Part shown: one piece after another, positions 1 to 64,000 of the stretch
How the letters are laid out: each line of letters begins with the position of its first letter
How positions within the stretch are numbered: position 1 is the first letter of the stretch
Assembly (NCBI RefSeq): GCF_006345805.1
Contig: NC_043008.1
Coordinates: 50,716,001-50,780,000, forward strand
Length of the DNA: 64,000 bases
Reading direction: 5' to 3'
Origin: Octopus sinensis
Lineage: Eukaryota
Notes under the pieces: model-generated
The model's database searches: none
What the model was told of the DNA's origin: nothing
What the model saw: the letters and a program-made list of their open reading frames with translations, nothing else
Made by a program: the position numbers and the translations under genes

Positions 1-108
1 TTAACCCTATATGGTTTAACAGTAGATATTTCAGATAAACACAATAGATTATCTCAGTGAATATTTCTTTTTTAATATATTGTTTTTATTTCTCTTTTGT
101 CTCATTAG

Positions 109-225
109 ATGGTGTCCCAATCCAACTGGTTACCGAAGGTAATGAGAAAGACCACAGGACTGGAAATGGAGAAACTTACTTTACTTGGACCATTTCTCTC
201 ACTCTCGGTTTTTGTTGGTGATAAT
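109..225 (+). CDS. UBE4B: UBE4B exon (first in window), MVSQSNWLP...SVFVGDN
   Basis: cattag acceptor at 107-108, gttagt donor at 226, phase 0/0. Confidence 0.9.
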
Positions 226-3200
226 GTTAGTTGGAAATATTTCTATTATTTATTTCTGATTTCAGGAATTAAACACAAAAGGAAAAACCTAATTCCTATT
301 CTTGCTATTCTGTAATTAGTTTTGTATGAAGTCATCATCATCATCATCGTTTAACATCCGCTTTCCATGCTAGCATGGGTTGGACGATTTTGACTGAGGG
401 CTGGCAAACCAGATGGCTGCACCAGGCTCCAATCTTGATCTGGCAGAGTTTCTACAGCTGGATGCCCTTCCTAACACCAACCACTCTAGAGTGTAGTGGG
501 TGCTTTTACATGCTACTGGCATGGGGCCCAGTCAGGCGGTACTGGCAATGCCCTCACTCGAATCCTTTACATATGCTGGTAACGATCACGCTCAAATGGT
601 GTCTTTTACGTGCCACCAGCACGGAAGCCAGATAGCCACTCTGACAACGATCACGCTTGGATGGTGCTCTTTGCATCCCACTAGCACGGATGCCAGTCAT
701 CGAATTTGATTTTGATTTTGACTTTTGAAAATTTAATTCTTGTATACATAGAGGCATGACTATGTGGTTAAAAATCTTGCCTTGCGATCATGTGATTGTC
801 AGTTCAATCCCACTGTATGGTACCTTGGGCAAGTGTCGTCTACTCTAAACTTGGCCAACCAATGTCTTGTGAGATAATTTGGTAGACAGAAACTGTGTAA
901 AATCCTATATGTGAATGTGTGTCTTGTTTGTCTCTCCACAACTACTTGACAACCAGTGTTACTTTGTTTATATTCCTGTAACTCAATAGTTTAACAACAG
1001 AAGCTGACACAATCAAGTATCTAGCTTAATAAATACTGGGGTCAATTTGTTTGATAAAAATCCTTCAAGGTGATACCCCAACATGACTGCAGTCTAATGA
1101 CCGAAACAAATAAAAGATAATTTCTCTTTTTATTGCTATCAATTCATAAAATTTCTAAATATTATATTCAGATTACTTCTACATTCAAAATTGCATGACT
1201 TATAATAATCTTATAGAATTATTCTATTCTATTAATTTTCTTTTTTCAAAGAAATATTTTATAATGTAATCTTAAAAATGATCAAATTATTATTATAGAT
1301 ACAACTCATATCTGTCAACCGACTGAAGTTGATAAATAACAATGGATTGAATTACTATTTTTTTTCTGAAGAACTGGTGTTTCCATGCAAGCATCTACAT
1401 AATGATTACAGCACAACATACAAGCATTCACTAGTGAAACATATGTAAAGATATGTAATTGTTATAATCAGAAAATAACCTAAATCTTGTGTTTTATTCA
1501 ACTCTCAGATACATATAAATATATATAAATAAATAATTAAAGCATAGCTACTTTCATTGGGACTAATTATTACAAATAGTTATTATCTTAAATTAATTGA
1601 TGAGTCCCATAATTAAATAATGTTAACCTGTGTAAGCGTACTAATGAGATTCGTTATATTCTAATAAATAAGTGAATTTATCCCTGTGCCTGCATTACTT
1701 TTTTACCTTTTTTTAAAATATTTCTTAGTGTTTTGATCTTTTTGTTTCAGGTGAAAGTTGTTGAGAAATATTTCTCTAACCATTTATTAACACCAGACAA
1801 TGCAAGACTCATATTCCAAACTCTGCAACATGGTCTTGAATATGCTCGGGTAAGTGGGTCACCTGTTGTCGCTCTTTATTTAACCTTTGACCAGCTCAGA
1901 CTGAATGATATTCAAGCCATTACCTCTTAGCTTTTATTTCGGCACAGTGTATCTAGGACCATATTGTGTAATTTGTCCTCACCTCATATTCACTCAGTTT
2001 CGGAAAGAATCCAAAATTTGGATGGGTTCTGTAAAATAAATAACTTTTTTTGTTACTAGGTGCAGGCATGGTTGGGTGGTTAAAGAAGTCTGCTTCTCAA
2101 CTATGTGGTTTTGGGTTCAGTCCCACTGAAGGCCACCTTGAGCTATAGTCAAGTACCAACCAGTGCTTTGTGTATAAATCTGTTCTCTGTTGTTGTTTAA
2201 CACCAAATTAACTTTGACTGAATAGACTTGTGGTCAAAAGTATTTCAGCTACGACAACACATCATCCTTCATATCTTGCATATCGTGGTTTCCATTATTT
2301 GTATGGTTGGATTTGAGGGACAATTGGTTTATATTTCTAGCAGGTCAAGCAACCTCATAGACATGGTGAGGTACAACATTGTAGCTGACAAGGGTGGTGT
2401 TAACATGTAGGAAAGCACTTAAGGTGTTTCTTCTTTGAATCCCTACATGAAGTACAAATCTTCATTGGTTCCCGTCTCCCTTGGTCCAATATATTGAAGA
2501 AGTTTGCTTCAGATTTATTGATAATTGATTCCTAATATTATTGTTTTCTTTAATTTATCTTCGACAGACGGAGCAGTATAAAATCATACATGCAGTTTTG
2601 GTGAACTCAGAAAGCAGGGATGCTGCTATAGGGCTGTTAGAGAAGTTTATTGATGGAAATTCCAAGAAATCTCAAATTCAGGTATTGATCTGTTCAGTGA
2701 TTTTATTATAGAATTACATTTGTCTGATTTTGTTTTGCGGGGCTGAGGGGGGAAAATATTTCTTTGTGTTTGTTTTAGAGGGTACAGATTATTCTAAAGA
2801 AATGTTCATTAGTTTTTAGAAACAAACTGTTAAATAAATATTTTGGCAACCAATAAATTAATAAATCATCCATCCATACATACAAACATGGTACATAGTT
2901 GCATAACACACACATACACACACACACAGACAGACATGCACACACAAGGAGACAGAGGTGCATACTTATGCAAACACACGCTCACACACATACATAGAAA
3001 ATACACAAACACGAATATGCAAGCACATGAATATACAGGATACATACATACATACAGATGCACACACACACATATACATACATACACATACATACATACA
3101 TACATATATCATGAGTCTAACACCTTAACCATTTGACCACATGCCTTCACTCACTCACACACATGCACGCCGCGCGCACACACACACACACACACACTCT

Positions 3201-5612
3201 TGTATACACACCCACTGTGTGGGTTTGAAATTTTTTTTTTCTTTATTTTGTGAATACCTTAAATTTGTTAATTACAGGTTGATGAGAGATATGTTGCCGG
3301 AGATGGTTTCATGCTCAATCTTCTCACAGTTCTTCAGATGCTGGCTATAAAGATCTCTTTGGATAAGGTAAGATTTTGCAGATGCTAAATAACGATGGTG
3401 AATGAATGAATCTCTCTCATCCCTTTGAGTCCTACGACTCAAGGCCAGTTACTCAGTTTGCAGTGGCATAAAAGGGACTCAGCACACAATATTCACTTTG
3501 AAGGGGACACCAGTCCGTTGCAGTGTTACTCATTCACAGCTGAGTGAACTGGAGCATTGTGAAATGAAGTGTCTTGCTCAAGAACACAACACACTGCCTG
3601 CTCTGGAAATTGAAACCATGAGCTTGTGATTTTGAGCACAACATCTTAACCACGAGACCATGTACCTATTAATCTGGCTGGATTCAGCAACGAAAATAGT
3701 GAAACCCCATTCCTTTTTATTTCTACCCAATACGCATGTGTGCAAGTGTGAAAATGTGCGTAAATGCACACATGTGCAAGCATACTTGGGAAACATACCA
3801 GTAATGTAGAACAGTCTAGATTACTTAGAAAAGATAGAAATAAAAAGGTGCGGGGTTTTCAAGATTTTTCTTGTTCAATATAGCCAGATTAATAGGAATG
3901 TGACCTATTGATCCCTGGTATGTTTGCACGTGTGCATTTATGCACATTTTCACACTTTTAATATAAATAAAAAAGGAAAGTGTTTTCTTGTTTTAGTTTG
4001 CTGAAACATCATTAGAAATCTCCAAATTGCAACCATTTGGCTTCAGGTTCAATCCCACTGTGTGGCACTTAGGGTAGATGTCTTCTTCTATAGTTGTGGA
4101 CTGACCAAAGCCTTGTGAGTGGATTTGGTAAACAAACTGAGAGATGCCTGTCATGTATAAATACATTGGCTGCTTATTTCTCTGAGTTTATTCAAGTGAT
4201 TTGCACACCTGTGATGAAACTGCAATAAGGGTCCATATCCACCATCCATGCAGTGTAAAGAGAGGGATTGCTCAGTGCCTAAAACATCGAGCAATGAATA
4301 TAAGTAGCGATCGTGATACCCACCTTAATCATTAGTCATCAAAATTATTTTATACCTTAATCATTAGTCATCAATATTGTTTTATATCTTTGTGATTAGT
4401 CATCAGTATTGTTTTATACCTAAGTCATTAGTCATCAATGCTGCTTCTATTTCAGGTGGACCTATATTATCCTTACCATCCAAACTGCAGAGTTGATATC
4501 TCATCTGAAAGTTGTATGAAATGTACATCTCAGGAGAGCGAGGAATGGCGCACAGAACTGGGTAAGTGGGGAATTACTCGGCTGGCATCATTGGATTAAA
4601 ATATTAAATTTTAATCTGCTTTAATCTGAGTTGACTTTTGATTGTAAGTTCCAGAAATATTTTAGAGGTTAATTTAACAACTAGATTTCCCTACTAAAAT
4701 TCAACTTGTCTCTCGTTAAGTTCATTTGTCTTGCAGTTGCCTTCTAGAAATGTTAAATTTTAAGGAATAATGAAGATACATATTATTTGCATATATTAAT
4801 ATATATTAAGGTACCAGTTTTATATTATATTTGTTTGAATATTTTTCAGCTAAAACTAAAAATTGGCAAGATCCTAAATTTTCTACAGAATGTTTCTTTT
4901 TGACATTACACTGCCATCACATTTCCATCCTGCCACTTTCGAGGAAATACCAACGCCATCTAGTTATTATAAGGAATTTGAATCGAGCCATCGAAGAGTT
5001 GGAGTCGAGCGAGGCTCAGTGGAAAGATTCACCGGTAGCCTCTCGAAATAAAGAATCTCTAGAAAAATGGAAAGCTCAAGTAAAAGTGAGTGGATCTCTT
5101 CCTGTTTTTTTTTTAGGGGGGGTGTCTCTTTATTTTCTTACCCCTTTCTCCTCTCTTTTGTAAAAAATAAAAATAAAAAACAAATAAAAAGGAAAAGAAC
5201 AACCCCGTTCTTGGATGCATTCTCTTTTGGAATTGGTGTTCTTTAAAGCTTGGATCCAATCAGAAAGAGCATCTGTCTTGTAAACCACTCTTTATCATCT
5301 TAGGAAAGGAAAGCACCTATTAATGCAGCCCTCTCATGGGTGTGTGACGTTTTGGTACAGCTGTTTCGGTGCTGCCTGTTTTGGCATCACTGATTCAATG
5401 CTGACTTATTTGACATCATCTCACTCTAACGTTTCTCTTGTTCTTTTCCTCTCTCTCTCTCTTTCTCTTTCTCCCCCTCCCCACCCTCTATCTCTCCCAC
5501 TCGCCCTCCTTCCTCTCTCCTCCATGTGTGTGAGCATATTTTCTTGTGTACAAATGAGATGGAAAGTGTTTGTCTCTCTATTCCCCTCTCTGTATATTTC
5601 TGCATATCCATT

Positions 5613-5649
<37 letters not shown>

Positions 5650-8546
5650 ACTTTCAGTGCCATTATATACAATCACAAAAACAGGCTGAATGTCCAGTCA
5701 GCCTGCCAAAATCTTCAGTGTCCAAACAACTGTACCCACTTGGCTCATTCCCATCCTCCTACACAGTTTTAAAAAGACCTGTTGTCATGGCTGCACTGTC
5801 TTTTATACATAGGTCTGCTCAATCCTGAGGCTAAACAGCAACTGTTTAGTCAATCTAGCTAGGAAAACTATTTGGAATGGAATTAAGTTGTTGTTTCATC
5901 CCGAATTAGTCCTGTTGACTCATCTTATTTTCAAAGATATCTCAGTCATAATTATTTCACCTTTTCTGTTTTTTCAGATAGGGGCTCCACAGGCATTGCT
6001 GTCTGGTTAAAAAGATCACTTTGCAATTACGTGGTTCTGGGTTCATTCAGTTCCACTGTGTGGCACCTTGAGCAAAGAGACCTTTACCTTAGCTTCAGGT
6101 GGACATGTCTCTTGTGAGTGAGGTTTGGTAGAAGTGTGTGTGTGTGAAGGTACATGGCTTGCGGTTAGTGGTGTTACCTCAATAAACTTGACCTGACGTA
6201 GAAATGGGGATGTTAAAATGATGATAAAATGTTGATAATCTGTTTTTAGTATATTTGTATTTGTTTAATGTATTTATTTTTCTTTTGTGATTTGCAGAAA
6301 TTACAAAAGAGTAAGCTTTGTGCCAATGCTGGCCTCTTGGATGAATCTCTCTTAAGACGGTGTTTGCAGTTCTATGGCGTCGTAGCTGATTATTTATTGA
6401 AAATGGCAGATCCCGAGAATGAAGGGTAAGAAATACTGGCACCGGCAGCCGTACCGTTTGTTTTCTCATTCTTTAGTCTCCGAAGAAACAAGAATTTGTG
6501 TGTACACACCGTTGCACATGTACGAAATATTCTATACATAATGCAGATTGATATTGGGTGCTAGCTAAATAGGAGACACGTATTAGACTAAAAGAACATT
6601 TCCGAAAATTTGTGTAGGCCCAGGCATGGTTAATAGGCATAGGTTGTGGCTATATGGTTAGTAGTTTGCTTCCTAATCACATGTTCATGGGTTCAGTCTC
6701 AGTGTGTGGCACCTTGGGCATGGGTCTTTTACTATAGCCTTGGAAGAAACTAAGCCTTTGTGAGTAAATTTGGTAGACAGAATCTGAAAGAAGCTTGTGA
6801 GTGTGTGTGTGTGTGTGTATATATATTTGTGTGTGTATATATTTGTGTGTGTATATATTTGTGTGTGTGTATATTTGTGTGTGTGTGTGTGTGTGTGTAT
6901 TTGTGTGTGTGTGTGTGTGTGTGTATTTATGTGTGTGTGTATTTGTGTGTGTGCGTGTATTTATGTATTTGTGTGTGTGTGTGTGTGTGTATGTGTGTGT
7001 CCTTGTCCATATTTTGTGCAAACATGTCTATGGGGGAAATATTAACCTTACATGGAAACAGGTGAGGGTTGGTGATGAGAAGTACATCCTAAACACCTGT
7101 TAATATATATATATATATATATATGTGTGTGTATATGTTTGTGTGTCTGTGTTTGTCTCCCCAACATCGCTTGACAACCGATGCTGGTGTGTTTACATCC
7201 CCGTAACTTAGCGGTTCGGCAAAAGAGACCAATAGAATAAGTACTTACATAAGGCTTACAAAGAATAAGTTCTGGTGTCGATTTGTTCGACTAAAGGCGG
7301 TGCTCCCGCATGGCCACAGCCAATTGACTGAAACAAGTAGAAGAGTAATGTTCCAAACACCAGTTTAATGATGGTAAAAGTTACTTTACTAAATTCTTCG
7401 TTATTTAAAAAATTAATTGAAACAAAGGCAGAGTGCCTTACCAGAAAAATGGTAATAAATGGGTTAATGATGTCATCATATTTTAGTTACTGTAAATTTT
7501 GTTTAATTCTCTAATTATGTCTCTCTTTTTTTTCTTTTCTTCTTTCCAGCAACAACTTACCTCTGCCCCAAGTCACTGAGAAGGCATTTGCTGCACTTCC
7601 AGAGTTTTATTTGGAAGATATTGCAGATTTCCTCTTATTTGTGCTGCAGTAAGTGTTCCCTAATATTCCATAACCTCAGACATCCATCTCTGACTACAGC
7701 TATTCTTTCTTTGTTATGTTTAAGGCTATTCATTTTGTGGCGTTGAGGGGACATGACTAACCATGACTCCACAAATGTGTGTGTGTATATTTATTGATTT
7801 GCGTCAATGTAATCAAATGTTCCCTTGAAGAACTGTTGTAGATCAGCATCTAAATTGCACTGTTTTCACTCACTGCAGAGGATGCGAATGGTACAACTGA
7901 AACGTATGTAGGAAATAAATGGCAAAAACTGCATCCTGTATCTATCATATTTTCCCCCATAGTTGTTATATCAGTTGTTTGTCATAAACAGTAATACTTT
8001 TAAGGACAGTAGCAACCACATCACTGTAGAGCAAAATGGAGAGTTCCATTTTAAGAAAACAACAATAAAAGGTGGTTAATTACAATTGTGAGGAGAATTC
8101 TGACTGGAAGAGGAGGAAAAGAATATATTTCATTATTTTGGAGTAAAGGATAAGATACTGTGAGAGGCTGTGTGGTAAGAAGGTAGCTTTGCAACCACAT
8201 GGTTTCAGATTCAGTCCCACTGTGTGGCACCCTGGGCAAGTGTCTTCTACTATAGCGCCAGGCTGACCAAAGCCTTGTGAAGGTATTTAGTAGGCAGAAA
8301 CTGGAAGGTGGCGAGCTGGCAGAAACTTTAGCACACCAGGCGAAATGCTTAGTGGTATTTCGTTGGCCACTACGTTCTGAGTTCAAATTCCACCGAGGTT
8401 GACTTTGCCTTTCATCCTTTCGGGGGTCGATTAAATAAGTACCAGTTACGCACTGGGGTCGATGTAATCGACTTAATTCGTTTATCTGTCCTTGTTTGAC
8501 CTCTCTGTGGGCAGTAAAGAAATAAGAAACTGAAAGAAGCCTGTCA

Positions 8547-8607
<61 letters not shown>

Positions 8608-10034
8608 CTGTATATATTGTATGTGCGTGTGTGTCTCCTTGCCTTGACACCATGTGATAATGGTAAACAAATGTCACTGTAATGCAAGCGGTATCCTCAA
8701 TATTCTGTGAAAACATTTGATTTTGGTGAAATATTACCTTGCTTGGAAATGGCGGAAGATTGGTGACAGGAAGGGTATCTGGCCTTATGAAATCTGCCTC
8801 AATAAATTTCACCTGGCCCATGCGAGCATGGAAAAGTAAGCATTAAAATGATGATGGTGATGATGAAGGCTGAATGTTTGTGATGGGCCTGTGATTGAGT
8901 TAAGAGGTAAGTTGAAAAGTGAGGGATTTTCAGTTGAACAGGGGAATCAGTAAGGTAGTTTTTCTAACCTAGAGGATGTAAAACTCTGTTTTTTATTTCT
9001 CACTAATTTCTCTCTTGTCAACATTTCCTTGAAAAAGGTCTCTGTCTGAAACAGTGGATTTCCCACTCCCTTTGGCAAGTTCACTCGACCATTTTTTATT
9101 GATTTTTCTATGTGTTTGCTCACACACACACATATATATCAAGGGGTTGCTGACACCCCCCTGGCTTTAAGAGTATTGTGAAAGGCTTGGCTGGCGGCCT
9201 AACCTTCCAACTTCTTTTACAAGGCTTAGAAAAACAGAAGGACCACTGCAATAAGTTTGTGAATCTGAGAAGGGAATACATTGCATAAAATCATAGTTAT
9301 CTGACCCTTCTGTATTTCCTTTTACCCAAAGCCAGGAACTTTTCAGCACCCCCTCGTGTGTGTATGTATGTATATATATATATATTGGAGTAGATGAAAC
9401 AAAGGCGACTGAAGAAGGGGAATTTTCCTTGTGTTATTTGTCCTGTACTCTATTTTTTCGTTGTTTAAGAAAAATGTCCATTTCCTTGGTTTTGTGTTTA
9501 TGTTTTCGTTTCTCATTGTGTTCGACGTTTTTTTGGTGTCCTGTACCCATATCATCATCATCATCATCATCATCATCATCGTTTAACGTCCGTTTTCCGC
9601 GCTAGCACGGGTTGGACGGTTTCGACCGGGGTCTGGGGAGCTCGGGACTGCCCCAGGCTCCAGTCTAGTCTGGCAGTGTTTCTACAGCTGGATGCCCTTC
9701 CTAACGCCAACCACTCCGCGAGTGTAGTGGGTGTTTTTTACGTGCCACCTGCACAGGTGCCAGAGGGGTCTGGCATCGGCCACGTTCGGATGGTGCTTTT
9801 TATGTGGGGGGGGGGGTGCAGAAATATAGGGAAGCACCAGTGGGGAGGGGTGGTTCAGAGAAATGATGACAGGTTCTAGGCAAGTAGAACGTAGGATATC
9901 GAGAGAGGGGTAATGCATGGTGAAATAGCGTATTGAAGAGGGGGGTTCGAAGAGTAGACACCTATAATGGTGGTGGGAGAAGCGACAGGTACGTACATAT
10001 ATGTATGTATATATTGCATATGTTTTATTATTTA

Positions 10035-10084
<50 letters not shown>

Positions 10085-13000
10085 GTTTATTTTATTCTGT
10101 TTTATTTTCCAGTTACAAGTCAGAAGTTTTAGGCAGTGATCCAAGTGTTAATCAGCTTGTACGTATGTTGATAGTGTTTGTCTGCAGCCCCAGTTACTTC
10201 AACAACCCTTATCTTGTCGCTAAGCTTGTTGAAGTACTTTTTGTGATCAGCCCTAATTTCCAGCCTCGTACTGCTAAACTCAGTGAGATGCTATTGTCTC
10301 ACCCACTTGCCCTCAACTATATGGTTCCTGCTTTGATGCAGTTCTATACTGGTAAGTACAAACCCATAGCTGCAAACATGTACCCTGGTAGAGGTTGCTA
10401 CTATACACAAGCATTGCTATACTGTTTACATACCTGGGTAGGTTCTATTACTGCTACACTCATACTGTAATATATACACCCAGGTAGGTCCAGCTACTAC
10501 ACAATTACATAGTTCCACACTACATATCTGGGTAGGTGTTACTACTACACTCACACATGGCTATTTGATAAAGTATATACCCGGGTAGGCGTTCTTACTA
10601 CTCGTATACCTGACTATACTATAACACTGTGTAACAAAATTTATTTATTTTTCTTTTTGTCTTTGGTCAGTAAGTGTTGCTTTCTATTTGCTTCTATCAA
10701 GAAATCAGAGGAAATGTTTTTGTGGCCTGGACATCAATGTTTTCAAAACTGACCTATTTTCCATTACATTTCAGACAGATTCAGTGCTAAGATGCTGAAG
10801 CAGAAATATCATTATAGCATATACGCTGCTCAATACCACAGATTTGCTTGTCAGTTGCTTGACCTTAACCAGTTGAGCATGTCCCTTAGTGGCTGACGAT
10901 ATGTGCTTCTCTGATGATGAGCAGGAGTAGTGGGGGAGCATCATAGCCACGTGTTTAGAGGGATTTTCGGGGTTTGAATAAATATAACAAAAGCAAAGTC
11001 CGAAGGAAATATTAGCCATTTTAAATACTTTCTAGGGGTAAGCAAAAAAAATCGTGTTACACAGTGTAATAGATATCAGAACAGGTCCTGCTATTATACA
11101 CATACATGGCTGGCTGTACTACAACATACACCTGGTACTACTACACAACTATTCTGTTTACATGTCTAAGTAGGTGTTGCTACTACACATACTGCTATGA
11201 GTACATACCTGGGCAGGTGCTCCCACATCACATATACGTGACTGTCATCATCATCGTTTAACGTTTGCTTTCCATGCTAGCATGGGTTGGATGGTTTGAT
11301 TGAGGCCTGGCTTGCCAAAAGGCTACACCATGTTCCAATCTGATCTGGCAAGGTTTGTACAGCTGGATGCCCTTCCTAATGCCAACCACTCCAAAAGTGT
11401 AGTGGGTGCTTTTTACATGCCAGTCAGGCAGCATTGATATTGACCACGCTTGAATGATGTGATTATGTAGATACTCCCTTAAAGGTAGAATTCCTGCCAC
11501 TCTGGAATGGTTGAGACCTCTAGAATTCTGTTGGACACATTATGGATACATTATGGGAGTCAGTGTGTTGTTGAGCTTCAGCTTAATCCAGGTCATGCAA
11601 ACCTATGATTAAAAACATTCCAGATGTGACAGTCCCATCTTTTATTCAGACAGTGTGTCCTAAAACTACATTGTCCAGTGTGCTTTTCTTTTCCTTAACC
11701 CTTTTACTGCAGAAATCAGATACATCCCTTCAGAAATTTCATTGCCCATAACTGTGTAAAGCAGTTTTATGTATCAGCTTATTTTTTATTGAAAAAGCAG
11801 TGCCACATAAAAGCAATAAAGCCAGTGCTGTGTAAAAACAGTCAGTACACACTCTCAGAGTGGTTGGCATTAGGAAGGGCACCCAGCTGTAGAAACTATG
11901 CCAAAACAGATATGGAGCCTGAACAGCCCTTCAGTAGGTCAGCTCCTGCTTAACCATCCAACCAAGGCCAGCTTAGAAAACGGACGTTAAGTAATGATTG
12001 TGGTGGTGGTCATACTTGAGATGACTTTTTGTTGAGAAATGTCAAGTTTAATGAGGCAATGTGACTTAGAGAAATCACCAGTTCTATTCTTATTTTTAGC
12101 AGATATTTAACATCATTACTGGAATAACCATGAAATTTAATTTCGCAGTTTAAAGCTTATATATGGTGGGATGTTATGTGAGAGGAATTTAGTTGGTATT
12201 TCTAGCAGGTTTAGTACCCTCCTTAGAAATTCCCTAATTAGCCGTCATTATTCTGTTTACATGTGGTGATTATTTAACCCTTTCGTTACCAACCCAGCTG
12301 AAACCGGCTCTGGCTCTGTAGTACAAATGTCTTGTTTTCATAAGTTTTGAATTAAAATCTTCCACCAAACCTTAGTCACAATTTATGTTCCTAACACTAG
12401 CTGAATAGTAACTAAATTATTTTACTAAATTCTTTGTTATATTTAAAATTAATTGAAAGAAACACAGAACATCTCTAAATAAATATAGTAACGAAAGGGT
12501 TAAATGTGTTTTTAATTGCTTCAAATGTCTTGTCAGTGTGTCTTTGCATAATGGTTAAATTTCCTTCTTTTCTTCCTTCCTTCAGATATTGAAACTACTG
12601 GCGCTAGCAGTGAATTCTATGACAAATTCACGATACGTTATCATATTAGTATCATTTTCAAAACCATGTGGATGATTCCATCTCACCAGAAGAAAATAAT
12701 TGAAGAAGCTCAGTGAGTTTTTCATTTTATTGTTCAACAGCTCTTAGATTGGGGTTCTTGGTGAATGTCAGGTTTGGGTAAATCATTGCACAGGGGTGGC
12801 TGTGTGGTAAGGAGTTTGCTTCCTAACCACTTGGTCCCAGGTTCACTCCCTTGGCATGGTGCCTCGAGCAAGTGTCTACTACTGTAACCCTGAGCCAACC
12901 AAATCCTTTAGAGTGGATTTGGTGGACGGAAACTGAAAGAAGCCTAGTGTGTGTATGGATTTGGTAGGTGGAAACTAAAAGAAGCCTAGTGTGTGTGTGT

Positions 13001-16000
13001 GTGTAGATTTGGTAGATGGAAACTGAAAGAAGCCTAGCGTGTGTGTGTGGATTTGGAGGACGGAAACTGAAAGAAGCCTAGCATGTGTGTGTGTGCATGC
13101 AGTGCACTGTCTCCTTGCCTTGACATTATGTAAAATGAGTGTTGCTGTCATGCCACTGGTGTCCTTCATTTTTCATCTTCCATGAAAAGATGTCTTGGTC
13201 ATGGGGAAAATATTACCCTGTTTGGAAACAGGTGAGGGTAGAAAGTGCATCCAGCAGTAGAAAATCTTCCTCAACAAATTCTGTCTGACCCAGGCATTTT
13301 CAATTCCCACAATTTTTGTTTTCACTCCACCTTATATTGTACATAGTATTTAAATTCTGCTCCTTGGTGAGAAATCAGGTGATGCTACTCAATGACTATC
13401 AGATGTTGTAGATGCTGCCCTGTAATTTACATTTGAATGTTGATCAGTAGTAAAAGAGAATGTCAGTGGTATCAAAATATTTGAAAGAAAAAATGGATTT
13501 AAATATTTTTATCCCTTTCATTACCAACCTGGCTGAAACCAGCTCTGAGTACAAATATCTTGTTTTCATAAGTTTTGAATTAAAATCTTTCACCAAACCT
13601 TAGTCACGATTTATGCTCCTAACACTAGCTTAATGATAACTAAGTTATTTTACTAAATTCTTTGTTATATTTAAAATTAATTGACAGAAACACAGAGCAT
13701 CTCAAAATAAATACGGTAACAAAAGGGTTAAACAGTTTTATGACATTTTGAAATGTCATAATGTCAGATGTTGCTTAATTGATTTGCTCTTGAAAGGCTT
13801 CTTGAGATGAATCTAAGAACTGGGTGAGCTGTAATTCTTTGATCCTCTCAGCTACCAATTTATTGTATGTAGTTTGATAAGTTTCTCACTAATTAATTGA
13901 ACTGTTGTTTTGATTGTTGTTTTGTTATCTTTGTGATTTATTAACAGGAAAGGCAAGCAATTTGTGAAGTTTGTCAATATGTTGATGAATGATACAACAT
14001 TCCTACTCGATGAAAGTTTGGACTGTTTAAAACGGATCCACGAGATGCAAGAATTCCAGGATAACGAAGCGGAATGGGATGCTTTGTCACGGGTACGTAT
14101 CACCACTAGCATTGGCGCCATGATGAGGACCACCACCATCACCGTCATCACAAACACTCATTTCCACTTCCACCCCATCATCACCATGACCACCACCACC
14201 ACCATCATCGTTACTCCTATCCTCATCGCTGAATGGCTTGATATTATAATGTTGTCCCATTTCTTGTTCTTTGTTTTGAACCTTTATTTTCAAAAATATT
14301 TTATGTCAATCTAAGAGGGACTTGCAAAATTGTTAGCCCACCAGGCAATATGCTAAGCGGCATTTTGTCTGTCTTTAGCTTTTGGCTTCAAATGCACCGA
14401 GGTTGTCTTTGCCTTTCATCCTTTCCAAGTTGATAGAATAAGGTGCCATTTGAGTACTGGGGTCAATGTAATTGACTCATTCCCTCTCTACTGAAATTGC
14501 TGGCCTTGTGCTAGAATTTGAAACCAGTATTTTTTTATCGATCTCGGTCGATCGTGACATTTTGAGAAACGCTTATGTAGAAAACACACACACACATCCA
14601 TCATTATCATCATCATTTAATGTGTTTTCCATGTTGGTATCAGTTGGATGGTTTGACAGGAACCTACATGCCCTGAGCTCCAATGTGTGTGCTTTGGCAT
14701 GGATTCTTGCCAATCCAGAACAGCCAACCACTACCCACTTTTATGCACTCTTCCTGATAATGAAACAATTAATTTTTTTAAGCAATATCTCTGTAAAACA
14801 TTTTCTATGAACACCTCATTGAAGTGATATTTGTGTTTTTTTTTTTCTTCTTAGGAGGAGCAAAATTCTCGTCAGAGGCAGCTTTCTATGGACGAACGAC
14901 AGTGCAAGTCCTACCTCACTTTAGCAACGGAGACTGTGGAAATGTTTCATTATCTCACCGAACAAATCATTGGACCATTTCTCATGCCTGTAAATTATTC
15001 TTTTACATCGGTTCTTTATATGTTAAAGAAACATAGATTTCAAGAATTCCAGGAATGTTTTTTTTATTTTTGCCATTTTTTTGTCTTCTTTTTGGGTCGA
15101 CCAAAACTTAGAATAAAATTTGGTAGACAGAAACTGTCAGTCCCATTGGACGTACATGTATGTGTACACACGTATCAGCATGGAACAAACAAGTATTAGT
15201 ACTTTGAATAAAGTAAAAAAATCGAGTACTTTGTTCTATATGAGTTCCTTTATGCTCCAGTGACTGACATTTTGTTTTCACTTCTGTTTTTCCATGCTAG
15301 CATGGGTTTGATGAATGTATTATTGAGGCGTTGTTTTACAGCCGGATGTCCTTCCTTTTGCTAATCTTTACTTGTTTTTCAAATGAGGGATCTCTTATTT
15401 CTCATAAGTCAAGGATAAGAAAGCAATAAATGATTTGTTGACAGGGAAAACGGTGACAGCATCAATTCTTGTCACTCGTGACATTTTGAGAAACACACAC
15501 ACACATCCTCATCATCATTTAATGTGTTTTTCATGCTGGTATCAGTTGGATGTGTAGCCAATACCAACCAATCAGAGTAGTGGACACAACGGGTCCAGAT
15601 AGCTGCCAAAGGCTAGCTGTTATCTGCTACGCTCAAATGTACATATATATAATAAAGGGGAGAGTGTCTGCTACAGATATAGCATACACTCAAGTGAAAT
15701 TCCTCTCCCTTTATTATATATACGTACAGATTGTTTGACAGGAATCTACATGCCCCTGAGCTCCAGTGTGTGCTTTGATATGGTTTCTGTGGCTAGATAC
15801 TCTTCCTGATAACCATTTCACTGAGTGTCCTGTCAGCCTTATATACTGGTTGGTATATAAAATTGCTTACCCCTGTTAAAGATTGTGATCTCTGGAGCAG
15901 CCATATTGGATTTCTGCAGTAAAAGGTTTAAAACAAAGAAAAATCTGTTCAGGTCCCTGCTTGGAATCAAACTCGGAATCTTAGGGTTAGTAGCCCGTGC

Positions 16001-19000
16001 TTGGGGAAACTCGGAATCTTGGGGTTTAGTAGCACTACACCATATGCCTGTGGGCATATGGCGTAGTGGTTAAGAGCGCAGGCTACTAACCTCAAGATTC
16101 CAAGTTTGATTCCAAGCAGTGACCTGAAGAATAACAACAACAATAATAATAATAATAACATCGAAAAAAATACCTTAGGAATGAGAACCCAGGTTCGAAA
16201 TTTCCCCAAGACACCTGATGAAGGCTGGAGGGTTTATCAGCAGAAATGTTGTGTTAACAACAAACAAGATGAGGACGAATATCCATCAAATGTAAATAAT
16301 GTAAATAATGTACATAATTCCTCATCTCTTAAAGAAAAATCTGTTGTTTGAAACTCTCTTTTGATCTTGTCTATCTCAATACCAGTAAACTTAGATATTG
16401 TCATCAGTTTTGCCCTTTCAAGGAAGCTTTTTTTTTGTTTGTTAGTTTTTAAAGAGCCGAAGCCAGTGCCGGCCGAAGCCAGTGCCGGCCGAAGCCAGTG
16501 CCGACCGAAGCCAGTGCCGGCCGAAGCCAGTGCCGGCCGAAGCCAGTGCCGGCCGAAGCCAGTGCCGGCCGAAGCCAGTGCCGGCCGAAGCCAGTGCCGG
16601 CCGAAGCCAGTGCCGGCCGAAGCCAGTGCCGCCTCGACTGGCTTCCGTGCAGGTGGCACGTAAAAAGCACCCACTACACTCACGGAGTGGTTGGCGTTAG
16701 GAAGGGCATCCAGCTGCAGAAACATTGCCAGATAAGACCGGAGCCTGGTGCAGCCTTCTGGCTTCCCAGATCCCCGGTCGAACCGTCCAACCCATGCTAG
16801 CATGGAGAACGGACGTTAAACAATGATAATGATGACAAACTAATTATGCTGTGAACCATTTCAGTAATTACTAAACTCGTTTTTTTTTCATATTAAACTA
16901 GGAATTAGCAGACAGACTTGCTGCTATGTTGAACTTCAACCTCCAACAACTGTGTGGCTCCAAATGTAAAAACTTGAAAGTGAAAAATCCTGACAAATAT
17001 GGCTGGGAACCGAAAAAGTTACTTGACCGGCTGACTGATATCTATCTTCACTTAGATTCAAGTGATGAATTTGCAGCAGCTATTGCTAATGATGAGGTAA
17101 GCAATCTCTGCCCAGCCCTCTGGCCCTCTCGGTCCATATGTCTGTCTGTCTGTCCGTCCGTTTGTCTGGCCATCTGTCTCTCTCTGCTTGTCTGTCTGTC
17201 TGTCTCTGCTTGTCTGTCTGTCTGTCTGTCTGTCTCCGCTTGTCTGTCCATCTCTGCTTGTCTGTCTGTCTGTCCCTCTCTGCTTGTCTGTCTGTCTGTC
17301 CCTCTCTGCTGTCTGTCTGTCTGTCCCTCTCTGCTTGTCTGTCTGTCTGTCCCTCTCTGCTTGTCTGTCTGTCTGTCTGTCCCTCTCTGCTTGTCTGTCT
17401 GTCTGTCCCTCTCTCTGCTTGTCTGTCTGTCTGTCCCTCTCTGCTTGTCTGTCTGTCTGTCTGTCCCTCTCTCTGCTTGTCTGTCTGTCTGTCCCTCTCT
17501 GCTTGTCTGTCTGTCTGTCCCTCTCTGCTTGTCTGTCTGTCTGTCCTCTCTGCTTGTCTGTCCTGTCTGTCCTCTCTGCTTGTCTGTCTGTCTGTCTGTC
17601 CCTCTCTGCTTGTCTGTCTGTCTGTCCCTCTCTGCTTGTCTGTCTGTCTGTCCCTCTCTGCTTGTCTGTCTGTCTGTCTGTCCCTCTCTGCTTGTCTGTC
17701 TGTCTGTCCCTCTCTGCTTGTCTGTCTGTCTGTCCCTCTCTGCTTGTCTGTCTGTCTGTCCCTCTCTGCTTGTCTGTCTGTCTGTCCCTCTCTGCTTGTC
17801 TGTCTGTCTGTCCCTCTCTGCTTGTCTGTCTGTTTGTCCCTCTCTGCTTGTCTGTCTGTCTGTCCCTCTCTGCTTGTCTGTCTGTTTGTCCCTCTCTACT
17901 TGTCTGTCTGTTTGTCCCTCTCTGCTTGTCTGTCTGTTTGTCCCTCTCTACTTGTCTGTCTGTCTGTCCCTCTCTGCTTGTCTGTCTGTCCCTCTCTGCT
18001 TGTCTGTCTGTCTGTCTGTCCCTCTCTGCTGTCTGTCTGTCTGTCTGTCCCTCTCTGCTTGTCTGTCTGTCTGTCCCTCTCTGCTTGTCTGTCTGTCTGT
18101 CCCTCTTTGCTTGTCTGTCTGTCTGTCTGTCTGTCCCTCTCTGCTTGTCTGTCTGTATGTCCCTCTCTGCTTGTCTGTCTGTCTGTCCCTCTTTGCTTGT
18201 CTGTCTGTCTGTCTGTCCCTCTCTGCTTGTCTGTCTGTCTGTCCCTCTCTGCTTGTCTGTCTGTCTGTCCCTCTCTGCTTGTCTGTCTGTCTGTCTGTCC
18301 CTCTCTGCTTGTCTGTCTGTCTGTCTGTCCCTCTCTTCTTGTCTGTCTGTCTGTCCCTCTCTGCTTGTCTGTCTGGAAGAGGGTATTTATTTTCCAATTG
18401 TTGTTGTTCTTTATCACCTTTTTTTGTCTCAGTTCCCTTGACCTATGACCATTCCATCTTAATATGTCTATGTCTACATTATCCAATATCTTTTTTTTTT
18501 TCTAAAATGAACGTAGTGCATGCTTTGAGGTAAATTTAGCTGCTACTTCTTGCAAGTTACACTATTACAAAGTTGCTTCCCAGATGGCTCATAGTGTGAT
18601 ATTCTCTCTCTCTCTTTCTCTCTCTCTCTAAATTTTTTGATTGGTATATATCAGATTACATTGTGTCTCTTCACATTGTACAAATAATTCCATTGTAATT
18701 ATCTCCCCTTACTGGTAGCTTGCATGGTATGGTTGGAGTACTTGAAGTAATTGTATCTATGGCTTAGTGTTCCCTACTCATACCACCAAGATACTCAATA
18801 CCATGCAAACTAGAGCTAGCAGGGTTATGTAACCTTCATGAAAAAGGACGTGAAAGTTCAAACTAGGGAGCATGTGGTCAGGATTTTAATCCTGAGAAAA
18901 AGTTTGGAAATTTTTCTGATTTTAGTTAATTTCTTAAGAAAATGTCACTATTGCATCATGGGAGAATGTGTTGTTCTTTTGAGCTCAGGTTTGATCTAGT

Positions 19001-22000
19001 TGACTTATGATTAAGACATCCTGGTCATGACCATCCTGTGTGCTTTTATTCAGACACAGTATATCTAGTGTGAAGGCATGTGGCCTACTGGATAGGGTGT
19101 TGCACTTGTGATCACAAGATCATGGTTTCTGTTCCTGCCTGGGCAGTGTATTTTTTTTTGTATTTTTTGTGTGCAAAACCCTTCATTCCAATTGCTTTAG
19201 TCCATTCTATTATAAATGAAGAACCCTACAATGGACTGGCAGCCTCTTCAAGAGGAATGTTGTGATCTTGGTCTCTTATATGCTGTGGAGACCAGATAAC
19301 CTGTCTTGTGAGTCTAAGGACCCAAGACAGCATTGTTCAGTATATCTCGTACACACATTCGAGTGTGTCCTTCTTGCTTTAAGACAACAGGGTGTGATTT
19401 GAGGGAGATTTGTGTGCTATGTTCTCTGTGTGTGTGTGTATATGCGTGGTGTTTATCTTTAATTGAAAGTGTTTCTCTTCCAGCGTTCCTATCGTAAAAT
19501 ATTGTTCGATGACGCCATATCCAGAATACAGAGAGCTCGTATCAAAACTGACCGAGATATTGAACAATTTCGCAAACTACAAGAAAAAGTCGAGGCAATT
19601 GTTGTGCAGAAGCAACGAGCAGAAATTGATTTTGGAGAAATCCCAGATGAATTTAAAGGTGACACATTCTTGCTCTTCTCTCTCTCTGTCTGTCTGTCTC
19701 TCTGTTTCTCTCTCTGTCAGTCTGTCTGTCTCTCTCTCTCTCTCTCTCTGTTTCTCTCTCTCTCTGTCTCTTTCTCTTTCTCTCTGTCTCTCTCTGTTTC
19801 TGTCTCTCTGTTTCTGTCTGTCTGTCTGTCTCTCTCTGTTTCTCTCTCTGTGTCTGTCTCTCTCTCTCTCTCTCTGTCTGTCTCTTTCTCTCTCTTTCTC
19901 TCTGTGTCTGTCTCTCTCTCTCTCTCTGTGTCTCTCTCTCTCTCTGTGTCTCACTCTCTGTGTCTCTCTCTCTGTGTCTGCCAGTCTATCTCTCTCTGTC
20001 TGTCTCCCCCACACTCTGTTTACAACTCTCTCTCTCTTTTATTACTCCTCCCTTACTCTATCTCCAAGACTGGCAATCATTGCTTTATATTTTATGGATT
20101 TTTGATTTACGTTCTTGTGTTCTTCTCTTGTAGATCCATTGATGGATACATTAATGAACGATCCAGTGCTTCTACCAAGTGGAACCATTATGGATCGACC
20201 AATTATTCTCAGACACTTGTTAAATTCCCAGACAGACCCATTTAACAGACAGGTACTAACCGAAGAGCAACTTGTTCCAGGTAAATGGATTCTGGTTTGT
20301 TTATTTAGGTTGTTTGAATAAACTTGTGATAGATTACAGCTGGAAGATGATTACCAATTAGGATTCGGTTATTTTAACATTGTTGCATCACATTTTATTC
20401 CTCGTTGGAAAGTTGAATCAGTCGTACCAAGATTTGAACTCACCAAATTTCTTAAGATCTCCAGAAGTCATTTGTGATATCTCAAATAGCAGTAATTAGC
20501 TGTGACCTCTTATAGAACAGCAGTTAGCTGTGATGTCTTATATAGCAGTGGTCAGCTGTGACATGTCATATCTAACAGTAGTTAGCTGCAATGTGTGATG
20601 TCTTATATAACAGTATTTAGCTGTGGCATGTCTTACATAGAAGTATGAGTAAACCCCCCCCCCACCGTCCAATGGATGGTGCTGAATCATATCTGCTGAA
20701 TAAAAAGCAATCAGTATTTTCTTTTCATTAAAAAATAATTAAGCATGCCTTTATTTCAATAAAATTTTTGGTTTTGTTAAATGAAGTTAAGGCAAAAAAA
20801 AAAAAACTTCTTGAGAAACCAAATAGTCTTTCCTTCCTTCATGCCAAGTTTGAAGAAAATATCTCTTTTGCATCTTACTTTTTTGGTCTCTTAAATATTC
20901 TGCATTTTGTGGCATTATTTCAGCCAGTTGGCTTTTTTTGCACAAACTGCACATGCATTTCTCGTGTATGCATAGTATCGATCGCAACAGCTGATGTACT
21001 TGCACAAACAAATGCACGTTCCCACGGCTTTATCGATCGTATTCTCACTTGGAATCGATTTTTGTAATTTTTTCAAGACTTATACACGCCCTGATACTGT
21101 CGGTATCTATATATCAAATTTGAGCGCAATCGGATGGAGGATGCCCGAGATCCTAGAAGACACACACACAGACAGACAACGGATTTTATATAATAGATTT
21201 AACTGTGACATGTGACATCTTCATCATCATTCATCATCATCATCATCGTTTAATGTCCGCTTTCCATGCTAGCATGGGTTGGAAGATTTGACTGAGGACT
21301 GGCAAGCCAGATGGCTGCACCAGGTTCCAATCTTGATCTGACAGTTTCTACAGCTGGATGCCCTTCCTAACGCTAACCACTCCGAGAGTGTAGTGGGTGC
21401 TTTTTACGTGCCTCCGGCATGGGGGCCAGTTAGGTGGTACTGGCAACGACCTCACTCAAATCTTTTTACACATGCCACCAGCACAGGTGTCAGTAAGGTG
21501 ACGTTGGTAACGATCACGCTCGAATGGTGCCCTTTTACATGCCACTGGCACGGAAGCCAGTTGGCTGCTCTTGCAACGATCACGCTTGGATGGTGGTCTT
21601 GGCACCCAACTAGCACGGGCACAAGTGCCAGTAAGGCGACGCTGGTAACGATCACACATGAATGGTGCCTTTTATGTGCCACTTGCATGGAAGCCGGTTA
21701 GCTGCTCTGTCAACGATCACGCTCGTATGGTGCTCTTTGCACCCCGCTACTACGGATGCCAGTCATCAAATGTGATTTTGATTTCACTTGCCCCAACAGG
21801 TCATCATAGTAATTAGTTCTCATCTTTTATTACATTTGTCAGCTATGATGTGTTATTACAGATGCCATCCTCTGTTGTTAGCTGTGATATATTTATGTCA
21901 GTTTTGTTAACTGTTTCTTTCTTTCTTTCTTTCTTTCTGCTTTCGTAGCTACACATCTGAAAGAAAAAATACAGACTTGGATGGCACACAAGCTGAACAG

Positions 22001-22019
22001 CAAGAAGAGTGACCCCTGA
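109..22019 (+). CDS. UBE4B: Ubiquitin conjugation factor E4 B (UFD2 core + C-terminal U-box), 3' part of gene. join(109-225,1751-1849,2568-2681,3278-3367,4456-4561,4850-5085,6298-6425,7550-7648,10113-10351,12586-12712,13948-14092,14855-14989,16902-17096,19484-19658,20134-20280,21949-22019). The 5' exons lie upstream of the window.
   Basis: 16 exons with GT-AG boundaries and consistent phases join into one open frame of 2223 nt. The peptides match recalled UBE4B/UFD2 motifs: [70 protein letters not shown], and the U-box [40 protein letters not shown]. Confidence 0.97.
1751..1849 (+). CDS. UBE4B: UBE4B exon, VKVVEKYFS...GLEYAR
   Basis: tttcag acceptor, gtaagt donor. Confidence 0.95.
2568..2681 (+). 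CDS. UBE4B: UBE4B exon, [20 protein letters not shown]...KKSQIQ
   Basis: gacag acceptor, gtattg donor; matches the LFKILHSILLNGETREAA region. Confidence 0.92.
3278..3367 (+). CDS. UBE4B: UBE4B exon, [16 protein letters not shown]...ISLDK
   Basis: tacag acceptor, gtaaga donor; DGFMLN motif. Confidence 0.95.
4456..4561 (+). CDS. UBE4B: UBE4B exon, [13 protein letters not shown]...WRTEL
   Basis: ttcag acceptor, gtaagt donor, ends phase 1. Confidence 0.92.
4850..5085 (+). CDS. UBE4B: UBE4B exon, [21 protein letters not shown]...KAQVK
   Basis: ttcag acceptor, gtgagt donor. Confidence 0.96.
6298..6425 (+). CDS. UBE4B: UBE4B exon, [26 protein letters not shown]...
   Basis: tgcag acceptor, gtaaga donor, ends phase 2. 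Confidence 0.95.
7550..7648 (+). CDS. UBE4B: UBE4B exon, ...[19 protein letters not shown]
   Basis: long pyrimidine tract + ccag acceptor, gtaagt donor. Confidence 0.96.
8165..8870 (+). mobile_element. Family A head with RTE-type (GAT)n tail, interrupted by a nested family B SINE at 8307-8524
   Basis: Duplicated AGAAACTG(G/A)AAG around the nested copy; tail ...CCCATGCGAGCATGGAAAAG...ATGATGATG. Confidence 0.75.
9140..9356 (+). mobile_element. Mariner-derived MITE (internally deleted)
   Basis: Imperfect TIR (CGAGGGGGTGCTGAAAAGTTCCTGGCTT type); internal remnant related to the mariner transposase C-terminus (KCVNLRGEYVE*). Confidence 0.7.
10113..10351 (+). CDS. UBE4B: UBE4B exon, ...[13 protein letters not shown]...ALMQFYT
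   Basis: ccag acceptor, gtaagt donor. Confidence 0.95.
12278..12499. mobile_element. piggyBac-like MITE
   Basis: TTAA flanks on both sides; perfect 12-bp TIR CCCTTTCGTTAC...GTAACGAAAGGG. Confidence 0.9.
12586..12712 (+). CDS. UBE4B: UBE4B exon, [22 protein letters not shown]...
   Basis: ttcag acceptor, gtgagt donor. Confidence 0.97.
12795..13295 (+). mobile_element. Family A SINE with internal 4x tandem duplication and RTE-type tail fragment
   Basis: GGATTTGGTAGACGGAAACTGAAAGAAGCCTAG(TG)n repeated four times at 12913-13095. Confidence 0.75.
13513..13727. mobile_element. piggyBac-like MITE, second copy
   Basis: Highly similar to 12278-12499; CCC...GGG ends; TTAT/TTAA flanks. Confidence 0.85.
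13948..14092 (+). CDS. UBE4B: UBE4B exon, [24 protein letters not shown]...DALSR
   Basis: aacag acceptor, gtacgt donor. Confidence 0.97.
14855..14989 (+). CDS. UBE4B: UBE4B exon, EEQNSRQ...[13 protein letters not shown]...PFLMP
   Basis: ttag acceptor, gtaaat donor. Confidence 0.96.
16052..16333 (+). mobile_element. tRNA-headed SINE with hammerhead-containing tail (family D, copy 1); inverted partial heads at about 15945-16048
   Basis: A-box TGGCGTAGTGG, degenerate B-box, (AAT)n spacer, then GACAC CTGATGA A GGCTG...CAGCA GAAATGTT GTGTT. Confidence 0.8.
16456..16631 (+). repeat. GC-rich minisatellite, 11 x 16 bp (GCCGAAGCCAGTGCCG)
   Basis: 176 bp with one variant unit; abuts the 5' end of a family C element. 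Confidence 0.97.
16902..17096 (+). CDS. UBE4B: UBE4B exon, [19 protein letters not shown]...AIANDE
   Basis: ctag acceptor, gtaagc donor. Confidence 0.97.
17135..18375 (+). repeat. Compound minisatellite, basic unit 26 bp (GTCCCTCTCTGCTT + (GTCT)3), variable GTCT count
   Basis: Directly visible; starts about 40 nt after the donor at 17097. Confidence 0.97.
19484..19658 (+). CDS. UBE4B: UBE4B exon, [12 protein letters not shown]...IPDEFK
   Basis: ccag acceptor, gtgaca donor. Confidence 0.95.
19675..20000. repeat. (TC)n/(TGTC)n microsatellite
   Basis: Directly visible. Confidence 0.93.
20134..20280 (+). CDS. UBE4B: UBE4B U-box exon, [17 protein letters not shown]...EEQLVP
   Basis: gtag acceptor, gtaaat donor; U-box signature. 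Confidence 0.97.
21222..21790 (-). mobile_element. RTE-tail element (family C) with internal 65-72 bp VNTR
   Basis: GGAAGGGCATCCAGCTGTAGAAAC...GCTAGCATGG...TTAAACGATGATG 3' end. Other copies at 334-716, 9551-9800, 11245-11455, 23085-23250, 26090-26275 (-) and 11840-12010, 16632-16835 (+). Confidence 0.8.
21949..22019 (+). CDS. UBE4B: UBE4B terminal coding exon, [23 protein letters not shown]
   Basis: pyrimidine tract + gtag acceptor; LKE-I-W motif ends the U-box; TGA at 22017-22019. Confidence 0.93.
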
Positions 22020-22855
22020 CTTGTTTTATATTGATGTTTTGGGTCTTTTTTTCTGGAAAATAACATCTGTTGCAGTGGCCTCATCTATTGTGTTTTCTTG
22101 TTTCTCACTATCAGTGACTTGTGTTGCCATGGATTTGTGTGTGTGTGTGTGTGTGTGTGCGTGTGCGGATGTGTGCTTGTGTGTGCGGATGTGTGAGTGC
22201 ACGCGCGCACAGTTTACAAAACTGGTGTCTATATGCATTGTGTATGTAAGGGAATTTCACCTTGTTTTTTTAATGCATAGAAGTATGCATGCCTGCATGT
22301 GCGTGTGTATGCGTGTGCACTCAACTCCATACACACGTGTCCAACTACCAAATATTTCTCTCTCCTCTCTTTTCTCTCTCTCTCTCTCTTTTGCTCTCCA
22401 CCCACAACACCTACCTCATAACGTAAATGCAATGTTGCACTTATGTAGAGAGGTGTACCACTACAAATTCCTCGGTTTCCTTCCTCTTTTCCTCCTCATC
22501 TTCCTCCTTCCTCCTTTTTCCTCCTCTCCTTTTGCCTTCTCTTTCTCTCTTCCACTAAGACTTCGCCTCACATACTGTGATATCTGCAAGGGTCACATGC
22601 CATGGTCACTGCTAACAGGACTCAACTGCAGTCTTTCCTGGGGTGTTCGTCTTCGTTCATTCACGTGATAATAATAATAATAATAATAAAAAGCCTATAA
22701 CATATAGCTGAGATGAATTTAAGAAAAAGAAAGAAAAGCAAAAACAAAAACAGACAAACCAAACAAACAAAAAAACCCAGCAAACCAACCAACCAACCAA
22801 CAAAATGAAATGAAAACAAAATGTTTTAAATTATTCCAGTTATTGGATACTTATT

Positions 22856-22875
22856 AATAAATGACTTGTAATAAA
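22856..22875 (+). terminator. Candidate polyadenylation signals for UBE4B (two AATAAA)
   Basis: AATAAA at about 22856 and 22870, roughly 850 nt after the stop; no transcript support available. Confidence 0.3.
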
Positions 22876-23039
22876 TTTTCAAACCTCAACCATGCGAGTA
22901 GTTGTATAGCTTTATTTCTCTCACCTGACCTTTGCACTTTGTCAACTTTCCTCCTCCTCCGCTTCCTCCTCTGCTTCCTCCCTTTATATGCTTTTTTTTT
23001 CTTTTCTGATTCATAGAGTATATGCATGCTTATTATGTG

Positions 23040-23072
<33 letters not shown>

Positions 23073-23351
23073 TATATATCATTGTCATTATTATTTAATT
23101 TCTGTCTTCCGTGCTGGCATGGGTGGAATGGTTTGACAGGAACCAATGAACAAGAGGACAGTGCCAAGCTTCAGTCTCTACTTTGGTATGGTTTCTACAG
23201 CTGAATGCCCTTCCAAATGCCAGCCACCTTATAGAGTGTACTGGTTGCTTATTTCAGTTTCTGTCTTCCAAGTCCACTCAAAAAGCATTGGTCTATAATA
23301 GAAAAGACTTGCCCAAGGTGCTGCTTCTTGGCAACACCTGCACCATTCTAT

Positions 23352-23632
23352 ATTTAAGAGATGAGGAATTATGTACATTATTTACATTTGATGGATATTT
23401 GTCCTCATCTTGTTTGTTGTTAACACGTTTCGGCTGATATACCCTCCAGCCTTCATCAGGTGTCTTGGGGAAATTTTGAACCTAGGTTCTCATTCCTAAG
23501 GTATTTTTTGATGTTGTTGTTATTATTATTATTATTATTATCATTATTATTATTATTCAGGTCACTGCCTGGAATCGAACTCGGAATCTTGGGGTTAGTG
23601 GCCTGCGCTCTTAACCACTACGCCATATGCCC
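23352..23632 (-). mobile_element. Family D SINE, copy 2 (full length)
   Basis: Intact A-box and B-box (GAGTTCGATTCC); HHR core at about 23422-23464; near-identical to copy 1. Confidence 0.85.
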
Positions 23633-23640
23633 ATAGCGTC

Positions 23641-23853
23641 ATGGTTAAGAGCGCGGGCTATTAACCCCAAGTTTCCGAGTTCGATTCCAGGCAGTGACCT
23701 GAATAATAATAATATCAAAAAATACCTTAGGAATGAGAACCCAGGGTCGAAATTTCCCCAATACATCTGATGAAGGCTGGAGGGTATATCAGCCGAAACA
23801 TTGTGTTAACAACAAACAAGATGAGGACAAATATCCGTCAAATGTAAATAATG
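23641..23853 (+). mobile_element. Family D SINE, copy 3, head-to-head with copy 2
   Basis: 5'-clipped tRNA head plus HHR at 23762-23807. Confidence 0.85.
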
Positions 23854-24139
23854 ACCATCTGCACCTTGCTGCAAGATTGTGGCCCACAACTTGGGACACA
23901 TTGGTGGGTCTACCATTTGTTCAGTGATACGTATTCAGTTGTTTGATCTGTTGAATGTCTAACTCATGAACCCTAATGAAATACACTGCCTTTGTTTCAA
24001 TAAATTTGTAAAATAATGGAATTAAGTAAAATATTCGAGTCATTATGGAACATAGATTTTCTAATTTTGGCACAAGGCCAAGAATTCCGAGGGTGAGGAT
24101 TACCCTTGTACTTTGGTACATTATGTTGTCAGGCCTTAA

Positions 24140-24360
24140 CCCTTTTGTTACGGTATTTATTTTGAGATGGTCTGTGTTTCTTTTAATTACTTTAGATATA
24201 ACAAAGAATTTAGTAAAATAACTTAGTTATCATTAAACTAGTGTTAGGAATATAAATTGTGACTAAGGTTTGGTGGTATATTCTAATGCAAAACTTATGA
24301 AAACAAGACATTTGTACTACAGAGCCAGAGCCGGTTTTGGCCAGGTTGGTAAAGAAAGGG
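24140..24360. mobile_element. piggyBac-like MITE, third copy (opposite orientation)
   Basis: TTAA CCCTTTTGTTAC...GGTAAAGAAAGGG TTAA; internal sequence is the reverse complement of copy 1. Confidence 0.88.
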
Positions 24361-26881
24361 TTAAAGGACAAAAGGTAAAGTTGAGCTTGGCTGGGATTGA
24401 ACTAAAAACCTAAAGAGTTGGAACAAATGTTGTTTAGTAATTCATCTGATAGAGTAACAATTCTGTCAGTTCACCCACCTTTGTTTGGAACAGGAATTAA
24501 CATGGACTTTTGGTGGAAGGTTTTAACTTAGATCAAGAAGTTTGGATTACAGAACCAAGGGTAGAGTGAGGCAGTTTGGTATGAAAAGGGTTGAATTTGT
24601 GTTTATATGATTTCTTTACTACCCACAAGGGGCTAAACACTGAGGGGACGAACAAGGATAGACAAACGGATTAAGACGGTTACATCGATCCCAGTGCGTA
24701 ACTGGTACTTAATTTATCGATCCCGAAAGGATGAAAGGCAAAGTCGACCTCGGCGGAATTTGAACTCAGAACGTAGCGGCAGATGAAATACCGCAAAACA
24801 TTTCGTCTGGTGTGCTAATGGTTCTGCCAGCTCGCTGCCTTTTATGTTTATATAATTATATAATTTATGTTTATATGATTTGTTTCAGTCATTGGATTGC
24901 AGCCCCTGTAGGGACAATTCCTTGAGTTTAGTCAACTAGATTGCCTTTAATACTTGTTTAAAGTCAGGTACTAATTCTTTCAACATTTTTTTCTTGTAAA
25001 TTAAGGTACAGAGACATAAACAAACCAACACTGGATATGAATATGTAGAGTTCACTAAACAGGACAATAACAAAAAATTTATATTCATTTGTTTGTTTAT
25101 CATACATTTTTTGAGCAAGGAATTCTTATTCCACAGGTCTTTTGAAATTGTCATGTGATCCGGCAGAGTGCCAACTCAGAACGTCAGCATCATCACTGTT
25201 TTGTTGAAGCAGTGACAAAACTAGAATCTCAACTTTTCACCTCCACCATTTTATACATATATATCATCATCATCATTTAGCATCCGTCTTCCATGCTAGC
25301 ATGGGTTGGACGGTTCGATCGGGGTCTGGGAAGTCAGGAGGCTGTACCAGGCTCCAGTCTGATCTGATATATATGTGTGTTTGTGTGAAGGTGTGTGGCT
25401 TAGTGGTTAGGGCATTTGACTCACAATTGTAAGTTCATGAGTTCAGTTCCTGACGACATGTGTCCTTAAGAAGGAAACTTTATTTCACGTTGCTCCACTC
25501 CACTCAGCTGGCAAAAGTGAGTTGTACTTGTATTGCAAAGGGCCGGCCTTGTCACACTGTGTCATGCTGAATCTCCCTGAGAACTATGTTGAGGGGATGT
25601 GTCTGTGGAGTGCTCAGCCACTTCATGTTAATTTCACGAGCAAGCTGTTCTGTTGAATGTAACAGCTGGGGTCCTTGTTGCAACCGATAGCGCTCCATAT
25701 ATATATATATATATATATATGTGATGGCGCATGGCTCAGTGGTTAGAGTGTTGAGCTTACGATCGTGAGGTTGTGAGTTCGAATCCCAGACTGAGCTGCA
25801 TGTTGTATTCTTAAGCAAGACACTTTATTTCACGTTGCTCCAGTTCACTCAGCTGTAGAAATGAGTTGTGACATCACTGGTGCCAAGCTGTATCGGCCCC
25901 TTTGCCTTTCCTTTGGATTACACTGGTAGCGTGGAGAGGGGAGGCTGGTATGCATGGGTGACTGCTGGTCTTCCATAAACAACCTTGCCTGGACTTGTGT
26001 CTAGGAGGGTAACTTACTAGGTGCAATCCCATGACCAGTCATGACTGAAGGGGCTCTCAGCATATATATGTGTATAAATAGATAAAAATCATCATCCAAA
26101 ATCTGTTTTTCATGCTGGAATGGATGGTTTGACTGGATCTGGTAAGTCCAGAGGATGCACCATCTTCCTTTGTCAGCTTTGGTATGGTTCCTACAGCTGG
26201 ATGTCCTTCCTAACACCAACCACTTTACAGAGTGTACTGGGTGCTTTTTTACATGCTACCAGCACTGGTATCAATTCTGTTGTAGTGGACAGGGTGCTAA
26301 AATACACACACAAACTGACAGAGCAGTTGCCTCATCTTGTGAGATAACCATCTTGCATTATGATGGAGAGACATCTGAACATCACTGGATTTAAGTGACA
26401 AAAGCTTGTACAACACCTGCAGCTCACTCGGTTGCCACAATAGGTTCCAGTGACAAGAAAAGCAATATGACTAGTACTGTGACCTTTGTCAGCCCCATAG
26501 ATGGTGCCTTGAGAAGTATTGCTGTTCTGGGTCAGAATGGACCTAGGAGCTGTGGTATTAAGGGGTGACTCCATGCTCCCTACAATTCCAGAATTCCCAA
26601 ACTGGAGCCCTCACCACCAGATGCAGTTTAATGTGAGACCTAGGATACCAAATTCCCTCGAAACATTGATGGGCTTGGGGCTCTACTAGAAGACACTTGC
26701 CCATGATGTGCAGTGGGACTGAACCAAAAATTCTTGTTAAGAAAACAGCTTAGCCAACCATGAACAAAGCCTGTGGCTATATATATATATATATATATAA
26801 AATTGTTAAAGACGACAACAAATGTTAAGGCAAGACAAACATCTCAAGTCACAGACATTATTATTATTGGAAAAATTCAAA

Positions 26882-26937
26882 GTCTTACAGCTGTTTCTGG
26901 GATATCCCCGAGAATGTGATACTCCGTCATCAGAGAC
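26882..26937 (-). ncRNA. Type I hammerhead-like motif (Penelope-type, palindromic stem III)
   Basis: GUCU CUGAUGA c-GGAgUAUC...GAUAUCC-ca GAA ACAGCUGU A/ AGAC; the stem II junction is non-canonical. Confidence 0.55.
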
Positions 26938-27095
26938 AAATAGGGAAAATGAGAAGGGTCTAGATTAATGAAATGACATCATAGAGGACAGGAGGAGAGG
27001 AAGAAAGAAGCGAAGAAGCATGAAATTTCACAGGCAAGCTGTTCTGTTGATTGCATTAGCAGAGGCCCTTGCTGCTGTAACTGACAGAGCGCTCC

Positions 27096-27126
<31 letters not shown>

Positions 27127-27865
27127 CACATACATACATATATAAAATTAGATGATAGATAAAAATCATCACCCAAAATCTGTTTTTCATGCTATGCTAT
27201 GCCATGCTATGCTATGCTGTGCTGTGCTGAGCTATAAAGAGATAGAGAGAGGTATAGAGGGATAGAGATATAGCTAGATGCAAATATAGAGATAGATATA
27301 ACTATGAGGAAGATCAGACAGCTGTTGAGTTGTCCTCAGAAGCTGGTTATGATTTCATTGCGAGGTTTTTGGAAACGAAAGGGGAAAGGGCCAAAGTGGA
27401 ATCAAAAAATGAGGCCAGTAATAAAGAGGTTGAGTCAAGTGTGAAAACCCAACTAGACCAGTCCACAGAGAACTGTACTAGGGAACTAGGGAACAATGAA
27501 ACAAATGCTTAAAGTGACTTTAAACAAGCTCCCCCCAAAATGGTAGAATATGAAGATTAAGGAATTGAATATATGCTCAGCTCTTCCGAACACAACTTCT
27601 AAATGCAACATATTTTCAGAAACTCCTACTGCCACAACCACACAAATTCTACGAAGCATCGGTCAATTTTTATGGTACCATAAAAACTCTTTGTTAAAAG
27701 AGCAGTACAATGATATCGAACACGAAACCGTGTAGTCGTAAAACGAATCTCTTAACCAGACAGCCTTTCACGCAAAATCAATTTTTTTATCGCTTCTTCT
27801 TTTAAGGGACGTAACTCTAAAGACCCTAGTTGTTCCCCCTTCCTTTTAATTACCGAATAGTACCT

Positions 27866-27960
27866 GTTGCTGTTGGCAACTGTGACGAGACAAGGTGTTG
27901 TTTACACAATTCTGTTAACTCAGCAGCAACCGACTCGACTATTTTCGGAAGTAATTGAAT
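27866..27960 (+). promoter_or_regulatory. Candidate RFX X-box promoter and non-coding first exon of the CCDC63-like gene
   Basis: GTTGCT-GTT-GGCAAC (27866-27880) fits the X-box consensus; adjacent TGACG; locally CpG-richer unique sequence; strong donor AT|GTAAGT at 27961; plausible acceptor tacag at 33666 upstream of the ATG. Confidence 0.5.
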
Positions 27961-28015
27961 GTAAGTAGATGTTAAAAGAGATATTTGAGTAATTGCTCTT
28001 TTATTATTGTTGTTA

Positions 28016-28052
<37 letters not shown>

Positions 28053-28749
28053 CATTGTATTATTTCGGCCCTTGTGGCCAATAAAAGAAGGTATTATTGT
28101 TGTTGTTGTATAACCAGATTATCATGGCATCAGAGTCCCAAAATATAAACATTTACAGCAGAAAGGATGTCTGTGTCTTAGATACACTCTTCCTTCTTTT
28201 ACCCTTAAAAAATATAAAAAACAAAAAACAAAAACAAACAAGTAAACAAAACACAAAGCAAAAAATGACAGGAGGGTCACAGTTGGAACGGCTTTGATCA
28301 GTCGGCAGCTCAACTAAGGCTGCTCTTTTCACTCCCAAGCCCTTTTCTTTCTTTCATTTCTCCCTTCTAACTATCGACAGCATCAACAAATAGAGAAACG
28401 TCTACATGGTCAGCCTCCCAGTTAGAAACAGCAGCCAAATCTATCGTAAATCTCTCCTTGCAGTCTTAAAAAAGGGAAAAACGTAATAAATGTACTTCTA
28501 AATACTCCTGTTACATTAATTTCTGAAAAATTAAAACGCAAAAAGCTTAGGGTGGTCATGACAGGAATACTCCTGGTATGTATGTATGTCCTTTTTACTA
28601 TAGATATAAAGTCTGAAATTTTGGGGATGGGGATAAATCGATTACATAAACCCAACTGCGTAACTGGTACTTAATTTATCGATCCCGAAGGATAAAAAGC
28701 AAAGACGACCTCGGTGGAATTTGAACTCAGGCCGTAGCGGCTGACAGCT

Positions 28750-28875
28750 TATATATATGTATGTATGTATATGTATGTATATGTACAGTATGTATGTATG
28801 TATGTATGTATAAATATATATGCATATATATATGTATGTATAAATATATATGTATGTATATATATATATATATGC

Positions 28876-28956
<81 letters not shown>

Positions 28957-29584
28957 TATATATGCATATATATATATATGCATGTATATATATATGCATA
29001 TATATATATATATATGCATATATATATATATATATGCATATATATATGCATATATATATATATATGTATGTATATATATGCATATATATATATATATGTA
29101 TGTATATATATGTGTATGTATATGCATATATATATATATGTGTATGTATATGCATATATATATATGTATATGTATGTATATATATGTGTATGTATATGCA
29201 TATATATATATGTATATGTATGTATATATATATGTATATATATATATATGCATATATATATATGTATATGTATATATATATATGCATATATATATATATA
29301 TGTATATGTATGTATATATTGTATATATATATATATATATATGCATATATATATATATGTATATGTATGTATATATATGCATATATATATATATGTATAT
29401 GTATGTATATATATATGTATATGTATATATATATATGCATATATATATATATATGCATATATATATATGTATATGTATGTATAATAGTATATATATATAT
29501 ATGCATATATATAATATGTATATGTATGTATATATATGTATATTATATATATGCATATATATATGTATGTATATATATAATATG

Positions 29585-29615
<31 letters not shown>

Positions 29616-30448
29616 TATATATATATGCATATATATATTATATGTTATGTATGTATATATATGTGTATATATATGTATGTATATATATATATGTATATAT
29701 ATGCATATATATAGATATGTATATGTATGTATATTATGTGTATATATCAATATATATATAATGTGTATATATATGCATATATAATATATGTATATGTATG
29801 TTATATATGTGTATATATATATGCATATATGTATATGTATGTATATATAGTGTATATATATATGTATATGTATATATATGTGTATATATATTGCATATAT
29901 ATATTGTATGTATATATATATGTGTATATATATATGCATATATGTATATGTATGTATATGTATATATGGTGTGTAATATATGTATGTATATGTATATATA
30001 TATGTGTAGGTATGTATATAGATAGTATATATATGTATGTATATATGTATGTATATTATATATATATATGTATGTATATATATAATGTGTAATGTATATA
30101 TATATGTGTATGTATATATATATGTGTGTATATATATATGCATATATATATATATATATATGTGTGTGTATATATATATATGCATATATATATATGTATG
30201 TATATGTATATATATATGTGTATATATATATGTATATATATATATATATATGTGTGTGCATATATGCATGTATATATATGTATATGTATATGTGTGTGTG
30301 TATATATGCATGTATATATATGCATATATATATATATGTATATACATAAGTATATATACATATATGCATATATATAAGTATATATGTATATATATATATA
30401 TGCATATACACGTATATATATATATGTAGATACATATATACACGCATG

Positions 30449-30485
<37 letters not shown>

Positions 30486-30560
30486 TATATATATATATAT
30501 ATATGCACATATATCTACATATATATACATACATACATACGTACACACACACACATGCAT
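28750..30560. repeat. About 1.8-kb (TA)n/(TATG)n/(TGCA) microsatellite
   Basis: Directly visible; source of many spurious I/Y/H/M/C ORFs. Confidence 0.98.
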
Positions 30561-31779
30561 ATATTGTTGAATGCTCAAAATGAGGAGTAGATAGGCAGCC
30601 GACAACTGATGAAGGATCCTTTCTCTGTGTTTACTTGTTCTATTCTCTATTATTTCCTCGCTGTTTGCTGTTTGAACGGTTGGTGACGTCCTGTACCCAT
30701 ATATGCATGTATATATTTATATATATATAGATATGATTTACTATTTATTTAATTGAATGTCACGGATCCATTTCCAAGTAAGTTTTTCCTCATCCTTTTG
30801 ATGCGACTCTTTACTCTCTTCTGTTTTCTTCCTCCATCCTCTAATTCCCTTTTTCTCCCCTATGTCCTTCACCATTTTCTGTCTGTCTGTCTCTCCTCCG
30901 CTCTTTCCCTCTCCCTTCCTCTCTCTCTTCTCTCTCTCGTTGCTCACACGTGTCCATCGTCCATCTTTCTTTTCCTTCACGGACGTTCAAAAGAACGGGC
31001 GTTTTTTTCTCTCTCTTCTATCTTTTCTCTTTTCAAAAAATGTTTCTCCCAGCGTTCACCATTTTCCTCTCGTTCTGGTCTAACGACCCTCCATATTTGT
31101 TTTCGTTCGGTTTCCTCGTATGTCTCCACTGTCATGTTTTTGTTCCAGACTATGACCTTCCATAAATCCTAAATTTTATTTTATGATTTATGGAAGTAAC
31201 TGCCTTTGAAGACCGATATTGTCGTTGAATGCTCGAAATGAGGAGTAGACAGACAGCCGACAAGTGATGAGGGTCTTTTCTCTGTGTTTACTTGTCCTGT
31301 TCTACATTTTTTTCCTTCGTTGTTTACTATTTAAATCGTTTGCTTACTTATTCCATGTTGTTTGAACCATTGGTGACGTCCTGTTCCCACATATGCACGT
31401 ATATATATTATTTACTATTCATTATATATATATATTACTTATCTTATATTAAACTTTTTAATACTTTTTGATAGTTATATATATTTAAATTTATAAAAAA
31501 AATTTTTTAATTAAAAGTTTAAAAGTTTAAAAATTTTTGAATTTAAAATTAAAAAAATATATAAAAAATATAAAAATTTATAAATATAAATTAGAAATTT
31601 TAAATTTAAATAATTTAAAATTCAAATTTTATATTTTATATATTTTGTATATTATATTAATTATATTTATTTTTATGTATTGGTTTATGTTTTTCACTGT
31701 TTGATTTGCCTAATAATGGTTTTATCTCTAATATAATTTATATATATATATATTATATATATATATGCATACACACACA

Positions 31780-31830
<51 letters not shown>

Positions 31831-31834
31831 ATAT

Positions 31835-31915
<81 letters not shown>

Positions 31916-33147
31916 GTATATATGTGTATGCAGCCACATATAGTTATTGTATTGTTCCCGTAAAACTCTGGGGATTTTGCTTTTGTCTACGTGTAAACCT
32001 CTGACAATAATTCCCATGGCATCTCTTATTATTTAATTGTTGCAATCAACGTTAAACTGGTTCGTTGCTCTCGTTGTTGTTATTAAGGTCGTTCAGGTTG
32101 TTACAGGTGTAATATCGATCTGCGTAAGCATGTATTGGTCTATTATTTTCGATACGAGAAATAAAAGATACGATTTAGATATGCTTTTATGTAGATTCAA
32201 TTCGCTGGGGAGCTTAATTGATCGTCAGATATAGTACATTATTTAATTATGGTTAATAATTATGGCTTCTCAGTATACAAGATTTCTCCCCTCTCTCTCT
32301 CTCTCTCTTTCTCTCTCTCCCTCACATGCAGACAAACATGCATGCATAATACATACAGGCATACGTACATGCATGCTGTTGGTACTCCGTCGGTTGTGGC
32401 GACGAGTGTTCATGCTGATCCGATCAACAGAGCAGCCTGCTCGTGAAATTAATGTGCAGGTGGCTGATTACTCCGTAAATACGCGTACCTTTAATGTATT
32501 TCTCAGGGAGATTCAGTGTGACAAGGAATGTGACAAGGCTGGTCCTTTCAAATACAGGTGCTACTCATTTTTGCCAGCTGAGCGGACTGTGATAATGTGA
32601 AATGAAGTGCCTTGCTCAAGACATAACGCACCGGTGGGTATCGAACTCACGGTCTTAAGATCACGAGTCGAATATCCTCATCAGTAAGCCACACACTTTC
32701 ATACATGTATGTGTGTGTGTGTCATTGCTCAGTTTTATTTCAAGATTTCTTGCCAATAGAGAAAGAGCTGGTTTCTAACCTAGATCCAAGGCTCCTCCAT
32801 TGGAATTTCAACATCAACAACAAGGTATTGTTGTAAGCATGTATGTATGTATGTAATGTGTGTGTGTATGTATGTATGTATGTATGTATGTATGTATGTA
32901 TGTATGTATGTATGAATGTATCTATCTATATATCTATCTATTTATCTAGTTTATCTAGCTATATAAACATGCATACAATCATGCATGCATTATATACTTA
33001 TACCAAATCATAAATACATATATACACGCATATATGTATATGTGGACCTGAATATATATATAATATATATCTATATATATATATATATATATATATAGTA
33101 TATATATATTATAGTGTATATATATGTATATATACACTTTATTAAAA

Positions 33148-33292
33148 AGCAACAGAAATATAACAAAAAGCTGTTACTCAGAGTTTCACGTTCCCGTTCG
33201 TCCGACAGTTTTGTTTACATTCTAAAAAAAACTGTCCGACGAATGGGAACGTGAAACTCTGAGTAACACCTTTTTGTTATATTTTTGCTGCT
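33148..33292. repeat. Near-perfect inverted repeat; both arms carry an HHR-like motif
   Basis: Arms of about 60 bp; CTGT C(G/C)GACGA ACG-GGAA-CGT GAA ACTC-T-GAGT A ACA. Confidence 0.8.
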
Positions 33293-33397
33293 TATTAATA
33301 AAGCATATTACTCTACCTTTGGTATTCGAGTACTATTTTTTCCACCTCGTTTCGCATTTATGTGCTTACTCTGGTATATATATATATATGTGTGTGT

Positions 33398-33476
<79 letters not shown>

Positions 33477-33757
33477 CACACAGACACACACATACACACA
33501 AGCACACAGAGACAATATTTCATTTAATTTATTGTTTGGGCAATATCTAATATGTATGGAAATCGTTTGCATATTGTTTCAATATGTATTTATACTCTTT
33601 GTGAATCCCTTCATTCCACATTGCTTTTTTGTGGACATTCTTTTCTGAAAATTGTCTCATATACAGGATTACCATATTCCAAGATTACCAAATTGCTTAG
33701 AGATTATAAGATTACCAGACAACCAGATTACTAACCTGCCAGACTGCCGGACTAACA

Positions 33758-33915
33758 ATGCCACGCCTCATATCAGCTCGGTCTGACGTCACAGATTCAG
33801 AAATGGATAAAGAAGCTCTAAGAGAATTCAAAGAACTCAAAGAGCAATATTATTTAATGGAAAATGATCGAAATGACTCTACTGAGAAAACTCAGAAAAT
33901 TCTTCGAAAGTACAG
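33758..33915 (+). CDS. CCDC63: CCDC63-like coding exon 1, [17 protein letters not shown]...ILRKYR
   Basis: ATG in aacaATG context, gtaaga donor; resembles the MPR..SARSD N-terminus of the family. Confidence 0.8.
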
Positions 33916-36900
33916 GTAAGAAAATCTCTCTAACACTTATACCTTTCCCTTATAATCACAATGTATTAAAAAAATATATGTATATTTATTGATATTTAGC
34001 AGAAGCAACGGAGTGAGTCAAAGGCGTATAGTTTCGTGCGTTAGAACTTATCAAACTTATTGCTTCTGGTTATAGAACCTGTGATTGTATGGCACTATAT
34101 TTTCTATATATTGCAAGCGAGATCAGACTAATACCTATTTCTTTATTACCCACAAGGGGCTAAACACAGAGGGGACAAACAAGGACAGACAAACGGATTA
34201 AATCGATTACATCGACCTCAGTGCGTAACTGGTACTTAATATATCGACCCCGAAAGGATGAAAGGCAAAGTCGACCTCGGCGGAATTTGAACTCAGAACG
34301 TACGGCAGACGAAATACGGCTACGCATTTCGCCCGGCGTGCTAACGTTTCTGCCAGCTCGCCGCCTTAGATCAGACTAATGCCATGACTGGCAAACGAGT
34401 GCCCACCGCTGAAGAGATCCAATAAGATCGAAATCACGCGATCTGGTGGTTGCAGGAGTTCTCTCCCGCTTGCAATGAATATCAAGTGCGAAAGCGTACT
34501 GAATAACCAGCTAGTGGAGATATCTTCCTGGGGTTAAAACAGCAGTATCGTCAGTTTTTTGAGAACACACACGTTAAAATGAAGATAATCAATACTCTAT
34601 ATACTCATATTTTGAGTTCTACTTTTCCTGTTTGCACCACCAAACCGATATTTATATTTATAGGCACAGGAGTGGCTGTGTGATAAGTAGCTTGCTTACC
34701 AACTATATGGTTCCGTGTTCAGTCCCACTGCATGGCACCTTGGGCAAATGTCTTCTACTATAGCCTCGGGCCGACCAAAGTCTTGCGAGTGGATTTGGTA
34801 GACGGAAACTGATATAAACTTTGATATAAACTTCCATCAAAAGTTCATGCTAACCCCATTGATACCATCTTGCCTGAGACTTCTCTTGGTTCTACGATAC
34901 AAACTCCTGGTTTTAAAGTGATCCAAACAACTTCCAACAAAATTTCATAGGCACAGGAGTGGCTGTGTGGTAAGTAGCTTGCTTACCAACCACATAGTTC
35001 CGGATTCAGTCCCATTGCGTGGCACCTTGGGCAAGTGTCTTCTATTATAGCCTTGGGCTGACCAAAGCCTTGTGAGTGGATTTGGTAGATGGAAACTGAA
35101 AGAATCCCATCAAGTATATGTATATATATTTATGTGTATGTGACTTTGTGTCTCTGTTCCTCCACCATTGTTTGACAACTGATGTTGGTGTGCTTATGCC
35201 CCTGAAACTCAGCGGTTCGGCAAAAAAGATCGATAGAATAAGTACTAGGCTTACAAAGAATAAGTCTTGGGGTCGATTTGTTTGACTAAAGGCGGTGCCC
35301 CAGCATGGCCGCAGTCAAATGACTGAAACATGTAAAAATGTAAATGTAAAAAATATGCGGCGCATGCGTGGCTATTACTGCAACTCATTAACAGTTGATT
35401 GGACGGAGCAACATGAAGGGAAGTAAATATTTTGCTCAGAAAAATAAAAAAAAACGTGACGCACTGCCCTGCCTAGGAATTGAAATCACGATCTTATGCT
35501 TGTGAGTGCAATCACTATGCCACACGGTTAGGCACAGACGCTTACAAAACCTCACCTGTAACTGATTACCAACAGATGGAGTGGAATTTTATCACTGAGC
35601 AAGCCGCAAAGATTGGACAAAATTGTTTTTGATATTTCATGATTATTAAGAAACAAGAAAAGAGAATTTAAGAGTTTATGCGTTTCATTGACTGTTTCAA
35701 GATTTAAATGTAAAAAATCTTAATCTATTTCCCATCAAGATATGAAATTTCTATATTGGAAGCGGAGAGGGAAGAAATAAACAAAGAACTATCTCTTGCT
35801 GAATGTGAAAGTAACCAACGTTTGGACTTGAAGAATGCTGCGATATTGAAGAATTTATCTAAAACAAAAGGTAAAGAGTAGTTATTTAAATAATCTTAGT
35901 TTGGTCGGTAAAAGAGAGCAATAGAGTACAATAGAGTATGATAAAGTACTGTTCATTTGCAGGCCTGTTTTAGTAATTTATTGTCTTCACTGGGTGAAGC
36001 AATATATTAGGCCTCTTAAATACCTCTTTATTGGTGGGCTACCCTCAGGCCCCCGGGATCCGAACGATTTCTGGGTAAGCGCTATATGCAACCGGTCCTT
36101 AAGATGGCACTGTTTATATTTGTGTCAAACACTGCTATGGCTACAGTTCCGTACTGGCCTCGAAAATCAAATAAAGAAGGTTATTAAGGACAGACAAAGG
36201 GATTAAGTCGATTACATCGACCCCAGTGCGTAACTGGTACTTAATTTATCTACCCCGAAAGCATGAAGGGCAAAGTCGACCTCAGCGGACTTTGAACTCT
36301 GAACGTAGCGGCAGACGAAATACCGCTAAGCATTTCGCCCGGCGTGCTAACCATTCTGCCAACTCACCACCTTAGTATCTTTCATGAGTATCTTTCTTGG
36401 TCTCTGCCTGTCTGCCTATCTCTGTCTTTGTCTGTCTCTGTCTCTCTCTTTCTTCTTTGAATACTTACTTTGTTCTATCTTTCTTGTGGCTATCACCTTC
36501 AGTCTGTCTATCTGCCCCATGTCTGCCTTCCTAAATCACTCTCTCATATCTCCTTCCTTGGTCTATGTCTTCCACGCTATCGCATTGCGTCTATTTCGTC
36601 TAAGGCTATATTATCACGGATTATCTCTTACCGATAATATTTTTAGATATATTATCATGGACTACTTCTTATAAATAAGATCCATGAATATACCAATGTG
36701 TATTTTCTCTGACATTAATTCATGTGTGTTTTTCTGTTACAGATAATATCGATTTAGATATCCAGAAAGTAAGGGAGATAATCAACGACTTGGACCAGCA
36801 GTTAACCGACTGGATGCGGAAGCAGAAGGAATGGAATCAGATTTATGGCAGCTTTGGTAAGAACTTAAAATATAGCGTTGCCGTGGAGAAAACCATCAGA

Positions 36901-37621
36901 GTGATGGAGAATCGGCTGGATCATGTAAGTGAATGCAATTAATTTACTGGTAATATGTTTTTTTTTAACTGAATAACAGGCAGTATTTTTCAGAGGAAAG
37001 ACAGAGTTGTACTCTATTCGAAAAGACAGATTATATCACTGGTATATATTTTATCGATCCAGAGTAAAGTTGATTGTAAGCAGAGGTTTTTTATCCGAAA
37101 ACAAGACAGGCCACATTTAATGACATTATCCGTTGGTACATTAATATATATATATATATCACGTGATCACGTGACCGACCAGTCCATCAGATGTAGTTAC
37201 ACATCGCTGGTCACAATGCGTTCGCATTGTTTTAGCCTTCGAATGACGCCACCCCGCTGGCTAAGCGAGCAGGCCAATATATATATATATATATATTATA
37301 TATATAGATATATATTATATATATATATATATATATATTAATAATGGTATTTTTATATAAGCTTATAGCTTATGGTGATCACCGAGCAATGACTAAGGAA
37401 AATAGTCTAATAAAGGGACAGAAAAAAGAAGGCTTTCCTTCCACGCGGATAGGAAAGCCTTCCTTTTTTCTGTCGAGAGCTAATATGCCCCTTTATTAGA
37501 CTATTATCCTTAGTCATTGCACGGTAATCGGCATAAGATTTAAGCTTATATAAAAATACTATTATTATTATTTACAGGATTGTAAAAACGGCGCCGTATA
37601 GAAAACCATTCGCACCTATAT

Positions 37622-37696
<75 letters not shown>

Positions 37697-39118
37697 ATAT
37701 ATGTCATGTTTCAAAATGGTAATGGTTTGATTTGGAAAATATCATAGAAGATTTACTTTGAATTATTTACCACAAAACTGGCCTTTGAGTACTCTGGGTC
37801 ATAAGGTCGAAGGTCATGAAGGTTACCCTTACTAGGCAGTGAATTGACAGAATCGTTAGAACGTTGTATAAAATGCCTTGTGGTATTTGTTTTGACTCTC
37901 AGTGTTCCCGCCGGGGTGAGCTTTTATTTTCATCATTTTGAGGTCGGAAAAGAAAAAAAGAAAAATACCAGTCTTGGTGGGGTGGAATGGCCGAACTGGT
38001 AAAGTCTGAGCAAGGGTAAGATGCCTGGTAGTATCCATTCGAGGTCTTTGGGTTATGATAATTCTCTCTATGATCAAAGACATTCTTCTATCTGTGAACA
38101 GCGTCCCTTAATTTCAGACAATGGATACCGTATTATCCAATGCAGTACCCATTTTTTTTAAAGGTGGCAGAGTATGAAACAATGTTGATGAGTGTGTAGT
38201 GGGGGTGATTCCACTGCTGTTTTTCGATGATCGAGCGACCATTCAAAGTAGTAGTCCCCAATCTCTTTTACATTACGAACCGGTTTCACTCAAGTTAATT
38301 TTTTCATACACCATGTGATCACAAGCAAAACAAAAACATGATAAAGTGCATAATATATTTTTTAAATTTCGTTTTTGGATTTGGTTTGCAAGATTCTTTA
38401 TATGAGTTCGTTTGTTGAAGTATATTCTGTTGTGTCTGGAGAGAGTCATTTTCTTTTTGTGCCTTATAATATAACACAATCACCGCGAAAATTTTAGGAA
38501 AATAAAACTAAATAAGTGGAAATTTTACAGGTAAGTGTGTTATATTATAAGGCACAAAAAGAAAATGACTCTCCCCAGACACAACAGAATATAATTTAAT
38601 TATTACGTATATAATACAAATGTATTTCATATGTAATGAATATACAATACAAAAACACTCTGCAGTCTGCGTTAGTCAGAAAAATAGATATAACATTTTA
38701 GGATGTATTCTTTCTCTGCGGTTTGACACTGGTTTGTAGTCCGGTAGTTGTGGAACCCAAATGTAAACGACTCCCTAATTATTGACATTGAATAATTTGT
38801 TGTATTGCAGACATGTAAAAAATTCAATCATTATTTGACTGAAAACCGCCACCTGCGCCAAAAAATCGATTCTTTGAAAGCCGAAAAGGAGAAGTTTGAT
38901 GTGATCCATCAAAAACTCGAGAAAGAGTACCACCACATTCGCCAGAATATTATTCATCTTGTAGAGAAATCAACACAAGCCTACAGTTACAGGTAAAGTT
39001 ACTCTGTTGGGCAGACGGCTTTGGTCTTTTACTTGTTTCACTCATTGGACTTCTCACGGACACAACGTGAGGATCGTGAGCCGAATGCTCTAACCACTAA
39101 GCTACACACACACGCACA

Positions 39119-39162
<44 letters not shown>

Positions 39163-39288
39163 CCACACACATACAGACACACATACACACACACACACGC
39201 ATACACACACACACACACACAAACACGCACATACACACACACACACAGACACACGCACACACACACAGACACACAGACAAACATACAG

Positions 39289-39321
<33 letters not shown>

Positions 39322-39452
39322 CACACAGACACACAGACAAACATACAGACACACACACACACACAAACACACACAAACACACACACAAACACACACACAC
39401 ACATACACACAGACACACGCACACACACACAGACACACAGACAAACATACAG

Positions 39453-39508
<56 letters not shown>

Positions 39509-41054
39509 ACGCACACACACACAGACACACAGACAAACATACAGACACACACACACACAAACACACACACAAACACACACACACACACACACAGACACAC
39601 GCACACACACACAGACACACAGACAAACATACAGACACACACACACATACACACACACACACAAACACACAACACACACACACACATGCGTATATGTATA
39701 TTATTTTATTCTGTTATTCTTTTAATTGTTTCAGTCATTTCGACTGCAGCCATGCTGGAGCACTACATTTAGTCGAACAAATCGCCCCCCCCCCAGGACT
39801 TATTCTTTGCATGCCAAGCTTAGTACTTATTCTATTGGACTCTTTTGCCGAACCGCTAATGTTACGGGGACGTAAATACACCAACATCGGTTGTCAAGTG
39901 ATGGTGGGGGACAAACACGGGGACACACACACACACACGCACACACACACATACGACGAGCTTCTTTCAGTTTCCGTCTACCAAATCCACTCACAAGGCT
40001 TTGGTCGGCCCCCGAGGCTATAGTAGAAGACACTTGCCCAAAGTGCTACGCAGTGGGATTGAACCCGGAACCATGTGGTTGGTAAGCAAGCTACTTATCA
40101 CACAGCCACTTCTGCACCTGTATATATACATACATACATACATACATACATACATACATACATACATACAAATATAAGTATATGTATATATATAAATATA
40201 TCTTACTGCTTGTCTAATTACTAATTTTGTTTCTGCAAAACATCAGGGAAGATGCGCAGAACCGAATGGTTGTTATTGGAGAAAAGTCTGAGAAAGACAT
40301 CGCACAGCACCATGCTGACATGAAGGAATTGGTACGCATCATTGACCATGATCGAAAGTTGCGAGATTTTATGAATCTGAAATCCAGAGAACGACAAGAA
40401 GATTCGGGAACTCTTGCATGGCGACAGAAAAGAGGTAAGAACTTATGCTTCATTCAACATCATCATCATCACCACCACCACCACCACCATCATCATCATT
40501 ATCTTCATCATCATCATCATCATCATCATCGTCATCGTCATCTTCATCGTTGTTGTTGTTGTTGTTGTTGTTGTTATTATTATTTTGGTTTGGTTCAGGT
40601 TCGGTCTTATTCCTGGCAGGATTTATGTGGGTAGCGGGTAACCTTAGGTATCCACAAGTTTTCAGCTGACTTTCAAGTGTTTAAAACCCTCCTGATAATC
40701 TTTGCTGCCCCTAAGGGACAAAATACATGCATACATATTGAGAAATCGACAGTTACTCTATCCAGATTACAACTTCAGGTTTATACCTGTAATTATTGGG
40801 ACCCCGGGATATGTATCACACTGCCTAAATACCAATCTTGAGAAATTAGGCTTCTCAAAACCAGAAAAGAGAAAGCTATTTTGAAGACTACAAATCCAAA
40901 CCGTCACTGGAACTGTAGAAAGCTGTAAAACTTTCCAGAAGTTTATCATTTAAATATACACGAGCATGTCTAGATATGCAACTATATGCATGAGAATGTA
41001 TACATAAAGCAAAACATACACATCTGCACAAATGCATACACACACACACACACA

Positions 41055-41085
<31 letters not shown>

Positions 41086-42228
41086 CACATCGGCTCAGCA
41101 AATAGAGACTCGGACATTGCTTAGAAAATATTTTTCATTTTTAACTTCGTATATAGTACGCACTAGGGATTTTGACATTTAAATTTTGGGAAACAAATGC
41201 GGATTATACTCGAGGATTTACGGTATATTTCACTACAAAGCTGGCTTGTTTGAGTTTTTTGCTCCATGATTTGCAGAAATGTTTGTGTTTTTTTTGCTTT
41301 TAATGAGCATTATTTGGTTGGCATCGTGTGATTGCAAGGGAAAGCGAACCCAAACAGTGTTCTAAAGGTTAGATTAAATTCTGTTTTATCGTAAAATTAA
41401 TTAAATGAAATTAGTTTGTCTTTCAGAATAGGTTTATGCTAGACAAACATGTAAAGAAATAGAATAAATTCATTTCCTGACAAGCGTGGTGATATTCAAC
41501 GATGTGGAGAGAGTGGACGAAAAAGAAGTTCGTTTTTCACCAAAGTACAAATATGCAACAACAACAACAACAACAACAACATCAACAATATTGATAACAA
41601 TAATAGTAGCAACAACAAGAAAAATAATTGTGTGTGTGTGTATGTGTGTGTGTTACTGTCTTCCTACCATGTCATCGCGTAACAGTAGTAAATGAATGTC
41701 ACCGTCATACAAGCAGAGACCTTCGTTTCCAATCTTCCGTGAAAACATGTCTGGTTATGGGGGAAATATTACTTTGCTTGGAAACAAGATGATGATGATG
41801 ATGCTGATGATGATGATGTTTCTAATTTAGGCACAAAACCAGCGACCTTTTTTGAGAAATGGGTTAAAATGGGTTTAATCGATTACTGCAGTTCCACAAA
41901 ACAAAAAAAAAAGGGTTAAAAAGTATTAAATGCTAAAAGAGTGTATCCATCCATCCACCCATCCATACATACATACATGCACATACATGCATACCTACAT
42001 ATACACATACGTACACACACACATATATAATGTAATATATTTATACACACACACACATACGCATATATAAAATAGCTATATGGCTGTCTATCTATGTACA
42101 ACTGATACGACAGGCTTCTGTACAGTTTCCATTTATTAAACCTCCCTCACAAAGCATTGGCTGAACCCAAAAGCGAGAGGTTGGGAAGCAAATTGAAATT
42201 TATTAACCACACGGCACCGATGTTTTAC

Positions 42229-42280
<52 letters not shown>

Positions 42281-43168
42281 TACATACACAAAGAAAGAGA
42301 GACAAGCAGAGAGACAGAAAGACAGAATGACAGAGACAGACAGACAGGCAGACAGAAGGAGAGAGTGAGAGAGATGAGGAAGGAGAGAGTGAGAGAGAGA
42401 GAGAGACAAGCAGAGAGACAGAAAGAGAGAATGACAGAGACAGACAGACAGGCAGACAGTAGGAGAGAGAGTGAGAGCGATCATTGATCAATTTAAGTCT
42501 TTCTCTTCTTCAAATTAATCTCTTGGTGCCTGCCTCCTTCGGTATTTCTACATTTTGTTGCCATGTTTGTATTATAGAGGTTTTGGAAGCTGAAAGGAAA
42601 AAGGAGAGCCAAGAAGACTCTGTGGAGAGATACGAAGCTGCTGTGGCAAGAATCAAAGCGATGACAGGCGAAGACAATTTGGATCTGGACGTACCAAAGT
42701 TCATTGAAGTGGAAGACAAAAACTTCGCCCTCTTCAATTATGTTAATGAGATGAACAGTGAAATCGAGTTGCTTAATGACCAGACGAAAGAGGTTTGTAC
42801 GCATGTTTGTTAAATGTCCATCCGTCCATCCATCCATCCATCCATCCGCCCGCCCGTCCGTCCGTCCGTCCATCTATCTATCCATCCATCCATCCATCCA
42901 TCCGTCCGTCCGTCCGTCCGTCCGTCCGTCCGTCCGTCCGTCCATCCATCCATCCGTCCATCCATCCATCCGTCCGTCCATCCATCCATCCGTCCATCCA
43001 TCCATCCATCCATCCATCCGTCCGTCCGTCCGTCCGTCCGTCCGTCCGTCCGTCCGTCCATCCATCCATCCGTCCATCCATCCATCCGTCCATCCATCCA
43101 TCCGTTCATCCATCCATCCATCCATCCATCCGTCCGTCCGTCCGCCCGTCCGTCCGTCCGTCCGTCCG

Positions 43169-43201
<33 letters not shown>

Positions 43202-45344
43202 CTTTGCCGCCAACTATTTCTGTGAGGGTCGTGGGGGAAGGGACCTCAGGCATCTTCACCATTGGGTCGAGCGCATATTGTCACCTCTCTTTTTCATAAT
43301 TTTTTTAATGAACAGGATTGACATGTGCAGCCGTTGTCGAAATGATATAACCATCAATCGATCGATCGATCCATCCGTCTGTCCGTCCATCGATCGATCG
43401 ATCCATCCATCCAGCTATCCATCCATCCGTTTATCTATTTATTTTCATCCTCTCAGGTGCAATAAAATACATCAATCGATGGCGGTAGATTGCCTGGGTT
43501 GTTAGAGGATCGGATAAAATGCCTTACAGTATATGTAACAATTCTTTGCGTTCTGCTGGCAATGCCTGTGACGTCACTGGTGCTAACCTTTATCGGTATT
43601 TAAGTAAATTATCTCTGTTGGGTAACATTGGTGGCAGAGAGGAGAGGACTTTTGCCGATACGAGCAACCGCTAGGCTTCCTAAAGAAAATACTGTTACCC
43701 AGGGCCTATGCATTTAACTGCACATAAATGATGAGCCTTGACTGACGGTGGCTCAAGAATAGAACTTTCAACGTGAAATTACGCCCTACGTATCATGGAA
43801 TGAGTTTAGAATTGATCAATTTCGTCATTTTTACAACTCACCAAGAGTTCATTACAATCTCAAAAAGAAGACAGCTGAAGAATCTAGTAGAAAGATAAAT
43901 ATTAAAATTCATTATGGCATAAAATGTTTAATTCATTGCTTCTTTCTGATTGTGACACCAGCCAGCAGTTTTGAGGGAAAAGTTGGCCCCGGTCTGATTT
44001 GAGCTCAGAACGTAAAGAATCGGCAGAAATGCTGCTAAGCACTTTCTGTGATGAGCTAACGATCCTGTCTTATGGTTTCAAATTTTGGCACAAGCAATTT
44101 TAGATGAAGTATGCTAGTCAATTACATCGGCTCCAGTACCCGACTGGCACTTTATTTTATCGACCCTGAAAGGATGAAAAGTAAAATTGACAGTGGCAGG
44201 ACTTGAGCTCAGAATGTAAAGAATAGAAAAAATGCCTCTAAGCATTTTTCTTGGATGCGCTAATGATTCTAAGAGCTTGCCGCCTTTGAGTAAAATTCTT
44301 AATGAAAACATACATTGTAGTTTGTTATCTAAAATAAGTAAGAAGATTTCTGATCAGCCTCTTTGTTTCATAACAGGATGGACCATGAATTGTAAAGCCT
44401 TGGAAGCACTCCGTCGGTTACGACGACGAGGGTTCCGGTTGATCCGATCAACGGAACAGCCTGCTCGTGAAATTAACGTGTAAGTGGCTGAGCACTCCAC
44501 AGACACGTGTACCCTTAACGTAGTTCTCGGGGATATTCAGCGTGACACAGAGAGTGACAAGGCCGGCCCCTTGAAATACAGGTACAACAGAAACAGGAAG
44601 TAAGAGTGAGAGAAAGTGGTGAAAGAGTACAGCAGGGATCACCACCATCCTCTGCCGGAGCCTTGTGGAGCTTTAGATGTTTTCGCTCAATAAACACTCA
44701 CAACGCCCGGTCTGGGAATCGAAACCGCGATCCTACGACCGCGAGTCCGCTGCCCTAACCACTGGGCCATTGCGCCTCCACTGAATTGTAAAGCTGTTAA
44801 CTACTGAATCAAGACATTTATTTCTGTATTAGTCACAATTTGAATGAAACAAAAATCATTGAATATTAAAAATTTCGTTTGAAAATTATGAGCAACCTTG
44901 TTTTAACAGATCCAAAAAGACATCGAGAATTTCCAGCATGAAGGTGCTCAGCTTGACTTCGAGCGGAAGAAGATTTTAAATGAACTGGAATCGCTGAGGC
45001 TGGAAGTGTCCAAAGATATATCAATCAAAGAAGAATCGGTCAAAGAAATTTCAAAGATATTCGATCAAATTAAAACTGGTAAGATTTTCTTTGAATGAGT
45101 CACTCTCATTCTTCTGCGAAATAATTATAAAAGAAATATCTATTCTTATGTTTTGAGTTCTAAATCGTTGGCAATTTTTTCCCTCCGTCTTTTTTTTTTC
45201 GCTTTGCCTTTCCTTTGTTTCCGGTTTCTAAAGAAGAGCGTTTGCTCGAAACGTTAAACCACCTTTCTTTCCTTCCCTGAGCGTCTGCTAATACTTTGCA
45301 TGTACCACGTCCTCGCGTTGTTTTTGTTCTTGCGTTTGTTCTTC

Positions 45345-45380
<36 letters not shown>

Positions 45381-46207
45381 CGGGAAGGTTTACGAAAATA
45401 AACAAAAGACGAAGGCAGGTGGAGTACAAACAAACAAATGTATTAGTTTGGCGCTCAGGAATATAAATAAAACAAGTCTTTTACGTTTCGAGCCTACGCT
45501 CTTCGACAGAAAGATACACAGAAAAGAAACAAGGAGAGAAACACGGAGAGAAAAAACATGCGTGCAGGAGCTAACGATTCAACATAGGATAATTCTTTAA
45601 CACTCAAATCCTAAATCTCTCCCTCCTTCTCTTTCTCTCTTCCACTCACACAGTCTCTCTAACTACACCCCTCTCTCTTATACTCTTGATCTCATGTCTC
45701 TCTGTTTCAGCCATCAAGTCCATCTTCACGGTTACCCAGTGTGACCCGGCTCCCATTGACGATCTTCTGGGTCTGTCAGCCGGCATCAATCAAACGAATA
45801 TGATACAGTACTTGGGAGTGATAGAACAGCGAGTCAACGAGTTGTTGCTTATTCAAATGTATCTCTCTAGCAAGGTATGTGTAGAACAACGCCAAACACA
45901 TCACGCTGGTTAGGAAGTAAAGTTCGTATCAGCTTTCAGTTGGTGGCCGTTTAAATACGGGACAGAGGCACACACACACACACACGAGCGCCAGCATACG
46001 CACACACAAAGCCACCATCGTCATACATCGTCATTTAGTGTTTCTTTTTATGCTGTCACGGGTTGAACAGTTTGACATGAACTGATGAGCCTAGAAAGCT
46101 CCAATGAGCGTAGCTGCTCTTCAGAACCCCTCCAACCACTTCACAGTGTTCAAATATAAATTAGAAGTAGCTCGAGGTCCTCCTCCTCCTCCTCCTCCTC
46201 CTCCACC

Positions 46208-46247
<40 letters not shown>

Positions 46248-46841
46248 CGTCATCATCCTCATCCTCATCCTCATCATGATCCTCCTCCTCATCCTCCTCA
46301 TCATCATCATCTTCGTCGTCCCCATTTCTTTACTGCCCACAAGGGCTAAACACATAGAGGGGACAAACAAGGACAGACAAACGAATTAAGTCGATTACAT
46401 CGACCCCAGTGCGCAACTGGTACTTAATTTATCGACCTCGAAAGGATGAAAGGCAAAGTCGATCTCGGCGGAATTTGAACTCAGAACGTAGCGGCAGACG
46501 AAATACCGCTAAGCATTTCGCCCGGCGCGCTAACCACTCTGCCAGCTCGCCGCCTTATAATTCCCACCACCACCACCACCATGTGAGTTCGATTTTGTTT
46601 ATAACTTCACAGAGTGCACCGGGTGCTTTTCGTGGCACCACCGCTGGTGTGAGGTCTCCGAGCACTCGTAAGACAAGATCCTTCAAGTGAGTGGGTTTTG
46701 TATAGAAGGATATATGAAAGTATGACAGGGAGGGACAAAAGCAGGCTCAAGTGTCTCGCTGAAAAAGTGAATACGTGGTTTCTTCATTTGGAAATAGAGA
46801 GAAGGAAATAAATTAATACATAAAGAGAGGGAGAGAGAGTG

Positions 46842-46905
<64 letters not shown>

Positions 46906-47326
46906 GATCAAGGTATAAGGTAAAGTGAATGTGAGAGAAGGTGAGAGGAACACAGAGAATTGGTGGAAACCAAGGGAAAACAATGGATGAGAAGCAATAC
47001 ACCTTCCTGTGAGAGACAGATATTAGGGGGTTTGTGGGAATCAGGGTTCATTCGATTCTCAGAAGTCTTGGACTAGCAACTATAGCCCTCTCCCTGAAAA
47101 TTTCAGGCATTGGGCCTATAGTAGAAACAAAAAAAAATTATTGTTATTATCATCGTTATTGAGAGAGTAGCACGTGCCATCAAAGTGACACAGGGGGTAC
47201 AAATATACCCATCGTCGTCGTCATCGTCATCGTCACCATCACCATCATCCTCATCGTCATCATCATCGTCATCATCATCGTCATCATCATCGTCATCATC
47301 ATCATCGTCATCGTCATCATCCTCAC

Positions 47327-47365
<39 letters not shown>

Positions 47366-50300
47366 CATCGTCATTGTCATTATTGTTATTAATTGCAGAA
47401 TCAGTTGACCAACGACCCCAAATTTAAAGAAAGCGAAGAATCAGACCCAAGGAATGCTTTAGGCAATATTTCATTCCTTCCTCCTTCAATCGGGCAAGTA
47501 GCAAACACTTTTTCTTTTAATAAAAAAACGGAAACTCTCCCTCTTCCCCTCTCTGTCTGTCTGTATGTCTGTCTGTCTGTCTCTGTCTGTCTCTCTCTCT
47601 CTCTATTAATTTAGCTTTTGTATTTGGTTTGCAAGATTCTTGATGTGAACTCAGGTGTTGAAACATATTTTGTTGTACCTCGAGAGGGTCATTAGGCCAA
47701 AAATAAACACACGCATTGGTTCTATTTCACATCTTTTATTATTATTAGCTAATTGCTTAACCATCTATTTAATTAACTTATGAAATGTTTAATTAATACT
47801 TCGATCAATCAATTAATCAACTTGGTTAGTCAAAGTCTTTTCGTTGCCATTCGTGACCTCACCAATGATACACCCTCCCCACATTAGGTCTGCTTCAGTG
47901 CTGTTTTACACCGGGAGTAGAGATCGCATGTCATTGATGTTAGATTAGGGATTTCTGGAAATTTTTCATGAGCCCCGGCGCAATAGTCCTTCCGAATAGA
48001 CCGACCAGCTGGTTTTCATCGACGCCTAGAATTTTCCCGAGAACATCGTCGCTTTTGAATTTGGTTTGCAAGATTCTTTATATTCTGTTGTGTCTGGGGA
48101 GAGTAATTTTCTTTTTGTGCCTTATAATGTAACACACTCACCGGTAAAATTTCCGCTTATTTCTTATTTTTTATTTATATTTTCCTAAAATTTTCGTTGC
48201 GTCCTGCAACCTTTTCAATAGTCTTTTCAAGACTATCGAAAAGGTTACAAAACGCAACGAAAATTTTAGGACAATAAAAATAAGAAAAAATGGAAATTTT
48301 ACCGGTGAGTGTGTTACATTATAAGGCACAAAAAGAAAATGACTCTCCCCAGACACAACAGAATCGTAGCTTTTATTCGCCACTAATCGTCTATAGAATG
48401 CAATTAGGGACCTTTCAGCAAACGCATTGCCTAATTTATAGAGGACTGTGAGCGTTTGATATTTCAGAAACCAAGCGTCTTGTTTCGGTCTTTGCTTGAC
48501 CCATTACTGCATCCTTATGAAAGAGACGAGCAGTGAGAGAACGAGAGTGATAAACGGTGACCACCCCCCACTAAACCACCGTTAAGCAATCGTTGGAGAT
48601 GTCACTTAGATAACTTAGATATGTTTCGACCAAAGATTGGTCCAGGCCATGTCTAACTTAATAGCACCACCTGATAGGATTATTCGAATCCTGTTTAAGT
48701 CAAGTTTTGTTTAAGTCAAGTTTTGTTCAAGTAGTGAGTTCTTGTTGGGTGAGTTGTATCCAATTATGGGTGGCTTATCTGGTATTCTTTTAAGGAATCT
48801 ATCCAGGCTCCGTTTAAAGTTGATGGGATCCTTTTCTTCTTTGATCTCTTTCGGGACAATGTTAAATAGGGTAGGGCCTGTTGAGGAAAAGAAATTATGT
48901 TGCAGTGTACATGTATGTTGTGATCTTGAATTGGGCAGGGGACGTATGGCCCGTGATCCCAGTCTTGGATGAACCTTGAAGCTAATGTTAAGGTCGTTTG
49001 GGCAAAGTTGGCGGTATATTCTCCACATCGTACAAATGATGTACCGCTCACGGCGACGCTGGAGGGAGTAAAGTTTCAAGGCTTTAAGGCGATTCCAATA
49101 ATCGAGAGCAGCCATGCATAGAGATGTTTTTAACATCGCCGCTATTTATTGATTTCAAATTTTGTCACAAGACCAGCCATTTCGTGTAAGCCGATTACAT
49201 CGACTTCAGTGTTCAACTGGTACTTATTTTATCGACCCCCTAAAGAATAAAAGGCGAAGTCGACCTCGGCGGAAATTTGAACTCAGAACGTAAAGACGGA
49301 CGAAATACCCATTTCTTTACTACCCACAAGGGACTAAACACAGAGAGGACAAACAAGGACAGACAAACGGATTAAGTCGATTACATCGACCCCAGTGCGT
49401 AACTGGTACTTAATTTATCGACCCCGAAAGGATGAAAGGCAAAGTCGACCTCGTCGGAATTTGAACACAGAACGTAGCGGCAGACGAAAATACCAGTAAG
49501 CATCTCGCCCGGCGTGCTAACGTTTCTGCCAGCTCGCCGCTATTTACTGCAGCGGTGGTGATGCTGCTGCTGCTGATGATGGTTATTATCCATAATTTCC
49601 TTTTTGTTGCCTTTGTTGTTGCTGCTGATTCTTATTTCTTTATTGTCCACAAGAGGCTAAACACAGAAGGGACAAACAAGGACAGACAAAGGGATTAAGT
49701 CGATTACATTGGCCCCAGTACGTAACTGGTACTTAATTTATCGACCCCGAAATGATGAAAGGCAAAGTCGACCTCGGCGTAATTTGAACTCAGAACGTAA
49801 CGGCAGACGAAATACGGTTACGCATTTCGCCCGGCGTGCTAACGTCTCTGCCAGCTCGCCGCCTTTGTGTGGCAAAATTCTTCCCACACAGACATACCTG
49901 CGCCACAATAAAAGCAAAGAGAGGCAGCTGTGGGAAATACTTTTTGTAGGCGTTGATCCGACGGCCATTCGTAACCACCATTTGTGACACCATGTTTCTT
50001 TTGAAGAATTGTTAAGTTGAAAAAGAAAATAAACAAATTCCGCCTCGAAAGGTGCTGGTGGTGGAGGGGACAAAAAAAACAACAACAAAAAACAAAAGAC
50101 AACAATAGGCGCAGGAGTGGCTGTGTGGTAAGTAGCTTGCTAACCAACCACATGGTTCCGGGTTCAGTCCCACTGCGTGACATCTTGGGCAAGTGTCTTC
50201 TGCTATAGCCCCAGGCCGACCAATGCCTTGTGAGTGGATTTGGTAGACGGAAACTGAAAGAAGCCTGTCGTATATATGTATATATATATGTGTGTGTCTG

Positions 50301-51316
50301 TGTGTGTATATGTTTGTGTGTCTGTGTTTGTCCCCCTAGCATTGCTTGACAACCGATGCTGGTGTGTTTACGTCCCCGTCACTTAGCGGTTCGGCAAAAG
50401 AGACCGATAGAATAAGCACTGGGCTTACAAAGAATAAGTCCCGGGGTCGATTTACTCGACTAAAGGCGGTGCTCCAGCATGGCCGCAGTCAAAATGTATG
50501 AAACAAGTAAAAGAGTAAAAGAGTAAAGAGAATACAAAACCGAAAACTGACCGATTCTTCAGGATCCTCGTCAGTTTAGCAACAAATAATTCCAAAGACA
50601 TTTTACAATAGAACTTTTGTTTTAAAACACAGTTAACAAAACTTATGGGCGATGTTAAGGGGTGTCTTGCCAATGCAACGACAACAACAACAATAACAAT
50701 AACAGCAACAACAACAAGAACAACAATAATGCGTGTAGATAACAAGTTAAAGGTTATGTTTAGCTGGGAGTGTATAAATATTTGTACAAGAGGGAAAAAA
50801 ATTATATACAATAGTCTTAAAGGAACAGTATTCGAAATAAACATATCAGAAATAACTGATTCAAGATGGCTTTATTGTTGGGAAACTCGGATGGAATAAT
50901 ATTGTACCATTACGTACGAAATGTTATAATTATGGTATTTTGATAACACCGGCAGCAACTGCAGCAGTAAAAACAACAACAACAAAAACACAGCGATGGC
51001 GACGACGATGATAACAATAACAAATCCCCCCCAAAAAACATATATATGAAACAAAGCAAAATAAATGTCGGCCCTAATTGAAATATATTAATGGCGGATT
51101 TGTGCAGTTAAATATTTTATAGAAATAATATTTGTATTTCTTAATTTGACTTATAACAATGGAGTCGTTTCTGAGACTTAATTCTTTGTTTATTCGTTCT
51201 GTCGGATAATTTTGATTGGTTTTTGGTTGGGGAAGAAAAAAAGTTAATTCTTTGTTATTCCTCCTCCTCCCCTTTTCTTTCTTCCTTCCTTCCTTCTCCT
51301 TCCTTTCTTCCTTCCT

Positions 51317-51377
<61 letters not shown>

Positions 51378-51527
51378 TTTCTTCTTTCTTTCTTTCCTTC
51401 CTTCCTTCCTTCCTTCCTTCTTTCCTTCTTTCTTTCCTTCCTTCTTTTTTCTTTGTTTCTTTCTTTCCTTCCTTCTTTCTTTCTTTCCTTCTTTCTTTTT
51501 TTTTCTTTCTTTCTTTCCTTCTTTCCT

Positions 51528-51574
<47 letters not shown>

Positions 51575-51650
51575 ACCTTCCTTCCTTCTTTCTTTCTTTC
51601 TTTCTTTCTTCCTTTCTACCTTCCTTCCTTCCTTCCTTCCTCCCTCCCTC

Positions 51651-51685
<35 letters not shown>

Positions 51686-51794
51686 TCCTTCTTTCTTCTC
51701 CCTTCTTCCTTCCTTCCTTCCTTCCTTCCTTCCTTTCTACCTTCCTTCCTTCCTTCCTTCCTTTCTACCTTCCTTCCTCCCTTCCTTCCTCTCT

Positions 51795-51828
<34 letters not shown>

Positions 51829-52075
51829 TCTATATCGTGTCGTTGCTCTTCTGTTTCATTCCAGAGAGGAATACCTGGGCGCTGATGAAAATAACGACGG
51901 AGAAGATGAGTTAAAACCTCTGACGCGAAGCGATTTGGAACTCCAGGTCCTGAAATCCGTGAAACGACGAGAAGAGAGCAGCCAGGGCGAAGACCCGAAA
52001 TTTGAAATGATGGTGAATCGAGAAAAAAGCTTAAAATCGAACCAAAAGAAAGAATTTAAGAAAGAGAGAATTTAA
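33758..52075 (+). CDS. CCDC63: CCDC63/ODAD1 (CCDC114, ODA-DC2) family outer dynein arm docking complex subunit, 564 aa. join(33758-33915,35740-35870,36743-36924,38811-38992,40247-40434,42578-42792,44910-45078,45711-45874,47399-47493,51865-52075)
   Basis: 10 phase-consistent exons total 1695 nt from ATG to TAA. Coiled-coil protein with family motifs [55 protein letters not shown] and [12 protein letters not shown]63 versus ODAD1 orthology cannot be resolved by eye. Confidence 0.9.
34133..34367 (-). mobile_element. Young full-length SINE (family B, central domain resembling the Meta/Sauria-type domain) with 13-bp TSD
   Basis: AGATCAGACTAAT at 34120-34132 and 34368-34380. Other copies at about 24611-24840, 36181-36372, 46322-46556, 62455-62645 (-) and 52998-53205 (+). 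Confidence 0.9.
34388..34455 (+). ncRNA. Type I hammerhead ribozyme, canonical core, extended stem I
   Basis: CCACCG CUGAAGA GAUC-caauaa-GAUC GAA AUC-acgc-GAU C/ UGGUGG: all core bases are present and three stems pair. A distal helix GCAA(34391-94)/UUGC(34450-53) closes an asymmetric internal loop. Folded by eye. Confidence 0.8.
35740..35870 (+). CDS. CCDC63: CCDC63-like coding exon 2, [12 protein letters not shown]...NLSKTK
   Basis: aag acceptor, gtaaag donor; phases 2 and 1 fit the neighbouring exons. Confidence 0.8.
36743..36924 (+). CDS. CCDC63: CCDC63-like coding exon 3, ...[11 protein letters not shown]
   Basis: tacag acceptor, gtaagt donor. Confidence 0.92.
37340..37567. repeat. Foldback hairpin (about 100-bp arms) between (TA)n tracts
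   Basis: GGACAGAAAAAAGAAGGCTTTCCT / AGGAAAGCCTTCCTTTTTTCTGTC core plus outer pairing. Confidence 0.85.
38421..38593. repeat. Foldback element, copy 1
   Basis: TATATTCTGTTGTGTCTGG...ATAACACA inverted at both ends. Confidence 0.85.
38811..38992 (+). CDS. CCDC63: CCDC63-like coding exon 4, [20 protein letters not shown]...STQAYSY
   Basis: tgcag acceptor, gtaaag donor. Confidence 0.92.
39105..39685. repeat. (CA)n-based compound microsatellite with higher-order units
   Basis: Directly visible. Confidence 0.95.
39710..40119 (-). mobile_element. Full-length family A SINE
   Basis: Reverse-complement homology to 50108-50530. Confidence 0.85.
40247..40434 (+). CDS. CCDC63: CCDC63-like coding exon 5, EDAQNRM...[12 protein letters not shown]...
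   Basis: atcag acceptor, gtaaga donor. Confidence 0.93.
40640..40952 (+). mobile_element. 3' fragment of an RLE-type non-LTR retrotransposon (NeSL/R2-group-like)
   Basis: [22 protein letters not shown]...LEKLGF...GTVESCKTF, with an internal stop. Confidence 0.6.
42578..42792 (+). CDS. CCDC63: CCDC63-like coding exon 6, ...[23 protein letters not shown]...
   Basis: atag acceptor, gtttgt donor; hallmark family motif. Confidence 0.94.
42815..43200. repeat. (CCAT)n/(CCGT)n microsatellite
   Basis: Directly visible; starts about 20 nt after the donor at 42793. Confidence 0.95.
44405..44785 (-). mobile_element. tRNA-derived SINE family E
   Basis: tRNA-like head (GGCGCAATGGCCCAGTGGTTAG...GGTTTCGATTCCC) and shared tail; relatives at about 25388-25696, 25721-26058 (+) and 32375-32700, 3400-3665 (-). 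Confidence 0.75.
44910..45078 (+). CDS. CCDC63: CCDC63-like coding exon 7, IQKDIENFQ...FDQIKT
   Basis: aacag acceptor, gtaaga donor. Confidence 0.9.
45190..45555. mobile_element. Inverted pair of Penelope-like pseudo-LTR fragments, each with an HHR-like motif (45223-45260 +, 45477-45514 -), around a (TA)n
   Basis: GGTTT CTAAAGA A GAGC-GTTT-GCTC GAA ACGT T AAACC and TCTTT CTGTCGA A GAGC-GTAG-GCTC GAA ACGT A AAAGA; same family at about 57470-57630 and 60612-60760. Confidence 0.65.
45711..45874 (+). CDS. CCDC63: CCDC63-like coding exon 8, AIKSIF...[16 protein letters not shown]...
   Basis: ttcag acceptor, gtatgt donor. Confidence 0.93.
47399..47493 (+). CDS. CCDC63: CCDC63-like coding exon 9, NQLTNDPKF...ISFLPPSI(G), with GC donor
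   Basis: tgcag acceptor; GG|GCAAGT non-canonical donor gives phase 2, matching the next exon. Confidence 0.75.
48081..48364. repeat. Foldback element, copy 2: near-perfect 284-bp palindrome with a 3-nt loop
   Basis: Arms pair inward to ATAGTCTT-ttc-AAGACTAT; same termini as 38421-38593. Confidence 0.9.
48560..49140 (-). mobile_element. 5'-truncated LINE (CR1/L2/Daphne group), RT C-terminus and 3' UTR
   Basis: [20 protein letters not shown]...[14 protein letters not shown]...[16 protein letters not shown] is typical of the post-RT domain of this group. Confidence 0.8.
49160..49864 (-). mobile_element. Three tandem family B SINE copies at the truncated 5' end of the LINE
   Basis: Repeated GGGGTCGATGTAATCGAC / GCCTTTCATCCTTTCGGGGTCGATAAA blocks at about 49160-49310, 49311-49540 and 49628-49864. 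Confidence 0.85.
50108..50530 (+). mobile_element. Full-length tRNA-derived SINE (family A; CORE-like TTGGGCAAGTG domain, internal (TA)(TG) tract, (GAGTAAAA)n tail)
   Basis: A/B-box-like head; many copies in the window, e.g. about 760-1120, 6620-7335, 34949-35345 (+) and 53800-54130, 54360-54750 (-). Confidence 0.85.
51270..51830. repeat. (TTTC)n/(TTCC)n homopyrimidine tract of about 560 bp
   Basis: Directly visible. Confidence 0.96.
51865..52075 (+). CDS. CCDC63: CCDC63-like terminal exon, [24 protein letters not shown]...KKERI*
   Basis: ccag acceptor after a very long pyrimidine tract; acidic stretch followed by PLT motif; TAA at 52073-52075. Confidence 0.85.
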
Positions 52076-53727
52076 AACCAAGATCAAAGAATTCTAACCC
52101 CACCCCCACTAAAAAAATCTCCAACTGCAAAAAAACAAACAAACAAACCAACCCCCAAACCCCAACAACTCAAAGATGCTCCCCTTTCCAATTTAAGTTT
52201 GAAATTTGAAAATCTAGAAATAGATTTCTACTACTGGGACCTGGAATTTTGGGGAAGGGACCGCCAGTGCCCTGTTGGTATTTCTTTTATTGGTACTGAA
52301 AGGATAAAAAAAATAAACTTGACCTCGACGGAATTTGAACTCAGAACGTTAAGCTGGACGAAATATTTACGAAGCATTTTTCCCGGCGTGCTAACGACTC
52401 TGCCACCAGATCGCCCCCTTAAAAAATAGCTTATCCCTAAATTAAATAACTTCCGGTGTTTTGGTTTCAGATTATTATTATTATTATTATTATTATCATA
52501 TTATTATTATTATTATTATTATCATTATTATTATTATTATTATTATTATTCACTTTGAATTTCTATATTCTTTATCAGTTTTTATAAGAATTTATTTTCA
52601 AATTTTCAGTTTGTAGTTTAATTCAGTTTTGATTTCGATTCCAGTTTTGATAGATATTTATAAAAAAAAATAATGAAAATCCCTTTTTAGTATTGTTGCA
52701 GGCATGGTTGTATGGTTAAGAAGCTCGTTTTGCAATCACCTGTTTTCGGGTTCATCCCCCGCCCCGTACGGCACCTTCAGCAAGTGTTTTTTTACTATAA
52801 CCCTGAACCAACCAGTGCCTGTCTTGTGAGTAAATTTGGTAAACATAAACTCTGTGGATGTCCCCCGTATATATTTTAACTAACCTAAAGTTTGCTTAGG
52901 CCCAAAACACTGCTTGGCGCTGATATTACTATAAATTTGGGTTAGATGAGCGCTGAAGAAGGGACAACAAGCCCCGAAATATGGTATATACACTGAAAGG
53001 CGGCGAGCTGGCAGAAACGTTAGCACGCCGGGCGAAATTCTTAGCGGTATGTCGTCTGTCTTTACGTTCTGAGTTCAAATTCCACCGAGGTCGACTTTGC
53101 CTTTCATCCTTTCGGAGTCGATAAATTAAGTACCAGTTGCGTACTGGTGTTGATCTAATCGTCTTTCCCCTCCCCCAAAACTTCGGGCCTTGTGCCTAGA
53201 GTAGAAAAGGATATTCCACATCTTTGTAATGTAGTTTGTTCTTCCGCTGCAAAATGATTTTGGTATTCTCTATGCATGTCTCCATTCAACACCCACCAGT
53301 CTTCTGAATTTATAAATTAAGACAGTGTTGAACATCGCTATTACAGAGATATTCAGAAGTTCACATTCAGACACGATGAGGTGAATGACGTAAAACAAAA
53401 TGAGAGCTAGAGCTGGTTCGTTGCTCTCATTGGTTGGTGTGGGCCAAGTGGTCAGCTTTATTATCCGTTTTTCGTACTGGTAGAAATGAAATCGAAAGAA
53501 GCTGATTTATAGGGATGAATTCAATGTTTACAAATTCTTGAGGAGGCCCTTATATACTGGAGCGTTCTTTGTACGCTATCTTCGTACCTGAATAGCAAAA
53601 CAGATGTGCAATTTGTTTACTGGAGAAAATTTTCATTCCAATCCAAGATCCACAGTCATATATATTCAATATTACGAGAGCGATTTATATATGCTTATCT
53701 CTCACAGATAATAATACCTTATCAACA

Positions 53728-53772
53728 CCGCCTGATGAAACGAGTGGTTTCCGAAACAAACGTTTGTCGCGG
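53728..53772 (+). ncRNA. Hammerhead relic with damaged stem II
   Basis: CCGC CUGAUGA aacgagugguuucc GAA ACAAACGUUUGU C/ GCGG: perfect stem I and a 12-nt palindromic stem III; stem II appears to have lost 2-3 nt. Confidence 0.5.
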
Positions 53773-55289
53773 AATAGACACTGAGGTAGCGCGCTTTTAC
53801 TTGTTTCACTCCTCAGATTGGGGCCATGCCGGAGCAAAGTTTTGAAGGGTTGGTCGATCAAATCCACTCTAGTACCTATTTCAAGTCTGGTAGTTTTTCT
53901 GTCAGTTTCTATTTCTGAACCGCTAAGTTATACACCAATTAAACACCAGTTCTCGTGCCGTGGGAACACTGACACAAGCACAGACGCGTGAACATACAAT
54001 GGGTTTCCGCACAGGTTCCGTCTGCCAAATTCGCTCACATAGTATTAGTCAGCCCAGAGCTATAGTAGAAGACACTTGCTCAAGTTGCCATGCAGTGGGA
54101 CTGAACCCGAAATTACGCAGTATGCCTGCGCCTATATTCTTTATACATTATATCTTCAGAGGTTTTCACTATTTTACAGCAGTTAGGAGTACTTTATAGT
54201 AATTTTTTATTATTCGTATTGTTGTATTTCGTTCATACGAATTCACATGTGCTTTGTTGATGAGTTCCAGTAAATCTTGTCACATTAAAACACACGCTTC
54301 CATGTATTTAGTCGACAACATCTGGCGTTACTTTAAGTTTCATGGTTGCCCGATCTATATGACGGATATGCCGATTTATAATGCCTTAAAGTATTTAGTC
54401 GAACTAATCGATTCCAGTACTTATTTTTTAATCTGGTAGTGATTCTATAAGTTCCTTTTTGCCAAGCCGCTATCTTACGAGGACGTAAACAAACCAATAC
54501 TGGTTTTCGAGCGGTGGTAGGGAACAGACACAACAAAAACACAAAATATACACAGATACACATATACACACACACACACGAATTTATTTAAATACGACGG
54601 GCTTCTTTCAGTGTCCATCTATCAAATCTATTCACAAGGCTTTGGTCGACCCGAGACTATAAAAAAAAAAAGAAAACAGCTGCCTAAGGTGCCGCACTGA
54701 ACTCAAGACCACATGGTTGAAAGCAAACTTCTTACCCACACAGTCACGCCTGCGTCTGTAATTGACTAAACAAAAAAGAAGAAAAAAATTAAAACAAAAG
54801 CGATGTTTAGCAGAAATTTCAACTCGTTTTTTACGTGTCTGTTATCATGTAACCACACATAAGAACTTGACTTTTTAAGTGGGTGGATAATTTAGGAGAA
54901 GAATTCAACATTTAACTTGAATTTCAGCTTTGTTTGATGTATCGAATTTCTCGTATCGGCTGTAGATTCAGCTAATTTGCTGTACAGAATTTACTGTTAC
55001 AGAAGTATGTTTAAATGTTTTAAGTTTGTATTTCTCGACATGGAAGCTCGACAGAGAAGCGCTCCCTTCTCGTGCTGCACATGTGACCGGAAAGAGTCAG
55101 AATCTTGAATTCTTTTCTGTCCCACATTGTTGCTATTGACTAAGGCGGCCGTATTAACCAATGAAACAGAGATGTCCCAGTATCGATCGCATCGATACGG
55201 GGGTTTCTCTGCCTCTATTGTATAACCTATAAGAATCCGAGTTTATTTTACAAGTAATACATAAATAAAAGGATTCCAGCGTTTTATAT

Positions 55290-55290
55290 T

Positions 55291-55337
<47 letters not shown>

Positions 55338-56750
55338 CTCTATCACAGGTTTTGTTGGAGCTCCTGGAGTCTTGCATGCGTAGCGGGTTTACTACCTGCA
55401 GCCCACAGTACCATGCTATTCGTTCTTTTCAGCTGTCTAATACTTTCCTGATTATTCCGGCCGTCCAAAGTTGGCAATCCTTTTGTAACAGTTCTACTGG
55501 GCACAATATTCCGATTTCTTTTATATTCCTCTTGATGCCTTCTGATACTGTCCCCAAAGACCCAACAATAATTGGCCCTATCTTCATCTTCTTCATTTTC
55601 CCTCGTACTTAAGAGGATTGTATCTATCTTTTCGCCTTCCTTCTTGTCTAATTGTGGATCAAAGGGACATACAACATCAACTACATAGCATATGTGGTGC
55701 ACCTTGTCCACCACCTCTAGCATGTGATCTGTTTCAATTGGGAAATCCCAGAGGATTTTGCTAATCTCCGTATTATTATTATCCCTTTGTAACACAGTGT
55801 AGGTAAAAATGCATCGGAGTCCTTTAGTCATCTGACAAGTCACAACAAGGACCTCACACAGATAATACTTTCCTTAATAACATTGCATCGGATTTGCAGT
55901 TGCCCTAAAAAGTCTTGAGGTTTCGATGGGATTGAGTCCAACGCTCCGATCACCACTGGTATCACTTTTACATTACCCTCTCGCATTCCATACAGTGTTG
56001 CCATTTCCACTTCCAATTCGGAGTACTTGGTGATTTTTTTCAACCTCTTTACTCACAACATTCATGTCATTTGGTATGGCTACATCAATGATCTGACAGT
56101 ATTGATCTCACTTATTCAATATGACAATATCCGGCCAACGGTGTTCGATTACACGATCCGTCTGAAAATCATAGTCTCATCCCGCAGTGACTGGTATTTC
56201 CCACTCTTTTCTGTTTCCTTACATTTCACCCTCGCATCGTCCAGTATTGCAACATCTATTATCTTTGCTTCTTTTTTATCTTTATGGATGATCACAATAT
56301 CTGGCCGTCTCGCCTCTATGACTTGGTCGCATTGTATTTTGTAATGTTTGTTTTCCATTACTCTCTCTGGCTTGTGTTCATACCATTGTTTGGCTCTCTC
56401 GAGGTTTGCTTTACCGCACAACAGCCAGTGGACATATCTGGCCACATTGTCGTGTCTCCTTTTGTAATTCAGTTGTCTTATTTTTATCACCTGCTTTCAC
56501 TGCACTGCCGAATGCAGCTCCTGTGTGCCTTGGGCATGCGCTGTAGTTTGTTTTGGTGCTGTTTTCTCTATATTGAAAGTACTTTACGTAGGATGTGCGC
56601 GGTGCCTAGAAGTGCTATTTTCTGTATGTTATGTATATTCGTAAGCCCTGGTGTTTTCGTTATGTATTTGTCTGAATGTTTTTTTAATCATGCCTCATAC
56701 ACTTATTATTATAGGGATTGTTTCTAATTTTAGGCTCCTGTTGTTGTTGT
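55290..56750 (-). mobile_element. Stack of four 3' fragments of R4/Dong-like RLE non-LTR retrotransposons
   Basis: Motifs YKRRHDNVARYVHW, RRPDIVI...IIDVA, KILWDFPIETD, KVIPVVIGAL and QKIALLGTAHILRKVLSI*, with frameshifts and stops; (CAA)n tails. Confidence 0.85.
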
Positions 56751-57669
56751 TGTTATTGAATGAAGTACGTGTAGTTACCTCTCTGTGAAGATTCTGTGAT
56801 TTTTATCATGCGGAAAGGGAAGTAAGAATATAGTTCTCTTTGTATAATTTTCGACAGGAACGAGTTGCATGTCTAGCCTATGCCACGAGGGAGACATAAG
56901 GTGTGTTATTACTGGACATAATTTTATTTTTCAGTTTCCACTTACACATCAAGATCATTTGTTGGTACGGAAACACCTCCTTTTAAAAAAAATTTACGTG
57001 AATACTTACAAAAACACTACAAAAACAAACAGACAAAATGACTGAGAACAAATTTAATTTCACAATAAAACTCACGATTTGTACACGAAAAATTAATATA
57101 TCAACATTTAAATACAATATTTGGAACAATTTGAATGATACTGTTAACAACAACAAAAAATCAAAAACAATGCATTTTGCCAAGTGGTGAAATCAAGCCC
57201 ATTTAATGAAAAGTGAATGTGTGGTTTTGAGCAATACATACAGTACTTCAGCAATTCTTTCGTCAGTGTTGCTAGTCAAAGAGAAGAATTGGAAATGTGT
57301 GATCTAATAGAAAAAAGACATGTTCACCACCAAAACGACTCCCTACCCGAAGTCTTTATCCAAGAGCGAGCAAGGTAGAAGGTCTCATATATCCCTGCAT
57401 TTCTGAAAGTACAGGAGCTTCTCTTATATCCTCAAAGCAACAACTAAAAGTAATCTTTTAGCCACGACACATCCTTTATTTTCTCTCCATGTTTCTTTCT
57501 GTGTCCCTTTCTGTGGAAGAGCGTAGGCTTGAAACGTTAAAGACTTTTTCACTTCCCGAGCGTTAAACTAATACATCTGTTTGTCGTCTACACCACCTGT
57601 CTTCGTCTTTTGTTTTTTTGTGAATTCCCCGCTAAATATATACTTATATACACATAAATATATATACTC

Positions 57670-58180
57670 GCATATGCATGTGTTACATACATACATTCAT
57701 ACATACAAACATACAAAACCACATACATACATACAAACATACATACATACATACATACAACATACCTACATACAAACAATACATACATACATACATACAT
57801 AAACCTGTACATACATACATACATACATACAAACATACATACCCATACATACATACTTCATACATACAAACATAAAACATACATACATACATACAAACAT
57901 ACAAAACATACAACATACATACAACATCATACATACATACATACATACATACATACATACTTATACATATGTATGTCCTTATTCAGTTTATTTTAAGGTT
58001 TCTTGCCAATGGAGAAAGAACCGGTTTCTAAGCTAGATCCAAGGTTCCTTCATTGAAATTTCAACATCAACAACAGGGTACTTTTGTATGTATGTATGTA
58101 TGTATGTATGTATGTATGTATGTATGTATGTATGTATGTATGTATGTATGTATGTATGTATGTATGTATGTATGTATGTA
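57670..58180. repeat. (TACA)n and (TATG)n tracts in opposite orientation around a short repeat fragment
   Basis: Directly visible. Confidence 0.9.
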
Positions 58181-58387
58181 CGTATGTATACATATATATA
58201 ACCAGGGTAATACTCTCATAGCGTTATAACTCAGCTTATACTAACGCATAGAAACTATTGTAGTGTTTTGGTTAAAGTCTGTTCATTCCATTTTGTACTA
58301 TAATTTTTTTTATCTCTCACTATATATCTTTATATACATATATAGATATCCATCCATCCATCCATCCATCCATCCATCCATCCATCC

Positions 58388-58437
<50 letters not shown>

Positions 58438-58732
58438 ATACATACATACATACATACATACATACATACATACATACATACATACATACATACATACATA
58501 CATACATACATACATACATGTGTGCACGTGTGTGTTTGAGTGTGCGTGTGTGGCTGGGGCCGTGTGTGACTGGGGCCTGGTGGAAAATTAAAGAAGCAAT
58601 ATTTATTATCTATTGTTGCGCAGATAGAATGACAATGTTAACAAACACGTATCCCATGATTCCATGGTTATTTACACAAAATGACATGTATTGATTCCAC
58701 GTTTATTTACATAAATGTCCACGGAAATCAAG

Positions 58733-58802
<70 letters not shown>

Positions 58803-58810
58803 TGAGAGAG

Positions 58811-58859
<49 letters not shown>

Positions 58860-60334
58860 GGAGAGAGAGAGGGCGGAGGGAGGAGAAAAAGATAGAAAGA
58901 GAGTGCCTGTGCGTGTACCTGCTTGAAACAATAGCCAAACCGCCCTCAAATCACACACCACACTGTGTCATAAGTAAGGAAGAAAACAATGTCTTAGAAA
59001 AAAGATGGGGCAATGGCAACCGTTGGATTGGCTTTGATCATAAATTTACTCGAATATGATTGACCCAGGGCTAAACAAGAAAACAAAACAACTATAGTAA
59101 TACAATAATATCAATAATATCAATAAAAAAACCACTGCGAAATGATCATTAACTAATGATTTTGTCTCTAAAGTGACAATAGCGACATCAGATCTGCTGG
59201 AACATTGTTTAGCCACCGCGTTTATCAACGGCGTTCCAAATGTAACCATCCCATTATTTTTTGTGGATATTTAAGGGTGACACAATCTAATGCGTTCTTC
59301 CTTCATTGAGAAAAAAACGGTAGGGTGTAATTTGAGGGAGATTAAGTCTGTTCTGAGGAGCGATGTGAAACGATCACTTAAAAAAAAATAGCAGTCAAAT
59401 CACCAACAAATCATACTTTACCATTCCAAAAAAAAAAAAGAAAAGAAAAGAAAAGAGAGTAGTATGGATAATGTATTTTCTAGATAAAAAAAATATGTAT
59501 CAACAATAGACCAGCATGGTCATGGCTGGAACTTCTTTGATCATAAGTCTGCAAATCAAGATTGACCGGGGGTTAAACAACAGCAACAAAAACAACAACA
59601 CACATAAAATAGATATATATATATATATATGTATTTATATAAATCACAGTGTGTGTGTGCATGTGTGTGTGTGTGTGTGTGCATGTGTGTGTGTGTGTGT
59701 GTGTGTGTGCATGTGTGCCCGTGTCCCTCTATGTGGATATTCGACCAACTAGAAATAGCAGTCAAATCAGCTCCATTTCACGCCCTATTGTTTTAAAAAT
59801 GAAGGACACAGTAGTAAATGTAATTATGAATACACTAAGGGTGAATAAATGATGGGATGGTCACGGCTGAAAATGCCCTCTGATCATAGGTTTGCTGGAT
59901 CAGGGTTAAACAAAAACATCAACAACTACAACAAATAATAAAATAAAACAACGAACAAAAAAAACAGAGACATATACAACTCAAACACATACACACACAA
60001 AAACACACACATTTATATATTGCTGGCATCATGAGTTCTTAGAAACTTCGAGAACATGAAACAATTCATATTGGGAACAGTGAACCTCGAAGTAGATAGA
60101 GCTACAATAGTAGCGTGTATATATATATATACACGCAAATATACATATATGTACATCTATCTATCTATTTTTCCTATAAAGGAAACGTTTATCGTCACTA
60201 ACTGTGACTGAGAGTACCCAAACACCTATATTGTAAGAAATAAGAGTTAAAACTCTTAATGTTGCAAGGAACGCGCAATATATATACACTGACAGGAGAG
60301 ATAACCGCCCATGAGCGTTTCTAGGATCACAGGG

Positions 60335-60374
60335 CTACACTAGTTTCGCCTATCAGTCGTAGGCTCGTCAGTAG
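60335..60374 (-). ncRNA. Minimal type I hammerhead motif (C17G variant copy)
   Basis: CUA CUGACGA GCCUA-cgacuga-UAGGC GAA ACUAGU G UAG; the consensus with the 60874 copy is fully canonical. Confidence 0.6.
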
Positions 60375-60790
60375 TGACTACTCAAGCGCTCGACGGCTTG
60401 GCTAAATCCGGCTGCCAGTATATTATATTTTTATCAAAAATTATGGTTGATTTAGCGAAATGCTAATGCATATATCAAAAATTAATATAAACAACTTGGC
60501 ACAATATAATATCACAGAGGAAAAATGTTATCATCACCAATCGTGCCTGAGAGTACCGAAGCACCTATATATATATATATATATATAATATATATCGCTA
60601 GCCACTACACATTCTTTATTTCTCTCCTTGTTCCTTTCTGTGTTCCTCTCTGTGGAAGTGCGTAGGCTCGAAACGTTAAAGACTTTTCACTTCCCGAGCG
60701 TTATACTAATACATCTATTGTTGTCTATATCACCCGTCTTCGTCTTTTGTGAATTTTCCCTATATATATATAATATATATAATATATATA

Positions 60791-60831
<41 letters not shown>

Positions 60832-60873
60832 TGACAGGGGAGATAGCCGCCCTACTCGAACGTTTCAGTAGTC

Positions 60874-60915
60874 ATTACCGACGAGTCTACAACTGATAGG
60901 CGAAACTAGTCTAGT
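60874..60915 (+). ncRNA. Minimal type I hammerhead motif (U4C variant copy)
   Basis: AUUA CCGACGA GUCUA-caacuga-UAGGC GAA ACUAGU C/ UAGU. Confidence 0.6.
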
Positions 60916-61082
60916 CTAGTGATCCTACAGGCGTTAATGGAGCGGTTATCTTCCCTGTCATTGTATATATATATATATTTATATTGCGCACTTCTTAAAA
61001 CAGTGACTGTTTTGACTCTTATTTCTTGCAATATGGATACCATCAGTCACAATTAGTACATATATATGCGCCCCCCCACACA

Positions 61083-61292
61083 CGAGGAAGTGCTGGAAAG
61101 TTCCTGGCTTTAAGGGTGTCGTGAAAGGCCTGGCTGGAGACTTAACCGTCCGAGTTCTTTTACAGGGCTTAAAGACTGAAGGACCGCTGCAGTAAGTGTG
61201 TGAATCTGAGAGGGAATATGTTGAATAAAATCATAAATGATCCTCCTGTATTTCCTTTTAACCAAAGCCAGGTACATGTCAGCACGCCCACG
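61083..61292 (+). mobile_element. Mariner-derived MITE, second copy
   Basis: TIRs CGAGGAAGTGCTGGAAAGTTCCTGGCTTT...AAAGCCAGG...AGCACGCCCACG followed by TA; homologous to 9140-9356. Confidence 0.72.
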
Positions 61293-61536
61293 TATATATA
61301 AATGGGGGAGAAAGTACTTAATATGCAGTTTAGTTCATATGATTTACTAAAACTGAATTTCACGCCATTGCGATCGTCAGGTGAGAAAATCATTCCGTTG
61401 AAGGAAACCATATATATACATACATGCATACATATAGTGCATGGCAAAATGTTTTTGAAAACAACACTAGATGGTCGGTAGACCGTATATATATATACTA
61501 TATGTAATATATAATATATATATATATACATATATG

Positions 61537-61567
<31 letters not shown>

Positions 61568-62741
61568 TATATATATATATATACATATATATATATACGT
61601 ACATATATATATATATATATTATGTATATATATATGTATATATACGATGTATAATATATATATACATATATGTATATATGTATACATACATATATGTATA
61701 TACACACACACACACCACACACACACCATAATATATATATATAATATACTCAGTTACATATGCAGAATCTTATGAAATCTTATGCAGTAACATATACAAG
61801 CATGTTATTAGTGGGATACACACACACACACGCACACACACGAGAACGCTTATATACAAATGGACTCACGCAAACACACAACTCCCTTTATTCGTATACA
61901 CCCACACTTACACATTAGTACTCACATTTATGTCCACACATATTTTACTACACATAGCCACAATTTGTTACATACATATATAGCTATATACAAGAACATG
62001 GACACATACACATGATTACACATACTCATGGTACAGGTGGTCCCTTTTGTGCAGGTATAAAAACAAGTTTGGTCCAAATATATACAAGTTACAGAGTCCT
62101 TATACTACAATATTGGCTTTGTTAGATTTGCGATAGAACAGGGGTGCGTGAGAAGTGGAGTCATTCATGCCTCTTCAGAAGATATTAGCTGTTTGTTTTA
62201 ATGGAGTGAATCAGTAACAACGGAGAATGAAAGCTGAGTTGCGAACTAACTCGCCTGGAGTTTGTCTCAAGATACTCTGCTGCTTGCCTCGAGTTACTAC
62301 CTTGTTGTTGTTACTCCTTTTGTGTTCATCTAGTGTACTCCTGGTTTTGTTCATTATAAACACGACTGTGTTGGTCGGCTAGAGATGTTAAACCAAAAGT
62401 AAAAACAAAAAATATATAAAAAATAGTATCGACAAAAAAAATAATTGTTTTAAAATTTGGTACAAGGCCAGTAGTTTTCTTTAGGAGCAGGGGTTAATCA
62501 ATGATATCGACCCCAGTACTTGACTGGTACTTTATTTTATCAACCCCGAAAGGATGAAAGGCAAAGTTGACCTCGGCGATATTTGAGCTCAAACCGTAAA
62601 ATGCCGGGAGAAATGCTGGTAACGATTCTGCCAGCTCGCCGCCTTAAAGAATAATAAAAATAAAAATAAAAAATAATATAAAAAAATAAAATAAAGATTG
62701 GGTAGAGATTGAAACCAAAACCGTAACTTTGTAAATGCTTC

Positions 62742-63986
62742 TCAAAAAACTTTCTCAAATGATAACTGTAAGTTTTTAGAATTTTTCGTACTGTTACTAG
62801 TCGTAGGAGAGGTAGTGGTAGCAGAAGCAGCGTCGGTGGTAGTCGTTGATGTTGCGGCTGTAGTTAGACTTGCTGTATTTGTACTTACAATATCAGATGC
62901 TGTGGTTGTTACGGTACTGTTAGTATCACTGGTATCAGCATCAATAGTTTTGTTAGCAGTAGCCGTAGTTGATGGAGCACTAGCAGTTATTATTGTTGAG
63001 CTTGTAGTATTAGCATTAGTAGTATTAGTAGTATTAATTGCAGTAGCAGATTTGTTTCCGGTCGTGTCAGTAGTGGTAGCATTATCAGTAGTATTCGAAG
63101 AATTACTTTTGGTAATTGTCTCGGTGCTATTTATGGTACTTTTATTCTTGCTAGAACCATCCAAGAAAACGGCAGTTGTTACCCCACTCTGGAACACTTC
63201 AGTCTTCTCGCTATTTCCAGCACTTTTAGAAACGTTCTTATTAATATCATCGATAGATTTTTTCTGGTTTTTTCTTGCTTTTGTGCCATTGTTTAGAAGG
63301 TTTTCATCTGGTAATCTATTTGTTTCTTCGGTCAAGTTTTGTGACGTGGAATTCGAAACCATCGCAATATTCTTTCCTTTCTTTTGTTTCACATTTTTAT
63401 TCGGTTTCGATATTTTTGTTTTAATTCTGGCTTCATTCTTTTTCTTCCCCGGGAAAGATTCTGTCTCTTCTTCCGTTTCATTCAACCCTGCTAGTTCATC
63501 CATATCTAAATCTAACGTTTGATTCATCCATTCAATGTTTTCTGCTGAAGAGTTCGTCAAAGTATAGTTCGAGTTCGTTTCGTTCGACACATATTGCAAC
63601 TTATTTGCTGCGGACTTGTTTCGCCTTCGTTCACCTTCGGCTTTTTTCGTCGCTGATGGTATTTTCTTCCTCCTTGTCGTTTGTTTTACTTTTTCTGCCG
63701 TAGAATTGGTTGGTTCGCGTCGTTCGGCGGCAGAAGTTGACTTTCTGTTCCCAGAGAGACTTGGTACACAAGTTCGGTGGTCCAGAGTTGGTGTGGTCCC
63801 ATTGGGACAAGGTATGCACTCTCTTTCACTGGGCATGTAATGGTCTGGAGGACAGGGCACGCAAACAAAACAACAGTCTTCTTCACTGTGTGACACCTGT
63901 ACGTGATTAGGTTCGCAAGGTAAACTACAAAACGAAGCTGGAAAAATAGGCTCGATATCGCGAAATTTTATTGCTCTGAGTGTTTC
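62742..63986 (-). CDS. Exon encoding a class C GPCR (mGluR/CaSR-like) nine-cysteine domain (NCD3G) fused to a basic, then Thr/Asn-rich mucin-like tail; upstream exons are outside the window
   Basis: Acceptor ttttttgcag| at 63987. PASFCSLPC...DCCFVCVPC...Y....ECIPCPNGTTP....TC has exactly 9 Cys in NCD3G spacing. The frame stays open for about 415 aa in AT-rich DNA, with about 24 N-x-S/T sequons. Confidence 0.8.
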   Translation of the reverse strand, partial: ETLRAIKFRDIEPIFPASFCSLPCEPNHVQVSHSEEDCCFVCVPCPPDHYMPSERECIPCPNGTTPTLDHRTCVPSLSGNRKSTSAAERREPTNSTAEKVKQTTRRKKIPSATKKAEGERRRNKSAANKLQYVSNETNSNYTLTNSSAENIEWMNQTLDLDMDELAGLNETEEETESFPGKKKNEARIKTKISKPNKNVKQKKGKNIAMVSNSTSQNLTEETNRLPDENLLNNGTKARKNQKKSIDDINKNVSKSAGNSEKTEVFQSGVTTAVFLDGSSKNKSTINSTETITKSNSSNTTDNATTTDTTGNKSATAINTTNTTNANTTSSTIITASAPSTTATANKTIDADTSDTNSTVTTTASDIVSTNTASLTTAATSTTTTDAASATTTSPTTSNSTKNSKNLQLSFEKVF

Positions 63987-64000
63987 CTGCAAAAAATACC

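What the first reader, a model, noticed from the sequence alone, without database searches (positions are those of the whole stretch)
34388..34455. Fully canonical, extended type I hammerhead ribozyme in sense orientation inside the first coding intron of the ciliary CCDC63/ODAD1-like gene
Seen in the sequence: CCACCG-CUGAAGA-GAUC(CAAUAA)GAUC-GAA-AUC(ACGC)GAU-C|UGGUGG. Every catalytic-core base is intact (G10.1-C11.1, A15.1-U16.1, AUC cleavage triplet after 34443). Stem III has a real 4-nt loop, so it could fold as a monomer. Stem I extends through an asymmetric internal loop (ACGAGUGC) to a distal GCAA/UUGC helix. Established: that architecture supports the loop II-stem I tertiary contact of fast natural HHRs such as Schistosoma Sm-alpha, and intronic HHRs are known in amniote genes such as RECK. 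Inference: it could cut the pre-mRNA co-transcriptionally about 530 nt after the exon 1 donor and so tune splicing or output of a motile-cilia/sperm gene. It is the only undamaged HHR among about 14 in the window.
Basis: partly seen in the sequence, partly recalled or inferred. Interest (0 to 1): 0.85.

Follow-up and report, generated by a model that had tools for sequence, protein, structure and literature searches.

The report
Leftover hammerhead ribozyme in octopus intron
An intact-looking self-cutting RNA motif (hammerhead ribozyme) really does sit in the first coding intron of an octopus cilia gene, but it looks like a leftover of a mobile element: the same site in a sister octopus species has a broken catalytic core, so it is probably ordinary.

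Summary
Window 34403-34449 (+) is a complete type I hammerhead: helix I 6 bp, helix II 4 bp, helix III 3 bp, every core base canonical, cleavage after C34443. It lies in sense orientation in intron 1 (33917-35737) of an ODAD1/CCDC63 gene. The window is Octopus sinensis CM016870.1.

It is the only canonical hammerhead in the 64 kb, against 0.018 expected by chance. Rfam HH9 scores it at 35 bits, below the family's gathering score of 52.

The functional reading is not supported.
- The orthologous site in O. bimaculoides has A9->U in the catalytic core.
- Substitutions in the motif (2 of 47) do not differ from the intron background of 7.4% (P=0.31).
- No change between the two species is compensatory.
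- The active three-helix fold makes up 0.03-0.08% of the predicted ensemble, against 15-31% for the HH9 consensus.

The motif has the standard metazoan retroelement architecture. In its empty-site form it sits in a roughly 125-nt hairpin, later split by a SINE. The window also holds two other hammerhead families, both in inverted pairs as described for Penelope-like element remnants.

Most likely it is a solo relic of a hammerhead-bearing retroelement. Genome copy number could not be measured.

The parts
34403..34408 (+). Helix I, 5' strand (CCACCG)
   Evidence: Pairs with 34444-34449 (5 G-C/A-U pairs and one G-U).
34409..34415 (+). Catalytic core C3-A9 (CUGAAGA). A9 = 34415, which is U in O. 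bimaculoides.
34416..34429 (+). Helix II GAUC/GAUC with loop CAAUAA. Close to the HH9 consensus GCUC-CAAAAA-GAGC.
34430..34432 (+). Core G12 A13 A14
34433..34442 (+). Helix III AUC/GAU with loop ACGC. In O. bimaculoides it reads AUCACGUGAU, a perfect 10-nt palindrome.
   Evidence: The palindromic helix III/loop is typical of metazoan hammerheads.
34443..34443 (+). C17. The predicted scissile bond lies between 34443 and 34444.
34444..34449 (+). Helix I, 3' strand (UGGUGG)
34400..34402 (+). Candidate distal helix I, 5' strand: UGC pairs with GCA 34452-34454, leaving a UU bulge at 34450-34451. This pairing is the one compatible with both O. bimaculoides substitutions.
   Evidence: Rfam HH9 alignment and substitutions at 34402 and 34451.
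34452..34454 (+). Candidate distal helix I, 3' strand (GCA), partner of 34400-34402
34105..34122 (+). Outer inverted arm, 5' side (..ATTGCAAGCGAG). It pairs with 34464-34481 and closes a roughly 125-nt hairpin once the SINE is removed.
   Evidence: the repeat finder I1: 18 nt, 83% complementary. The empty-site RNA folds at z = -3.55, with 0 of 200 shuffles as stable.
34464..34481 (+). Outer inverted arm, 3' side (CTCCCGCTTGCAAT..)
   Evidence: G34468->C in O. bimaculoides breaks a pair, and the fold z-score there is -1.38.
34133..34367 (.). SINE inserted 35 nt upstream of helix I, between the outer arm and the ribozyme. Target-site duplication AGATCAGACTAAT at 34120-34132 and 34368-34380. Present in O. 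sinensis and O. vulgaris, absent (empty site) in O. bimaculoides.
   Evidence: About 13 other copies in the window. Duplication is repeat finder D7. Empty site at L002 10375-10395. Present in O. vulgaris.
34657..35350 (.). Later insertions of a second SINE family downstream of the element. Absent in O. bimaculoides.
33758..33916 (+). ODAD1/CCDC63 coding exon 1 ([10 protein letters not shown]...RKYR); GT donor at 33917
   Evidence: Identical to O. vulgaris CAI9731373.1 and O. sinensis XP_029643781.1.
35738..35869 (+). ODAD1/CCDC63 coding exon 2 ([10 protein letters not shown]...). This sets the 3' end of intron 1 about 1.3 kb downstream of the cleavage site.

Best explanation
This is a solo relic of a hammerhead-bearing retroelement. 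The source was either a monomer derived from a non-LTR retrozyme or a truncated end of a Penelope-like element. It inserted into ODAD1 intron 1 before O. bimaculoides split from the O. sinensis/O. vulgaris lineage.

Shown here:
- The motif is complete in O. sinensis and O. vulgaris.
- The orthologous copy in O. bimaculoides has a core substitution.
- The motif evolves at the intron's background rate.
- A SINE later landed inside the element's outer hairpin.
- Other hammerhead families lie in the same 64 kb.

Inferred:
- The retroelement origin.
- The intactness in O. sinensis is survival by chance over modest divergence (about 7% between the species).
- If the RNA still self-cleaves, it does so as a by-product inside an intron that is spliced out and degraded anyway, with no selected effect on ODAD1.

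My estimate that the isolated RNA shows measurable self-cleavage in vitro is about 40%.
For: - The architecture matches the 'canonical metazoan HHR' as defined by Cervera & de la Pena 2014: helix I 6 bp, helix II 4 bp, short helix III with a small palindromic loop. That paper also reports that most such motifs are dispersed single copies, probably from truncated elements.
- Loop II is near-identical to the HH9 consensus. A review describes the amniote intronic hammerheads, which include HH9, as highly similar to those of metazoan retroelements.
- O. bimaculoides has the same insertion at the same site with A9->U.
- Substitutions are 2 of 47 in the motif against a 7.4% background, P = 0.31.
- No substitution is compensatory.
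- The empty-site form is a closed 125-nt hairpin, z = -3.55. The second hammerhead family at 60831-60965 has the same layout, z = -5.69.
- Both other families, at 60.3/60.9 kb and at 23.4/23.8 kb, occur as opposite-strand pairs a few hundred bp apart, as described for Penelope-like remnants.
- In Xenopus, about 44% of retrozyme-derived sequences lie in introns, so the location is unremarkable.
Against: - No second copy of this particular hammerhead family was found. There is none in the window, and I could not search the octopus genome, so the retroelement origin rests on architecture and analogy.
- No reverse transcriptase or GIY-YIG reading frame lies nearby.
- The element is not in tandem, so it fails the defining arrangement of an active retrozyme.
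- Only two independent lineages could be compared. Loss in O. bimaculoides does not exclude a function confined to O. sinensis/O. vulgaris.
Confidence: 0.74

Rival explanations
1. This is a lineage-specific regulatory ribozyme. In O. sinensis and O. vulgaris it cuts the nascent ODAD1 pre-mRNA 527 nt into intron 1, before the 3' splice site about 1.3 kb downstream is made. That lowers or tunes mRNA output, as proposed for the intronic CPEB3 ribozyme.
For: - All core bases and three helices are intact, in sense orientation in the intron.
- The sequence is identical in O. sinensis and O. vulgaris.
- Helix III is longer than in most metazoan hammerheads.
- There is a precedent: blocking the intronic Cpeb3 ribozyme raises CPEB3 protein expression, and its half-life is matched to polymerase transit time.
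Against: - The two species that share it are about 99% identical in this stretch, so identity carries no information.
- O. bimaculoides has A9->U, and the motif shows no rate reduction.
- The active fold is predicted at 0.03-0.08% of the ensemble, against 15-31% for HH9.
- A SINE has since been inserted 35 nt upstream, inside the element's closing hairpin.
- From memory, not checked here (Dye, Gromak & Proudfoot 2006, only cited): intron cleavage by a hammerhead need not reduce splicing, because exons stay tethered to the polymerase.
Confidence: 0.07
2. This is a chance match. The intron sequence happens to satisfy the hammerhead descriptor, and the A at position 9 arose by mutation in the O. 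sinensis lineage.
For: - The Rfam score is below the gathering score (35 against 52 bits).
- E = 4.3e-5 per 64 kb scales to about two hits in a genome of this size.
- The O. bimaculoides state has one core mismatch, and polarity cannot be set without an outgroup.
- Descriptor hits with one core mismatch occur about once per window by chance at loose stem limits.
Against: - Only 0.018 hits are expected per window even at loose stem limits, and the real stems are 6/4/3 bp.
- Helix lengths match the canonical metazoan form exactly.
- Loop II is near-identical to HH9, which the descriptor does not require.
- The motif sits at the centre of a significantly stable hairpin with 11-bp outer arms, like an independent hammerhead family in the same window.
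Confidence: 0.08
3. This is part of a still-active mobile element: a small non-autonomous hairpin unit of about 125 nt that carries a hammerhead and uses it for its own RNA processing.
For: - Two unrelated hammerhead units in the window share the layout of outer inverted arms, spacer, type I hammerhead, spacer and arm, with TA-rich flanks.
- The second family has two copies at 79% identity.
Against: - This copy is old, being shared with O. bimaculoides.
- It is interrupted by a SINE.
- It is single in the window.
- No tandem partner is present to release a unit-length RNA.
Confidence: 0.08

Closest known systems
Canonical type I hammerheads of metazoan non-LTR retrozymes and satellite-like repeats (Schistosoma Sm-alpha, newt satellite 2, mussel, coral; Cervera & de la Pena 2014, 2020)
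   Same: Type I topology, with helix I 6 bp, helix II 4 bp and a short helix III capped by a tetraloop (fully palindromic in the O. bimaculoides copy). The sequence context is AT-rich and the copy is dispersed. About 44% of such sequences in Xenopus are intronic.
   Different: There is no tandem repeat and no second unit nearby. The conserved UAC bulge of helix I is missing. Family copy number in octopus is unknown.
Rfam Hammerhead_HH9 (RF02275), the conserved intronic hammerhead of amniotes (RECK intron)
   Same: It is the best Rfam match (35 bits). Both are intronic and in sense orientation. Helix II and loop II are almost the same (GAUC-CAAUAA-GAUC against GCUC-CAAAAA-GAGC). Both have a 6-bp proximal helix I followed by an internal loop, and a 3-bp helix III with a small loop.
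   Different: The score is below the gathering score. The host gene and phylum differ. HH9 is defined by deep conservation at an orthologous site, whereas this one is already core-mutated in a congeneric species. The predicted active-fold occupancy is two to three orders of magnitude lower.
Minimal hammerheads in the terminal repeats of Penelope-like elements
   Same: Solo, dispersed and probably retroelement-derived. True minimal hammerheads of this kind are present in the same window (23763-23806, with damaged copies at 16215 and 23396), so such elements have been active in this genome.
   Different: The focal motif has a real helix III, a 4-bp rather than 6-8-bp helix II, and no bulged base before helix II. 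It is of the canonical, not the minimal, type.
CPEB3 intronic HDV-like ribozyme of mammals
   Same: A self-cleaving motif in sense orientation in an intron, proposed to compete kinetically with splicing.
   Different: It belongs to a different ribozyme class. CPEB3 is conserved across mammals and has experimental support. Here conservation fails and nothing has been tested.

Membership tests
Hammerhead ribozyme, type I | Invariant core: C3 U4 G5 A6 N7 G8 A9, G12 A13 A14, A15.1-U16.1, H17 | tested here: met
   All positions are canonical at 34409-34415, 34430-34433 and 34442-34443.
Hammerhead ribozyme, type I | Three helices around the core, helix I open, helices II and III capped by loops | tested here: met
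   Helices I/II/III are 6/4/3 bp.
Hammerhead ribozyme, type I | Score at or above the Rfam gathering score of a hammerhead family | tested here: not met
   No gathering-level match. The best is HH9 at 35 bits against 52.
Hammerhead ribozyme, type I | Loop II to helix I tertiary contact nucleotides | tested here: inconclusive
   Loop II is HH9-like and the internal loop starts after 6 bp. The UAC bulge is absent, and the distal helix is ambiguous between two pairings.
Hammerhead ribozyme, type I | Site-specific self-cleavage | not testable with these tools
   This needs in vitro transcription. Folding predictions put the active secondary structure at 0.03-0.08% of the ensemble, against 15-31% for the HH9 consensus.
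Domesticated intronic hammerhead (HH9/HH10 kind) | Sense orientation inside an intron of a protein-coding gene | tested here: met
   Intron 1 of the ODAD1-like gene, same strand.
Domesticated intronic hammerhead (HH9/HH10 kind) | Intact ribozyme conserved at the orthologous site across species | tested here: not met
   O. bimaculoides has A9->U. The O. vulgaris copy is identical, but the flanks are 99% identical too.
Domesticated intronic hammerhead (HH9/HH10 kind) | Slower evolution than flanking intron, or compensatory changes in helices | tested here: not met
   2 of 47 against a 7.4% background, P = 0.31, with no compensatory pair.
Non-LTR retrozyme | Canonical type I hammerhead of the metazoan form | tested here: met
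   Matches the published description.
Non-LTR retrozyme | Tandem repeats of a unit of about 150-450 bp, each with a hammerhead | tested here: not met
   The element is a single copy with no tandem partner. At most it is a monomer derivative.
Non-LTR retrozyme | Multiple related copies in the genome | not testable with these tools
   No octopus genome search was available. Exact ORF look-ups, an ORF homology search and DNA pattern scans all came back empty.
Penelope-like element terminal repeat | Adjacent RT/GIY-YIG reading frame, or a second hammerhead in tandem or inverted within a few hundred bp to 3 kb | tested here: not met
   Neither is present near 34.4 kb. Both other hammerhead families in the window do occur as inverted pairs.
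Penelope-like element terminal repeat | Minimal hammerhead form: long helix II, bulged base, no helix III | tested here: not met
   The focal motif has a 4-bp helix II, no bulge and a 3-bp helix III.

The most novel reading that the evidence does not exclude
The ribozyme is catalytically active in O. sinensis and O. vulgaris. Cutting the nascent transcript in intron 1 measurably lowers or times ODAD1 output in ciliated or sperm cells. That would be a recent, lineage-specific capture of a retroelement hammerhead by a host gene, with O. bimaculoides as a natural knockout.

A related reading: the roughly 125-135-nt hairpin units with a central hammerhead, seen twice in this window, are an undescribed class of small non-autonomous elements in cephalopods.
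Probability: 0.06. Interest if true: 0.55.

Novelty: new member of a known kind. Interest (0 to 1): 0.2.

Why it matters
Type I hammerheads are already known to be scattered through metazoan genomes as retroelement parts, and a few have been captured by host genes in amniotes. A full-text search for 'hammerhead ribozyme' plus 'octopus' returned no paper describing cephalopod hammerheads, so this adds a lineage. It also offers a convenient natural pair for testing whether an intronic hammerhead has any effect: an intact core in O. sinensis/O. vulgaris and A9->U in O. bimaculoides. As it stands, it does not change what is known. The evidence points to neutral decay of a mobile-element remnant.

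Tried and rejected
- Rfam at gathering score gave nothing. Whole-window Rfam at the E-value threshold was swamped by microsatellite 'miRNA' noise. Two sub-window runs recovered only one weak extra hammerhead hit, at 60338-60383.
- I looked for other octopus contigs through exact ORF look-ups of exon 1 and of the antisense ORF over the ribozyme. Neither is on record.
- I searched the protein collection with the 71-codon antisense open frame of the empty-site element as a proxy for other copies. There were no candidates, which is uninformative about copy number.
- Exact DNA pattern scans for the core plus helix II in the metagenome and viral collections gave 0 hits. These collections are not expected to hold octopus DNA.
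- A tRNA scan, run to look for a tRNA-derived promoter as in Sm-alpha, found none.
- No RT or endonuclease reading frame was recognised by eye among the ORF translations near the motif; the 1-28.7 kb listing also showed none. No profile search of these ORFs was run.
- The 2010 HH9 paper (PMC2933863) is not held. I used the 2017 review and the 2014 and 2020 papers instead.
- I considered building a covariance model from the two hammerhead families. MAFFT misaligned the 3' half of helix II and the tool cannot take a hand alignment, so I used my own descriptors with simulations instead.
- I rejected the idea that the ribozyme belongs to the upstream SINE. All SINE copies end at 34364-34370, and the O. 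bimaculoides site is empty while keeping the ribozyme.
Full report
**What is there**

Window 34403-34449 on the + strand reads CCACCG-CUGAAGA-GAUC(CAAUAA)GAUC-GAA-AUC(ACGC)GAU-C|UGGUGG. Every invariant hammerhead position is canonical:
- C3-A9 at 34409-34415
- G12-A14 at 34430-34432
- A15.1-U16.1 at 34433 and 34442
- C17 at 34443

In 1000 first-order Markov simulations of the window, the mean number of hits was 0.018, even with looser stem limits of 4/3/2 bp.

Rfam gives no match at gathering score. At the E-value threshold the best family is Hammerhead_HH9, at 35 bits against a gathering score of 52, with E = 4.3e-5 for the whole window. Scaled to a genome of about 2.7 Gb (size from memory), that is about two chance hits. 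The motif alone is therefore convincing for the window but not for a whole genome. The additional features described below make chance unlikely.

**Where it is**

The concatenated + strand exons match Pfam ODAD1_CC at 5.6e-74. They are identical, except for one residue, to Octopus vulgaris CAI9731373.1, whose 90%-identity cluster also holds O. sinensis XP_029643781.1.

The gene span (18,318 nt) and the offset of the ribozyme from the start codon match O. sinensis CM016870.1 exactly. The window is therefore O. sinensis, at about 50.716-50.780 Mb of that record.

Coding exon 1 is 33758-33916 and exon 2 is 35738-35869. I had first missed exon 2. The ribozyme is in intron 1, in sense orientation. 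It lies 527 nt after the donor and about 1.3 kb before the acceptor.

**Comparison with other species**

The O. vulgaris locus (L001) is 99% identical over 600 nt around the motif, so its identity says nothing.

The O. bimaculoides locus (L002) is informative.
- The same element is at the same place, so the insertion predates the split.
- The 235-bp SINE at window 34133-34367 is absent. Its site is empty and confirms the 13-bp target-site duplication AGATCAGACTAAT (D7).
- The two downstream SINE insertions (34657 to about 35350) are also absent.

Within the ribozyme, O. bimaculoides differs at two positions:
- A9->U (34415), a change in the invariant core.
- C->U in loop III (34439), which makes helix III plus its loop, AUCACGUGAU, a perfect palindrome.

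Just outside the ribozyme it differs at four more:
- C34402->U.
An alternative UGC/GCA helix (34400-02 with 34452-54), the one Rfam aligned, tolerates both the 34402 and 34451 changes.
- C34463->U.
- G34468->C, which breaks the outer arm.

Over the alignable part of intron 1 the substitution rate is 7.4%. In the ribozyme it is 2 of 47 (binomial P = 0.31). No change is compensatory. There is therefore no sign of selection on the ribozyme, and one lineage has lost a core base.

**Would it work?**

Helix III (3 bp plus a tetraloop) is somewhat longer than the 1-2 bp described as usual for metazoan hammerheads, which often need to dimerise. Monomeric folding is therefore conceivable.

However, the palindrome GAUC occurs three times: on both strands of helix II and on the 3' side of helix III plus C17. 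This allows a 6-bp competitor helix, AGAUCG/CGAUCU. In ViennaRNA ensembles, the three-helix active structure accounts for 0.03-0.08% of the population for 47-100-nt contexts. The Rfam HH9 consensus, treated in the same way, gives 15-31%. Nearest-neighbour models ignore tertiary contacts, so this is a caution rather than a verdict.

Loop II (CCAAUAAG) is close to HH9 (CCAAAAAG), and the internal loop of helix I begins after 6 bp as in HH9. The conserved UAC bulge is missing.

**What it comes from**

With the SINE removed, the ribozyme sits in the middle of a 125-nt hairpin closed by 11-bp arms (ATTGCAAGCGAG / CTCCCGCTTGCAAT, I1). Its fold has z = -3.55, with 0 of 200 shuffles as stable. The O. 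bimaculoides version has decayed to z = -1.38.

The window holds two other hammerhead families.
- **Family at 60.3-60.9 kb.** Site 60871-60923 (+) has helices of 7, 5 and 4 bp and one core change, U4->C. Its inverted homologue lies at about 60280-60423 (-), at 79% identity, and gives a weak Rfam Hammerhead_3 hit. Each lies in a roughly 135-nt unit with about 20-nt inverted arms between (TA)n tracts, with z = -5.69.
- **Family at 16-24 kb.** This three-copy repeat (16150-16330 +, 23356-23522 -, 23704-23853 +) carries a minimal hammerhead with a bulged base before a 6-bp helix II and no helix III. The copy at 23763-23806 has a perfect core, against 0.013 such hits expected by chance.

That form, and opposite-strand pairs 100-700 bp apart, are what Cervera & de la Pena 2014 describe for truncated Penelope-like elements.

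Hammerhead-bearing retroelements have therefore clearly been active in this genome. The focal motif has the canonical retrozyme-type form rather than the minimal one. Monomer derivatives of such elements are dispersed evenly in Xenopus, and about 44% of retrozyme-derived sequences there lie in introns.

**What I could not do**

I could not count copies of this family in the octopus genome. None of the collections on hand is searchable by octopus DNA, and the indirect routes gave nothing. The retroelement origin therefore rests on architecture, context and analogy.

**Mechanism and verdict**

The best-supported account is a retroelement-derived hammerhead that inserted into the intron in a common ancestor. 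It has since drifted: one lineage lost A9, and the other kept the motif by chance and acquired a SINE inside the closing hairpin.

If the RNA still cleaves, it cuts an intron that is destined for removal. An effect on mRNA would need cleavage fast enough to beat splicing over about 1.3 kb of transcription, as argued for the CPEB3 ribozyme. Nothing here suggests that it has been selected for this.

I put the relic explanation at about 0.74. The rivals are a lineage-specific regulatory role (0.07), pure chance (0.08) and a still-active mobile unit (0.08). It is a new example of a known kind, of modest interest.

Noticed in passing
window 60280-60423 (-) and 60825-60970 (+): A second hammerhead family occurs as a head-to-head inverted pair about 400 bp apart. 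Each unit is about 135 nt, has roughly 20-nt terminal inverted arms (TGACAGGGGAGATAGCCGC / GCGGTTATCTTCCCTGTCA) and lies between (TA)n tracts. The + copy has helices of 7/5/4 bp and a single core change, U4->C. The RNA fold has z = -5.69. It could be a Penelope-like remnant or a MITE-like unit carrying a hammerhead.
   Followed up: partly
window 16150-16330 (+), 23356-23522 (-), 23704-23853 (+): A three-copy repeat carries a Penelope-type minimal hammerhead: a bulged A, a 6-bp helix II and no helix III. The copy at 23763-23806 has a perfect core, so the focal motif is not the only undamaged hammerhead core in the window. A tRNA box-B-like GGTTCGAAAT lies about 30 nt upstream of the motif. Rfam does not detect these copies.
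   Followed up: partly
window 52953-52990 (+), 53732-53770 (+), 61380-61331 (-): Three further isolated hammerhead-like strings have damaged helix II or a damaged 10.1-11.1 pair. They have no homologues in the window and cannot be told apart from chance.
   Followed up: no
window 34133-34367 and about 13 other sites (e.g. 49304-49540, 46321-46557, 24610-24841): An abundant SINE of about 240 bp, at 72-93% identity between copies. The copy next to the ribozyme has a clean 13-bp target-site duplication and is absent in O. bimaculoides, so it was still active after that split. A second SINE family (e.g. 34657-34812, 34944-35099, 50105-50257) is similarly frequent.
   Followed up: partly
window 34366-34485 (-) and the empty-site reconstruction: The antisense frame across the ribozyme element is open for 71 codons in the O. 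sinensis empty-site reconstruction and in the O. bimaculoides sequence. No protein homologue was found. It is probably coincidence.
   Followed up: partly
window 55343-56490 (-) and 48711-49136 (-): Fragments of retrotransposon reading frames (an RT C-terminal region and a restriction-like endonuclease-type tail). By eye neither looks Penelope-like. They were not classified.
   Followed up: no
window 28750-30600, 33380-33500, 39100-39690, 42800-43230, 17000-18450: Long microsatellite and minisatellite tracts ((TA)n/(TG)n and 12-24-nt units) generate dozens of spurious sub-threshold Rfam miRNA matches (mir-297, mir-466, mir-3149).
   Followed up: no

What the first reader, a model, noticed from the sequence alone, without database searches (positions are those of the whole stretch)
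62742..63986. Class C GPCR cysteine-rich domain followed by a glycan-rich mucin-like tail and a stop: candidate secreted receptor ectodomain without 7TM
Seen in the sequence: a good acceptor, a nine-Cys NCD3G domain, then about 340 aa in the same open frame. That stretch is Lys/Arg-rich, then Thr/Asn/Ser-rich, with about 24 N-x-S/T sequons and no hydrophobic segment. Established: in mGluR, CaSR and T1R receptors the first TM helix follows this domain within a few residues. No minus-strand ORF resembling a 7TM domain occurs in the 10 kb downstream, before the convergent CCDC63-like gene. Inference: a soluble, heavily glycosylated Venus-flytrap/CRD protein (ligand scavenger, decoy or mucus chemosensory protein) derived from a class C GPCR.
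Basis: partly seen in the sequence, partly recalled or inferred. Interest (0 to 1): 0.7.

Follow-up and report, generated by a model that had tools for sequence, protein, structure and literature searches.

The report
Secreted receptor-like protein without membrane domain
This is the last exon of an octopus gene, conserved in octopuses, argonauts and cuttlefish, that keeps the outer ligand-binding half of a glutamate-type receptor, has no membrane-spanning half, and ends in a sugar-coated tail, so it most likely makes a secreted binding protein whose ligand is unknown.

Summary
On the minus strand, 62742-63986 is one exon: a good acceptor, a nine-cysteine NCD3G domain (Pfam E=1e-10), a 341-aa hydrophilic tail with 23 N-glycosylation sequons (12.8 expected) and a stop. 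The interpretation also holds. The exon is the terminal exon of a gene annotated in O. vulgaris (931 aa, 409/414 identical), Argonauta hians (990 aa) and, split into two models, O. bimaculoides. Complete cuttlefish mRNAs exist (Sepia pharaonis; S. esculenta in 92 RNA-seq assemblies). Every full-length member has a signal peptide, a Venus-flytrap domain, the cysteine-rich domain and a disordered glycan-rich tail. None has a 7TM domain, and no 7TM-like sequence occurs in the window, in 94 kb of the O. vulgaris locus, or in the O. bimaculoides and Argonauta loci. The reading frame is under constraint: no frameshifts against many flank indels, and dN/dS 0.06-0.09 for the flytrap and 0.3-0.45 for the tail. 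The canonical glutamate-contact residues are replaced, yet that region is the most conserved part of the protein, so a different ligand is likely. The function (scavenger, decoy or receptor partner) is untested. I found no paper on the family. Databases call it "mGluR-like" or "mucin-5AC".

The parts
63987..64000 (-). 3' end of the preceding intron: polypyrimidine tract plus CAG acceptor
   Evidence: Sequence ggtattttttgcag|GAAACA. The same exon boundary is used in the O. bimaculoides, O. vulgaris and Argonauta gene models.
63768..63986 (-). First 73 codons of the terminal exon: the VFT-CRD linker and the nine-cysteine domain. The Pfam NCD3G match covers 63789-63941, and the ninth Cys codon is 63768-63770.
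   Evidence: Pfam PF07562, E=1.1e-10. Nine Cys. All nine are invariant in the alignment with true mGluRs.
63681..63746 (-). Conserved post-CRD motif RKSTSAAERREPTNSTAEKVKQ, including one invariant sequon (NST) and a dibasic RR
   Evidence: Most of its residues are invariant across octopods and decapods (alignments A1 and A3); 60% of columns are invariant in exon residues 74-103, against 5% in the rest of the tail.
63108..63680 (-). Charged (K/R/E), Asn-rich and sequon-rich part of the tail (exon residues 103-293), predicted disordered
   Evidence: Composition and sequons. AF2 pLDDT below 35 for the equivalent residues of the O. vulgaris protein. dN/dS 0.36 against O. bimaculoides.
63105..63107 (-). 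Internal alternative 5' splice site (AAAA|GTAATT) used by the 835-aa O. vulgaris isoform CAI9731371.1
   Evidence: P0154 matches the window through residue 293 and then diverges. Sequence context.
62745..63107 (-). Thr/Ser/Asn-rich 'mucin-like' end of the tail (exon residues 294-414), ending in KNLQLSFEKVF. This part is specific to octopods.
   Evidence: T 31%, S 16%. No real tandem repeat. Present in O. bimaculoides, O. vulgaris and Argonauta with a similar C-terminal LQL..KV motif, and absent in Sepia. dN/dS 0.55.
62742..62744 (-). Stop codon TGA, at the same position in O. bimaculoides and O. vulgaris
62531..62536 (-). First AATAAA downstream of the stop (206 nt), inside a SINE-like repeat: a candidate poly(A) signal
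   Evidence: Pattern scan. Its use has not been verified.
57076..57140 (-). Alternative downstream exon (…SFKLFQILYLNVDILIFRVQI) of the short O. vulgaris isoform, with an aacag| acceptor and a |GTGAGT donor. It lies in a repeat-rich block.
   Evidence: tblastn, 21/22 identical. Splice sites. Its hydrophobicity (KD19 1.40) is below the TM range.

Best explanation
Window 62742-63986 (minus strand) is the terminal, ninth coding exon of a gene specific to coleoid cephalopods. The gene descends from a metabotropic-glutamate-type class C GPCR and has no seven-transmembrane domain. The window is probably from Octopus sinensis or another very close relative of O. vulgaris. The protein is about 930 aa in Octopus. 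It has a cleavable signal peptide, a short polybasic stretch, a complete Venus-flytrap domain and the nine-cysteine domain. It retains the Cys that forms the inter-subunit disulfide in mGluRs and the Cys that links the VFT to the CRD. It ends in a 260-400 aa disordered tail enriched in N-glycosylation sequons, and in octopods the tail finishes with a Thr-rich segment that is probably O-glycosylated. With a signal peptide and no membrane anchor, it should be secreted, probably as a disulfide-linked dimer. I infer that it acts outside the cell as a soluble or matrix/mucus-retained binding protein. The flytrap cleft is the working part, re-tuned to a ligand other than L-glutamate. The tail would serve as a hydrated, glycosylated spacer or retention module. 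Shown: the architecture, the absence of a 7TM, mature mRNAs in cuttlefish, and purifying selection. Inferred: secretion, dimerisation, glycosylation, ligand binding and the physiological role. The confidence given (0.8) is for the identity and architecture (terminal exon of a secreted-type, 7TM-less mGluR-derived gene); the specific role as a non-glutamate ligand binder is less certain (about 0.4).
For: Architecture: Pfam finds ANF_receptor and NCD3G and no 7tm_3 in P0003, P0001, P0154, P0155 and P0153, while true mGluRs scored in the same run have 7tm_3 at E about 1e-73. O. vulgaris CAI9731372.1 (931 aa) is 409/414 identical to the window exon.

Signal peptide: the only hydrophobic segment is N-terminal (KD19 1.8-2.3; MRYPKWRNTFLLLVISLAIMASLVNG). 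The highest value elsewhere is 1.3-1.4.

Transcripts: three decapod cDNA contigs have an in-frame stop upstream of the first ATG, 851-865 codons, a stop and a 3'UTR with AATAAA. One is S. pharaonis RNA-seq (PMC5541922). The S. esculenta form is on record in 92 assemblies.

No 7TM DNA: none in the window, in 36 kb of O. bimaculoides, in 54 kb of Argonauta or in 94 kb of O. vulgaris including all introns. The convergent ODAD1-like gene follows the annotated gene by 1.8-2.2 kb in the Argonauta and O. vulgaris records. The tail shows no vestige of a 7TM (hhalign probability 0.02).

Constraint: against O. bimaculoides the ORF has 2 in-frame indels while 1 kb of flank has 9, giving P(no frameshift) about 1e-4 and P(no stop) about 0.04. 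Tail dN/dS is 0.44, bootstrap 0.28-0.71. Against O. vulgaris the exon has 0 indels and the flank has 12. In Sepia, dN/dS is 0.06-0.09 for the VFT, 0-0.09 for the CRD and 0.33-0.41 for the tail.

Sequon enrichment: significant in four of five full-length orthologue tails, including the window's; not in Argonauta.

Fold: the AF2 VFT+CRD has pLDDT 80-90 and the tail is below 35. Foldseek top hits are mGlu5 and mGlu2/3 ectodomains, TM-score 0.84-0.86 relative to the target.

Pocket: aligned to human mGluR3, R68->E, T174->R, the VPxD Asp->Y, D301->I/L and K389->A, while S151 and Y222 are kept. All family members share these changes. The homologous segment, P0170 residues 167-215, is 100% invariant across octopods and decapods.
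Against: There is no direct transcript, protein or localisation evidence for the window's own species. O. sinensis RefSeq annotates only the N-terminal 362 aa. Secretion, glycosylation and dimerisation are predictions from sequence.

Nucleotide identity of the exon to O. bimaculoides (91-93%) is no higher than that of the 3' flank (91%). Tail dN/dS of 0.3-0.55 means weak constraint on individual residues. The NG86 estimate also ignores the transition bias seen in the ORF (73 ts: 32 tv).

Argonauta shows no significant sequon enrichment (16 against 13). A ligand-binding role is inferred only from conservation of the cleft region. The replaced contact residues could instead mean that small-molecule binding has been lost.
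Confidence: 0.8

Rival explanations
1. The protein does not act as a free ligand binder. Instead it acts as a dimer partner of full-length mGluRs. It would pair through the lobe-1 interface and the conserved inter-subunit Cys, in the ER or at the cell surface, and modulate or block their signalling as a dominant-negative or accessory subunit.
For: The Cys aligned with the mGluR inter-protomer disulfide is retained, in a low-confidence loop as in mGluRs. The VFT-CRD structural Cys are retained. Truncated mGlu3 isoforms are reported to interact with canonical mGlu3 and reduce ligand binding (PMC5714154, seen). Loss of the glutamate contacts fits a non-sensing partner.
Against: Identity to the closest 7TM-bearing relatives in the library, which are not cephalopod proteins, is only about 30-38%. 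The most invariant region is the cleft-lining segment, not an obvious dimer interface. A long glycosylated tail is not needed for a subunit that is only a partner.
Confidence: 0.2
2. The protein is a structural extracellular-matrix or mucus glycoprotein. The flytrap/CRD is only a folded head or oligomerisation module with no ligand, and the glycosylated tail is the functional part.
For: RefSeq named the O. bimaculoides fragment 'mucin-5AC'. The tail is T/S/N-rich, sequon-enriched and disordered. The canonical amino-acid contacts are lost.
Against: Selection is strongest on the VFT and CRD (dN/dS 0.06-0.09) and weakest on the tail (0.3-0.5). The T-rich segment is absent in decapods and is skipped by one O. 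vulgaris isoform. There are no tandem PTS repeats and no VWD, CysD or CK domains.
Confidence: 0.1
3. The 7TM-less product is only a minor or artefactual isoform (for example a read-through of a lost or weak donor), and the main product is a normal GPCR made by splicing to distant 7TM exons.
For: The window ends 14 nt upstream of the exon, so nothing upstream can be seen in it. A weak GT follows the ninth Cys codon (TGT|GTACCA). An internal donor in this exon is used in one annotated isoform.
Against: No 7TM-like sequence is found in 62.7 kb downstream in the window, in the full 94-kb O. vulgaris locus with all introns, or in the Argonauta and O. bimaculoides loci. A convergent gene closes the locus. 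The exhaustive search returned no 7TM-bearing protein more than about 38% identical to the query, and no cluster member is longer than 990 aa. The tail and the stop position are conserved.
Confidence: 0.03
4. The locus is a decaying remnant (pseudogene) of an mGluR that lost its 7TM, and the long open frame is kept by chance and low-complexity composition.
For: The antisense strand also carries a 235-aa ORF across the T-rich part, which shows a compositional bias against stops. Exon and flank have similar nucleotide identity to O. bimaculoides. The O. bimaculoides and O. sinensis gene models are fragmentary.
Against: The same frame, stop and exon structure are kept in Octopus and Argonauta, and the same architecture in Sepia. 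There are no frameshifts despite many flank indels. VFT dN/dS is 0.06-0.09. The gene is expressed in at least 92 cuttlefish RNA-seq assemblies.
Confidence: 0.02

Closest known systems
Metabotropic glutamate receptors (class C GPCRs; vertebrate mGlu1-8, insect DmGluRA-type)
   Same: The VFT and nine-Cys CRD are homologous. PDB sequence hits are mGlu3 at E=1e-76, the other mGluRs at 1e-63 to 1e-71, and CaSR only at 1e-10 for the C-terminal VFT/CRD fragment. The predicted fold superposes on mGlu ectodomains. The structural and inter-subunit cysteines are conserved.
   Different: There is no 7TM domain and no C-terminal intracellular tail, so it cannot couple to G proteins. In true mGluRs TM1 begins about 12 residues after the ninth Cys; here a conserved hydrophilic motif and a long disordered tail follow. 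Five of seven canonical glutamate-contact positions are replaced.
Soluble truncated splice variants of GPCRs with large ectodomains (mGlu6, CRF2alpha, RXFP1/LGR7-truncate, Lgr4-ED)
   Same: They are secreted ectodomains without membrane anchors, proposed to mop up ligand or antagonise the full receptor (PMC3477067; PMC4154783).
   Different: Those are minor isoforms of genes that also encode the full receptor. Here the 7TM-less form is the only product of a dedicated gene that is conserved across octopods and decapods and has its own conserved tail.
Molluscan acetylcholine-binding protein (AChBP)
   Same: It is a stand-alone secreted homologue of a neurotransmitter receptor's ligand-binding domain, encoded by its own gene in molluscs (PMC3423370). 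It is the closest analogy in concept.
   Different: It belongs to an unrelated fold (the Cys-loop receptor ectodomain) and forms pentamers. It has experimentally shown ligand binding; nothing has been shown for the cephalopod protein.
Natriuretic peptide clearance receptor NPR-C (ANF_receptor family; own knowledge)
   Same: It is a member of the same Pfam ligand-binding superfamily that has lost the signalling domain and acts mainly by binding and clearing ligand.
   Different: NPR-C keeps a single TM helix and a short cytoplasmic tail, has no NCD3G domain, and its ligand is known.

Membership tests
Class C (glutamate-family) GPCR | Venus-flytrap ligand-binding domain (Pfam ANF_receptor PF01094) | tested here: met
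   It is not in the window, because the upstream exons lie beyond 64000. It is present in the same gene's products: P0003 E=6.7e-46, and P0154, P0155, P0153 and P0170. The AF2/Foldseek match to mGlu ectodomains agrees.
Class C (glutamate-family) GPCR | Nine-cysteine domain (NCD3G PF07562) between the VFT and the membrane | tested here: met
   Window 63789-63941, E=1.1e-10, above the gathering score. Nine Cys.
Class C (glutamate-family) GPCR | Seven-transmembrane domain (7tm_3 PF00003) directly after the CRD | tested here: not met
   No 7tm_3 in any family member. No hydrophobic segment after the signal peptide. No 7TM-like DNA in the window, L001, L005 or L016. hhalign of the tail against the 7TM gives probability 0.02.
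Metabotropic glutamate receptor (ligand specificity) | Conserved glutamate/alpha-amino-acid contacts (mGluR3 R68, S151, T174, Y222, D301, K389; the numbering and roles are from my own knowledge of Kunishima 2000 and Muto 2007) | tested here: not met
   The HMMER alignment to PDB 7wi6 gives R68->E, T174->R, D301->I and K389->A, with S151 and Y222 kept. All family members carry the same changes.
Secreted soluble receptor-ectodomain homologue (AChBP-like or decoy-like) | N-terminal signal peptide and no TM or GPI-type hydrophobic C-terminus | tested here: met
   Signal-peptide-like N-terminus preceded by an in-frame stop in the cDNAs. The C-termini (…EKVF, …ELANF, …ENNL) are hydrophilic. No dedicated signal-peptide predictor was available.
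Secreted soluble receptor-ectodomain homologue (AChBP-like or decoy-like) | Encoded by its own gene rather than as a splice isoform of a full receptor | tested here: met
   No 7TM exons in four loci. The cluster members are all 7TM-less.
Secreted soluble receptor-ectodomain homologue (AChBP-like or decoy-like) | Demonstrated secretion and ligand binding | not testable with these tools
   This needs expression, fractionation and binding assays.
Gel-forming or secreted mucin (the RefSeq name 'mucin-5AC') | Tandem Pro/Thr/Ser repeats flanked by VWD, CysD or CK domains | tested here: not met
   No mucin domains in Pfam. TRF finds only a 30-nt imperfect triplet run. Proline is scarce (8 of 341). 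The name reflects composition only.

The most novel reading that the evidence does not exclude
Coleoid cephalopods carry a dedicated secreted 'class C binding protein'. It would be an mGluR-derived flytrap/CRD dimer whose cleft has been re-tuned to a non-glutamate ligand, and it has been conserved since the octopod-decapod split. It would buffer, present or scavenge a transmitter, nutrient or chemosensory cue in extracellular fluid or mucus. That would make it the metabotropic-receptor counterpart of molluscan AChBP, and a natural soluble class C ectodomain suitable for structural and ligand-discovery work.
Probability: 0.35. Interest if true: 0.8.

Novelty: new variant of a known kind. Interest (0 to 1): 0.6.

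Why it matters
Class C GPCRs are defined by the coupling of a flytrap sensor to a 7TM domain. Soluble forms are known only as minor splice variants. A stand-alone 7TM-less gene would be different, for three reasons shown here: it is kept under strong purifying selection on its flytrap in both octopods and decapods, its cleft region is invariant but non-canonical, and it is assembled in at least 92 larval cuttlefish RNA-seq datasets. It would be a new way of using this sensor module, possibly an extracellular binding or modulating protein in the cephalopod nervous or chemosensory system. In practice it would be a naturally soluble class C ectodomain for biochemistry. The result also corrects misleading database names. 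'mGluR6-like', 'mGluR3-like' and 'mucin-5AC' are all given to the same 7TM-less gene, and the O. bimaculoides and O. sinensis models are fragments.

Tried and rejected
1. The first word-indexed protein search with the whole ORF was saturated by low-complexity candidates. It returned only the O. bimaculoides fragment and missed the O. vulgaris proteins.
2. A second search with the VFT/CRD fragment returned only a beetle mGluR. The exhaustive HMMER search, followed by a search seeded with the decapod protein, found the family.
3. MAFFT aligned the tail motif AERRE..PTN with the ASGRE..PTD of mGluR ICL1/TM2, which suggested a vestigial 7TM. A profile-profile comparison gave probability 0.02, so I rejected this.
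4. I considered that the T-rich tail might be a triplet microsatellite expansion. TRF shows only one short imperfect run, and all four Thr codons are used. Rejected.
5. I considered the hydrophobic-looking alternative C-terminus of the short O. vulgaris isoform as a membrane anchor. Its KD19 is 1.40 and it contains N, D, Q and R. It lies in a repeat-rich block. It is unlikely to be an anchor, and I did not pursue it further.
6. Pfam scans of TE-like ORFs downstream (55.3-56.5 kb and 48.7-49.1 kb) gave nothing.
7. Four literature searches for a described soluble cephalopod class C or mGluR-like protein found nothing relevant.
8. The species of run SRR24189505 (locus L002) could not be identified. 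It is 71% identical to Sepia, so it is presumably a decapod.
Full report
**1. What is in the window**

Reading 62400-64000 on the minus strand shows a polypyrimidine tract and a CAG acceptor. An open frame starts at 63986 and runs 414 codons to a TGA at 62744-62742.

- Pfam scores the start of the exon as an NCD3G nine-cysteine domain: E=1.1e-10, 41.6 bits against a 38.9 cut-off. The exon has exactly nine Cys.
- The remaining 341 residues contain no Cys. They are Lys/Asn/Ser/Glu-rich at first and then 31% Thr.
- The tail has 23 N-x-S/T sequons. Composition alone predicts 12.8 +/- 2.8 (P about 0.001).
- No 19-residue window rises above a Kyte-Doolittle mean of 0.56.
- Shuffled sequence of the same composition never gave more than 166 open codons.

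**2. The gene it belongs to**

- The ORF is 80% identical over its full length, to the same stop, to O. bimaculoides XP_014786699.1. That model is called 'mucin-5AC' and is N-terminally truncated: its first exon continues in frame upstream of the annotated Met to an acceptor.
- An exhaustive HMMER search with the flytrap/CRD part, followed by a search seeded from its best hit, revealed a family.
- O. vulgaris CAI9731372.1 (931 aa) is 409/414 identical to the window exon.
- A shorter O. vulgaris isoform, CAI9731371.1 (835 aa), leaves the exon at an internal donor (63107/63106). It continues in a small exon at 57076-57140.
- Argonauta hians GAB1606013.1 has 990 aa.
- Transcriptome contigs come from Sepia pharaonis (864 aa; the run was identified through PMC5541922), from S. 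esculenta (865 aa from the first ATG; on record in 92 assemblies), and from an unidentified decapod (851 aa).
- O. bimaculoides XP_014786696.1 and O. sinensis XP_036363665.1 are N-terminal fragments of the same gene.
- The window is 98.1% identical in DNA to O. vulgaris here. It therefore comes from a very close relative, probably O. sinensis.

**3. Architecture**

- All full-length members have a hydrophobic N-terminus with a basic n-region. In the cDNAs an in-frame stop precedes the first ATG.
- Next come a polybasic stretch, an ANF_receptor flytrap domain (E down to 7e-46), NCD3G, and a hydrophilic tail of 260-400 aa.
- None has 7tm_3, whereas genuine mGluRs scanned in the same call score E about 1e-73.
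- The signal peptide is the only hydrophobic segment.
- In true mGluRs, TM1 starts about 12 residues after the ninth Cys. Here the conserved motif RKS(T/A)SAAERR(E/A)PTNSTAE follows instead.
- An AlphaFold2 model of the O. vulgaris short isoform gives pLDDT 80-90 for the flytrap and CRD, and below 35 for the whole tail.
- Foldseek places the folded part on mGlu5 and mGlu2/3 ectodomains, with TM-score 0.84-0.86 relative to ectodomain-only targets.

**4. Is there a 7TM somewhere else?**

tblastn with three mGluR 7TM segments and four full-length class C receptors found only the flytrap and CRD exons. This held for the 64-kb window, 36 kb of O. bimaculoides, 54 kb of Argonauta and 94 kb of O. vulgaris. 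The O. vulgaris locus includes all eight introns and 10-kb flanks.

- The gene has nine coding exons in Argonauta and O. vulgaris. The last exon carries the CRD and the whole tail.
- A convergent ODAD1/CCDC63-type gene closes the locus in Octopus and in Argonauta.
- The exhaustive search returned no 7TM-bearing protein more than about 38% identical to the query.
- A profile comparison of the tail with mGluR 7TM domains gives probability 0.02.

**5. Is the tail really coding?**

- Window against O. bimaculoides: the exon has two indels, both in frame, while 1 kb of 3' flank has nine, eight of them frame-breaking. At flank rates, P(no frameshift) is about 1e-4 and P(no new stop) about 0.04.
- NG86 dN/dS for that pair is 0.44 for the tail (bootstrap 0.28-0.71) and 0.50 for the short CRD part.
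- Window against O. vulgaris: the exon has 10 substitutions (5 synonymous, 5 not) and no indel. The 1.9-kb flank has 12 indels.
- Between the cuttlefish species, dN/dS is 0.06-0.09 for the flytrap, 0-0.09 for the CRD and 0.33-0.41 for the tail.
- Caveats: exon and flank have similar nucleotide identity in the O. bimaculoides comparison, and the tail is only weakly constrained residue by residue. This pattern is expected for a disordered, glycosylated region.
- Sequon enrichment recurs in O. bimaculoides, both Sepia-type tails and the window, but not significantly in Argonauta. It argues for exposure to the secretory pathway.

**6. What it probably does**

- Aligned to human mGluR3 (PDB 7wi6), the residues that hold glutamate are changed: R68->E, T174->R, the VPxD Asp->Y, D301->I/L and K389->A. 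S151 and Y222 remain. Residue roles are from my own knowledge of the mGluR1 and mGluR3 structures.
- All family members share these changes.
- The homologous segment, residues 167-215 of the O. vulgaris protein, is the most conserved part of the whole protein. It is 100% invariant between octopods and decapods, against 56% for the flytrap overall and 5% for the bulk of the tail.
- My preferred reading is a secreted, probably disulfide-linked dimeric binding protein whose cleft recognises something other than glutamate. The tail would act as a glycosylated spacer or retention module.
- The Thr-rich 'mucin-like' end is an octopod addition. One annotated isoform skips it, so it is not essential to the family's function.
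- Rivals: an mGluR dimer partner or dominant negative (0.2), a structural glycoprotein (0.1), a minor isoform of a normal GPCR (0.03), and a pseudogene (0.02).

**7. Comparison with what is known, and novelty**

- By homology this is an mGluR-family ectodomain. By definition it is not a GPCR, because the 7TM test fails.
- Soluble ectodomains of mGlu6, CRF2 and RXFP1 are known as splice variants thought to mop up ligand (PMC3477067).
- Molluscan AChBP is a stand-alone soluble homologue of a different receptor class (PMC3423370).
- I found no paper describing a dedicated, conserved, 7TM-less class C gene in cephalopods. The literature tool covers open-access text only.
- Databases already hold the sequences under misleading automatic names.
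- I rate it a new variant of a known kind, with interest 0.6. The architecture is solid and unusual. The function is entirely open.

Noticed in passing
window 13964-20245 (+): Exons of a UBE4/Ufd2-type E4 ubiquitin ligase (Pfam Ufd2P_core, E=1.8e-48), interrupted by long low-complexity (CLSV/SL-rich) intronic repeats that create spurious ORFs of 400-535 aa.
   Followed up: partly
window 36739-52093 (+): ODAD1/CCDC63-CCDC114-like outer dynein arm docking gene (ODAD1_CC, E 1e-18 to 1e-26). Eight exons are conserved with Argonauta. It is convergent with the flytrap/CRD gene in Octopus and Argonauta, so the synteny is conserved.
   Followed up: partly
window 63105-63107 and 57076-57140 (-): Alternative splicing annotated in O. 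vulgaris. An internal donor in the tail exon joins a small exon 6 kb downstream in a repeat-rich block that is 91% identical to O. bimaculoides. The product is an 835-aa isoform that lacks the Thr-rich end. Whether the junction is used in vivo is unknown.
   Followed up: partly
L001 (O. bimaculoides CM046612.1) 9941-10000 and RefSeq models: The O. bimaculoides gene is split into two RefSeq models: XP_014786696.1 'mGluR3' (319 aa) and XP_014786699.1 'mucin-5AC' (577 aa). The second starts at an internal Met although the exon continues in frame upstream to an acceptor. O. sinensis XP_036363665.1 (362 aa) is likewise only the N-terminal part.
   Followed up: yes
protein library hits P0006, P0011, P0012, P0028: Giant proteins of 2200-3900 aa with 5-12 separate matches to the flytrap/CRD query, that is, tandem arrays of flytrap modules in unknown organisms.
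   Followed up: no
N-terminus of family proteins (e.g. P0170 residues 27-36): A polybasic run directly after the predicted signal-peptide cleavage site (GRRRKNRNRKR in octopods, GRRKKSKNKRR in Sepia). It contains R-x-K/R-R motifs that could be a proprotein-convertase site or a glycosaminoglycan-binding patch. There is also a dibasic RR in the invariant post-CRD motif.
   Followed up: no
window 62500-62640 (-), 55343-56490 (-), 48711-49136 (-): A SINE-like element lies immediately after the stop codon and supplies the first AATAAA. ORFs that look LINE/retroelement-derived occur in the intergenic region and in an ODAD1 intron. None has a Pfam match.
   Followed up: partly
window 62815-63522 (+): A 235-aa antisense ORF runs across the Thr-rich tail. 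It is a by-product of the codon composition (ACT/ACC/AAT-rich sense strand), not a gene.
   Followed up: partly
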